In this document: in pieces, positions 1-57,733 of the stretch
How positions within the stretch are numbered: position 1 is the first letter of the stretch
Layout of the letters: each line of letters begins with the position of its first letter
NCBI RefSeq assembly: GCF_030028105.1
Contig: NC_092384.1
Location: 54,815,553-54,873,285, forward strand
Direction: 5' to 3'
From: Mobula birostris
Taxonomy: Eukaryota
DNA: 57,733 nt
Notes under the pieces: generated by a model
What the model was told of the DNA's origin: nothing
The model's database searches: none
Seen by the model: the letters and a program-made list of their open reading frames with translations, nothing else
Program-made: the position numbers and the translations under genes

Positions 1-1739
1 CTAGACATCTAACCATGCCAAAACTGCATGCTACAAGGGTATAATCAGAGCAGGAAGGATCTTGGTTATATCAAACATTATTGCTTCAACAAGCATTACA
101 ATTTACCCCTCCTAACATATCTCCTTATACACAAGCAATATATGCCTTCTGAATCATGGCACTTGAACTGAGTATCCCCAGGATAAGAGATACAATACTG
201 ATGGCTAATTGATGAAAAATTTGGTCTGGATTTTGTTGTGAAATTTTAACTTGAAACAGACACCAATCCTGGGATTTTCACAGTCACATGGCTTAACAAG
301 GTAAGCTCCAAGTAGCCATGTTATTTTATAGCCTTCTCTAATAGAATCAAAGGGGTCAGCTGAACTGGCAAGATCTTCAGGTATTTACAAAAAAAAAAGT
401 TTCCTTACCAAGAATTTCCCTGAAATACTAATGTTTTGCTGTATGAGATAGGAGAGGTTTTAAAGTGACATACTTGGGCTTAGCAAACTCTTAGACCTTA
501 AAAAAAACTATCTGTAAATATGTAATTAGCTCTCCCACATAAACAATTCAAAATAAAATGGGCTTTGAACTAAAATTATGTCACGTGTAGACAAACTGTT
601 TTATGATATCCAGCCTTATACTTACCTTAATTGTGTGTGTGTCTTTCAATCTTTGGGTTAAGTTTTGCAAAATAATGAAACCTATGCTATACTTCTTTCT
701 GGTTTGAGAAATCATGAATGTGATCACTCAGCCACATTGAACTGATGTCTGAGAACAACCAGTGATGAAAAAGGGGAAACCCACAATGCAGAGATCTTTG
801 GATCATTAAAGGGCAACTTTCATCACAGTCAGAGGTATCTCTGTTCCCTGAACAGAAAAGTGATCTTTAGAAGTTCATACTTCAGGGAACAAATCTAAAT
901 TTTCATTAGAACACCCGAAAAATAATATGGACATTCATTTCAATCCAATGAGCTCTTCACTAATAATTGATGATTTACAAAAGTACATTAGTTTTGAATA
1001 TGTTCTTCTCATTTGAATCCCCATTATATTTTTCACAATATTTTTCATTGCATTTCCAGCTCCAATGCATCTCTACAATTGCCGCGAAGCATGCACTGCA
1101 GCTTGCGATTGCTCCACTCCTGATTCCCCTCCCTCTATCAGCATTCCAGCTGATATCAGCAGCTCAATGCATGAAATTCACCTACAGGAATCAGCTTCAT
1201 GCCACTCAAAGGAGCCGTGTTCGCAGCTGCAGTGAAAGATATATAACCTACATAATCAAGCAGGAAGAGGATTAAGTGTAGAGCAAGCCCTTTCCATAAT
1301 GCTGTCATAAGGTGGCACAGTAAAAGCATGCAATAACAAGAGACAACTTAAAAGGCAATGTTATACTTGGCCCTTAATATTAATCTGTGCAATCCCACAA
1401 ATAAATTTTCTGCTGTTTTAATGATGTTGTTAATCTGTTTATTTTGATATTAACGCAGTGTTTCTAAATTAGTAAGGGAGCAACAAATCATGTATTTTCC
1501 ATTTGAGTCAGGAGTGTATCAAAGGAAGGTACAGGGGAGAACAATTAGAAAAAAATGTAAAAACTGACACCATTAATGGGGAGTGGTCCATAAATCTCAA
1601 AAATCTATTCCCAATGCTATATCATCAAATGGAAAATAACTTATTTATATTAAGTAAACATCACTTTGCCCTTTCCAACCTTTCTCCAGCCAAGGCTGAA
1701 ATCCCTTGCTTATTATGACCTTTTAACAATCAGTGGAGC

Positions 1740-2690
1740 ATACAGCTGACCCCCTCCTGTGAGCAATTGCCTTTTTTCATATTAATAAATTGCACAAAAA
1801 ACATAATCTGCAGTCTGTATTGAAATACAGTGCAGCGCAGCAATTAAACAGGCAAGCAGCCACGGCAGCATCCTCATTAACAGCAGAGCAGGGTCATCCG
1901 TCTGCAGCACCTATCAGGCAACTGGACCACAGGCTCTCATCAGTCTTACAAATGCACCTCTGCACTTGGCAGAATTAATGTAGGTATGAATGCTCTAATC
2001 ACATCACTGAGCATTTCATTATCAACTTTGCTATGGGAAGTAGTTCAGGGAGATGGGTGGGTGGGTGGGAAGAGGAAAGATAAAGCACGCTTTGTCAACA
2101 AGACTAGAAAATCGGCCATCGCAGTTCTATTTTAAAACTGAGCACCTTTTAAAGATAAAACAAAACATTACATTTTCTTTTGCTATTACTGATAAGCCAG
2201 CGGCCAACACATGAAAGCGACAAGACTTTTACGATGCCAATTGCACTTTTAAAATAAAACTTTCTGAGCAGCCTGTGCTGTGGGATCATTAGATCCACTT
2301 GATAAATTATGCCATGTTTCTACTAATGAGGTCTTCAGTTCATTGTTGGGCACCAGTAGCCTCTCCCAATTACACAAACTGTCTTAACCACACAAGCCAT
2401 CAGACGGAAACTATTGCATAGAGAGCTGGGGGAGGAAAAGAGTGCCTGTCGTTCTTAGGCCTTGACAATACAAATCTTTCAATAATCAGAAAATGGTTTA
2501 CGATGAACATTCTCAATTAAGTAAGTAAAATGTGGCCAGTTTATGATGCAGATAAATTGATGGCTTCTATCACTGTAAGAGAAGCCTGACTTTTATTTTC
2601 ATACATAAATAACACCAAATATTTGCTAATGAATGTAATTTAATTAACAGTGCATAATTTAACTACAAAAGTCAACCATTTGTTAGGAGT
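1740..2690. promoter_or_regulatory. Candidate conserved non-coding element / enhancer block in a ZFHX3 intron
   Basis: Repeat-free, high-complexity sequence dense in TAAT/ATTA, CAATT, TGAT and GATAA motifs. Conservation was not tested. Confidence 0.4.
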
Positions 2691-3225
2691 AGGTAAATCT
2701 GACATATCTTCAGACAAAAATAAAGACTATGATGATATTGCTGACACATTTTATATTCCTCAATTACTGCTTGGTATCAACAGAAATTCTACAGACATTT
2801 TGTACAAAGTAGCAGAATACTGTATGTCTTCCTACCATTCCTTTATTGCGCGAATGGGTCAATGTCACCCATAAATCTATGGAAAATGCACGCGCTCAAA
2901 TACACAAAAGGTTCTGCTTTCGGGGGCAAGTGAGGGAAGAAAATAAATCCCAGTGATTGGGTGTTATTCCATATTAGAAAACCAAAAGCTTTGTACACCA
3001 TCCCTTGGGTGAAACTGTGTTACCTGTCAAATATCACGTTTGCCCACTCCTTTTGATGAGCTGTTAGTTAGCACATCTAATTGCACTGACAAAGCTCAGC
3101 TGATTTGCAATTCATCATTAATTTTAAGCCTCTTGTCCCAATATTAAAAATGAATACTGCATGTCTACAGAGGACTGCTCAACACTCTTCCACTAATCTC
3201 TGGGCTAATTTGCATCTGGCTTATC

Positions 3226-3292
3226 TCACACAGACACAGACATACAGAAAGATACACACACACGCATGCACGTGTGCGCAAACGCATACACA

Positions 3293-3323
<31 letters not shown>
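3226..3323. repeat. (CA)n microsatellite, imperfect at its left end
   Basis: Direct reading; pure CA run at ~3298-3323. Confidence 0.95.
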
Positions 3324-3328
<5 letters not shown>

Positions 3329-4563
3329 ACGACTCACTGAGAAATCTGTCAGTGAGAAATAATTACCCCAAGTATGTCCTTTAACCTCTTTACTGCTAGA
3401 AATGAACAATACATTGCTGCATTTTAATCAAAGCACATCAGTCAGTTCACTAAAAACCAGGCACTGGGTGCTTTAGATATGCCAAGGCCCAAAGCCCAGA
3501 TTTATATACAGAAACATTTCTCAAGAGGCTAGGCTGTATGTATCTCAGTTCAAATCTTATATTTGTTTTAATATCTCAGTGTATTTTGTCATTGTATTGA
3601 TCAGTATTTTTTTGCTATTAAACTTCTGCAAAATAACACACTTTGCAATTTTGTTCTTCCAAGACATTAGCAAATAATCTTGTAGATTTTTGGAAGTAAC
3701 TTCTATCTGAAACTTCAAAATGAGTTGCAAAATACAGATAACAGGGAATATATTGAGAGGGATTTGTTTTTCCCCAATTAGTTTTTAAAAATAAAAATAC
3801 TAGTTTGACCCTCACCCTCTTCCAGCTATCAAATCATTACACACAGGCAAAGAAATCCAGTTTATTCTATGCTGTTGCATTGATAAGGAAGTCATAATAT
3901 CTAAATCAAGACTCAGCATAGTATCTCATCAAATGTAAGAATGAAATCTACAGGATATTTACTTACTTCTGCATTTTGGACCAAGTTTAAGTTTATGGAC
4001 AAAAGTTATTGGCATATAATTTACAATACTATTTTACACATTAATATCCTGATTTTTTTCTTCATAGTCAAAAAGTAAAGATTATTATTTCTTTTCTCTG
4101 AAATGGTTATTCTTTTGACACATTTATTTAAAATTACTCAATCATTATGACAAGATTTGGGAAAGATCTGCTTAGTGATACTAGCGAAGAATAATTTATT
4201 TAGACTCTAGATAAGGGATCCTGTCTCTTTAAATACTTCTTCTTTAAATATATTTTAGGACATGACAAAGATTTCCCTATTTCCTTTTATGACTGCTTCA
4301 CTGAGCAGTGTAGTTCAGAGATCAATGCAGTGATTGGCAGCTAATGTATTTTCCCTGTTATGTCTTAGTAAATTCAGTCTGACAGCTGTTCTTACTGATC
4401 AAAATGGCAAAGGTGGTTTGATTTTTGTATATAAACTGCAGTAAATAGCACAGGGGAGATGTCTTAATTGTGTTTAATGACTTTAAATGGCAATACCCAG
4501 CAGATAAAAGTTTAAAGTTTAGTTGCACTCCTGGTGTCTAGCATTGTGCCCAAAGGTGTTTGA

Positions 4564-4693
4564 AGTCCTGATGAAGAGTCTCGAACACAAATGTCTTCTC
4601 TATAGATGCTGCCTGACTTACTGATTTCCTCTGGCATTTTGTACTGTATGTGCTACTCTGGATTTCACGCATCTGCAGAATTGCTTGTGTTTT
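4564..4693 (+). mobile_element. Solo PLE terminal fragment with decayed hammerhead
   Basis: agtcCTGATGAagagtctcgaacacaaatgtc...gatgctgcctgac...gcatctgcagaattgcttgtgttt is collinear with the 25 kb arm plus tail; the GAAA box is mutated. Confidence 0.75.
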
Positions 4694-7676
4694 TGAAAGC
4701 ACATTGTATGCTAACAAAGTTCTATATACTGAAATCTTTGTAAAAGCTAAATATAATTAAATACAAATCCTTATGATTTAGACAAACTGCTCACAGTTTC
4801 ACATTCTACTATTGAATTGTGCATGATAACTATTTACAGCTTCTTGTCCTACCCTGATATAATTCATTCATGGGCAGGGTTACTACACAGCAGATAGTTT
4901 GAGATTGATTAGTTACACAAACCAATGGTGAGAATATCATAAGGCTGTGGGTTGTTTATATTAGTCAGCCTCCCATAAGGAATAGGAAGAGATCAAATAA
5001 CATCCTGCGCAATAAGACTAAAGCTATGGCAACAACGGGAATGCAGCCTGAAGTAGCTGAAATCGGTGTTATATAAATGAAATGAAGAGAATTCATTGTT
5101 GGAGAGGGAGCAAAGAATGACCAATTCTGCCAATGACAACAAGAACCAACAGATCAAAACAGATGTATTACTAAGTATCTGAGAAGTAATTCGGTTTTAC
5201 ATCATAGTAAGTTACCCTGCTGGAGAAGATGAATAAAGACAACTCAGATAGTTTTATATAGAATGATCTGTGCATAAGTTGATCAAGAAGAGTGTGATAT
5301 AGTCATGTTACATTTTAAATTCTGTCGGAACCCAAAGTGAAAAACTTATCTGACATTGTGAATGCAGTGTGACAAGTCTAGTTCATTATGAGTGAAGTAG
5401 GTTTTCTTCAAAAGGGTTCTAATCCTGTGATTTTGATGTTCAAAGACTCTAATGATCTGGTACAAACTAGCACTACGCTAAATTCTCTACAAAGGCTGAA
5501 GGGATATCTGAAATGGAAAATAAAAATGCCATACTGGTAGAGCTATAAGGGAATCCCTGTTAATTCTGAATTAAGTGAATGGAGTTGAACTGCGTTTTGT
5601 GGGTCAAAGTTACAACACAGTTAGCAATGCTGCATTCAACTTGGGAATGATGAATGTTGATATTGCCACTGGACTCCAAAAATATTTCTAATCCCATTCA
5701 CAAGCATCTTTATAAGCACAAAAGAATTATTTTTCAAATTGCTGCCTCATCATTTGTTGCAACTCATTTTTGGCACAACTTCAATTTAAATTATTGATCA
5801 TATTTTAACAATGTGATACAATATATTTGCACTATTGATTTTACAAATTATCTACTGCACTGTGATTCATACATTTCATCAAATTAGTTAGACTAGTCAT
5901 TATATATTTATTTGCATGGAAGAAGTTATGAGACATCTCACTATTATTCACTTGCAAAATGCTCACATTGCTTACTGGCAGTGGCATAGTCTCTTGCAAA
6001 CCACCTCCTTCAGGCTGGGTCTGCCAAAAGGTAATCACAGTTTTCAAACATCAGCAAACCCGCTGTCGTTAGCATTTGCATTACTTTCCTACAGAATCAC
6101 AAAGGTGACTTGTAGTACTATTTGGTAGTACAATGTAAAAGTCTGGCTCCATATGGAAGGATCCCCAATTAGTGAACATTTGTGCTAACTAAACAGAATT
6201 GCTTTCACAATTATTTCAGAAACACAGGAAAAAAACTTATTAATATTGATTGCAAATTCCCAGAGTGTGTTCAAAAAGACAGCAAGTATCAACAGTAAAC
6301 CTACTGGTTCTTCAAAACATTTATTTATTCTGGTCTTCTCTGAAATCAGCCAGTAGATCTCACACAAGCACATTTGAAGTGGCTACTTTTACTTCACAGA
6401 GACTGGTGTAACCTTTTCCTGTTAGACAAAGAAAACCTTACTAACCCTCTGATTTCTAAGGTTGCATTCTAAGTATTCTTAATCGGATTTTATAGCATAC
6501 TGTAGCCAAGTTCATCAAAATTATCAAGATTATTTAGGGACACCTCTTAATTTCATGCTCATTTCATTTTCTCTCCAAATGTCTACAGGTGGAAGTGATT
6601 CAGCTCCAGATTTGCTGGCAAGTGCTGTTTTTTTTTATTCCACCTACCAAACTGACTGGCTCAAATCGTGGGGCTCACTCACGAACTCTGTTCCCAAGTT
6701 TATTTTGCATCAGTGGACAGCAAGTAGAAAGGCAATTAATTAGTCTTGACTCAACCCTGTTTTTGAATCTTTCTAACTAAAACAGCCATTTAAACACAGT
6801 AAACAAGCACTGGACAAGCACTAAATGCAAAGGTGAAGTGGCTGAAGCATTTCAGGATTTTATGTTTGACTGCACTTTCTCTGTCCACAGGGAGCAATCT
6901 TCTCCTACCCTAAGTCCCTTAAAGCCCTTGGCTTGTGAACACATCCCTCACAGAGATGGGCGAGTCTCCTTGCTTGGAGCTGGTACACGGTTTTCTCCTA
7001 AATGGTCTTTTAACAAGCATCCAAACGAACCCTCAACGGCCCTTTCATACCTCTTCTTAAGCACCAGGTCAGGATGGGAGCAGCATTTTCAGAATTCAAA
7101 AATACCTGCCCTAGTTCAAACTCTGGTTTGATTTAAAGGGACAGCTCACAAACATTGGGGTGCCTCAACTACCATGTTTAAAAGAACTCCCTCATTATTA
7201 ATAATTTAAACATTGCCATAGAATAAAGCAATGAAACTAAAAGAAAATCCTCTAATGCAAAAGGGACAGCTGTTATTTAAATTATATTTTAAAACCCAGC
7301 TATTATCTTGTCTGAGGTTCACAGAAGTTAGGCCACAGGATGCTTTAGTAACCACAGCAGGCACCACAGACCTTAAAAGATAACACAATTTCTATTAATT
7401 CATCTGTTACCCTGACATTAGTCCTGTAGCTGGGTGTGATACCCAACGCCCCAGCTTCTACGTTTGCTGTCTTGCTCATTATGCAATTTGACCAATTTGC
7501 TGCCAAAGGCAAACTCTGCCCTCAGGCGAAGGAGCAGTGGCTTCACACACACAAAAAAACAATGACAACTAAACATAAAACAACAGCGCTCCAAATTATT
7601 ATGCCCCACTCTATTGTTTGCAGAACTCAGTGAGATCTGTCAGGGGAGGGGAGATGGAGAAAGGAAAAGTAAATGG

Positions 7677-8078
7677 CTTGCACTGATATAGCATCATTTA
7701 CCTCAGAAGGCCCCAAAGCACTTTACAGCTAACGATGTGTTGTTTTAGAAGTGTAGTCACAGTTGGAACATTGGAAACACTGCAGCAAATTTGCACACAG
7801 CAAGATCCCACTACAAATATAACAATGAAAGGATTTTCCTTTAGTGAAGTAGATTGAGGGGTGAAAATTAGCTAAGACATCAGGGAGATTGCCCTCACAT
7901 TCCTTAAAATACCACATAGGAACTTATACCTCCTCCTGAGAGAGTCTGCGCAGTGAGATACATTCCCAGTAGTGCCGCATTCTGTCAGTGAGACAAGCTA
8001 CATTTTTGTGCTCGCTTTAAGTGAGAGTTTGACCCCAGAACCTAAAGCTGAGCAACCAGATCAGCCACAATTGACACT
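7677..8078 (-). mobile_element. DeuSINE-superfamily SINE (SacSINE1/AmnSINE1-like), decayed
   Basis: cccaaagcactttacagc...gaagtgtagtcacagtt...gcaaatttgcacacagcaagatcccac...gattgagggg...gacatcagggag matches my recollection of the reverse-complemented Deu-domain consensus. Confidence 0.65.
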
Positions 8079-9009
8079 GGGAACTGAACTGTGAAGCAGA
8101 AGTCAACAATGATGGGTGTACCACCTGAAACTGCAACAGAATGTCAGGGCTCTTCAGTGGCTTCTCCTCATGGTAGTCTGGAAATTAAAGTACAATGAAT
8201 GGGGGGCACTGTAAGCATGACACGCATCCTAAAAAATGCACTGCAAACTTATTACCCAAAGTCTGAAAGTAAAAATCCACGCAATTCATGCCCCTGCCTT
8301 ACATGGACAATCTTCACCTCCCTTTCCTTTTGACATTTCTCCTTTCTTTACTTGCTCTTCAATAACCCAATACTCATCAACCACTAACCCCCCATGGAAC
8401 TGTCTATCACCGCAGCCTGTTATTAACAATCCCATTAATAAGTGGCATTACCGGTATCCTAGAACTTGTGCTAATATGTATGGCCCCTCAGAGAACCATC
8501 TTCTGCCTCTGCACAGGAGAGTTCAGTCAATCTAAAGAGCTTTTTTAAAACAAAGAACCTTCATGCTGTTAGGCATTGAAAAGTGTTGCAGATTTTTAAT
8601 TGTAGTCTTTGATAGGATTATTGAGTTTTAGATATTAGCACTGTCACTACTGAGCTAGAGATATAGAGCACAGGAATGGGTCCTCAGTACACCAAGCACC
8701 CATCCACACTCATCCTATTTAATTTGCATCACAATTCTCCTAGATATATTTCTAAACTACACACCAGTGGCAACTTATCGTACACAGTTGATTTACCAAG
8801 CTGCATGCCTTTGGGATGTGAGTGGAGACCGAAGACACTGCCTGAAATGGGATTGAACCTGGGTCACTGAAGCTGTGATGCAGTCACTGTACTATCTGCA
8901 CGACTTCCCCTGAAGTTTTCCCACAGCTTCATGTAAGCTATCTTCTAGTCAATATGCTGTACAGCTTTACCAGAGGAAGAAGAACATTGATAACATAACG
9001 TTACCTTCA

Positions 9010-10330
9010 GAATCAGACATACATCAGCTCTGGCACGTTTTGCAGGCCATTACTTCCTACAAAGCAAAGCCTAACATCCTGAATGGTGGTGATGCTTCAT
9101 TCCCAGATGAGCTCAATGTGTCTTTTTTTAACACGCTTTGAAAGGGAGAATAAAACTACGTCTGTGCAAATCCCTGCAGCATCTGGTGACCCTGTGATCT
9201 CTGTCTCGGAGGCTGATGTCGGAACATCTTTCAAAAGGGTGAACCCTCACAAGGTGTCAGGCCCTGATGGTGTACCTGGTAGGGCACTGAAAACCTGTGC
9301 CAACCAACTGGTGAGAGAGTTCAAGGACATTTTTAAACTCTCATTGCTGCAGCTGGAGGTTCCCACCTGTTTGAAAAGGGCGACAATCGTACCAGTGCCC
9401 AAGGACAGGATGAGCTGCCTCAATGACCGTCACCCAGCAGCACTCACGTCTACAGTAATGAAGTGCTTTGAAAGTATAACCATGGCTAGAATCAACCACT
9501 GTTTAAGAAACGACCTGGACCCACCGCAATTTGCCTATTGCCACAATTGGCCGACAGTAGATGCAATCTCACCGGCTCTGCATTCAGCTTTGGATCACCT
9601 GGAGAATTGTAATACCTACATCAGGCTGCTGTTCACTGATCACAGCTCAGCTTTCAACACAATTATACTATCAGTTCTAATCAACAAGCTCCAAAACCTG
9701 GACCTCAATACTTCCCTCTGCAACTGGATCCTTGATTTTCTCACCGGGAGACCACAGACAGTACGGTTTGGAAGTAGCATCTCCTCTCTGCTGACAATCA
9801 ACACTGGCCAATCTCAAGGATGCGTGCTTAGCCCACTGATCTACTCTCTCTACACCCATGGCTGTATGGCTGGATACAAATCAGACACCATCTATAACCC
9901 TGTCAATGACACAACTATTGTTGGCAGAATTTCAGATGGTGATAAGGAGGTGTACAGAAGCAAGGTAGATCAGCTGGTTGAGTGGGGTCATAACAACCAC
10001 CTTGCACCCAGGACATGCCCTCTTCTCATTGTTACCATCAAGGAGGAGGTATAGGAGCCTGAAGACACACACTCAATATTTTAGGAACAGATTCTTCCCC
10101 TCCACCATCAGATTTCTGAATGGGCAATGAACCAATATACACTACTTCATTTAATTTTTTTGCTTTCATTTTCTTCTTTTTTTGCTCTTTTTTGTCCTAC
10201 TTATCTAACTTCATATATCTTTCTTATTGTAATTTATAGTCTTTTAAAACTATTATATATTGCAATGCTCTGCTGCCACAGAACAACAAATTTCACCACA
10301 TATGCCAGTGATGGTAAACCTGATTCTGAT
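9010..10330 (+). mobile_element. Rex1/Babar LINE, 5'-truncated and internally deleted (RT pseudogene)
   Basis: ORF 9083..10054 has KVSGPDGVPGRALKTCANQL, CLNDRHPAALTSTVMKCFE, LLFTDHSSAFNTI and QGCVLSPLIYSLYT. The catalytic xADD is degraded to PVND, and the element ends in a ctgattctgat tail. Confidence 0.9.
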
Positions 10331-12589
10331 GTCCACAATTTTCTTCCAGGCTTTATTGAAATTATTGAAACTAACTGAAGGCATTGGATCATCAATTCTG
10401 GTTGCTTTATTAAATGCCATGTGCTGCTCTGGCAAGTTTAAACCAAATAAAACTGGTCTCAGCTGAAGTAAACAGCATAGCTTAAATTCAAGTATTAATA
10501 TGATTATATAGACCCTTAGCAGAAGTTTCCACGGTGACAACTGGGGTATAATGATCCACAGCCCTATCACAACCTAAACAGCATACAAAGCATTGTGAAA
10601 GTCAGCACTGTGTTAGCCTTGAGAAAGGGAGACATTGGCCAAAAGAGGAATAGGTAAGTTAGATGACACCTTTAAAGAGTTAAAGGTGGTCCAACAAGGT
10701 GGATGATATCCCTTTATCCAATGGAAGTGTAAACATTATTTACATATTGGACTATAGTGCTTACTGTAAAGCACCCTGCTGCTTTATAAAATGCAAATGT
10801 GTGAAACCACTGAAGTGAAAGTTGTCTGACCTTTTTCAACCATCTGCATCTGTAAAAAGAAAGAGAGGAACTCACAAACCCCTTTCTGCTTACCTGCAAT
10901 TTTAATTACCTCCTCTCTTAAATCAAATCACATGGTTCCTATAAAGGTACTGTATTCATTTAAAAAATATTTAAAAGAATATTTCTTGATGAGAAAACAA
11001 GGTGTGAAGGATATTTTCCAGAGCAACAATGAGAACCAGATGACAATCTTTCTACCACAGGAGAGCTTTATTACAAAAGGATGTAATCTTCAAACACTTT
11101 TCGGCTGCCTAGGAACGAAAATGGAGAAAACATGAGTGCACAATGGCAGGTGATTTATAGACTGCAGGCATGCACAACGAAAGCAGCCAACAATTAAGCA
11201 AAAAAATTGTTAGTATTACACGAGAAAGGCCTAATTCATTCCAAGGACACAGAAACCCCAGACCAAGAGGGAAAAAGAAGTCAAGAAATTAATTGGCATG
11301 GAAATATTTGGTATTGTCATGGATGAAGATGGAAGTAAAGTGATACAGAAATATTTTAATTCTTTCAGGATTTAAATGCATATTACCCTATTTCCTCTTT
11401 TCATAAAGGTGCCACAGTACTGCTTTTAACTTCCCTCTCCATCTTTCCTAAATAACGTTATTCAGTACAAAACAAGTTCATGGTATGGTCTTGTCTAAAG
11501 CTAAGAGGGACAGGGGAGAGCCTTCTTAGTGGTAAAATATCATTTCTAATCCTCAGCTACATATGTGATATTCTATTTCTTTTACATCTGTGGCATTTCA
11601 CTGTTAGTTCTGTTGCTTAAAAAAAAGGGGAGGGGGCACAACGAGAGATTAATGGACAGATCACATTCCATACAGCTGTTATGCACATGAACCAGTGTTA
11701 TAAACTTGCCTCAAAGGATAACGATTGACCAACCATGAGAGGGTGATAGTGCACAATCTATCGGATACAATGGATTTTCCTTGCACAGTAAACTTATTTT
11801 CAAAGGAACTGTTGCATGACTTCATTCTCCTACTGCCTATCCTACCAGTTAGAAGATCGGAAAAAAAATATTTTTTTAAGTCTATGGAATTCAAGACCTA
11901 ACTAAGCAAAGTACAATTGGGAGCATTATAAAAAAAATCAGAGCTTTCCACCTCACTGTGCTCTTGCCAAAATAGCCTTGATGAACAAAATGCCACATTT
12001 ATTGATTCTGAAGGAATACTCCTCCCTCAGAATCAGTAAATGTTTTGTCTTCTCTACTTCTTGTTCTAAAGGAGTGTGTTCATAGTTGCTTATTCTTTTT
12101 TTCCATCACTGTCTTTGGTTTCCATTTTCCAAACGCTCCTCCCTCCCTGAAAGTGCTGCTGATTTTTCACTGTCCGGCTACAATTGCTTCTGCAAACGTT
12201 CTGGGAGCCACACGTTACATTCTCTATTCTTGTTCTGCTCTTCTGGACAATGGAAATAGTAAATTTCTTGGATCACACAAGACATCATAGCTGTCTCTTA
12301 TCTTGTGTTCATCTACTGACTGTAGTTACACTTTCTAGAAGAGGATAGTGGACATTCATCAGGCACATAAATCTGTCATTTCATGTCCTCACTGATTATT
12401 GATAACTCTACATCTAGTCAGGAACTAGATCAGATCTATGGTTACTTTTAAAGATAAATTAAGGGAACATACAGTTGGTTTGTTGGCTTTATCTATCTTT
12501 ACTCCTCCGTTTCCTCCCTTACATTTTAATATAAGGCAGACCTGTGATATCTCAAGCCAGTGGACATAGTTGACTCCATTTCTCACCAA

Positions 12590-13170
12590 TCTCGCCAATT
12601 AAAGCGTCAAGGAAGATTGAAATCAACTAAGATGAGAGCACAAGGTGCGAGTGTTCAGCACTGTCTGCCTGTGTGTGAGTGGTCTCTCTTCTGCTCCTGG
12701 AGCAAGGTACCTGTGTTCAGTCAGTCTCTCTCCCTCTCGCTTGGGTCTCGGGCAAGGTTTAACCAATGCGATTTGTGGATTGGACTCAGCAGTTCATGTT
12801 ATGGTGTGTTTCTGCTTTCTGGTCACTCCTTTTTTTAAATTCCTATTCTCTACGATTTTGATCGGGGCAGAATGGCTCTGCGGCCCACAGTCAACGAATG
12901 ACACATCACTAGATTGAACTGAACTGAGCTGGACTGAACATTTCTCGACTGTTTCGATGACTCTGTGGTTTGATGTTTTACATTCTGTGTTTCTCGCTTG
13001 TTTTTTTGCCATTTGCGCGATTTGCTTTTTTTTTGCACGCTGGACGTTTGATGTCTGGCTTTGAACGGGTTCCGTGTTTTTCTTTGTTTCCTGCCTGCCT
13101 GTGGGAAGACGAATCTCAGGGTGGAATACTGCATACATACTTCGATAATAAATGTACTTTGAACCTTTGA
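12590..13170 (+). mobile_element. Non-autonomous retroposon with a Rex1/Babar-type tail (5' boundary uncertain)
   Basis: The 3' end gaatctcagggtggaatactgcatacatacttcgataataaatgtactttgaacctttga is shared with the 30370-30449 and 43005-43262 copies; internal (ctgaa)n. Confidence 0.6.
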
Positions 13171-13541
13171 GACTGGTCAAAATGTGACTATTTGCTGACC
13201 ATCTGAAGATGCAGAGAAATTAAAACAAAACCTGAAGCAGATGCAGTTGCACCTTACAACCATATTTCTTAAGATTTGGATAAACTACGTGGAACAAAAA
13301 GACAGAAAACGTTTAATGCTATGCCCTTCTGTACCTCACTGAAAAGCAAGTGACATTTTGTTTACCTCTGCTCTGATGAAATAATTTCACATTTACTCTG
13401 ATGAAATAACATCACATATACTGTGCAAATCTTACTCAAAGACACTGAATCAATGACAGAATTTGAAAGCTCAACAAAGAGAAGCTTAAAATTCAATAAT
13501 CATCTTCATTACAACAATATCCTTGATAGTTAGCAAACACC

Positions 13542-14077
13542 TAGGGTTGCCAACTGTCCCGTATTAGCCGGGACATCCCATAAATCGGGCTAAATTGGTT
13601 TGTCCCATACGGGACCGCCTTTATCCCGTATTTCCCCTGATAAGGTAGAGCATTCCTAAGAAACTGTTTGTAAGCTGAAATGGCGTAAAGCGCAAAAGCA
13701 ATTACCATTAATTTATACGGGAAAAATTTTTGAGTGTTCCCAGATCCAAAAAATAACCTACCATATCATACCAATAATACATAAAACCTAAAATAACACT
13801 AACATACAGTAAAAGCAGGAATGATATGATAAATACACAGCCTATATAAAGTAGAAATAATGTATGTATAGTGTATCAGAATCGGGGAGATTAAGCCAAA
13901 ACCAATTTGTAGAAAAAAAAATCGGCACATACATGCATGCGCACGTCATGTATACACACACAGGTGCCCATGCAAGGCTTCATTCTCATGGTAGTCTTTC
14001 TTGGGGTAAACACAAGTGTCTCGTATTTGACTGCCACTTTTGTCCCTTACTTGGGAGTGAGAAAGTTGGCAACCCTA
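13542..14077. mobile_element. hAT-like MITE (536 bp)
   Basis: 14-bp TIR tagggttgccaact / agttggcaacccta, with a degenerate 8-bp TSD caaacacc (13534-13541) / catacatc (14078-14085). Subterminal tcccgta-like repeats are present and there is no transposase ORF. Confidence 0.8.
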
Positions 14078-14515
14078 CATACATCCCCTTGCTAACTAAG
14101 CAAAACAACATACTAGAAATAGAGTTTTAGAAAAAAAATAACAAGTTACATCAAATGTGTTGGCATGATATATAAAAAACACCCAGGCTTCTAGTATGTT
14201 TTACGTCAAACATCTTAAGGCCAATGTAAATTAGCTGCAAACAAATGAGTAGATTATAAAGCTAAACTTGTCTCAGGTGCAAATGATTGGTTTCTATAAA
14301 GTTAGGTATTTATGCAAAGTCACAATTTATTGGAATGTTTTCTGAATGAAATGGTGCTTTTATTTAGTTATTTTTCATTCTTAAAGGAAACAATTTAATT
14401 CAATCAAGAGATTGTTTCAATTTATTTTTCTGAGGCAGCTGTATAACTATTAAAAGTGCTCCTAAAATAGATGTAATCTTAAATCTTAGTTTCCTTAAAT
14501 GTGTCTGGTAACTAG

Positions 14516-14638
14516 TTTTGATGAAGGATTTTCAACCTGAACTATGTTTCTCTTTCTACGAGTGCTGCCTAACCTGCTCAGAGTTTTCAGCTTTTTTCTG
14601 TTCTTATTTCAGATTTCAAGCATCTGCAGTTTTTGTTT
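14516..14638 (+). mobile_element. Old PLE terminal fragment with decayed hammerhead
   Basis: ttTGATGAaggattttcaacctGAAc...tgctgcctaacctgct...atttcaagcatctgcagtttttg. Confidence 0.6.
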
Positions 14639-15166
14639 AGTAAGCCAAAATGTTTCTTTGAGAGACTGCAATATTTCTTTTCACGAACACATCTAGTTAG
14701 CCTCAATGAATTTTTTATACTCTGCCTTAATATTTTGTTACAAAAACCAAATGAAGGGGATCATCTAGCTGCTGCATGAAGATTTTACATGGAAAGGACA
14801 TACAAACCCTAAATATCATATTGCGTCTATTACCTTTCAGATTCAGACTCTATCACACAGGGTCCTCATTTGCCTTTTGTAATTGAGGTCAATTTTAGGT
14901 AATTCTTTTGCAAAAGACATTTTTTGATTAAAAACAAGGTGTTAACTTAGCACATTATATTGATTCCTATACAAATCAACTGCTGTATTCTACTTAGCAA
15001 TTCTTCAAAGCCATTTTAAAATAAAAGAAGCACATTCATTAAAAATAACACAATACACAACTGCCACCAGAACCGCATGGTTTAATTCAGCAATGCAGCC
15101 GACTTTACACCACCAACAAATAAAACTCAATGGCTTTGTGAACTTCCAGGTAATACATTTTTTTAC

Positions 15167-15248
15167 CTGTTTGATACGAAATGATTTTACATCTACATAT
15201 TGTTTTCATCTATTTGATACGAAATGATTTTACAACTCTATATTGTTT
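15167..15248. repeat. 43-bp tandem duplication (2 copies)
   Basis: tttgatacgaaatgattttaca starts at both 15170 and 15213. Confidence 0.9.
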
Positions 15249-17594
15249 CTTTTTAAGTTCCCTTAATGCAACGTCATGACTTTCAAAACACACGAGGCAT
15301 GGCATGCTATTGACAAAATGGTGATAAAACTATTTGTGATTTGGATCACAAAAGCCCAAGTCACGGAAAAGTAGTAATATAGGAGTTTTCTGACAGTAGA
15401 TTAATAGGAAAATATATTTTGATTAGAAAAGGAGCAAAACTGCCTTTTCCGGAACAGTTAACTATAATATTCTTTGTGCATTATCCCATTCACCGGAAGT
15501 GAAGATAGTTTAATCTTGAAAGTTAATCTCTCAAGGCCATTTAGATTGCGGAATGTGTTGATCACCTTATTTGAACATTTCAAATTGACGGCTTCTAAAT
15601 TTTAGGCATGACACCAAAGCTACATTCCCATCTACATTTGCCCTCCCCCCCCCCCCCCCCGACAATCCCTGGTATAGGACACAAACTGGGTTTGGGACAC
15701 TCTGTACTTTAAGCCTAAACTTGGGCTGATCCACTCAATAATACAAACATTCTATAATGCCACAATTAGCTGACGGCAGTCCTGTGTCCGCTGTTCCTTT
15801 ACAGTTTCTTCAGTCAAAGGCTTGTCAAATAGCTTCTCCAGAGTCACATCACAAAGTTCAGAGCTATGTTGAGAAAAAATGTTATGTTGTGTAAATTTAT
15901 AGCCACCATGAATTAAAATGTATTCTTGGCCACAAGCTTTGCTCCTGCTTTGATATCATCAAGGCAGTAATTATTACCTCATCTCCAAAACAGCCGTTTA
16001 TTTACAATTGCGCAAAAGAAGAGATAACAGGGCATCAAACAGAAAGAACATTTTTAAAAACCCTACTATTACAGCACGCCAAATGCAGCACCATCCCTTT
16101 AAAATAATTTTATGTCGGCAATGAGTTAAGCAGCAAGGTGCATATTATCCAGCGAAATGTGGAGAAACCCAAACAAAGAGTACACACAGAATTAACCCCT
16201 TTCACTTTAAAACGATATTCTGATAAAACTGGGGATGTTAAAGAGGCTAATCTCCCAAACACACCCTGAAGCTACCTTTAAAGTACCACATACGTGCCTT
16301 AGAATAATGTCTAGACATTCACCTCCGGATCTGTGTTGATGTGTAATGATACTGGCAGACCACTAAGCTGCTCTCTCTCCTCTTTCACAGCTCAGGTTCC
16401 AAAGAGACTGAAGAATGCCAACAATAAGAATTAGACAGACAAATCATTAATTTATGAGTACAGTGCATCCGCTTGCTAATTAAAGTATATTTTCAACAAA
16501 GTTCCAATTATTAGTCAATGACCTCATCCTCAGGCTAACCATTGTATTTGTGTGAAGGTGTCACTTGCAAGGATAGTTTGACTACCCTCACTGAATTAAA
16601 TAAAAAAAAGATGCACCTTTTATTCTTTCTATAGTACTTTCTTATTAAGATTTGGACCAAACACTTTTATTGCAATTATTTGTTGTTGATTTTAAGAATT
16701 TAGTTAATACTTCTTATAGAGAGGTACATTTTAACCAAATAGTTGCCCAATTTAATATTCTTCCTTCTTTTCACAGTGACTAGTTGATTTTGAAGGAGAA
16801 CACAAACAAACAATTTGAAATGCACTTTGTAATTTGCAGAGAAGAGTGGTTTGTCTAAGGAGTAAATATCACATAATGGAAAGCTGGAACTAAGTTTTTT
16901 TAAAAATCTTCTGAAGTTTAAGTGCTTCTGGTTCTCGTTTAACCAAAATGGGCATAAAAGCAACTGTTTGTGAATGTTATCATAGGTTAGGCGCTTAAAA
17001 TGATAAGATGTTTACTTCATTTTTGGCAGTAGTCCATCAATACATAAGTTTATTTGTCAATAAACAACAGATAAAACAATAAAACAGAAAGGTTACTGTA
17101 ATCTGCAACTTTCTGCACTTTCATTTGAAACTAATTTGCCTTACCATGCAAGATGAAAGATTTTTGCCAGAAATAAGCTGAACTTGTGAAAAGATTATGG
17201 CTTTCATGCCACAGAGAAGTGTTTCTATGCAATGTGTGGGCTGTATGCATTTTACAGATTATGACAAATAATGGGCAGGATTAGCACACAGTCATCAATA
17301 TTGCAAAATGTAATAATCATTACTTTATTTTCAATGACAACAATTTTATTTCCTCCATCGCCCACATTCAACACTGCAGCAGCATCCCGATGACTTCCTT
17401 ACAGGACTGAAAGGGTTATCCAGCTGTCTTACCTTTTAGGTTATCAAGTCTGCTGTATCACCACGTTCACAGCCCAAACCCAATCTCAGTTAAGAAGAAG
17501 CAATAACATTCAATGTATCATTGTCACACAGATCTTACATTGGCTGGATGTACTGCTTTTACGTTGCTGCACAATTATACAATGCAAGAATATA

Positions 17595-18980
17595 TGAAGC
17601 AGAAACAGTTCTAGGCCATTAAAACCATCTGCTTGTTCCATTCTACAAGATCAAAATTCATTCTTTTGCTTCAGCACCACTTTTCTGCACTAATGTAGCA
17701 TCCTTGACACTTCCCCTACTATCTAAAGATCTCTTAAATATACTTAATGGCCCTCTTAAGTGGATAATTCCAAAATTTCTCTGCCCATTTTGTGTAGGAA
17801 TTTCTGATCTTAGTCCTGAGTGGTTAAGGCCTCAGTTTGATACTCTAACAACTGGTTCTAGACTTCCCTGTCAAGGGAAACATCAAATCTGCAACTACTG
17901 GACTAGAGATCGTCGATCGCTCTTCTAAAATCAAAGTCCCATCCCTGGAATCGAACTGGTGAACTATTGCTGCACTCCCTGAATCCCAAGCATTCCATTC
18001 CTTAGGTAGTGAGACAACAAATGCAGACAATACTGGTATTTTGGCCTCATTGGAGCCTTATATAATTGGAGCTTTGTGTCTCGGATCTTGTACTTCATTC
18101 CTCTTGCCACAGTCACAACCATTTCATTTCCCTTCCTTATTGCCTGTTGTAAATGCGTGCTATCTTACTATGACTTGTGTACAAGAACACCCTTCTGAAC
18201 ATCAACGCTCCTCAATCTCTCCTCAATGCTTTCTATTTTCCTCCTTAAGTGGATGACCTCATGTTTCCCACAGTATACTCTATCCATTATCATCTCGAAA
18301 CTTCTTCGCATCGCTGTCATCGCCCAACAGTGCCACACGAATCAGTATTATCAGTAAACATGGATACATTGGGCCTCCTCATTGAAATAACTAACACAGC
18401 CTATTAACAGCTGGAGACACAGCACCAGTCACCGCAGCAGTCCACTGGCTTCCCAACCTGAAGACGCCATGTTTACTTCTACTCTTTCTTTTCAGTTCCT
18501 TGACAAATCTTTTATCCACGACACATTTTCCCCACCTCCATGCACTCTAATCGTATTGAATAATCTCTTCAATGCAGCTTATTGAACCGCTGAAAATTCA
18601 AGTATCAGGTTGTTTGCACTTATTTATTCTGCTAGTTATAGCCACAAAAAAACTCCAAAAAAAGATTGTCCAACTTCATTCCCCTTTCATAAATCCACAT
18701 TAAATCTTCTCAAACCTGTTATTATTTTCTACAAGTTACCATTTCCATATTAATTGAATTCAGCAGTTCTCCCACTTTTGATGTTGGGTTCATTGGTCTA
18801 CAGTCTCCTTGCTTTGTTACATAGTGGGATACAATCTTCTACCTTCCAATTCGTTGGAACCAAACTAAAAATCTATAAGGGAACAACAAGTGCACCCATT
18901 ATCTCCATCGCCCTACCTTCAAAACCCTAGGATGAAGGCCACTGGCTTCTGGAGATTTATCACCTTTCAGCTCCATTAGT
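17595..18980 (-). mobile_element. Old, highly decayed CR1 LINE
   Basis: A CR1-like tail lies near 17600. aaaaccctaggatgaaggccactggcttctggagatttatc near 18920-18960 is the reverse complement of a KSPG.DGLHPRVL-like motif. No intact ORF. Confidence 0.6.
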
Positions 18981-21817
18981 ACCCCACAGAGTTTGAGGAA
19001 GAACCAAGTTAAGCACACAATAACAAAGGTATTACTCACAAAATATTTGCATTAAAAGTATATGTTCAAAGTGATTTATTGACATTTATAATAAGCAAAG
19101 ATATGAGAGTCGGGCGTGTGATGAGTGGTTCAGGCCCCAGATGTGAAACAATTGCAAATGCCATCAAAGAAAACTGACATATTATAAGACATGGCTTTTA
19201 GCAATCCATCATGAGAATGGTTGCATTGGCGCTGATGTCAATTTTATTGCATTAAACCAACTCTAAATAGTCCCGCGACAAGCTTTGTTTCTAACGATCT
19301 TGAAACAAAGAGAATGCTGCCGTGAATACACAAGACTTCGCTTTTCACAATCAAATACTTGCAGAACTTTTGAGTCTTTTATGACTGCACCTTCACCCCT
19401 TTCCAAGGATAAGAATTATAATATTACTATGCCAGAAACACTGCCGTGCAAAGCAGATGTGTTTCCAAATAAAGCAATGCAGAATTTCTCAGCATCTGGC
19501 CACAGGCTCATCCATGGATTTTGACAGCAAGACCTGAGGGATACCAAGATGATGAGGGGCAAAAAAAATGCAATACTTAAAAGTCTGTATTCAATCCATG
19601 TGCATATTGTGAGCCCAGAACTAGGGGTCAGGTCGATCAGAGCGAGCACTGTATACAAAAGAGCGAGAAACATTGGCTTAATGGATCTAATCTGCAAGGT
19701 GTTAAGGCAGAATGTGGTTGAAAGTTTATACTGAAACCCCAAAGGAACTCAATATCACAGAACTGATGGAGACTTACTGATGCTCTTTCACATGTGTGAG
19801 AGCCATTATAATGGCTGCTACTGCAGGAAGATTTTATTTTTAACAGTCTTTAATGCAGAATTTGTGGTCCAAAAGTGTTAGTGTGTAATTGTAGAATTCA
19901 CAATATTGCAGCAAATAGCTCCTGAAATACACACGATAGACACACAATAACCATTATTGTTCTTCACAATAGAAACATTACCACATTTTAATTTTAGCCA
20001 GCCGCTTATCGGGTTAAGCATTTCGAATGAAATCAGCTGTTACTTGCTATTGATATACTGTATTTAATTCAGCTGAAATATCTTGATTGTGAAATATCCC
20101 TGATCTGAGCTAGTAATTCATTTAATCAATAGGTTCAATGTAGACCTGGGGCATCACGCAAGCCTGTCAGGTCACATTCAAGCCTTTGATGTAACAAAAG
20201 CAATTATTACATTCCTGGTGATGAGCAGTACCTGTCTGCTGTACAACAGAATGCCGCCTGTATCAACATCCTTTTCGCTGTGCAGAGACCCTCTGGAAAA
20301 AAGAGACACACGATATTTCTACCTAAACATAAATATATCCTTGTAGCTGGCTGCCATATCTAAGCAGGTCCTAATAGAAACCACATCTCTCTTATGGTTC
20401 ATTGCTAACATTCATTTATTTGACTGTCTCTGTATAAAGCAAATCACTCTGCAGAAAATATATATCACTTAAACACGTGGTGGCTTTAGCAGCTCAGAGA
20501 GGCAATTTTTAAAATAATTTATATATCTACCTCTCTAAAACCGGTTAATCTTCAGGTTTCTGGTAAAATTAAAATGTACTATTGTTTCCATGGAAAAGAA
20601 TAACAATGGTTAGTGAGTGTCCATCATTTCAACGTCAGGGCTATTTGCCACAGTATTGTGAATCCTATGATCACACACCAACCCCTTTGGAACACAAAGC
20701 ATTTTCTGTACGTTATTAATTCTTCAGGTTACAGAAGAGAATTCACATAGATCTTTTTTGTCTAAAACGCAGCAGACTATCTGGAGAAGAAGAATTTCAG
20801 AGTTGTGTACTTTGATAATAAATAAACCTTCGAATGGAAGTTATAGATGAGACAGACAAAATGTTCCAAAGCAGTGGAAACCAACCAATCACTGAGTAAT
20901 TTTAGCCCGGGATTGATGAAGAAAGGTTGAGTGGAAATGCAGTGGAGTTAGGATAATACATTAAAACTTTTTCTTGTCTGGAATAATTCAGAAATACTCC
21001 CCTCAGCCTAAGTGAGTTCCACACTGAAAGAAATCTCTAAGGGTTAACAAAGTAATGAGAATTAGAAAATTTAAACCACTGTGCCAAAGAATGCATAAGT
21101 TAATAAGAGACAATCCTCCCTGCTAACATCGAATCATTCCTATAAATATAGAAAGCAATTTAATTATTTATCCTATTTATATATAAAGCAATTTAATGAC
21201 GACTTTTAAAAGATATGTTTTCATATAGGAATATTATCATTTAAGCTGGGGAAACTCTCCAGCCCCACAGCCCAAATTAAATTGGTTACTAACATGAATA
21301 AACAGAGTAAGCCAACTTCAGCCAATGCAGACAGCAGGAAAAGGGAAAGGGAGTACATTAGAGATTTCATCTGTGATAGGACCCATGCTCACACTCATTC
21401 TGTAACTGGCATCTGGAGCAGATTTGCTACAACAGACATTGAAGAACTAGATTACATCCAGTTAACTGAGCTCTAAACTGATTATGCATGTGCCAAACTA
21501 ATGGATTACATTTGCAAGAGGAAAAATAACATCCAATCAATCTCAATTACGGCAGGACCACACCAGCCCAGATAAACTTGAAAGTATCCAGCAACTACCC
21601 ACAACTGTCCCTCCTTGCCTTACCAACAGTTCTACAGAAAACAATTGGTATATTCATTCAGAAATAAAAGTAGCTGATAGAGAAATACCATCACAGCAAG
21701 GCAGCAAGTGTTAGAGAGACTGTAACATTTTTTTTTGAAGGTTTTCTGGCTCAGTATTTACTAATTTTAGAAAGCATTGGCCTTTACGTCTCCGTGGTTT
21801 CAGTTTGTTAAGTAAGA

Positions 21818-21950
21818 AGCTTTTCTTGATTAATAAGAGCACCAAAGGTTATGGGGAGAAGGCAGGGGAATGGGCTTGAGAGGAGTAATAAAACAGCCAT
21901 GATGGACTCGATAGGTGAAAGGCCAAATTCTACTCCTATGTGTTACGCTG
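21818..21950 (+). mobile_element. CR1 3' tail
   Basis: aaaggttatggggagaaggcaggggaatggg...ggactcgataggtgaaaggccaaattctactcctatg is similar to 35050-35170. Confidence 0.75.
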
Positions 21951-24900
21951 TAAGTCAACTGCCAGAGGATATTGGGTACAAATAGGGTGAAGTTCACCTT
22001 CTATGATGGGTGTGTGGGGTAGGGGAAGTAGCGCTGGGCAAACGAATGGACTGACTGAGAACAGTTTGACTGCCTGCTATTCCCCTGCTTTATACATGAA
22101 GACTGACCGTGCCTTATTCCTGCTGCTTGTTTTCACCCAATAGAGTTGGGCTGAAATGTGGTTTTCGGGGACTTTAGGAACAGAGGCTACCAGAGTAATT
22201 AACAAAAACCAGGCAAATGTAGTTAATCCCGATTTTAAAATCATACACTGTCTCTGTAATCTCATGTTTTATTGTAAATTCCTGACACCCACATTTGTAA
22301 CAGGAAATGCCTTTGTAAAACCATAAGGCTATAATTTTAGACGTCTGATTGCCATGGTGTTCCAATGCCTCTACTGGCAGGCCAGTGTAAATGTTTTGAG
22401 AAGATTAAAAGACACAGGAACTACATTTATACTGATGTAATTTTATTTATACAAGACTGGCTAAAAAAGTTGGTTTAATGGGATCGAAGATGGCTCCAAA
22501 ATCAATCATTTTACAAAGAAAAGTAGTATAGACGTCACAGGCAGATACACTGAGTTTTGGCTTGTTTTCCCTTCAAAAGATGAAAATCGACAAGTCCCAT
22601 CCCAGCCACCAGGAGGAGCAGTTTGTGCTTTCAGAATGCTCAACCACAGGAGAGGGGAAAAGGAGGTGAGAATGGTGGAGAAATCCATTTCTTAGACCTT
22701 CTCAAATCCTAGAGATCAGAGGATGAACAGCAGATGAAGGGGGGATTAAAGGCCTAAATGGAAACTGTAAAACTTTGAAAAAGTTAAACATTAATAATAT
22801 GCATAGGTTTAGCAATCTGCTATTTCTTTAACCCTAACAAAATATTTCGAGTAACTTATACAAGAAAACGGGTCAAAGATTAGAGTAAAATCAAAGATCA
22901 GAGCTAAAGCATTAGCATTAAATACTAAAGTGAAGTGCATTAAGAAGCAAGGAGTTTCGGCTTATGTGTATTTACATACATATATACACACTCACAAGCC
23001 CGTATGCATACGTACACACATGCATGCACTTCCACACACTTCTCCCCTAGCTGTTAAGCAACCCAATCCTTTTCATATCTCCATCCCATTCCCTTGTGAG
23101 CTGCCCAGGCTGACACTGGAATGAGGTTTGAGAGATTGTAGATGAACAATATCAACAACCTTTTGTACAAGCACTGAAATAAAACATTCAGATCCTGTCA
23201 TAGTTATTGAAAGTTTTGCACAAAGTAATAACGATGCCTGTCTTATCACAAATCTTTTTAAAGATCAAAGTTAAAATTCCCTTTCCATTTGATGCAACAA
23301 ACCTTCACCTGCTTCCTATCTTAAAACTTAGGCCCTCAAAAAAATAAAATATTCCATGTCTGCAAAAAAATGAAAAGCTCTCTATTAGATGTCCCAATCT
23401 TCTTCTACTCCAAAGGATAAAGGCACAGTGAAGATCCTGATCCCAGGGAAGCCAATTTCATGGCCATTTCATCCAATAATTTCACAAGTTGGCCGAACAC
23501 CTACTCCAGATGTGGCTTCAACCACAGCAAGATATAATTTCAAAAAACATATCCTTCCAATGATTATAATACAAATCAACATTTGGTTTGCTTTATCACC
23601 AGCAAACATGGTCTCTACAATTTTAATCTTTTACCTCATAATATTCCCATTAATTATTTGCTGTTCTCTACTTCATGATTTTAATATCTTACTTCAATCT
23701 ACTTATCTGCAAGATGAAACATTAAACTCTGGTCCTGTATGTGTATTCAAGTGTATAACCAATGTACTATTTAAACCTGCTAAGTAGTCCTATCTAATAT
23801 TTATCCCTGAGCTAACGCAGTTCAATATAGACTACTATTTTCTGATTCTTGTTGGTGTTTCTGTGATCTTATTGTTTGGTTACTTCAAAGTTATTTCATT
23901 GGTTGCTATGTACTTTCAGATGTCAAGGAATTATGAAAAGAGCTAGATTAATTCCAGGATGTTTCTTTAGAGTGTTTTCTGTGGCAATTATCATTCCACT
24001 CACCCGATATACCAACCAGTGCAGAGTTGAGTGATCACGGTCACTCAGTATTTGCATCTGGCTTGTCCAAACTCTGAAGATGTGGCTAAGCCAGAGGCAG
24101 TGTGAGCCACGGTGCTTTCTGCATGTCTTAACGATTTCAAATTCAGGCTCTTGGATGAGGGAAGAAAAGGATTCCATTTTATACACAACATCCCCCCTAA
24201 ACTCCAACGCAGCATTTTTTTCAAGCAGTTTAACTCAGGTTTTTTGTTGGTCCTACTTACCATTATGTTTTGAATTACAATCCTAGTTTTAAAGAAGGAG
24301 CCATAGGCACATATTCTGACATGCGTTTTGATTATTGTGTATTGTTAACAACTAGTAGATGGAAAGCAATTAAGCTCCATTTACTCCAAGTCAGAAAGCA
24401 GCAAACAATTAACGTGTTTGCCTTCTTTTCTTCCTTTTCCCACATAGCCATAAAAATCATAAGTTGCGTGAGATAGCACTCATTCCATACATTATTTACT
24501 AATGTCAATAACTGGTTAACTGTGGACTCATCCTGACCAAAATCCTAGATGACAAAAGATTGGAATGGTTTCTGTAAGATGTATGCTAAGGCTGCTTCTG
24601 CCCACTTATTGACCACAGGCAAGAAGTGGACAAAAATGTTATACAATCTAATGATCTTCCAAATCAATGGAAGTTCATCGATTTTTAAAAGTATGTTGTC
24701 CATTCGCTTCGGTCTTGAAAAGTTTGTTGTTTTCACAAAGTCCATGAAAAAAGAAGAACCCTGTGGGAGGGGGTTGGTGAATGTGTCCTTCTCACCTGCA
24801 TACACAATGACAGGTTCACATCAACCGTTTCAGTGCCCAGTCTCCATATTTCATGTTTATGCTGGTACACATGACTCTGGAATGGGGTGATATTCCAAGA

Positions 24901-25253
24901 TTAGCTGCTTACTTGGGAGATGCTAAAATCAACTCTACAAATGTGAAACATCATATGAATAAATAATTCACTCTTGTTAACTTAATTCCTGCCATTTGGC
25001 TGTTTTAGAAGCAGAAGTGCAAAGCCACAGTTTATTGTACAGGAGATGCATTTGTCATACTTCATTATTTAAAAATAGGACAATTTCTAGCATGTGGTAA
25101 TCTTTGTCAAGTTTTCATGTTCAAAGCAACTTTGTGTAGTCTTTTTTTTAAAACGCAAACAACAGGAATTCTGCAGATGCTGGAAATTCAAGCAACACAC
25201 ATAAAAGTTGCTGGTGAACGCAGCAGGCCAGGCAGCATCTCTAGGAAGAGGTG

Positions 25254-25291
25254 CAGTCGACGTTTCAGGCCGAGACCCTTCGTCAGGACTA
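25254..25291 (-). ncRNA. Minimal type I hammerhead ribozyme (identical mirror copy, sense to the ZFHX3 pre-mRNA)
   Basis: Exact reverse complement of 25327..25364; predicted cleavage after 25259 on the minus strand. Confidence 0.82.
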
Positions 25292-25326
25292 ACTGAAGGA
25301 AGGTTAGTCAGTTAGTCTCCTTCAGT

Positions 25327-25364
25327 TAGTCCTGACGAAGGGTCTCGGCCTGAAACGTCGACTG
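25327..25364 (+). ncRNA. Minimal type I hammerhead ribozyme (PLE-type)
   Basis: Sequence is tagtc-CTGACGA-agg gtctcgg cct-GAAA-C-GTC^gactg. Stem I is tagtc/gactg, the CUGANGA core is at 25332-25338, stem II is AGG/CCT and GAAA is at 25352-25355. Helix III is reduced to palindromic ACGU, and the GUC triplet predicts cleavage after 25359. Confidence 0.82.
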
Positions 25365-25950
25365 CACCTCTTCCTAGAGATGCTGCCTGGCCTGCTGCAT
25401 TCACCAGCAACTTTTATGTGTGTTGCTTGTGTAGTCTTATACATTTTGCCCATATCTGCTGTAGCACCACCACCAGAGTGAGGATTTCATTGAGGCATTA
25501 GATTGTACGAGCAATTTCCATTCTAACATACAGTAGTTGTCTAAAAATCCATCTGTGGTCAGGGGCACCAAGTATGCAATCAGCCCCCAAAATTCATTCC
25601 ATTCACTTCGATGGAACCGAAGTTCAGATGTAATGTGCAACATTCTGTTGCTACAAAACAGCACGTTTTGCACTACTGTCTAGAGTTGAATTGTTATGCA
25701 AAGTGATTTGTAATGCAAAATGAAAATTAGGGCAGATTGGTTCATTCTAAAATTGGATTTGAATTCCATTTATGTTTGTTGGTCCATCATGTGCACCTCT
25801 AGTTCCTAACTGTGCCTGCAATGTCAGGATGCATGAATTTGCTCGGGTGGTAACTAAAATGAGAAAGCATTTTATACTCTTCACAAAATTAAGAATTTGC
25901 TATACTGGGGAGGGGGGGAATCATTGCAAATTATTAGTTTGCACTATTAA

Positions 25951-26222
25951 ATTGGCGGCAGGGTAGCGTAGTGGTGAGTACAATGCTTTACAGTGCAGGC
26001 GACCCGGGTTCATTTCCTGCCACAGCCCGTAATGAGTTTGTACATTCTTCCTGTGACCGCACGGGCTTCCTCCGAGTGCTCCCTTTTCCTCCCACACTCC
26101 AAAATAGGTTAATTGATCTTTATAAATTGTCCCACGACTAGGGTGGATTAAATCAGGGGATTGCTGGATGGTGTGGCTCGAAGAGCCTATTCTGTGCTGT
26201 ATCTCAATAAATTTAAAAAAAT
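25951..26222 (+). mobile_element. tRNA-derived SINE (HE1/V-SINE-like)
   Basis: A box tagcgtagtgg, B box ggttcatttcc, central gggcttcctccgagtgctcc...ttcctcccaca domain and a CR1-like tail ending ctgtatctcaataaa. Confidence 0.85.
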
Positions 26223-27330
26223 AAACATGGTGCTTGAATTCAGTACTTGACTCCTGCATTCTGATAATCAAGCCTTTGGAATGATATTTCAAATATGTCA
26301 CAATAAAGAGCTCTGTTGCAGAGTTGTTCTTTGACAAACTATGCAGTCAGATTAGCACAGAATCAGCTCCCAAAATACAGAGGCTGCTCTGCGATCCAAT
26401 CTCTGCTTATTCTTAAATGAAACAGCTTTACTGGCAGGAAAGCGGCACTAAAAAAAATGTCCCAAAGCTACTGCCAAGTTGGGTTAACTACAAGTCTGTG
26501 CCTGACATTGAGTGGAAGGTAAGTGGAATAAGGCTGGTAGATTTATGGCCATTTGTACCTGATTGTTCATACTAAAGCCATTATGGAATGATTAGAGAAA
26601 AAGGTGAAGCTTTAAGTCCAGTGAAAATCAATACAACTGTCTACAGCAATTCAGCTGCCTGAGTCGAGTACCATTAACTGGATCTTTATCCCGTCTTAGG
26701 TTACAGGGAGCTGGGTACAAGCTTGCTGCATGCCCACCTGAACAGTTTTCTCAAGTCAGATTGTTAAGCTATTTTTCTCTGTTTTCATAACCATGACATT
26801 TTCCTTTTACAGTTGTTGAAGATGTGAAACTGTACCCAATATCACTGAGATTATTTGAAAGCTGTATGAAAACTACTTCTTAATGCTTCCCTCCAATTCC
26901 TACGGATCTCTCCTCTCCTCAATATATCATATTTGTCTGTAGCAGAATCTTTACCACGGCATCATAATATTGATATTCTCTGTCCGACACCAAAGCAAAC
27001 TGAAAATCACACAAAGTATCCTTGAAGAATGTCTGTATATTACACTCCTTATCCATAAATATCAATCATGCAATTTATTTAAGTACCATCAGAATTTTGG
27101 TCGTTTGTTTTACTTGTACCTTACAAATGTCAATTCTCATTTCAGCAGTAAAGTACCATGGATGAGGTGAGAAGGGATGGAGCAAATATGTTCTCCAAAC
27201 CAATTCCACTGAAGACTTTTATATCCATTCTCAGATTTCCTACACTTCCTTTTTCAAAGAAATAATCAGTAAGTTGATTAACAGCACAGACCAACACTGC
27301 CACAAAAATCAAACAACAAGCATGTTAATA

Positions 27331-27925
27331 CACTCAGTGGCCACTTCATTAGGTACACCCATACACCTGCTTGTTAATGTAAATATCTCATCAGCCAACC
27401 ATATAGCAGCAACTCAATGCACAAAAGCATGCAGACATGATCAAGAGGTTCACTTGCTATTCATACCAATCATCAGGATGGGGAAGAAATGTGACCTAAG
27501 TGACTTTGACTATGGAAAGATTGTTGATGTCAGACAGGGTGGTTTGAGTATCTCAGAAACTGCTATCTGCTGGGATTATCACACGCAAGAGTTACTGGAA
27601 TTTACAGAGAACATTGCAAAAACAAAAAAAAAATCCAGTGAGTAACAGTTCTGTGGGCGAAAATGTCTTGTTAATGAGAGGGGTTAGATGAGAGTGGCCA
27701 GACTGGTTCAAGCTGATGGGAATATGACAGTAACTCAAATAATCATGCTTTACAACAGTGGTGTGCAGAAGAGCATCTGTGAACACACAGTGTGTCGAAC
27801 CTTGAAGTGGATGGGCTACAGCAACAGAAGACCAATAGGTTCAATAGGTACATTTAATGTCAGAGGAATGTATACAATTACAAACTGAAATTCTTTTAGA
27901 TATAGAATAAAGTGGCCACTGAGTG
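27331..27925 (+). mobile_element. Non-autonomous Tc1/mariner element retaining a decayed N-terminal DNA-binding region
   Basis: Ends are TA|cactcagtggccactt and aagtggccactgagtg|TA (16-bp TIR). Broken frames read MGKKCDLSDFDYGKIVDVRQGGLSISETA and RVARLVQAD...TVTQI..LYNSGVQKSICEHTVCRTLKWMGY.NRRP. A LINE-tail insertion lies at ~27833-27897. Confidence 0.88.
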
Positions 27926-30087
27926 TATATTCATGTTTATTAACCCTTTAAAGTTCAGATACAATACAGAGACTTCAGAGATTATGGTCATGGATATTTA
28001 CCGGTCCATTTCCAGAAAAGTATTAGAGTGGATGGAGCAACTAATTCTGCAGCTGAGTGGAAACCCTTCCTTAATTTATACCATGTGTGATCTTGAAAGA
28101 AGCTTAAAACAAACAGTGTGAACCTCTGGGATTTCAAGTAGGACTCTGCTCCCTTCGGTCAGAAAGCTGTCCCGGACCTCAAAGTCAGAGGTATTTCTGA
28201 GAGGTCTGACCTTACATTAGTCAGGAGAATCGTCTCCAAATATGTGGTGCTGCATATTTGTGTAGCCAGCAACAAAAATAAATTGAACATTAGTTGTCTT
28301 AGCTGAAAACCCTAACAATTAAAACCTTTATGCCTCATGTTATAAAAGCTGCAACCACATACAGTAACTCTTAAGTCCCAACAGTCAAAAATAGAATAGA
28401 GTCTGCCACCACATCCCCACCAGGAATTCCACCCCAACTCCCCAATTCACTTATCAACAAAACGTATGTTAAACACAACTCTATGGAAAAAGAACAACAC
28501 ATTCACACATAGCACAGCATTTCAGGAAAACTAGATCTTTTGGTGCAAGAAAGAGAATTAAATAATGGCATCACATCAGCTTTACGTCTGTTGCCTGAGC
28601 AGGTCCACGAGCCTTAGTTTTGTTTAGAATCGAGGACAGCAGTCTGCTAATTTTAAATATAGTAGTATATTCACCCATTACTTCACTCATCAAAATTCAC
28701 CAACACTGCTATGTTTTGGACACGGGAGCAAAGGAGAGAACTTTTGCAATTTCAATGCACCAAAAAAAAACACAAATCAACATGAATATGTTGACAATGT
28801 CTATTTTTATCCTTCCAGAAAGATCATTCCCATATCATGCTTCTTTTCCTGCTTCATTAACTTGATCTGTTTGGTTCTACGATTCTTTTCCATGCAATGA
28901 GAAAGATAGATATAGACAAAGTAAAAGACATTAAAAACCAATGGAACAGAACATCATGAACAAGCAGAATAGAACTGCAGGGGAGCAAGTTGGAAGGGGA
29001 CATGGAGAAAATGCTAAGGGAAAGAGGTCAGAGGAAAAAGAAATGGAAGGCATTTAAAGAATACTGCAACAAATGAAAAATAGGGTATCTGTGCCAGAGG
29101 GAGAGATGCACCTACACTTTTCCTTGTGTTGCCTGCAAATGATAAACACAAGACATGTCTCTCAGTCAAGCAGGAATATTGGGATTGATCGTGTTTGCCA
29201 GGAGGAAGGTGGTGAACTCCAGGTAGATTTTTTTAAAATGTAATTTGGGATTGTGGGTGTCGCCAGCAAAGTTGGCATTTATTACTCTGCCCGCATCTTA
29301 TAGTTTATGAGCATTTGACTGGCTTGTTTAGTCATTTAATAACACAGGTAGGAGCAAAGTACAATAGTGAGATGGAATTACATACACACCAGATATAGCA
29401 AGAAGGACATGATTCAACCCTTCGTGCAGATAATTTACAACAATCTGAATGTTTTACGGTCAATTTTACCAAAACCAGCATCTTCTTTCCCGTGATTCAA
29501 GGAATTCTCATCTGACAGTCACGATTTGTACCACTATAGTTTGAATTACCAAAGAGTGCACAGGAAACCAAAGAGAATTAGTATGAAATGAAGACAGAAC
29601 ATCTTCAACTGTCAAGATAGAAAGGGTAGATGTGAACTGCAGGGGACTGCCTGTGAGGAGCAAATCAAAAGGAGTGTTGAAAACAGTAAATATGTTGCAG
29701 GTTACATGCTCAAGTGCATTCATGTTTGTGTCTACAGAAAGTGAAATGGGGCTGAGGGAATGAAAGTGATGCAGCATGGCAGATGTTAGAGATTTAAAAG
29801 TACACAGCAGGTGAAGTTATTATCTGAAGGTGAATTACTTGGGTACAAGATGATGACCCAAGCAGATAGGTTCAGGCGATCCTGCTATTACTGACCTATG
29901 TACAAACCCTAGACCCAGAAGCACTAGAGAAGCTATCTACGCATGATCGTAAACTGGGAGGGATGGGGTGGGAAGTAGCAGAAACCCTTGCCAGATAGAG
30001 CAGTCCACAAATTTCAGAAGAATCCAGACAACACTTGTATTTGGGCAGAACTCCAGCAAAAAGAAGAAAGAAGAAAGAAGGGGGTAG

Positions 30088-30449
30088 AGGAGCCTCAGGA
30101 CCAGCACCATCAGGTTTAGGAACAGTTATTGCCCTTCAAACCATCAGGATCTTGAACTAGAGGGGATAGCCCCTCTTATTCCATCACCGAAGAACTGTTT
30201 CCACAACCTATGGACTCACTTTCAAGGACTCTTCATTTCATGTTCTCAATATCCATTGTTTATTTATTTATCAATTTTTTTTTTTTGCACATTGGTTGTT
30301 GTCTGTCCTGTTTGGTGCGGTCCCTTGTTGATTCTACCGTGTTTCTTGGATTGACTGTGTATGCCCAGAAGAAAACAAATCTTAGGGTTGTGTATGATGA
30401 TATGTATATATATGTGTTTTGATAATAAATTTAACTCTGAACTTTGAAT
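30088..30449 (+). mobile_element. Rex1/Babar-type LINE 3' end
   Basis: accagcaccatcaggtttaggaacagttatt...ccatcaggatcttgaac resembles the RT C-terminus; the 3' UTR ends in aataaatttaactctgaactttgaa. Confidence 0.7.
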
Positions 30450-31194
30450 GTTAAAGTGAAGTAGAAGGTCAAGTGCATTTGTTGAAATGAAAGAATACTC
30501 AACTAGATAGAGAAGCGGGATAAGGGAAGGTAACTCAACAATGAACTTGTCTGGGCACAACAGAGCTGCAGTCAACAAACCTGATTAATTTCTGAACTAC
30601 ACTAGTAAATAAGTAGACAATATGTTTGAAGCCAAGAAACTAAAGCTGTGACATTGCTGCCCGTGTTGCATTCCTGGGTATCAGGAGAAAGTTTCAGAGC
30701 TTGAAGCTGCTACAGAGGGGGGTTAAAAAGGAGGGTTAAATGATCCTCGAGGACTGAGTAATGAAGAAAAGCTAAAACCTGAGAATCTTTCAGAATAGAA
30801 AAAGAGACAGTTTGGATATGTATGGCACCCAGCGGAATATGAAAAAGGCAAATCCTAGGTACTAAATCAAGCTAAATGGCAACTTTATGACAAGTAAGCA
30901 GTGAAAATTAAGAACTTCACAGACAATGCAAGAAAGCATTGCTTCTCAGTACAAACGGGTGGGAAAGGTGTAAGAGTTACATCAAATCAGATTTCAGTTC
31001 CTTACAATAAATGGGTAACGTATGCCAAATGGCCTTGTCTTTTTGAACTTTACATTCAAAAATACATGAAGCACATACAGTACATCAGCAAACAGGATTG
31101 ATATGAGGTAGTTGCGAAGAGAGGAATATGAGTAAGAGTGTCAGAGCCAAACAGTCCAGAGTCAGAATAACATAATGCAATAATAAAAGCAGAG

Positions 31195-31493
31195 ACTTCT
31201 TCCCAGGACTGGAATGGCTAGCACGAGAGGGCACAGTTTTAAGGTGCTTGGAAGAAGGTAGAGAAGAGATGTCAGGGGTAAGTTTTTTTACGCAGAGAGT
31301 GGTGAGTGCGTGAATGGGCTGCCAGCGGTGGTGGTGGAGGCGGCGGAGGTCTTTTAAGAGACTCCTGGGTAGGTACATGGAGCTTAGAAAAACAGAGGGC
31401 TATGGGTAACCCTAGGTAATTTCTAAAATAAGTACATGTTCGGCACAGCATTGTGGGTCGAAGGACCTGTATTGTGCTGTAGGTTTTCTATGT
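31195..31493 (+). mobile_element. CR1 LINE 3' fragment
   Basis: gctagcacgagagggcacagttttaagg...ttttttacgcagagagtggtgagtgcgtgaatgggctgcc...ggcacagcattgtgggtcgaaggacctgtattgtgctgtaggttttctatgt. Confidence 0.85.
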
Positions 31494-32185
31494 AATGAGG
31501 TCACAATGATATGTCATGCTAATCTAACCAATTTCATATTAACTTTATGTATAGTTTTCTATAAATCCTAGGAGGGGCTGCATTGGGAGTCAACATTTGT
31601 ATTCTAGATTTACTTAATTGTGTAAAATGAATCAGAGTATTGATTAATGAGTCAGGCAATCAGTCATGTGAAGCCTGTTGAACAACAGCCTGAGGGGCCA
31701 GTCTTCAGAAAGCTTGATGTTGAACCCTGATTAAACAGGAAAGTTTTTCTTTAAATAAAACAAAATAATTTGCTCTCTTGTGTCACTCCCTTATGCTTAC
31801 ATTAAATGTGGAATCCTCAAGCCACCTAACCTTATTGGACCATTAGAACAGCCAGATGAAAAAAAAACAACTTTCGCCAGCTCCATATATCAAAATATTT
31901 CTAACTTCAGCAATAATTTTTCTTATCTAAGGACCCTTCTTCTAGGTCCATCATCTTCAATTTTACCTCAAACTTTCAAGGAAATCGGCTACATTCTTGA
32001 TGAATTTGAACAATACATGTTATTTAATTGCTATTTTTTATAACATCAAATATATAAAGAAGACCTTTGCAGACAACCTTTCACTGACAAATATTTGCTT
32101 TGAAAATAGTATATATTGAGAACATAATGACTGCTATTCACTATGATTCAGAAACACTGCATGGGGAGGATGTTACTCTCCTTAC

Positions 32186-32682
32186 CTTGTATAATTTCAA
32201 GCTGGCTTCATGCCTTGAGTTGACAGTGTGCAATCGCAGCTTCTCAATGCTATTGGTGTAGTAGTCGCATGCGTTGCATTTCAAGTGCACTGGGTTCCCA
32301 ATGGCTACACATTTCAGTCGCCACTCATTGGCCTTCCCTCCTTCCTTGATGTGTGCCACAAGCTGATATTTCTGTACATGCTTATCTGTCTTACAGTGCA
32401 ACTGGAAGTTGGCCTTGAGCTGGGTGTTGTAGCGGCACAGCTTGCACTGGTAGGAATCACCAATGACAGCCTTCCACTCCTCTTCGGGCAGGTGGCGCTC
32501 AATGTTCATGTGCAGACCCAGCGTCTCCAGGTTGTCCGTGGTGAATCGGTTGCAGACGGCACATTGAAAAAGCTTCAAGGAAGGGTCATTCGTGGTTGTG
32601 AACGTTTCGCCAAGGTTCATGAGTTCCTCTGACACCAGTTGCCCGCCTCCCAGTCGCATGTCAATAGGAATCTCACCGCCAA
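32186..32682 (-). CDS. ZFHX3: ZFHX3 second coding exon (equivalent to human exon 3, 497 bp)
   Basis: Encodes (V)[25 protein letters not shown]...[10 protein letters not shown]...[23 protein letters not shown]...[31 protein letters not shown]. Acceptor is ttttatgcAG|TT (AG = 32684-32683) and donor is AAG|GTAAG (GT = 32185-32184). The frame is continuous with the upstream exon. Confidence 0.97.
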
Positions 32683-33486
32683 CTGCATAAAACCAAAGAA
32701 TAAAAAGCAAGAATGAAGTGCTTGTTTACAGTGCCAGGATGTGATGTCCAAACCCTGAAAGAAAATCCTGAGTGATCAGCCTGAACTCTTCTTCTAAAGC
32801 CAATACTGACAATGTTGTATCTGTTATTAAGGTCCAATCTCGTATCATTGTCTAGGGATAAAATCAGCTGCATGGTAATGCTTTATGCAAATTAATTGGC
32901 CAATCTCCTGCAATGTTCAATCCGTAGATATGAGAGTGAGCGATGCCTATTTACTTGATTTGTTGATGGTAAGCCGTGCTTAACAGTTTACTTTATGCTC
33001 TTGTCCCTGACTACAAGACTGAGATGGTCAAAACTCATTTTACTTCTGATCAGTTATTAGTCTTCAGGGACAGTGATTCCTATCAGCTAATGCCAAATTA
33101 GATTTAAACTTTAGCTTGTACAGATTTCAAAGGTGAGCACGCAGTATGCAAGTAGAAATAGAAAGAAAATCTCTGAATATGGCCAAGCAAGCTCAAAATT
33201 GCTTCTATTTGTATTATTTGATTGCATAATTAAGTGTAACACTTTGTTAGGATGCAACCTAAAATGGAGCTTAAAAATATTTAATATTCATTTCAACTCC
33301 AAGGATATTGGCAATGGTGACTACTTTGATGTTACATAGCAATAAACCAGGACTGCAGAACACACTTCATACTAAAGTCATTTAAAAGAAACAATAGTTT
33401 AGTTCAACCCAGGAGTTGTTTTCTTTACTGTGGATTTTTCCATCTAACCCCCATCTTGGTTGAGGACTGCAAGATTTCCTCATCTT

Positions 33487-33656
33487 CAATAGGTCAATAG
33501 GTACATTTAACGTCAGAGAAATGTATACAATATATATCCCAAAATTCTTTTTCTTCACAAACATCCACGAAAACAGAGGAGTGCCCGAAAGAATGAATGA
33601 CAGTTAAATGATAGAAACCCAAAGACCGCCCCCCAGCTCCCCCCTCCCACGCACAA
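33487..33656 (-). mobile_element. Retroposon 3' tail fragment
   Basis: caataggtcaataggtacatttaacgtcagagaaatgtatacaat is near-identical to 27833-27897 and similar to 36858-36921. Confidence 0.7.
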
Positions 33657-34744
33657 GCTTCTTTTGAAAACTATAGCAAATAAAATGCTGGAAATACACT
33701 CAAGGTCAATCAGCATCTGAAGAAGGAAAACACTTTTGAGCAAAAATCCTTTTAATGAATTTCAGGACAGTAAATTGCCTCTTTTTACCAGAAAATGTGG
33801 TTTCTAACTGAACAGAAACAATATGTTTGTAACACTGTTTTTATTTCAGACAGACACCATGAGGAATTTTTGGTATCATCTTTAAGTCAAATATTGTCAA
33901 GGTAAAATAAGGTTTTTTTCTTAGCCAACCTAACATGTAGAACAGAAATTTAAAACTGATCTCAATCTGCCGATCAGCACAGACAGAAGGAAAAGAAAAA
34001 AAAAAGCTCTTAATGATTTTAGTCAGGAGCTGAAAAACGGAAGGCTTGGGAAAAAAGAAGCAAGTTAAAGAAATACACTCAATGTAGAAAACTGTTTTAA
34101 AATAGCTGCAGTGAAACTTGTGCTATGTCTCAGCAACAGCAGAGGTAGAGCTAATTATCCCATTACTGTGTCAATACATCCATTTAACAGAGTTGTGTCA
34201 GCGCCACTGCGATGGGTGAGCTCATCAGTGGAAGGTGAAAACCTCTGTGCTGTACAGATCTGTCTAATGCCTCTTACTACACAATCTTTAATACATCATT
34301 GACCAGACAAAACCAAGAGCTGACCTTGTCCAACTTACAGTAAATTAATAACAACAAGATCTTTATTTATAGCACAGAAGTTCTGCAACTGTGAATGGCA
34401 TTTCCTAATTTCAAAAACTTCAATTCCTACGAAGAGTCACCAATTTAAATTCAGTTTATGGTTTCATGCTTTTTACAAAAAGGTAAATTTATTCTCCACC
34501 TGATGTCCTCCACCAGCCCTGAAGCTCTTCCTTACTTTCCAGGCTTTGTTTCCCACAGTAATGAATTTCTACCATCACATAATCCTCCATCTAGTGGTAG
34601 GGCTGAGAACTAGAGGATCCCATCCACTGGAGCATGCGTCATTTGGATTAATTGTTACACTTAGGATCCAGAACTCCTCTGCAACCAAGGTACTGCTTGA
34701 TGAAAAGTGAATTCTGGCACTATCCCTAGCATTAAGTATTTATT

Positions 34745-35172
34745 GGCTCTGGACCTGTACTTGCTGGAATTTAGAAGAATGAGGAGGGATTTCACTGAAA
34801 CCTATCAAATATTGAAAAGCCTAGATAGAGTGGATGTGGAGAGGATGTTTCCTATGTGGGGGGAGTCTAGGACCAGAGGGCACACCCTCAGAATACAAGG
34901 ACATCTCTTTAGAACAGAGGTGAGGAGGAATTTCTTTAGCCAGAGGGTGCTGAATGTGTGGAATTCATTGCCACAGATGGCTGCGGAGGTTAACTCATTG
35001 AGTATATTTCAAGCAGAGGTTGATAGTTTCTTGATTAATGAGGGCACCTCAGTTGATGGGCAGAGGGCAGGAGTATGGGGTTGAGACGGATAATAAAACA
35101 GGTATGATAGAATGGTGCAGCAGACTCGATGGGCTGAAAGGCCTAACTTTGTTCTTGTGTTTTATGGTTATA
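34745..35172 (+). mobile_element. CR1 LINE (HER1-like) 3' fragment
   Basis: LYLLEFRRMRRDFTETYQIL...RMFPMWGESRTRGHTLRI...FRTEVRRNFFSQRVLNVWNSLP, plus a gatgggctgaaaggccta tail. Confidence 0.9.
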
Positions 35173-35377
35173 TGCTTATTAAAAATGCAAATCTGTCAGT
35201 AGAATCAGCCAAAAAAAATAACTGCACCAGAGGATTATTATGATAAAAATTAACCCTAGCATGACATTTACAAGCGTAGAACTATCTCTGCTGAAGAAAG
35301 CAGGCAATTATAAACAAAGCCAGCCCTGAGTAAAGCAGATTCAAAGGCTACACAACCTATTCCTGCTTTCTTTTCTT

Positions 35378-36466
35378 CTGTTTATTGACTACAGCTCAGC
35401 ATTCAACACAATCATACCCTCAGTTCTAATTTAAAAACTCCAAAACCTAGGCCTCTGTACTTCCCTCTGCAACTGGATCCTTGACTTCCTCATCAGGAGA
35501 CCACAGTCAATGCAGATTGGAAGTAACATCTCTTCGCTGACAATGAACACTGGTGCACCTCAAGAATGTGTGCTTGGCCCACTGCTCTACTCTTACACCC
35601 ACGACTGTGTTGCTAGGCACAGCTCAAATGCCATCTACAAATTTGCTGATGACACAACTATTGTTGGCAGAATTTCAGATGGTGACAAGGAGCGAGATAG
35701 TGAGTGGGGTCACAGCAACAACCATGCACTCAACTCCAAGGAACTGATTGTGGACTTCAGGAAGGGGAAGTCGAGGGAACACATACCAGTCCTCATCAAG
35801 GGGTCAGAAATGGAAAGAACGAGCAATTTCAAGTTTCTGGGTGTCAGCATCTCTGAGGAGCTATCCTGGGCCCAACATATTGATGCAATTACAAAGAAGG
35901 CACAACATCGGCAATTTTTTATTCGGAGTTTGAGGAGAGTTGGTACGGCACCAAAGGCACTTGCAAATTTCTACATATGTACCATGGAGAGCATTCTAAC
36001 CTCTGGAATGGAGGGGGCCACTGCACAGGATCAGAAAAAGCTGCAGATTCAGCCAGCTCCATCATGAGTACTAGACCCCCGCCCCCCGCCCCCCCCCCCC
36101 CCAGCATCGCGGACACCTTCAAATGTCGATGCTTCAAAAAGGCAGCATCCATCATTAAGGACCTCCATTACCCAGGACATGGCCTCTTTTCATTGCTGCC
36201 TCAAGGAGGAGGTAGAGAAGCCTGAAGACACACATTCTTCATTTCAGGAACAGATTCTTCCCGTCTGCCGCCTGATTTCTGAATGGACAATGAACCTATG
36301 AACACTTCCTCAGTATTTTGTTTTCCCTCTCTTTTTGCACTACTTATTTACTTTATTCTTATTGTGATTTATAGTTTTTATTACTATGTATTGTAATGTA
36401 CCACTGCTGCAAAGCAACACATTTCACGACAAATGCCAGGGATGTGAGACCTGATTTGGATTCTAA
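35378..36466 (+). mobile_element. Rex1/Babar LINE 3' fragment (same family as 9010-10330)
   Basis: ORF 35510..36067 has [36 protein letters not shown] and [14 protein letters not shown]. The 3' UTR resembles 10040-10330. Confidence 0.9.
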
Positions 36467-36924
36467 TTCTCTTTCAAAAAGAATTAGGAAAGTGTGTCTT
36501 TGCCACATTGCTTATGACCAATGAATGATTTTCTTCAAAAGAGCAGGAGCTGATCTGTTACTTAGTCCAAAGACTTTAATCTTCAGTCATCTGATAGGAA
36601 GTCTAAGAGATGACAGACCAAGGTTGATTCACCTTCAACTTTCCCATTCAGCAAGTCCCTATTCTCAAGATACCCTGTGCTACTTCAGAAGTCATTGAGA
36701 AATCCACTAGATTTCATAGTGCTAAAGGACCTTTATCAAATGGGTGCACTGCTGTCATCTGAACCTTCAACTGTTCTAAGCCAACAGTATGATCACACTC
36801 GTATCTAAGCCGGCCTACAGGCGTTCTCTACAATAATGGTGCCCGGACTTACTGTTAGATTTAGATTCCTTTAATATCAGAGAATGTATATAGTATACAA
36901 CCTGAAATTCGTACTCCTCACGGC

Positions 36925-37200
36925 ATTATTTATTGAGATACAGTGTGGAGTAGGCCCTTCCGGCCCTTTGAGCCACACCACCCAACAAACCCCCAATTTA
37001 ATCCTCGCCTAATCACAGGACAATTCACAATGACCAATTAACCTACGGCTTTGGACCGTAGGAAGAAACTGGAGCACCCAGAGAAAACTTACATGGTCAT
37101 GGGGAGAGTGTACAAACTCCCTGCAGGCAGCAGCAGGAATTGAACCAGTGTCACCCTTACAGTAAAGCGTTTTGCTAACTACCATGCTACCGTGCCACCC
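36925..37200 (-). mobile_element. tRNA-derived SINE (same family)
   Basis: Reverse-complement homology to 25951-26222 (tttattgagatacag...ggaagaaactggagcaccc...ggaattgaacc...atgctaccgtgcc). Confidence 0.85.
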
Positions 37201-37500
37201 ATATATTGTGTTTCAAATGCTGGATCCATGCAGGTTAATACTAGGCACTTAATAATATATTTCAATTTAATCTAGCCCAGTACTACGAGAAAATGTTGGC
37301 TTCAGTTCCAAGTATATTTTATGGGAGTTGTGATCATCTTGTCAACACACAATGAGTCTTGCTTTTGGACACCTTCACTGATCTTGTAGAAATTTAATGA
37401 AGTGAGATTTTTTGTACTGTTGGCTCTGCATTTACCTGCTGATTACAGCACACATAGTTATTTATTTGCTCATGAGGTTCCTGCCAAATTAGCTGATGTA

Positions 37501-39090
37501 CAGTGGCATGCAAAAATTTGGACACCCCGGTCAAAATTTCTGTTACTGTGAATAGCTAAGCGAGTAAAGATGAACTGATTTCCAAAAGGTACAAAGTTAA
37601 AGATGACACATTTATTTAATATTTTAAGAAAACATTTTCATTTCCACCTTTTACAATTTCAAAATAGCAAAAAAGGAAAAAGGCCCGAAGCAAAAGTTTG
37701 AGCACCCTGTATAGCAGTACTTAGTAACACCCCCTTTGGCAAGTATCACGGCTTGTAAATGCTTTTTGTAGCCAGCTAAGAGTCTTTCAATTCTTGTTTG
37801 GGGGATTTTCGCCCAATCTTCCTTGCAAAAGGCTTCTAGTTCTGTGAGATTCTTGGGCCGTCTTGCATGCACTGCTCTTTTGAGGTCTATCCACAGATCC
37901 TCGATGTTTAGGTCAGGGGACTGTGAGGGCCATGGCAAAATCTTCAGCTTGCACCTCTTGAAGTAGTCCATTGTGGATTTTGAGGTGTGTTTAGGTTCAT
38001 TATCCTGTTGTAGAAGCCATCCTCTTTTCAGCTTCGGCTTTTTTTTACAGACTGTGTGATGTTTGCTTCCAGAATTTGCTGGTATTTAATTGAATTCATT
38101 CTTCCCTCTCCCAGTAAATGTTCCCCGTGCCACTGGCTGCAACACAAGCCCAAAGCATGATCAATCCACCCCCATGCTTAACAGTTGGAGAGAGGTTCTT
38201 TTCATGAAATTTTGCACCTTTTTTTCTCCAAACATACCTTTGCTCAATGAATTTTAACTTCATCAGTCCACAGGACTTGTTTCCAAAATGCATCAGGCTT
38301 GTTTAGATGTTCCTTTGAACCTTTTGAATAGAACTTTTTGGCCGCAATGAGCAAAGGTATGTTTGGGGGGAAAAAGGGTGCAGAATCTCATGAAAAGAAC
38401 ACCTCTCCAATTGTTAAGCACAGGGGTGGATCGATCATGCTTTGGGCTTGTGTTCCAGCCAGTGGCACAGGGAACATTTCACTGGTAGTGGGAAGAATGA
38501 ATTCAATTAAATACCAGCAAATTCTGGAAGCAAACATCACACCGTCTGTAAAAAAGCTGAAGATGAAAAGAGGATGGCTTCTACAACAGGATAATGAACC
38601 TAAACACACCCCAAAATCCACAATGGACTACCTCAAGAGGCACAAGCTGAAGGTTTTGCCATGGCCCTCACAGTCCCCTGACCGAGAATCTGTGGATAGA
38701 CCTCGAAAGAGCAGTGCATGCAAGACGGCCCAAGAACCTTACAGAACTAGAAGCCTTTTGCAAGGAAGAATGGGCGAAAATCCCCCAAACAAGAATTGAA
38801 AGACTCTTAGCTGGCTACAAAAAGCGTTTACAAGCTGTGATACTTGCCGAAGGGGGTGTTACTAAGTACTGCCATGCAGGGTGCCCAAACTTTTGCTTCG
38901 GGCTCTTTTCTTTTTTTGTTATTTTCAAACTGTAAAAGATGGAAATAAAAAAGTTTTCTTGCTTAAAATATTGAAGAAATGTGTCATCTTTAACCTTATG
39001 CCTTTTGGAAATCAGTTCATCTTTTACTCGCTTAGCTATTCACAGTAACAGAAATTTTGACCGGGGTGCCCAAACTTTTGCATGCCACTG
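37501..39090. mobile_element. Fold-back (palindromic) non-autonomous Tc1 element, IR/DR type, made of two inverted transposase 3' halves
   Basis: Ends are TA|cagtggcatgcaaaa and ttttgcatgccactg|TA. An inner direct repeat caaaagtttgagcaccct sits at 37691-37708. Left-arm (-) ORFs have VKHGGG.IMLWAC and WPSQSPDLN-IEDLW...GGVTKY. Right-arm (+) ORFs have VKHRGGSIMLWAC...QQDNEPKH...WPSQSPD...GGVTKY. Confidence 0.93.
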
Positions 39091-39489
39091 TATATGTATA
39101 TGTGAAAAGCAACTAATGTATGACGAACATGGCAGATTTTCTTGTTGGCAACACAGAGGGTGGTTGTTGGAAGACAACTTTGAATTCAAAGACTCTTTGC
39201 AGTTGTTTACGACATTTGTCATTTCCTGGCAGATTGTGAACACAATTCGGCATGTTTGCACTTATCAAAAGGCTTAGAACACTGGAGGCCTACAAATTGA
39301 AAAGCTTAGAAGGTACGTTCTTACCAAAGCAATTGGCTGAAGTAAAATGCTTAGAATTGTTTGGTGGAGAAGAATCCTAAACTATAAACTAGACCAGAGA
39401 GCCAAGAGAGAAATTGGTGAAAAGGAGATGGAAGTAACATAGGATGCATAGAATGGATGTTGAAAAATCAATCTTCAGTGATCACTCAG

Positions 39490-39846
39490 TAAAGCAGTAG
39501 GCATAATCGAAGACCCTATCCACCCCAGACATTATCTCTTCTCCCCTCTCTCATCGGGCAGAAGATACAATAAAAACACGTAGACAAGGCTCAAGGACAT
39601 ACCTCGCCCTTATAAACTATCAAATGATTCCCTAGTATGATAAGAAGGACTCTTGACCTCCCAATCTACCTCGTTATGACCTTATTGTCCACCCGCACTG
39701 CATCTCCTCTGTAGATGTTACACTTTAGTCTGCATTCTCTTACTCGTACTACCTCAACGTACTGTGTAACAAGTTGATCTGTACGCAAGACAAGCTTCTT
39801 ATTAAATCTTGGATCATGTGTCAAGAAACCTAAATCTAAACAATTT
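39490..39846 (+). mobile_element. Rex1/Babar-related LINE 3' end
   Basis: gaccctatccaccccagacattatctcttctcccctctctcatcgggcagaagatac encodes a DPxHPxHxLFSPLxSGRRY-like RT C-terminus, followed by UTR. Confidence 0.7.
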
Positions 39847-40224
39847 AGGAAGAGTGAAAGAGACAGTTCTGAAAAGACACTTTTGAAGAACAGCAGAGAA
39901 AAAGATGAAAGCATGTAACTATATGGGGTACTGTCATCACACTACAGACCTTATACGCTATTCGAATCAATGGAAAGGATTAAATTAGGGGGCAAATTAG
40001 AGGGAGTCACAATGGAGCAGTTAGCTCAAAACTGTATTGGACACTGCCCGGGAACAGATTTTAAGCCTTCGGTCTTTTTTCCCCACCATGTACTTAGCAA
40101 ATTTCCCCTTAAACACATCCATGCCATGATTTTTGAAAGCAAGTTCGACATCGCTATCACTCTTTGGAAAAGACATTTCATCTGGATTTGTTGTTGAATT
40201 TATTTGGGACTCGCTCATACCTAT

Positions 40225-40480
40225 GCAACCATAGACCATAAGATAAAGGTCCAGAATTAGCCCATTGAGTCAGAATTAGCCCATTGAGTCAGAATTAGCC
40301 CATTAAATATACATACAGACTTGGCCTCCACAGCTGCCTGTGGCAAAGAATTCCACAGAGTCACCACGCTCTGGCTAAAGAAACTCCTCCTCATTTCTGT
40401 TCTAAAAGGACACCCCTCTATTCTGAGGCTGTGTCCCAGGTTTGTTTTCTCTTGCAAGTGGAAACATCACTTTTTAAATC
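40225..40480 (-). mobile_element. CR1 LINE 3' fragment
   Basis: GHSLRIEGCPFRTEMRRSFFSQSVVTLWNSLPQAAVEA. Confidence 0.85.
40252..40304. repeat. 19-bp tandem repeat x2.8 inside a CR1 tail
   Basis: cagaattagcccattgagt at 40252 and 40271, with a partial copy at 40290. Confidence 0.95.
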
Positions 40481-43004
40481 TATCCCTTCAAACTTTTCCA
40501 TAACCAAAAAGATATCGATCAGATCATCTCGCGATCTTCAGGAAAGAATCACATCTTTTTTATTTTATAATACAGAGCGATCACAACTGGGCAGAATCCC
40601 CAGAAGTAGTCTGTTGGAAGTTTAATTCCAGAATCAACAAAATCTTTTGTCTTCAGGACTTGTCAAAACATTTTATGACTTTAATATGACTTCACTACTT
40701 TAAGTGACTTTTATTTGTGTCATTAGATCCTTTTGGGACTTATTACCTGAGGAATATTTGACCTTCATTTCTTTTTACCAAACTACACTGCATTCCATTG
40801 TTATATGGGTGACTCATCCATGTAAGAGAGAAACAAAACACAGAGCAACTTTATCAGAACACACCAAGTCTGCACAAGTTTCTTAAACTTTGGATTTGAA
40901 CCTACCACCTGCCATTTAATACTCCCAAACCAACAGAATGTATGATGAAGCAAGGAAGAGCTTTTCAATAGTTTGTGAATTGAAGGGTTAAATAAATAGC
41001 GAAATCCTGTTCTGCAGCTAATGCCCATTGAAGGCATCTCCAATGTGAATCTGACAGAGAAAGAAGTCCTGCCAAATTCAACAGTGCTCATGTGAAATTG
41101 AAGTTCTATAGAAACAAACAGGCCAACATACAAATTATGAGCAAAAATGAAGCAATATTTTTTCCCACACTTTTTTTTCTTGCACACATGTAGAAATGCA
41201 CATGCGTGGGAAACTAAGATGGGTTACCGCAGCTCTCCAAGGCAGAGTAAGTAAAAAAGAACGTGAAAAAGAGAGAGAACTAAAGAGACTAAACACAGGG
41301 ATATTCATTTGCTGGCATATTTTCCAGTGAAATATTTATAAATGGTAAGTTGTCTAGAAATCTAAAAAATTTGTACTATTTCCAAACATTTAAGACACTA
41401 ATATTACACGTTTTGTGAAAAGTATACAGTTGCTATCTGTATGGGTTTAATTCACCTGGTTTGTATAAAAGTTTCAAAAATTTGTTTTACTTTGTGCGGC
41501 TGAACTACAACTGCAGTAACAATGAAGGATTTGTAAGTGAGAGGAAGAGGTAGCTTCAGGTGACTATTAACATAACGTGGATTTCCCACTTCCCCCTCCA
41601 TTTTCAATCAATATTTCTTATGATATATCAGCATGCACAAATGGAGTCTGTGGTTTAAAACATTTATTCATGTTTTAGTGCTATTAGAAACTCAGAAGCT
41701 ACAAATTTACGAAGAATAGGTTCTGATTATTAGTTCTGCAGGTATGGAAAAGGGAGAACAAGCGCTAAATTCTTGAGGATTTAAATAAGGATTGAGAAGG
41801 AACTAGATTGTAATTTGGATATACGCAATCACCAGAATAACTCTTCCCAAGTGGTTAATAAAATATAAAGATAGGTTGGCATATTGAATGGATTTCTCAC
41901 AAGGCATTTCTCTGGTCAAGAGCATTAGCTTTAACAGAGTATGTTCTTTTTAAAGCAAATACTGTCAACAGTTCTTGCTATACTATTTTTATTCCATGGA
42001 ATATGTATTCAGTTTTAGAACACTATGTTCATTCCCATATTTGGATAAAGCAGAATATGCTTAAAATCTCAGTAGTCATTTTTCTTTCACCCACTCATAA
42101 GAAACAATTGCTAAATGTTCCCTTAGCAACCAGCTGGTTACTAATGAACCTAACTATATTAACCTTGCAGTCATTTAAATTACAGAAGAAATTATAAGTC
42201 TTTTTGATTTACCAACTCATCACTTATATTCTTATTTTCTATCTTATTCTGTGTAATGCTACAGCCTAATGATTTTTGTTGTATTTACTCTGGGACTCGA
42301 GTCATTTGGTTAAGCATGGTTACAGAGCAATTATCACTTTAAAGGGACCTAATGCCTCTCCAATTTTTGTCTCATTATACCCTTCTACATCTATACATAT
42401 GGTTTACTCTGAGGGCTTGAATGAGTAGAGAAGGGTCAAATAAGGACAACCTCAAAGATACTGCCAATGTTCCTGTCCATCTATCCGTGCCAGTGTTGAA
42501 ATGCTTCTCCAACAAAATCTATTCACTAAATATATCTGTCTCACTCAAATTAACAGGAGATTGCTTCATTGGCCTGGGTTTTGATATACTGACAAAGCAT
42601 TGCTATTTGTTCTTGACCTTAAAGAAATCAGACCCTAAAACTTCAGAGGAATCTCTGCTATACTTCTCTCACTTCCAGAAGTCAAGAACCTTCTGCAGGC
42701 ATCTGTGGAAAGTAGCTACAATGATATCATTAAACTGGCAGCATAGCCAGTCATATACAACAGGAAAACTATCAAATTTTCATCCAATTCTAGAACTATT
42801 TAACAAAATCAAACTAGGGATTACAACATTCAAATATATACAGGTGAACCTGAAATATGAAACAACTAAAGTTTATTATAGTCATAGACTCTATGATTCT
42901 ACAACACTTTATGATCTTAAATTCACTAAATTCTGACATTTTTTTTGATAATTTTCAGAATTGATGAGGTCGGTCAACAGTATTCATGGTCTACTACGCT
43001 GCTA

Positions 43005-43262
43005 AATCAAAGCTCAAAGTTCAAAGTATGTACATATCACCATATACATTTTCATGCGTGCACTCACAGCAGAACAAAGAAACACGATAGTATCAATGAA
43101 AAACTATCACAAAGGCTGACAAACACCCACTGTGCAAAAGAAGACAAACCGTGCAAATACAAAAAAAGTGATAATAATAAATAAGTAAATAAATAATATT
43201 GAGAACATGAGTTGTAGAGGCCTTGAAAGTGAGTCCATATTTGTGGAATCTGTTCAGAGCTG
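43005..43262 (-). mobile_element. Retroposon 3' tail fragment (Rex1/Babar-type)
   Basis: tcaaagttcaaag...gtgcaaa...aataaataatattgagaacatgagttgtagaggccttgaaagtgagtccata is reverse-complementary to 30208-30449. Confidence 0.75.
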
Positions 43263-43393
43263 ATGCCACCAGAACATCAGACATCATTTAACAAAAATAC
43301 AAGAAATTCTGCAGATGCTGGAAATCCAAAGCAACACAGATAAAATGCTGGAAGAACTCAGCAGGTCAGCCAGCATTCGTGGAAATGAATAAA

Positions 43394-43430
43394 GAGTCGA
43401 TGTTTCAGGCCGAGATCTTCTTCAAGACTG
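43394..43430 (-). ncRNA. Mutated hammerhead motif in the PLE terminus (probably inactive)
   Basis: Minus strand reads cagtc-TTGAAGA-agatctcggcct-GAAA-C-ATC-gactc. Core C3 is changed to U, and the helix III palindrome is lost (ACAU). Confidence 0.6.
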
Positions 43431-43577
43431 GGAAGGAAGGGGGAAGGTGCCAGAATAAAAAGGTGGGAGGTGGGAAGGGAGGATAGCTGGAAAGTGACAG
43501 GTGAAGTCAGGCAGGTGGAAAAGGTAACGGGCTGGAGAGGAAATCTGATAGAAGAAAAGAGTGGACATTAGGATAAA

Positions 43578-44199
43578 TAGACAACAGACAACAGGTGCAG
43601 GAGTATGCTATTTGGCCCTTTGAGCCAGCACTGCCATTCACTGCGATCATGGCTGATCATCCACAATCAGCACCCAGTTCCTGCCTTCTCCCCATATTCC
43701 TTGACTCCGTTATCTTTAAGTGCTCCATCTAATTCTTTCTTGAAAGCATCCAGAGAATTGGCCTCCACTGCCCTCTGAGGCAGAGCATTCCACAGATCCA
43801 CAACTCTCTGGGTGAAAAAGTTTTTCCGCAACTCCGTTCTAAATGGCCTACCACTAATTCTTAAACTGTGGCCTCTGGTTCTGGACTCCCCCAACATCGG
43901 GAACATGTTTTCTGCCTCTAGCATGTCCAATCCCTTAATAATCTTACATGTTTCAATCAGGTCCCCTCTCATCCTTCTAGATTCCAGTGTATACAAGCCC
44001 AGTCGCTCCTACCTTTCAACATATGACAGTCCCGCCATCCCGGGAATTAACCTCGTGAAACTACGCTGCGCTCCCTCAATAGCAAGAATGTCCCTCCTCA
44101 AATTTGGAGACCAAAACTGTACATAATACTCCAGGTGTGGTCTTACCTGTACAACTGCAGAAGGACCTCTTTGCTCCTATACTCAACTCCCCTTGTTCT
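43578..44199 (-). mobile_element. CR1 LINE 3' fragment nested inside the PLE
   Basis: ORF 43667..43996 reads YTLESRRMRGDLIET...SRTRGHSLRI.GRPFRTELRKNFFTQRVVDLWNALP; (agacaac)n tail. Confidence 0.92.
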
Positions 44200-44798
44200 G
44201 AAAGGGAAGGAGGAGGGAACTCGAGGGGAGGTGATAGGCAGGTGAGAAGAGGTAAGAGGCCTGAGTGGGCAACAGAAGAAGAGGGGAGGGAGAGGAAAAC
44301 ATTTTTACTGTAAAGAGAAATCAATATTCGTGTCATCAGGTATTCTGTCTACCCTGACAGAATACAAGGTGTTGTTCCCCTATCCTGAGGGTGGCCTCAT
44401 CCTGATACAAGTGGAGGCCATGTCAGAGCAGGAACGGGAATTGGAATTAATATGTTCGGCTACTGGGAAGCTCTGCTTTTGGTGGACCGAGTGGAGATAC
44501 TCGATGAAGCGGTCCCCCAATTTACGACAGATCACAATGACATAAAGGAGGCTGCATCGGGCGTACTGGATACAATAGACAACCCCGGAAGGTTCGTAGG
44601 TGAAGCATTTTCTCACCTGTAAGGACTGTCTGGGAACTTGAATGGCGGTGAGCGAGGAGGTGATGGGCAGGTGAGCAGTTTGTCTGCTTGCAATGATAAA
44701 TGCCAGCAGGGAGATTAGTTGGGAGAGACAAAAGGACAAGGGAGCGATCCTGGCAGAAAGTGGAACATGAGGGAGGGTGGGGAGGTAAAGATGTGTTG

Positions 44799-45082
44799 AT
44801 TTATTTATTGAGATACAGCACAGATCAGGCCTTTCCAGCCCTTTGAGGCACACCGCCCAATGACCCCAATTTAACCCTAGCACTATCACAGGACAACTCA
44901 CAATGACCAACTAAACTACCAATGGTATGTCTTTGGACTGTGGGAGGAAACTACAGCACCCAAAGGAAACCCACACAGTCATGGGGAGAACATACAAACT
45001 CCTTACAGGCAGCAGGGGAAATTGAACCCGGGTTGCTGGTATCGTAAAGGGTTGTGCTAACCCCTGTGCTATTATGTGGCCC
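44799..45082 (-). mobile_element. tRNA-derived SINE nested in the PLE
   Basis: atttatttattgagatacagc...tgtgggaggaaac...aattgaacccggg. Confidence 0.85.
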
Positions 45083-45539
45083 CTATCCCTGTAACCATGC
45101 TAGAAAAGGGAATCGCATTTTTGCAGAACACAGGGTGGGAAGATGAGAATACAGTCAAGGTGGGAATTGGTAGGAATCGTGCGAATCAGTAGGTTCATAA
45201 AGGATGACAGTCGACAGTTTGTCTCCAGATATGGAGACAGAGATTGAGAAAGGAGGTGGAGTTGTCAGAAATGGACCAAGTGAATTAAAGGGCAGGGTGA
45301 AGTTGGAGGCAAAGTTGATGAAATTGGTGAGATCAGCACGGGTGCATAAAGCAGCACAATTGCAGTCGTCAATGTAGTGCAGGAAGAGTGGGGGGGGGCG
45401 CGTTACCAGGGAAGGCTCAAAACATGGGCTGCTCCACGTAGCCAACAAAAGGCAGTCATAGCTGGGTCCTATGCCAGTGCTCTTGGCTCATTTAAGATTG
45501 GGATACACAAATACATTGAAATCTACCTAGAAGTTAAAT

Positions 45540-46300
45540 GGTGGCATGGCAGCAGAGTTAGGCAATTTGGTCCATTGAATCTGCTCCTGCATTCCATTAT
45601 GGCTGATTTATTATCCCTCTCAACCCCATTCCCCTGCCTTCTCCCCAAAACCTCCAACAGCCTTACTAATCAAGAAACCATCAAACTCCACTTCAACTAC
45701 TGTATACCTACGACTTGGTGTCCACACCCATCTGTGGCAATGAATTCCACAAGTTCACTACCTTCTGTCTAAAGAAATTCCTCTTCATCTCTGTTCTGAA
45801 GGGACATCCTTGTATTCTGAAGCTGTGCCCTCTGGTCCTAGACTCCCCCACTATAGGAAACATCCTTTCCATGTCCAAACTATTACCAATATTCAATAGG
45901 TTTCAATGAGATATCCCTCATTTTTGTAAACTCCAGTAAGTATAGGCCCAGCGATATCAAATGCTCCTCATACATTTCCAGAAACTTGTTTTGGACCCTC
46001 TCCAATGCCAGTACATCCTTTCTTAAGTAAGAGGCTCAAAACTGCTCACAATACTCCAAATGTGGTTTGACCAATGCCCTATAAAGCCTCAGCATTACAC
46101 ACTTGCTTTTATAGTCTAAGTGAATGCTTAGACTGCATTTGCCTTCCTTACTACTGACCCAACCCGCAAGTTAACCTTTAGGGAATCCTCATAAAGACTC
46201 CTAAGCCTCTTGGTACCTCTGATTTCTGAATTTGCTCCCTGTTTTGAAAATAGTCTATGCTTTGATTCCTTCTTCAAAAGTGCCTGGCCATACACTTGTC
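45540..46300 (-). mobile_element. CR1 LINE 3' fragment
   Basis: ERMFPIVGESRTRGHSFRIQGCPFRTEMKRNFFRQKVVNLWNSLP and DSLKVNLRVGSVVRKAN. Confidence 0.88.
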
Positions 46301-49300
46301 TACACTGAACATAGAAATCCCAGGGCATCTGTATAACTTGCTGTTTCTTAAAGTTTGTCAACTGCAGCATTAAACGCTGCGTCAGGACAAGTTCCGACCA
46401 GAATTGAGAATAATAGTGTTACTGATATCATACATCTAACAATGTATGCATTCCAATTCATATGAGAATTAAATAGATGTTAAAAATTAGTTACAGCGAT
46501 CAATTTTTAATTATTGTGAAGAAACACGGGTTATACAAGCCCATGCAATAACACATTGGCACTAATCACGTAAACTTCTACAGGCGTCTACATTAAAATG
46601 TAATTAACTCTTTGTACTCTTGCTAAGACATAGCAACATTTATTACCTCAATTCAAAAAACATTGATAAGCCACCCAAAAGTATAATTATTATTTCAATC
46701 AAATGTGTATGTGTAATAAATCAAAGTACACAGGTTTGAAAGCCCACGAGTATTAAACAGTTACCAAAACTGCATGAAACCACTAAGAATAAAGTTGTTA
46801 CAAAGTCAAAGTATTTTAGATGTTATTACAATTTGGATTATTCTGCGACCATCTATATATCTGTATAATTTTTTACATTATGCCTAATTAAACCAAGGAG
46901 CACCTGAGCCCAATTTTGCAACCTCTTTTTGCTTTCTTTTTCCCCTATTTTGGAACTGTGCCAGCTTTACCACAGGGGAACTGGAAACCCCACCAAGCAA
47001 CATTGGTCCTATTTTCCAGAAGCCCTATTACCAAGAGATTCTTTCTAACAATACCACTGAAAATAAAACAAGAATCCAGATCCTACCACGAGCTCAATGG
47101 CAGATGTCATGAGATTCAATGCAATGCGTTAAAATATGCTCGGGCACTATGATCTTTTTAATCACTTTGCAGGAGATTACATTTAATGTATTATAATGTG
47201 CTCTGGCAGGAATCCAAGTCCAATATTCTTGTAAGAGCATGTTAATAATACAGGACCATGGCTCATTCTCCCCCTACTGAGAGCTACTGTAGCAAACAGG
47301 GGGAAAGCGCTGCGATTATCAGAGGGAAAATTTTTTGAATCTATAAAAAAATGAAGTAGTGTATAATTTTTGAGTTGCTATGTAATGGAATTGGTGGGAT
47401 AGGGAATCAAAATGCTACAGTGAGGACAGAGCTGTGTTTTTAAATAGTATTATGGACCATATTACTTTTTCCAATAAATTTATGTTCTCTTGTTTTGAAA
47501 CCTTAACTCCTGGCAAACTCTGCCCCCAACCAACACTTCCAAAATGGATTTTTAATTGTACTGACCTGCTCTAGTCCAATACAGCTTCTATATTCTGTTT
47601 TTTTTACTAAATACAACATTACCACAACAGTCACCAACCAAGGACAAATTTTAACTGTGCCTTGGTTAAAGTTTAAAAAAAACAGCAAACAAACAAGTAC
47701 TTGACTGATAGAACTGGGGGCTATATGGCCAATTTGTGATTTCTTATGAAATTTACTTTTTGGCAAATAAAACAGCTAATTATTAGGAGAGTGTCACTAA
47801 ATCATTGGGTGAAGTGTTATCTTGATTACAATGAAGGGTGGGATGAAACATCCAGCTTAAGATATAGTTCAAAAGCCTTGCCCAGGCACACATAACAAAT
47901 ATTTTAAATCTGAAAATATTCAAGCACTGTACAGCAGTTCCTTATTAAAATAAACTATCAATGCTTGGTAAACTTTCTATGAATTATTTCTAACCCAAGA
48001 TTAGACTATAAGAGCTTATGATTTGTGCAGTATATTAGGAATACACATTACATCGTGATTGTGGCTTCTTGGTTGTAGCATTATAGTGCCAGACGTTCAA
48101 TTAGAGACCTTGACTCTGAAACCTAGCTTCTACGTATTTAACTGGTCCTCAGCCAATCCCTTTGATGGTACGTGGTACACCCTGTCGTACACAGTGCTCC
48201 ATCCTGGGACAAATGATAGAAATAATGGGTAATATTTCAGCCTGGACTGCTTTACCTCAAATTATTCGAAGTACTAGAGCTGCCAGCTGCTTATACTCTT
48301 CTTGCCCTGATGCACTCCCATGTGTAAGCACCAAGCAGTTTAACAGGAGGCAATAGTTGCTGAGACAAAAACCTAGAATCCATGTCATATAGCACAGAAA
48401 ATTGTCCACCCATACAGAATAGTTAGCCTTGGCACAATAATAGTCTTATCCCGTCCGATGGTATCCAGCTCAACTCACAAGACAAAGGCACCATACTAAC
48501 AACGAACAAGCAGGTGTCGCCATTTTAACTTCAACTAATTCTTTTCAAGTGTGATACCAATTCAAGAGTCTCTTCTTTCAGGTAAAGGTATGTCTTTAAT
48601 GGTTGCTCCAGTTTGCAAATCAACAATAAACAGAGTAAAACAAACTATCAGGTCTTTTATTTCAAAGCAGTTTGTGGAACCTTGATGTTGTCACCTAGGG
48701 TGCTACATATATATGCTTTAGAACAGTGACTTAATGCTGGAATTATTTCATTATTGGTGAAGTACTTAGATGAAAGATTTTATATTGCTTATTGCAGAGA
48801 TATTTCAATCGATAACAAACAACATTTGTACAAGAGCAAATATCCAAATTATTTGCTGGTCCTAGATAATTCTGCTTTCTGCATGAAACTATACACTGTG
48901 CGACATGGAGAATAATAAATAAGCATCTTTACTGCTACCTTGGTATTTAGTAGAAAATATATTCATATGTGTGACTCATTATAGATTACAGTTTATAGAA
49001 GTCTGTATATGACCTCTCACTCTCTTTATTCCTATAGTAAAATGTCCTTAAAATTATTGGTTTGAGAGTGATTTCTAAAATCTACCTTATACAGAAACTT
49101 GTGGAATTGAGGTAGTGTTTGTAAGTCTACACTTATTGATCATTTCCATTTCTCTGATGATGATGATGGTAATTTCCTTTACAGGGCTTCCCTGGCCTAT
49201 GACATTTGAGTCAGTTTAGGTGAGATACAGTAGCTATGGCAGATTCCCTTCCTGAAATTTCATTTTAAATAAACTAAAATGCAATATAATGTATGGCTCT

Positions 49301-49355
49301 CCCATAGACCTCAATGAAGCTGAAGTATTTTCAGTTTGTTATATGGCCATACTCA

Positions 49356-49508
49356 NNNNNNNNNNNNNNNNNNNNNNNNNNNNNNNNNNNNNNNNNNNNN
49401 NNNNNNNNNNNNNNNNNNNNNNNNNNNNNNNNNNNNNNNNNNNNNNNNNNNNNNNNNNNNNNNNNNNNNNNNNNNNNNNNNNNNNNNNNNNNNNNNNNNN
49501 NNNNNNNN
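49356..49508. other. Assembly gap (153 N)
   Basis: Run of N. Confidence 1.
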
Positions 49509-49537
49509 TTTTAAAAACATTTCTTGTGTCAGAACCA

Positions 49538-49600
49538 GCCAGTCCTGATGAAAGGTCATCGGTCTGTTAAGTTGACTCTCTGTACTCTCTGTTGAAGCAC
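49538..49600 (+). mobile_element. Old PLE terminal fragment with decayed hammerhead
   Basis: agtcCTGATGAaaggtcatcggtctgttaagttgactc keeps stem I (agtc/gact) and the core but has lost GAAA. Confidence 0.5.
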
Positions 49601-50165
49601 AGTTCAAACTTTGTTTTTTTTTGTTCTCTCTCCTCATTCATCTCCACTACTTACACCCCTTCCAGAGTGCTGTTAACAAGCCTTCTATCACCTGGTGACA
49701 ACATCAATGTGTCATCAGTTTCTCTTGACGTATATCCTATCATTCAGACATTCTGTTTACTCCATCCTCCACCCCCATTTTGCCACAATTAAAATATACT
49801 TGCTTTCTTACTTATTACAACACAGAGGGTCATCAGGTCTGAGCCACCACACAGTGGAGCAATCTCATCAGTTTCATTCTCCCTCTTCATATTTCCTTAT
49901 AACTCTGCAAATTATTCTCTCTCATATGCCCATCAACTCTTCTTTAATTCTTTTCCCATGTAATTACACCAACGGATAATTTGAAAAAAAAATGAATTAA
50001 ACTATAGCATGCCTCTGGGATGCAGGAAGAAACTGGAGCACTCAGTGAAAACCAACACAATCAAAGTGAAAATGTACCAACTCCAAACAGATTGCAACTG
50101 AAAGAATGGTTCTTAACCCCCTCCGTCACTATGTCACTCATTGTGACACAGATTCTAAACTTTCC

Positions 50166-50290
50166 TGATTCTGATTAAAGTTCATCAACCTGAAATATGA
50201 ACTCTATTTTTTCTCTCCACAGTTGCTGCCTGACTGGCTGAGTATTTCTAGCATTTTAATTTTTTTTTGTTTCTGTATTGCAGATTCTTC
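50166..50290 (+). mobile_element. Old PLE terminal fragment with decayed hammerhead
   Basis: ttCTGATTAaagttcatcaacctGAAAtatgaactc...tctctccacagttgctgcctgactggctgagtatttctagcatttt. Confidence 0.55.
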
Positions 50291-50780
50291 TTTTCATTAA
50301 TGACAAATATATTGACAAGGACGTTGAGGTAACTTTTCAATCCTGTGATTTTTAAATGCTAAGACTCGCCCACAGACCAGTATAAGAGAAAAGTGTGTCT
50401 GATCTCTAATATCCCAGCTGTACTTGGAAATTTAATTACTTTGGAAGAACATGGGCGCTTGTTAAATGCAGATACACTTAAAAAAAAAGTTAATGATATA
50501 AAGAGATGCCATGGATTTGGCGAAGATGTCCAAGGTAATAATGATAATTTAACAAAATATGCAGAGAAAGTCTTCTATTAGATGAACATTTTCTTTTCCC
50601 ACAGTAGCTCATGAGGCAAATATGAAATCTTGTAATTCTCTCAAACGTTTTTTTTTAAATCCTTAAGAGAGGAATACTAACATAACAAGGAGGTGAAGCA
50701 CACCAAGTACAATTTTACATTCACAGAAGGTAAACTATGCTGTACTGAAACTTGCTGTAAAGCCCTTTGTTTGTTTAGTT

Positions 50781-50880
50781 ACTTAGAAACGTAGAAAACC
50801 TACAGCACAATACTTCAGCCCACAAAGTTGTGCCAAATATGTCCCTACTTTAGAAACTACTAGGCTTACCCATAGCCCTC
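50781..50880 (-). mobile_element. CR1 3' tail (same subfamily as 31380-31493)
   Basis: tagaaaacctacagcacaatac...ttacccatagccctc is the reverse complement of the 31395-31490 tail. Confidence 0.75.
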
Positions 50881-51175
50881 TTTTATTATTTATTACTTTT
50901 ATTTAGAGATACAGTACAGAACAGGCCTTTGAGCCCAATGAACCACATCGCCCAGCAACCCACCTACTTAACCATAGCCTAATCACAGGAACATTTACAA
51001 TGGCCATTTAACCTACAATGGTACATCTTTGGAATGTGGGAGGAAACTGGAGCACCCAGAGGAATCCATGCATTCCCATGAAAACTTTATACACAGGATG
51101 TCAGAATTGAACTCTGAACTCCAACATCCCGAGCTCTAATAGGGTCTTGCTAACTGCTACGTTATCGTGGCAGCC
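50881..51175 (-). mobile_element. tRNA-derived SINE (same family)
   Basis: tttatttagagatacag...tgtgggaggaaactggagcaccc...gaattgaactc. Confidence 0.8.
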
Positions 51176-52551
51176 CATATGCATATCCAAGGGGTTAAAA
51201 TTATTAAAATGTAAACAAATAACAGTGACAATGGAACAGGCTGAAGTGGGCTGTCCAAGTTACTTTTTCCTTGAAAGCTCACACACGAGTATTTTATTTA
51301 CTGACAGGCCAACTCCAACCATTCTCCACTCTTCATAAATATTGAGAAATACCAAAGTGTAGGGAGGTACTTTCTCAATATTTGCAGACATGTATAAATA
51401 TCTGGTTGGTCTTTTTTCAGTCAAACTTTTCATGTTCATATAAAACAGCCATTATAAAACTGGCAACAGCACTGGATTGCCAGAGACTGAGGCCCGTTAA
51501 CTGGTGAATGTACTTTCACCCAAGAAAAGCTGTTGAATGGCATCAATTACAGTCTTGTGCCATAAATTATTCAAACTCAAATTACATGGCATTGTAAAAG
51601 TGGATTAGAGCCCGTAGATCAGGTTCATCTCTGATTGGTAGGGCTGGGATTGTTTGCTCAAGGCTACTATCTAAACAGGTCAAAGAGACGCAAAGACCCT
51701 TAATAGAATTGCTTCTAATTATTATACTGCATCAATAATCTTTCATTACCAACTCATTCCATTTTATTCCTATGCAGATGAAACATGTAAATATGAAATC
51801 TCCAACCACCCCCCTTCCTTTTACACGTTACTGAGAACTCTACTAACTAACATAGCAAGTGATACATGAATGTTGCTTTTTAAATAATATACAAATTACA
51901 GTGCCACCCAGTCTCATAATCAAATTTCACATTAAAATTAATGGGCAACTTGTTGATAAAGGAAAGTCAGCCTAATTTACTGGAGACATTTTCGGAGAAA
52001 ATCTCAGTTACATTACAAAAACTGGTTTCAACATTTTTTTTTATAAATCGACAGCTTTTGATGTCATCTTTAAAACATAACAGTTTTTTTTAAAACCTTT
52101 GTTATTTTCACTTTATTTCCTGTCTGTCCATATGGCCAATTTAGATTAAACTGTACAATAGAGGTCAATGTATCCCTTTTTTAATACTGATTTTGGTTTA
52201 CATCACTGCTATTAATTTATAGACCATAACATCTCATGTTTTTATGAGAAGTGCAATATCTTACTTCATTCTGAATTTATACTGTATAAATTAAAATGCA
52301 ACCATGGACATGTTCTAGAACAGTTATCACAAGAAAAGCTTTGGAAACTTGCTCAATTCAAGGACAAGGCCTATCAAACCGAATGTTCACTTCTCAGTGA
52401 AAACAACCACCTAATGACTTTACTCTCTGTGATTTGTAAACAGGTGCTTGAAAAGCATTTCCTGAGCGATTGAAACAGATGTATTTATATATCAATAGTC
52501 ATAAAAATTTAAGTGGAAAATACTTGAAATAATGAAGTTATTATCTATTAC

Positions 52552-55201
52552 CTAGTGCAGGTGCAAGTGTTGATACTGCATTTGTTGGGTCCATTTGGAA
52601 TCCACCCAGCATAAACTGTGTGTCAGTTGCATTTTCCAGCTTTAGGCCCGGGAGGTTCATGTTCTGGGCCAGGTAGTACTGGTAAAGCTCGGCCTCTGCG
52701 GGTGCCAGGTTGCTGAGGCCTAAGTGCCTGTTGTGCTGGATCTGGTTCATGTTCTGCTGGAGCAGCATCATGTTGTGCATGTGCTTCTCGCTGGTCATGT
52801 GAATGCGCAGGTTCCTGGCTACATTCGTTTCATAGTCACACACCTCGCACCGCCAAGTGGGCTTGGTTTTTGGTTTGGTGGGCGAGGAAGCCCCGCACGA
52901 GCTCATACTAGCGGCAGCAGCGGCCGCGGCCGCCACCGCTGCTCCAGCAGAGTGGCTAAAAACTTGGTCGCCTCCGCCATTCTGTAAGTTCTGCATGTTA
53001 TTGAGATGCTTGTCGGACTGCATATGAATACTGAGATTGCCTTTGGTTGTAGTGGAGTAGTTACACACCTCACATCGGAAAGGCTTGTAACCACATGTAT
53101 AACTCTCGCCCCGGGCTAACCGAGGGTGAGGTTGCCCAGATTTGCAATATGCACATGAGCCACCGGATTCGGGGTGCTTTTCCTTCATGTGGGCCTCCAG
53201 CGTCTGCTGGTACTTGTAGTGCCAGTTGCACTTTGGACACTTCAAGGTCTTGCACGAGTTCCGAGAATGCATCATGGTCATGTGCCCGCCAAGGGACCGG
53301 GAGGAACCCAGGACCGTGTCGCACTTCGGACACTCAACGGTGCTTCCAGATGAGCATTCCCCACCCCCCAGGTTGCAGGGAGTGCTGGCATGCTGGTGAT
53401 GGGAGGCATAGTTTCCTTCCTCGCCATCGACAGGTTCATTTGGTTCAGGAGCTGTGGCACTGTCTTTATTGGCACTTTCATCTACAAAGTCCGTCCTATT
53501 ACTCTCAGCATTACCGACACAGCTGTCGCCGCTTGCACTGTCGTTTGACAAGCTCACTGCATTCCTCCCATTTGCACCATCGAAAACAACAAAGGAAGAA
53601 GTAGAAGAAGAAGAGGTGCCCCTCGGAGAAGGGTTCAGCACATTAGGCATTAAAGGAGATTTAGAAATGCTTTGGTTTGAGAGAGTGAGTTCCTTGTTGC
53701 TACATGCATCAGCCTCAGGGTCTTCCTGGGGCTCATCATCATCCTCATCTGACTCATTTGGGAACAGTTCTTTGCACTCCTCATCTTCCTCTGCTTGCTC
53801 AGCAGAGTCCGCCTTTTCCATGAGGCTACTGTCAGCGCTAAACTCTCCACTGGCTTTTTTCTTCTCAATTTCCATCCCCAAATCCTTGCTCTCTGACGTT
53901 TTGGTCGGCCCGGAAGCAAGGTGGCCCAGAGGGACTGAGGTAATTGGGGTCTTTAGGGCTGAGCTCGTCAACCCTCCAAGATTCAACAGAGCACTTTGTG
54001 CCAGCGGGATTGAATGAGGCTGCTCAGATGCACTCGCATTACTTTCAGAGTCTTTTAATAAAGCCAAACCAGCCTGGACAGCCTCATCACCATCAACATG
54101 GATTCCACTGAAAGTACCGTAGAAATTCTGACCAGGGCCAATGAGGTTAGCTGTGGAAACTAAAGGGTTTTGAAAGTTTTTGTTTTTTGGTTCCAGAAAG
54201 CTTATAAGAGGTTCCTTGTCTTTGCCTATCCCTTGGATGATAGCAGACACGTTCTTATTACTTAAGAGCTTGTGCTCCTCTTCACTAAGGGTCATTCGGT
54301 GGTCATGCACAGCATGCGTTACAAATGACCTCACATATCCAAAAGACAACTTGCACAAAAAACACATTAAAATCGGCTTTCGTTTGCCATAGAGCACGAA
54401 ACTGTCAAACTTAGATAAGTCCACATTGTTAGGGACATCTTTGGATACACAAGAGTTTTTGGCAGAGCCATCACTGTTCAGGTAATCCTTGTTGCTTTTG
54501 TGTCGCACATCAAAAACACGGAAAGTGTGCAAGACAGGACTGATGCCTGTCAGTGCTGAGGTATTTGGGAATGCCTGGTCAGAACCAAACCACTTCCCAA
54601 AAGATGAGGCTATGTGAAAAGTGTTGATGATCTGTGGATAGACAGAAACGGATGCTGCAGAGGTGGACTCCCCTTGCTTATTCCCAGCGTTGGACATAGA
54701 GTTCATGAACAATGCTGGGAGAACACTACTGCCACTGGGCCCTCCAGATTGGATACTTTGCATTAACTGGTTCACATTCTCTACAATGTAGGCAGAGCCA
54801 TCTGGCTGATAGACAATCTCCCCAACCAGGTTCTCCACATCGCTCTCCTCTGCCTCGCTCATTTCACTGTCACTTTCCTCCTGGAGGAGCTGAGGATGCG
54901 AGTTCGGGCAATGGTGTTCCATGTACTTTTGTAAACTTGAGAAAGAGGATGAACACTCGTTGCAGCTGATCTCCTTGGTAGACAACGTGCTGTGTGGAAC
55001 AACAGCCGCCGCAGCAGTCTCTGAGCTGCACTCGTCGAAGGGTGACCTTAGGTTCTCACACGGGATGCAGTTCTCTTGTGCAGACTCCATTGAACCAACT
55101 TTATCAGAGACCTGGGGATTGGATTCAGTCCATTCCTGATGCTGGGAGGTGCTACACCCATCCTCTTGCCCAGTGATGGTAGGGGAGTCACAGGTTTCCA
55201 T
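52552..55201 (-). CDS. ZFHX3: ZFHX3/ATBF1 zinc finger homeobox protein 3, first coding exon (equivalent to human exon 2; 883 codons + 1 nt)
   Basis: ORF 52541..55201 has ZFHX3-type motifs ([77 protein letters not shown]), several C2H2/U1-type zinc fingers and a poly-Ala tract. Donor CTA G|GTAAT (GT = 52551-52550) is phase 1 and matches the next exon (G+TT = Val). The ZFHX3-over-ZFHX4 call comes from recalled human sequences. Confidence 0.96.
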
Positions 55202-55247
55202 AGTGATGACTACATGGGCGTTTCATTGCATCCAGTCGGGCAGGGGC
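55202..55247 (-). other. ZFHX3: 5' UTR portion of the ZFHX3 first coding exon, with three upstream AUGs
   Basis: Minus strand reads cttactgttttgtttcaatttttAG|gcccctgcccgactggATGcaATGaaacgcccATGtagtcatcactATG. A polypyrimidine tract precedes the AG at 55249-55248. Confidence 0.8.
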
Positions 55248-55859
55248 CTAAAAATTGAAACAAAACAGTAAGTGCCTTGCATAAAGAAATAAACTCTTAC
55301 ATCTGACATTTCACTAATAAATACTTCATAACAAATTGGCCCTTAGAGTAGTATATTCCTTCTACATTTTTCCTAGAAAGAAAATGGAGTATCTACAAAA
55401 TTAACACTCCATAAAATCTGAAAGTGTGAATCACTGCTGGCAACTCAAGTAGACAAAGGCTCAACTATTCTGTATGAAATTTCTCTGCCCACTTTTTTCG
55501 CAGGGGTGTTAACTCCTTTCGTAAATCACTCAGCGCTGGAGTTAGAAGACCAGTCAGCAAAATGTCATACGATTGTGTCAAATCCTCACCCACTAATGGT
55601 GCCTGTGATTTCCAAGCAAATACAAACCAGAATCATTCCTAAACTGTTTCTTCAGAGCACCTCCAAAAATCAATAGAAACTCCACATAAGGAACAAATAG
55701 TACAGCATAGCCGCCAAACTCTGAGGACCATTTATTATGGCAGCAGGTCTTGGGCCTGTGAGGAGAAAGTGAGAAGGAAGATACCTTGTGTATTGCAGTC
55801 CTGCATTTAAACTATGTATTTGCGCACACCATATGTTAAAATTGTTTTTCTCTCTGCAT

Positions 55860-56200
55860 AGTCCGGTTGCATAGTGTTAAGTTACTGTTGGACTGATATT
55901 CAAAAGCCTGGACTATTGATCTGCAGACATGAATTTGAATCCTATTATGGCATCTGGGGAATTTAAATTCTAGCAAACAAATAAAATATGGAATAATCTG
56001 TTAGTATGAAAATAATGTTTTAAAAACCCATTTGACTCATTAATGTCCTACAGGGAAGTAAATCTGCCATCCTCACTTGGTCTGGCTTACATCTGACTTC
56101 AGATCCATCAATGTGTTGACTCTGAACTGTCTCCTCACTTTAGGGGCAATTAGGGGGTGGCTACTAAGTGCTAACATTGCCTGCAATATCCATATCCTCC
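55860..56200 (+). mobile_element. Old chondrichthyan tRNA-derived SINE (related decayed minus-strand copy at ~29235-29500)
   Basis: tRNA-like head (gcatagtg...tttgaatcc), body aaaacccatttgactcattaatgtcc...agggaagtaaatctgccatcct...ggggcaattaggg and a tail complementary to 29245-29290. Confidence 0.6.
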
Positions 56201-56221
56201 ATTCTCAATTCTACGCTATAG

Positions 56222-56430
56222 TGATCAGTTTAGAGATGCAGCCCCAACAAGCCGTGCCAACAACCTGTCTATATTAAAGACAGCCTAATCCCAGGACAAT
56301 TTATAATTGAAACCCACATGGACACAGGGAGAATGTATAAACTCTTTACAGACAGTGTGGGAATGAAATTCAAACTCTGACCCCGAAATGTAACAGCGTC
56401 GTACTAGCTGCTACGCTACCGTGGCACCCA
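56222..56430 (-). mobile_element. tRNA-derived SINE, internally deleted
   Basis: tttagagatgcag...gcctaatcccaggacaattta...gctacgctaccgtggcaccc. Confidence 0.7.
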
Positions 56431-57733
56431 CATGTTGCTACATCCTCACCTTTGAACGGACAAAGAGTCTTGTGACAATTAAAAAGCAGGGAGGTTAAAT
56501 GGTTTCCAACATTTTCCAGAAGCACAAACCTGACACCAAACCAACAACACGGAGAGTCAATATTATCCATCTCTCAGCAAAGAATAGTGATTTTTGCTTT
56601 AATATCAAAGCGGGGGGATGGGGAAGTCATTTACAATTTTCAAATTTCCAACTTTGCACGGTCTTTTTTCTGGTAATTGCAGAAAATTGCAAGACAACAG
56701 AAATACTTCTACGCAACCTGGATATAAATGATGTAACTGAGCTTTAATGTCATCGAAAATGCTGCAACCATTACTGATCAGCAGTGGGCTCTGGGACTGC
56801 TGGACCCTTCTTCACCAACTGACAGCGTGATGAACTAGTGAAGCAAACATTTACTTAACCCAAGTTCAATCAATATACTTTATTCACAAAATTTCCACTC
56901 TAGAAACCAGTCCAGCAGGCAACTGGCTGAAGGCTAGGTATGTCTGAAGCATTCTAAGCACATCGCTCTCCAAAATGAGATTATTTTAAAAAAACAACAG
57001 AGCAAGTATCACTAATGCAATTACCAATGTTTTTTACAGTCTAAAGTGGATTGTCTGTAGTTCTACCTTGCAACAGGACTGGAACAGTAATACTGTTTGC
57101 CCATAGTGCTTTACTTTGACTGACATCTGCTCAGTTACAAGTGCCCTAAAATGTCACTAATTATAAATGAGATTTATAGTGCGTGCATTCAGTGCCATGT
57201 ATGACATTGCAGCTTTCATAGAAGGTGAATATTCTATAGCAATCATTTAAATGAAGCCACAGAAGATTTCAAAGGCATCAGCAATTTCCTAAACTGTTGG
57301 AGTTGAATAACATTAACTCTTCTTGGCCGTAACAGATGAACAAACTTGAAACTACCTAGCTTTTATTATGAAGTCTGAACGTTTTAAACTGCTAATGAAT
57401 GCATTGGATTTAATTTGGTATTCAGGTTCTTCAGACAATGGGATAAATCAGGAAGTATTCTACTTCGGTTGGTGTTACTTTGGCAGTGATATCTGAAGGG
57501 CCCCCTTCTTCAAAATGAGGCACAGGGTCTTTTACATCCTTCCAATCAGGCAGTATTGCCATGCAGAATTTTCAGAAGATGCTATCTCTGACACCATGCA
57601 CTAGACCTAGATTTGAGGAGGTATCAATGAATCCTGGAATTCAGAGTAATAATGTATATAAGAAGGCCAAAATTTTCACATGGATTTTGTGCTTATCCTC
57701 CTTAAAACTAGTTCCTTTAGTCCGAATCCCGTT

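What the first reader, a model, noticed from the sequence alone, without database searches (positions are those of the whole stretch)
25132..25438. Young palindromic mini-retroelement with an intact hammerhead ribozyme on each strand
Seen in sequence: two 112-bp arms (25189-25300, 25318-25429) are reverse complements with one mismatch and a 17-nt loop. A 12-bp direct repeat (ttgtgtagtctt) flanks the insertion, and a short A-tail ends the minus-strand copy. Each strand carries tagtc-CUGACGA-AGG(gucucgg)CCU-GAAA-C-GUC^gacug, a complete hammerhead core whose helix III is reduced to self-complementary ACGU. Established: Penelope-like elements carry such minimal type I hammerheads in their pLTRs, proposed to cleave as dimers, and inverted pLTR arrangements are known. 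Inference: this ~290-bp non-coding unit is either a one-off fold-back insertion or a member of an unannotated retrozyme-like family. In the second case, both polarities would give the same rod-like, ribozyme-bearing RNA, reminiscent of viroid-like ambisense ribozyme RNAs. Near-identical arms and an intact TSD imply recent insertion.
Basis: partly seen in the sequence, partly recalled or inferred. Interest (0 to 1): 0.85.

Follow-up and report, generated by a model that had tools for sequence, protein, structure and literature searches.

The report
Head-to-head truncated Penelope-like insertion
This small palindrome is most likely one ordinary insertion of a very abundant Penelope-like retroelement tail that went in as two truncated copies facing each other, a layout already described for these elements, and its hammerhead motifs are intact on paper but buried in a perfect hairpin.

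Summary
Two 112-nt arms differ at one CpG site, are separated by 17 nt, and are flanked by a 12-bp direct repeat. A related organism's contig joins 25131 directly to 25427, which is an exact empty site. Two other organism labels carry both outer junctions.

Each arm is the 3' end of a very abundant repeat that has decayed copies elsewhere in the window. The 3' ends point outward. Only the left copy keeps a 32-33-nt terminal tail. The right arm stops at the best internal look-alike of the family terminus.

This layout (one TSD, head-to-head 5'-truncated copies, one-sided 30-40-bp tail, minimal hammerhead) is the published Penelope-like element insertion pattern (PMC3846280, PMC8557442, PMC4209133, PMC11167929).

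The hammerhead core is complete on each strand by a descriptor scan. No Rfam model finds it. In the palindromic RNA its fold is inaccessible.

A transcript of either strand carries one ribozyme and no direct repeat, so it does not meet the definition of a retrozyme. Whether the same centre exists elsewhere in the genome could not be settled.

Other first-reader notes in this scan report similar inverted pairs elsewhere in this genome; I did not check them.

Verdict: ordinary; interest 0.25.

The parts
25132..25143 (.). left copy of the 12-bp target-site duplication
   Evidence: direct repeat D1; the contig of run X10 has a single copy at the empty site.
25144..25156 (-). short A-run (A6 on the minus strand) plus a few bases at the 3' end of the left copy. 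This is where the cDNA would have been primed on the + strand.
   Evidence: sequence; other family copies also end in a T-rich stretch followed by A's.
25157..25188 (-). terminal 'tail' of the family (32 nt, or 33 counted between the two terminus-like 10-mers). Present on the left copy only.
   Evidence: three other copies carry it and the right arm lacks it; loose ends show family copies ending at 25156/25157; the right arm ends at the best internal look-alike (8 of 10) of the terminal 10-mer.
25189..25300 (-). left arm: a 5'-truncated family copy, sense on the minus strand
25259..25286 (-). minimal hammerhead motif of the left copy (core, helix II, GAAA, ACGU, C17). Predicted cut between 25259 and 25258.
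   Evidence: descriptor hit
25301..25317 (.). 17-nt centre. It holds two extra copies of a 7-mer (25303-09 and 25311-17) that also occurs at 25325-31 and whose complement lies at 25287-93.
25318..25429 (+). right arm: an inverted 5'-truncated copy without the tail, sense on the plus strand. Its last 3 nt overlap the TSD.
25332..25359 (+). minimal hammerhead motif of the right copy. Predicted cut after 25359.
   Evidence: descriptor hit
25427..25438 (.). right copy of the 12-bp target-site duplication

Best explanation
A single integration event of a Penelope-like element (PLE) RNA produced two severely 5'-truncated copies head to head.

Favoured route:
1. The element's endonuclease cut both target strands 12 bp apart.
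2. Each 3' end primed reverse transcription of the element's 3' region. The + strand end started at the distal start site, so it carries the tail and A-run. The - strand end started at the proximal start site 33 nt further in, so it has no tail.
3. Both cDNAs stopped within 17 nt of each other just upstream of the hammerhead.
4. One reverse transcriptase then ran on onto the other cDNA, which joined the two copies.
5. Repair filled in the TSD.

Shown: the anatomy, the TSD, the empty site and membership of the repeat family. Inferred: the order of events, the priming on both strands and the jump.

The resulting locus is probably inert. It is a non-coding palindrome, and any read-through RNA would fold into a 112-bp duplex that hides the ribozyme.

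Taking this route and the snap-back route (rival 1) together, I put 'one PLE insertion event' at about 0.8.
For: - One 12-bp TSD surrounds both arms.
- An 842-nt contig of run X10 joins 25131 to 25427 exactly.
- Contigs of X1 (0 mismatches) and X5 cross both outer junctions.
- The arms are identical except for one CpG transition.
- The 3' ends point outward. The left copy carries the family's terminal 32-33 nt, which three other window copies also carry and the right arm lacks.
- The right arm ends at the single best internal match (8 of 10) to the family's terminal 10-mer among all positions of the 174-nt monomer.
- The two best hits of the representative search are Mobula gene models that carry the repeat. 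Their similarity also stops at that proximal point, in 2 of 2 hits with E<1e-10. This is weak, because it could be an exon edge.
- Literature: the purified PLE protein cuts and extends both strands, starts internally at two sites, and the 30-40-bp tail is the stretch between them (PMC11167929, main text read). An inverted 5'-truncated copy, a one-sided tail and a TSD are typical of PLEs (PMC8557442 and PMC3846280 passages).
Against: - Two independent cDNAs ending within 17 nt of each other needs a common stop. I infer one only from window copies that seem to begin near the hammerhead, judged by eye from A1.
- The centre contains repeated 7-mers complementary to a nearby 7-mer. That looks like self-annealing and fits the snap-back route at least as well.
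- The repeat was not linked to a reverse transcriptase/GIY-YIG ORF. No such ORF lies in the window. The representative search found none: 5 hits at E<=1e-3, none with RT or GIY-YIG domains.
- Contigs cover the centre at about 9 times (X1) and 60-75 times (X5) the single-copy depth, with several indel variants (table 4). A unique one-off centre does not predict this.
Confidence: 0.45

Rival explanations
1. One PLE insertion event in which a single cDNA snapped back on itself. The + strand end primed on the A-run and copied about 150-170 nt of RNA. The nascent cDNA then folded back at a short inverted repeat just upstream of the hammerhead and copied itself for 112 nt. Its end joined the other target end through a 3-nt overlap.
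For: - The palindrome is near-perfectly symmetric and the arms were identical at origin.
- The + strand from 25144 to 25429 reads as one continuous cDNA.
- The centre holds three copies of a 7-mer whose complement lies 10 nt upstream.
- A 5-bp stem is predicted inside the centre.
- The right arm and the TSD share 3 nt.
- PMC3846280 (passage) infers self-priming from palindromes at inverted PLE junctions.
Against: - The last bases before the second arm pair only weakly with the template next to the copied stretch: 3 Watson-Crick and 2 G.T pairs, with a 1-nt bulge.
- This route treats as coincidence, roughly 1 in 20-30, that the second arm ends at the best look-alike of the family terminus.
Confidence: 0.33
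2. The centre was already present in the RNA template. The unit would then be a copy of a source that carries the inverted pair, either a palindromic non-autonomous element or a master PLE with an upstream inverted pLTR. In that case a small family shares this junction.
For: -, table 4: contigs cover positions 25309-25315 at summed depth 99-124 in X1 (single-copy about 11) and 310-391 in X5 (single-copy about 5).
- At least four single-contig indel variants occur in X1. One X5 variant has depth 39.8.
- Depth there is 0 in X10, which lacks the insertion.
- Internal initiation of reverse transcription (PMC11167929) would allow a copy to start at an upstream pLTR.
Against: - The contigs could not be read, so they may be independent inverted pairs formed at the same hot spot in a subfamily that is rarer in X10. 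Loose ends at 25302 number 133 in X1, 184 in X5 and 29 in X10.
- Summed contig depth is not a copy number, and chimeric library reads of a repeat at 1e5-1e6 depth could assemble.
- Reverse transcription through a 112-bp perfect RNA hairpin is unfavourable.
- The copy ends flush with the tail-less terminus without any source flank.
- Exact look-ups of 6 short ORFs of the unit found none in the protein collection.
- The 30-nt centre string had 0 matches in metagenome contigs. That collection is unlikely to hold this genome, so the blank says little.
Confidence: 0.12
3. Two steps. An ordinary 5'-truncated insertion of the left copy came first. A later DNA-level inverted duplication (replication template switch or hairpin repair) made the right arm.
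For: Palindromes can arise by fold-back replication errors. A possible 6-nt indel variant of the centre exists as one contig in X1 (table 4), so the centre may have changed after insertion.
Against: - The duplication would have to end exactly at the element/TSD boundary.
- No intermediate state was seen. A and B both carry the right junction, and C has a clean empty site.
- The right arm ends at a terminus-like site.
Confidence: 0.05
4. Assembly artefact: the palindrome is not in the genome as written.
For: No listed contig bridges the whole unit. PLE inverted structures are known to trouble assemblies (PMC8557442 passage).
Against: - Short-read contigs of two organism labels cross both outer junctions: X1 at 24300-25169 and 25405-26028 with 0 mismatches, X5 at 24300-25171 and 25404-26009.
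- Contigs cover the centre in both.
- The gap in the X10 contig equals the unit length of 295 nt.
Confidence: 0.02

Closest known systems
Penelope-like element insertions with an adjacent inverted 5'-truncated copy (head-to-head pLTRs, one TSD, one-sided 30-40-bp tail): Arkhipova et al. 2013 (PMC3846280), Craig et al. 2021 (PMC8557442)
   Same: One TSD around the whole unit (12 bp here; 8-10 bp in the rotifer examples). The 3' ends point outward. Both copies are 5'-truncated. There is a palindromic junction. An extension of about 31-40 bp is present on one side only (32-33 nt here). The terminal repeat carries a hammerhead motif.
   Different: Both copies are cut down to 112 and about 145-170 nt, so no ORF or full pLTR remains. 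The host is probably a cartilaginous fish, since the family is found in Mobula gene models. Linkage of the repeat to a PLE ORF was not shown here.
Minimal PLE hammerheads (min-HHR), Cervera & de la Pena 2014 (PMC4209133)
   Same: CUGANGA core. An unpaired base between positions 9 and 10.1. GAAA followed directly by a self-complementary 15.2-16.2 step, with no helix III loop. A short helix I of 5 bp. The paper also reports pairs of such motifs 100-700 bp apart on opposite strands.
   Different: This copy has G10.1.U11.1 instead of the conserved G-C. C at that place carries 21%, 18%, 72% and 77% of family depth in X1, X5, X10 and X11 (position 25351). Helix II is only 3-4 bp, against 6-8 bp in the described families. 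Activity is untested.
PAc (Poseidon of Anolis) in vitro integration, PMC11167929
   Same: Both target strands are cut and extended. There are two internal start sites for reverse transcription, and the tail lies between them. The hammerhead lies a few tens of nt upstream of the start sites. The ribozyme is not needed for insertion.
   Different: The start region there is described as an AC-rich stem-loop in the ORF. Here the two termini are GT-rich on the sense strand, and no ORF reading was established. The text I read does not discuss inverted pairs, so the link to head-to-head pairs is my inference.
L1 twin priming (5' inversions)
   Same: The second target strand primes on the same RNA, giving an inverted 5' segment inside one TSD.
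   Different: Twin priming joins two different, adjacent parts of the RNA. Here both arms are the same part, which gives a true palindrome.
Non-LTR retrozymes (PMC7229834; bioRxiv 10.64898/2026.07.22.740005)
   Same: Short non-coding, hammerhead-bearing repeats related to PLE pLTRs. Solo monomers are common.
   Different: Retrozymes are tandem direct repeats whose two same-strand ribozymes release a unit that circularises. Here the repeats are inverted, with one ribozyme per transcript.

Membership tests
Penelope-like element insertion (head-to-head inverted arrangement) | Target-site duplication flanking the whole inverted unit | tested here: met
   12-bp repeat. Exact empty site in the X10 contig.
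Penelope-like element insertion (head-to-head inverted arrangement) | 5'-truncated copies with 3' ends outward | tested here: met
   The conserved family terminus lies at the outer end of the left copy. The alignment with 5 other window copies shows the shared 3' end.
Penelope-like element insertion (head-to-head inverted arrangement) | 30-40-bp 'tail' present at one end only | tested here: met
   32-33 nt are present on the left copy and absent from the right arm. The right arm ends at the best look-alike of the terminus.
Penelope-like element insertion (head-to-head inverted arrangement) | The repeat is the terminal part of an element encoding a reverse transcriptase and a GIY-YIG endonuclease | not testable with these tools
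   No such ORF adjoins any copy in the window. The RVT_1 ORF at 9083-10054 is not next to a copy.
Hammerhead ribozyme, minimal PLE type | Conserved core C3-A9, G12-A14, A15.1-U16.1, H17 | tested here: met
   Descriptor hits at 25332-25359 (+) and 25286-25259 (-). Shuffles gave a mean of 0.01.
Hammerhead ribozyme, minimal PLE type | Unpaired base between 9 and 10.1; self-complementary 15.2-16.2 | tested here: met
   A at 25339; the step at 25355-25358. Criteria taken from a PMC4209133 passage.
Hammerhead ribozyme, minimal PLE type | G10.1-C11.1 pair | tested here: not met
   This copy has U at 25351, giving a G.U pair. C is a family variant at that place (table 3).
Hammerhead ribozyme (Rfam Hammerhead_1, HH9, HH10 and related models) | Match to the covariance model | tested here: not met
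   0 matches at gathering score on the whole window. No hammerhead family among the 8 matches at E<=10 on 24900-25700. This is expected for motifs without helix III.
Hammerhead ribozyme, minimal PLE type | Self-cleavage after C17, as a dimer or with protein | not testable with these tools
   Only energies are available. The hammerhead fold is -7.7 against an MFE of -12.2 for the monomer. The double hammerhead is -12.9 against a dimer MFE of -32.7.
Non-LTR retrozyme | Two or more direct (tandem) repeats, each with a same-strand hammerhead, bounding a unit that is released | tested here: not met
   Only an inverted pair is present. The sole direct repeat is the TSD. No tandem copy was found in the window.
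Non-LTR retrozyme | Circular RNA of unit length | not testable with these tools
   No listed holder is on record as RNA.
Viroid-like ambisense ribozyme RNA | A replicating circular RNA with a ribozyme in each polarity | tested here: inconclusive
   A motif on each strand follows trivially from the palindrome. There is no evidence of RNA, and the fold hides the motif.

The most novel reading that the evidence does not exclude
The inverted pair is not a dead end. The subfamily that expanded in organisms A and B has a short inverted repeat just upstream of its hammerhead. This would make head-to-head pairs form again and again at the same spot, or would let such pairs be copied as units. The genome would then hold a set of near-identical perfect hairpin loci. 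When these are transcribed within introns, they would yield long double-stranded RNA matching a currently active Penelope-like family, a ready source of small RNAs or RNA-editing targets directed at that family.
Probability: 0.1. Interest if true: 0.6.

Novelty: new member of a known kind. Interest (0 to 1): 0.25.

Why it matters
In itself it matters little. It is one more inverted, truncated Penelope-like insertion, lying downstream of the zinc-finger (ZFHX3/4-like) ORFs on the minus strand; whether it sits in an intron was not shown.

Its value is as a clean miniature of the integration product:
- An exact empty site exists in a relative.
- The arms are still identical.
- The two outer ends sit at two look-alike termini 33 nt apart.

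That pattern is what cutting and priming on both target strands, seen in vitro for an anole PLE, would leave behind. It suggests a simple genome-wide test of how PLEs make their head-to-head repeats and their one-sided tail.

It also shows that a complete-looking hammerhead in such a locus should not be read as an active ribozyme.

Tried and rejected
Searches that gave nothing useful:
- Rfam, both at gathering score and at E<=10, found no hammerhead. The hits at E<=10 (MIR2646, PrrB_RsmZ, rliD, mir families) only reflect the hairpin.
- The 30-nt centre string had 0 matches in metagenome contigs.
- A 23-nt hammerhead string had 0 matches in metagenome, genome (bacterial/archaeal) and viral contigs. 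These collections are unlikely to hold this genome, so the blanks mean little.
- The search of earlier findings by sequence was blank.
- Exact look-up of 6 short ORFs of the unit found none in the collection.
- The representative search with the 55-aa open frame of the left copy was meant to reach a PLE ORF. It gave 5 hits at E<=1e-3. The top two are Mobula gene models with the repeat as a coding tail (MENTAL domain in one). The other three are repetitive proteins without RT or GIY-YIG domains.
- Pfam on 16 window ORFs found host zinc-finger exons and LINE-type RT pieces, but no PLE ORF.

Caution on the many 'skip' joints (15 listed, 1000 more not shown). I first took them as proof of many other palindromic loci. 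I now treat them cautiously. Most are marked 'between: not known'. Subfamily divergence pushes their coordinates to 25275-25292 / 25328-25339. Rare chimeric reads of a repeat at 1e5-1e6 summed depth could also assemble.

Rejected idea: that the copies start at the ribozyme's cut site. Both arms run about 40 nt past it.

Papers:
- PMC4209133: passages and section 5.
- PMC8557442, PMC3846280, PMC7229834, PMC6765202: passages only.
- PMC11167929: whole main text.
- bioRxiv 10.64898/2026.07.22.740005: abstract and passages.
- Lunse et al. (PMC5785218): not held. I saw it only as a reference entry in PMC6765202.

Supplements were not opened. Supplementary figures S2-S6 of PMC4209133 (vertebrate motif families, cleavage assays) and S1-S2 of PMC11167929 (start sites, tails) may bear on the motif and tail comparisons.

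I ran no literature search specifically for miniature inverted PLE pairs beyond, so I make no claim that such units are unpublished.
Full report
OBSERVATION
The repeat finder reports inverted arms at 25189-25300 and 25318-25429. They are 112 nt long, 99% complementary and separated by 17 nt. A 12-nt direct repeat lies at 25132-25143 and 25427-25438. The single arm difference is C at 25219 against A at 25399 on the + strand, in a CpG/CpA context. That is what a methyl-CpG deamination after insertion would leave. A T6A4 run follows the left direct repeat.

ANATOMY
The arm is not unique DNA.
- blastn of the unit against the window finds diverged copies at 43292-43429 (79% over 142 nt) and 4594-4692 (74% over 99 nt).
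- nhmmer with the left copy finds 6 places: the two arms, 43291-43450 (E 2.6e-15), 4543-4692 (1.1e-09), and weaker ones at 14491-14642 (0.0067) and 50153-50264 (0.19).
- In the alignment of these, plus a fragment at 49541 (A1), all copies that reach the end share one terminus. That shared end is therefore the 3' end of a retroelement, and its sense strand carries the hammerhead-like string.
- In the finding, the left copy is sense on the minus strand. It keeps the full terminus (down to about 25157) plus an A-run.
- The right arm is sense on the plus strand and stops 32-33 nt short of the terminus.
- The two copies are thus head to head, 3' ends outward, both 5'-truncated, inside one direct repeat.
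- The 10-mer at which the right arm ends is the best internal match (8 of 10) to the family's terminal 10-mer among all positions of the 174-nt monomer.
- The centre is not random. A 7-mer occurs at 25303, 25311 and 25325, and its complement lies at 25287.

COMPARATIVE EVIDENCE
Twenty public runs hold part of the 1.2-kb stretch around the unit. I laid Logan contigs of four runs on 24300-26300.
- X1 (organism A, possibly the source sample) covers 24300-25169 and 25405-26028 with 0 mismatches.
- X5 (organism B) covers 24300-25171 and 25404-26009.
- So both outer junctions exist in two independent short-read assemblies.
- X10 (organism C): one 842-nt contig lies on 24514-25131 and, without a break in the contig, on 25427-25660. 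This is an exact empty site lacking 295 nt, which is the unit plus one repeat copy.
- X11 (organism D): the contigs stop at 25131 and restart at 25446. That is compatible with an empty site but does not show one.
- Flank mismatches are 23 of 1478 (1.56%) for A-B, 26 of 852 (3.05%) for A-C and 46 of 943 (4.88%) for A-D.
- The insertion is therefore younger than the split from C and older than the A-B split.
- One arm difference in 112 nt fits that age (P of at most one difference is 0.48 at the A-B rate).
- No listed contig bridges the whole palindrome, so long-read support is still missing.

THE FAMILY
- Summed contig depth over 25104-25438 is 6e5 to 6e6 in X1, against about 11 on the flanks. 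The picture is similar in the other three runs (table 2).
- Of 70,268 X1 contigs laid on the 2-kb stretch, 11,493 are at least 99% alike. A second repeat at 25908-26242 takes a small part of these.
- The tool warns that depth is not copy number. Even so, the family is clearly very abundant and recently active.
- The 55-aa open frame of the left copy hit two gene models of Mobula hypostoma and M. birostris at 92% and 74% identity, where the repeat forms a coding tail.
- The family therefore lives in devil rays and mantas, and the window probably comes from a related cartilaginous fish.

THE HAMMERHEAD
- A descriptor built on the published minimal motif required: the core, an optional bulge, helix II of at least 3 bp, GAAA, a paired 15.2-16.2 step with a 0-6-nt loop, U16.1, H17, and helix I of at least 4 bp.
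- It finds exactly two sites in the window, one per arm. Block shuffles gave a mean of 0.01 (200 shuffles, maximum 1).
- The copy shows the bulged base after A9 and the self-complementary step that Cervera and de la Pena list as hallmarks (PMC4209133 passage).
- However, it has G.U where they stress G10.1-C11.1. C at that position carries 21%, 18%, 72% and 77% of the family depth in X1, X5, X10 and X11 (position 25351).
- All five older window copies have broken cores (A1), so inserted copies are not under selection.
- Rfam finds no hammerhead at gathering score or at E<=10.
- Thermodynamically the hammerhead fold of a 53-nt segment is -7.7 kcal/mol against an MFE of -12.2.
- The domain-swapped double hammerhead is -12.9 against a dimer MFE of -32.7.
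- The RNA of the whole unit folds into a -239.6 kcal/mol hairpin (shuffles -84.2 +/- 5.0, z -30.8). In that hairpin the helix II pairs have probabilities of 2e-25 to 2e-20.
- Each transcript, of either strand, contains one sense hammerhead and its perfect antisense.

WHAT IS KNOWN
- PLE termini carry minimal hammerheads proposed to act as dimers, with low activity in vitro. Pairs 100-700 bp apart on opposite strands were already noted (PMC4209133, passages and section 5).
- PLE insertions are highly 5'-truncated. They often have an inverted 5'-truncated copy alongside, and carry a 30-40-bp tail at one end only (PMC8557442 passages).
- Rotifer examples show inverted pLTRs within 8-10-bp TSDs, a 31-bp tail on one inverted pLTR, palindromes at the junction, and head-to-head as the commonest form (PMC3846280 passages).
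- A purified anole PLE protein cuts and extends both target strands. It starts reverse transcription internally at two sites with the tail between them. Its hammerhead needs the protein and is dispensable for insertion (PMC11167929 main text).
- Every anatomical feature of the finding maps onto this description. What is unusual is only how short both copies are.

MECHANISM
I put about 0.8 on a single PLE integration event. Two routes fit.

(a) Priming on both cut strands.
- The + strand end starts at the distal site and the - strand end at the proximal site. Both cDNAs stop just upstream of the hammerhead, and one polymerase runs on onto the other cDNA.
- This route explains the one-sided tail and the terminus-like end of the right arm. 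It needs no homology at the centre.
- It does need a common stop.

(b) Snap-back of one cDNA on itself.
- This route gives the symmetry for free and fits the 7-mer repeats at the centre.
- It treats the right arm's end as chance, and the pairing available for priming is weak.
- I favour (a) slightly, 0.45 against 0.33.

A later DNA-level duplication (0.05) would need a breakpoint exactly at the TSD. An assembly artefact (0.02) is contradicted by the junction contigs and the 295-nt gap.

THE FAMILY READING
- The unit fails the defining feature of retrozymes, which is direct repeats with same-strand ribozymes.
- The viroid-like analogy rests only on the palindrome.
- One result remains unexplained and keeps a related idea alive at 0.12. 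Contigs cover the 17-nt centre at summed depths of 99-124 (X1) and 310-391 (X5). There are at least four single-contig indel variants in X1, one of which lacks 6 nt at 25312. Depth there is 0 in X10 (table 4).
- This could mean paralogous loci with nearly the same centre. It could equally mean independent pairs formed at one hot spot in a subfamily that is rarer in C: loose ends at 25302 number 133 (X1), 184 (X5) and 29 (X10).
- Other first-reader notes in this genome report inverted PLE pairs of 220 to 1754 letters, with single TSDs of 14-15 bp where the titles give one. They are unchecked. If right, they favour a recurrent mechanism with variable products.

VERDICT
The element is a new instance of a known kind, of low interest in itself. 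It does offer a usefully clean example for testing how PLEs build their inverted repeats.

Noticed in passing
window 37496-39095: Large nested fold-back. Inverted arms of 66-278 nt at 88-96% complementarity surround a 130-nt centre. An earlier first-reader note calls it a Tc1 element built from two right halves. I did not check the Tc1 assignment.
   Followed up: partly
window 52541-55201 (-) and 32141-32710 (-): Long ORFs with C2H2 zinc fingers of the ZFHX3-like type (Pfam PF24056, E 1e-15 in the second). They are probably exons of a zinc-finger homeobox gene on the minus strand. The palindrome lies about 6.7 kb further along that strand. No exon-like ORF was found below 32 kb: 0 of 10 ORFs had a Pfam hit.
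   Followed up: partly
window 9083-10054 (+) and 35510-36067 (+): Reverse-transcriptase ORFs: RVT_1 at E 9e-16, and a weaker RT piece with an ALKBH8_N match. They are probably LINE remnants. Neither is adjacent to a copy of the hammerhead family.
   Followed up: no
window 25908-26242: A second high-copy repeat only 470 nt from the palindrome. Summed contig depth is 5e3-5e4 in all four runs, and most family copies differ from the window at many positions (tables 2-3).
   Followed up: no
window 49356-49508 and 49541-49580: A run of 153 N is followed directly by a decayed copy of a related hammerhead-bearing repeat in which GAAA is lost. The N run was left alone.
   Followed up: no
P0001 and P0002 (Mobula hypostoma XP_062913069.1, M. 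birostris XP_072132000.1): Two annotated ray proteins end in about 40 residues translated from this repeat family. One is a STARD3NL isoform with a MENTAL domain. This is either exonisation of the repeat or an annotation artefact.
   Followed up: partly
window 19861-19996 and 20564-20698: Diverged inverted repeat (76-81% complementary) with arms about 570-720 nt apart, possibly terminal repeats of an old DNA transposon.
   Followed up: no
run X9 (organism B): A run guessed to be RNA holds 0.42 of the sampled words of 24700-25900. This could be intronic read-through of the locus or DNA carry-over.
   Followed up: no
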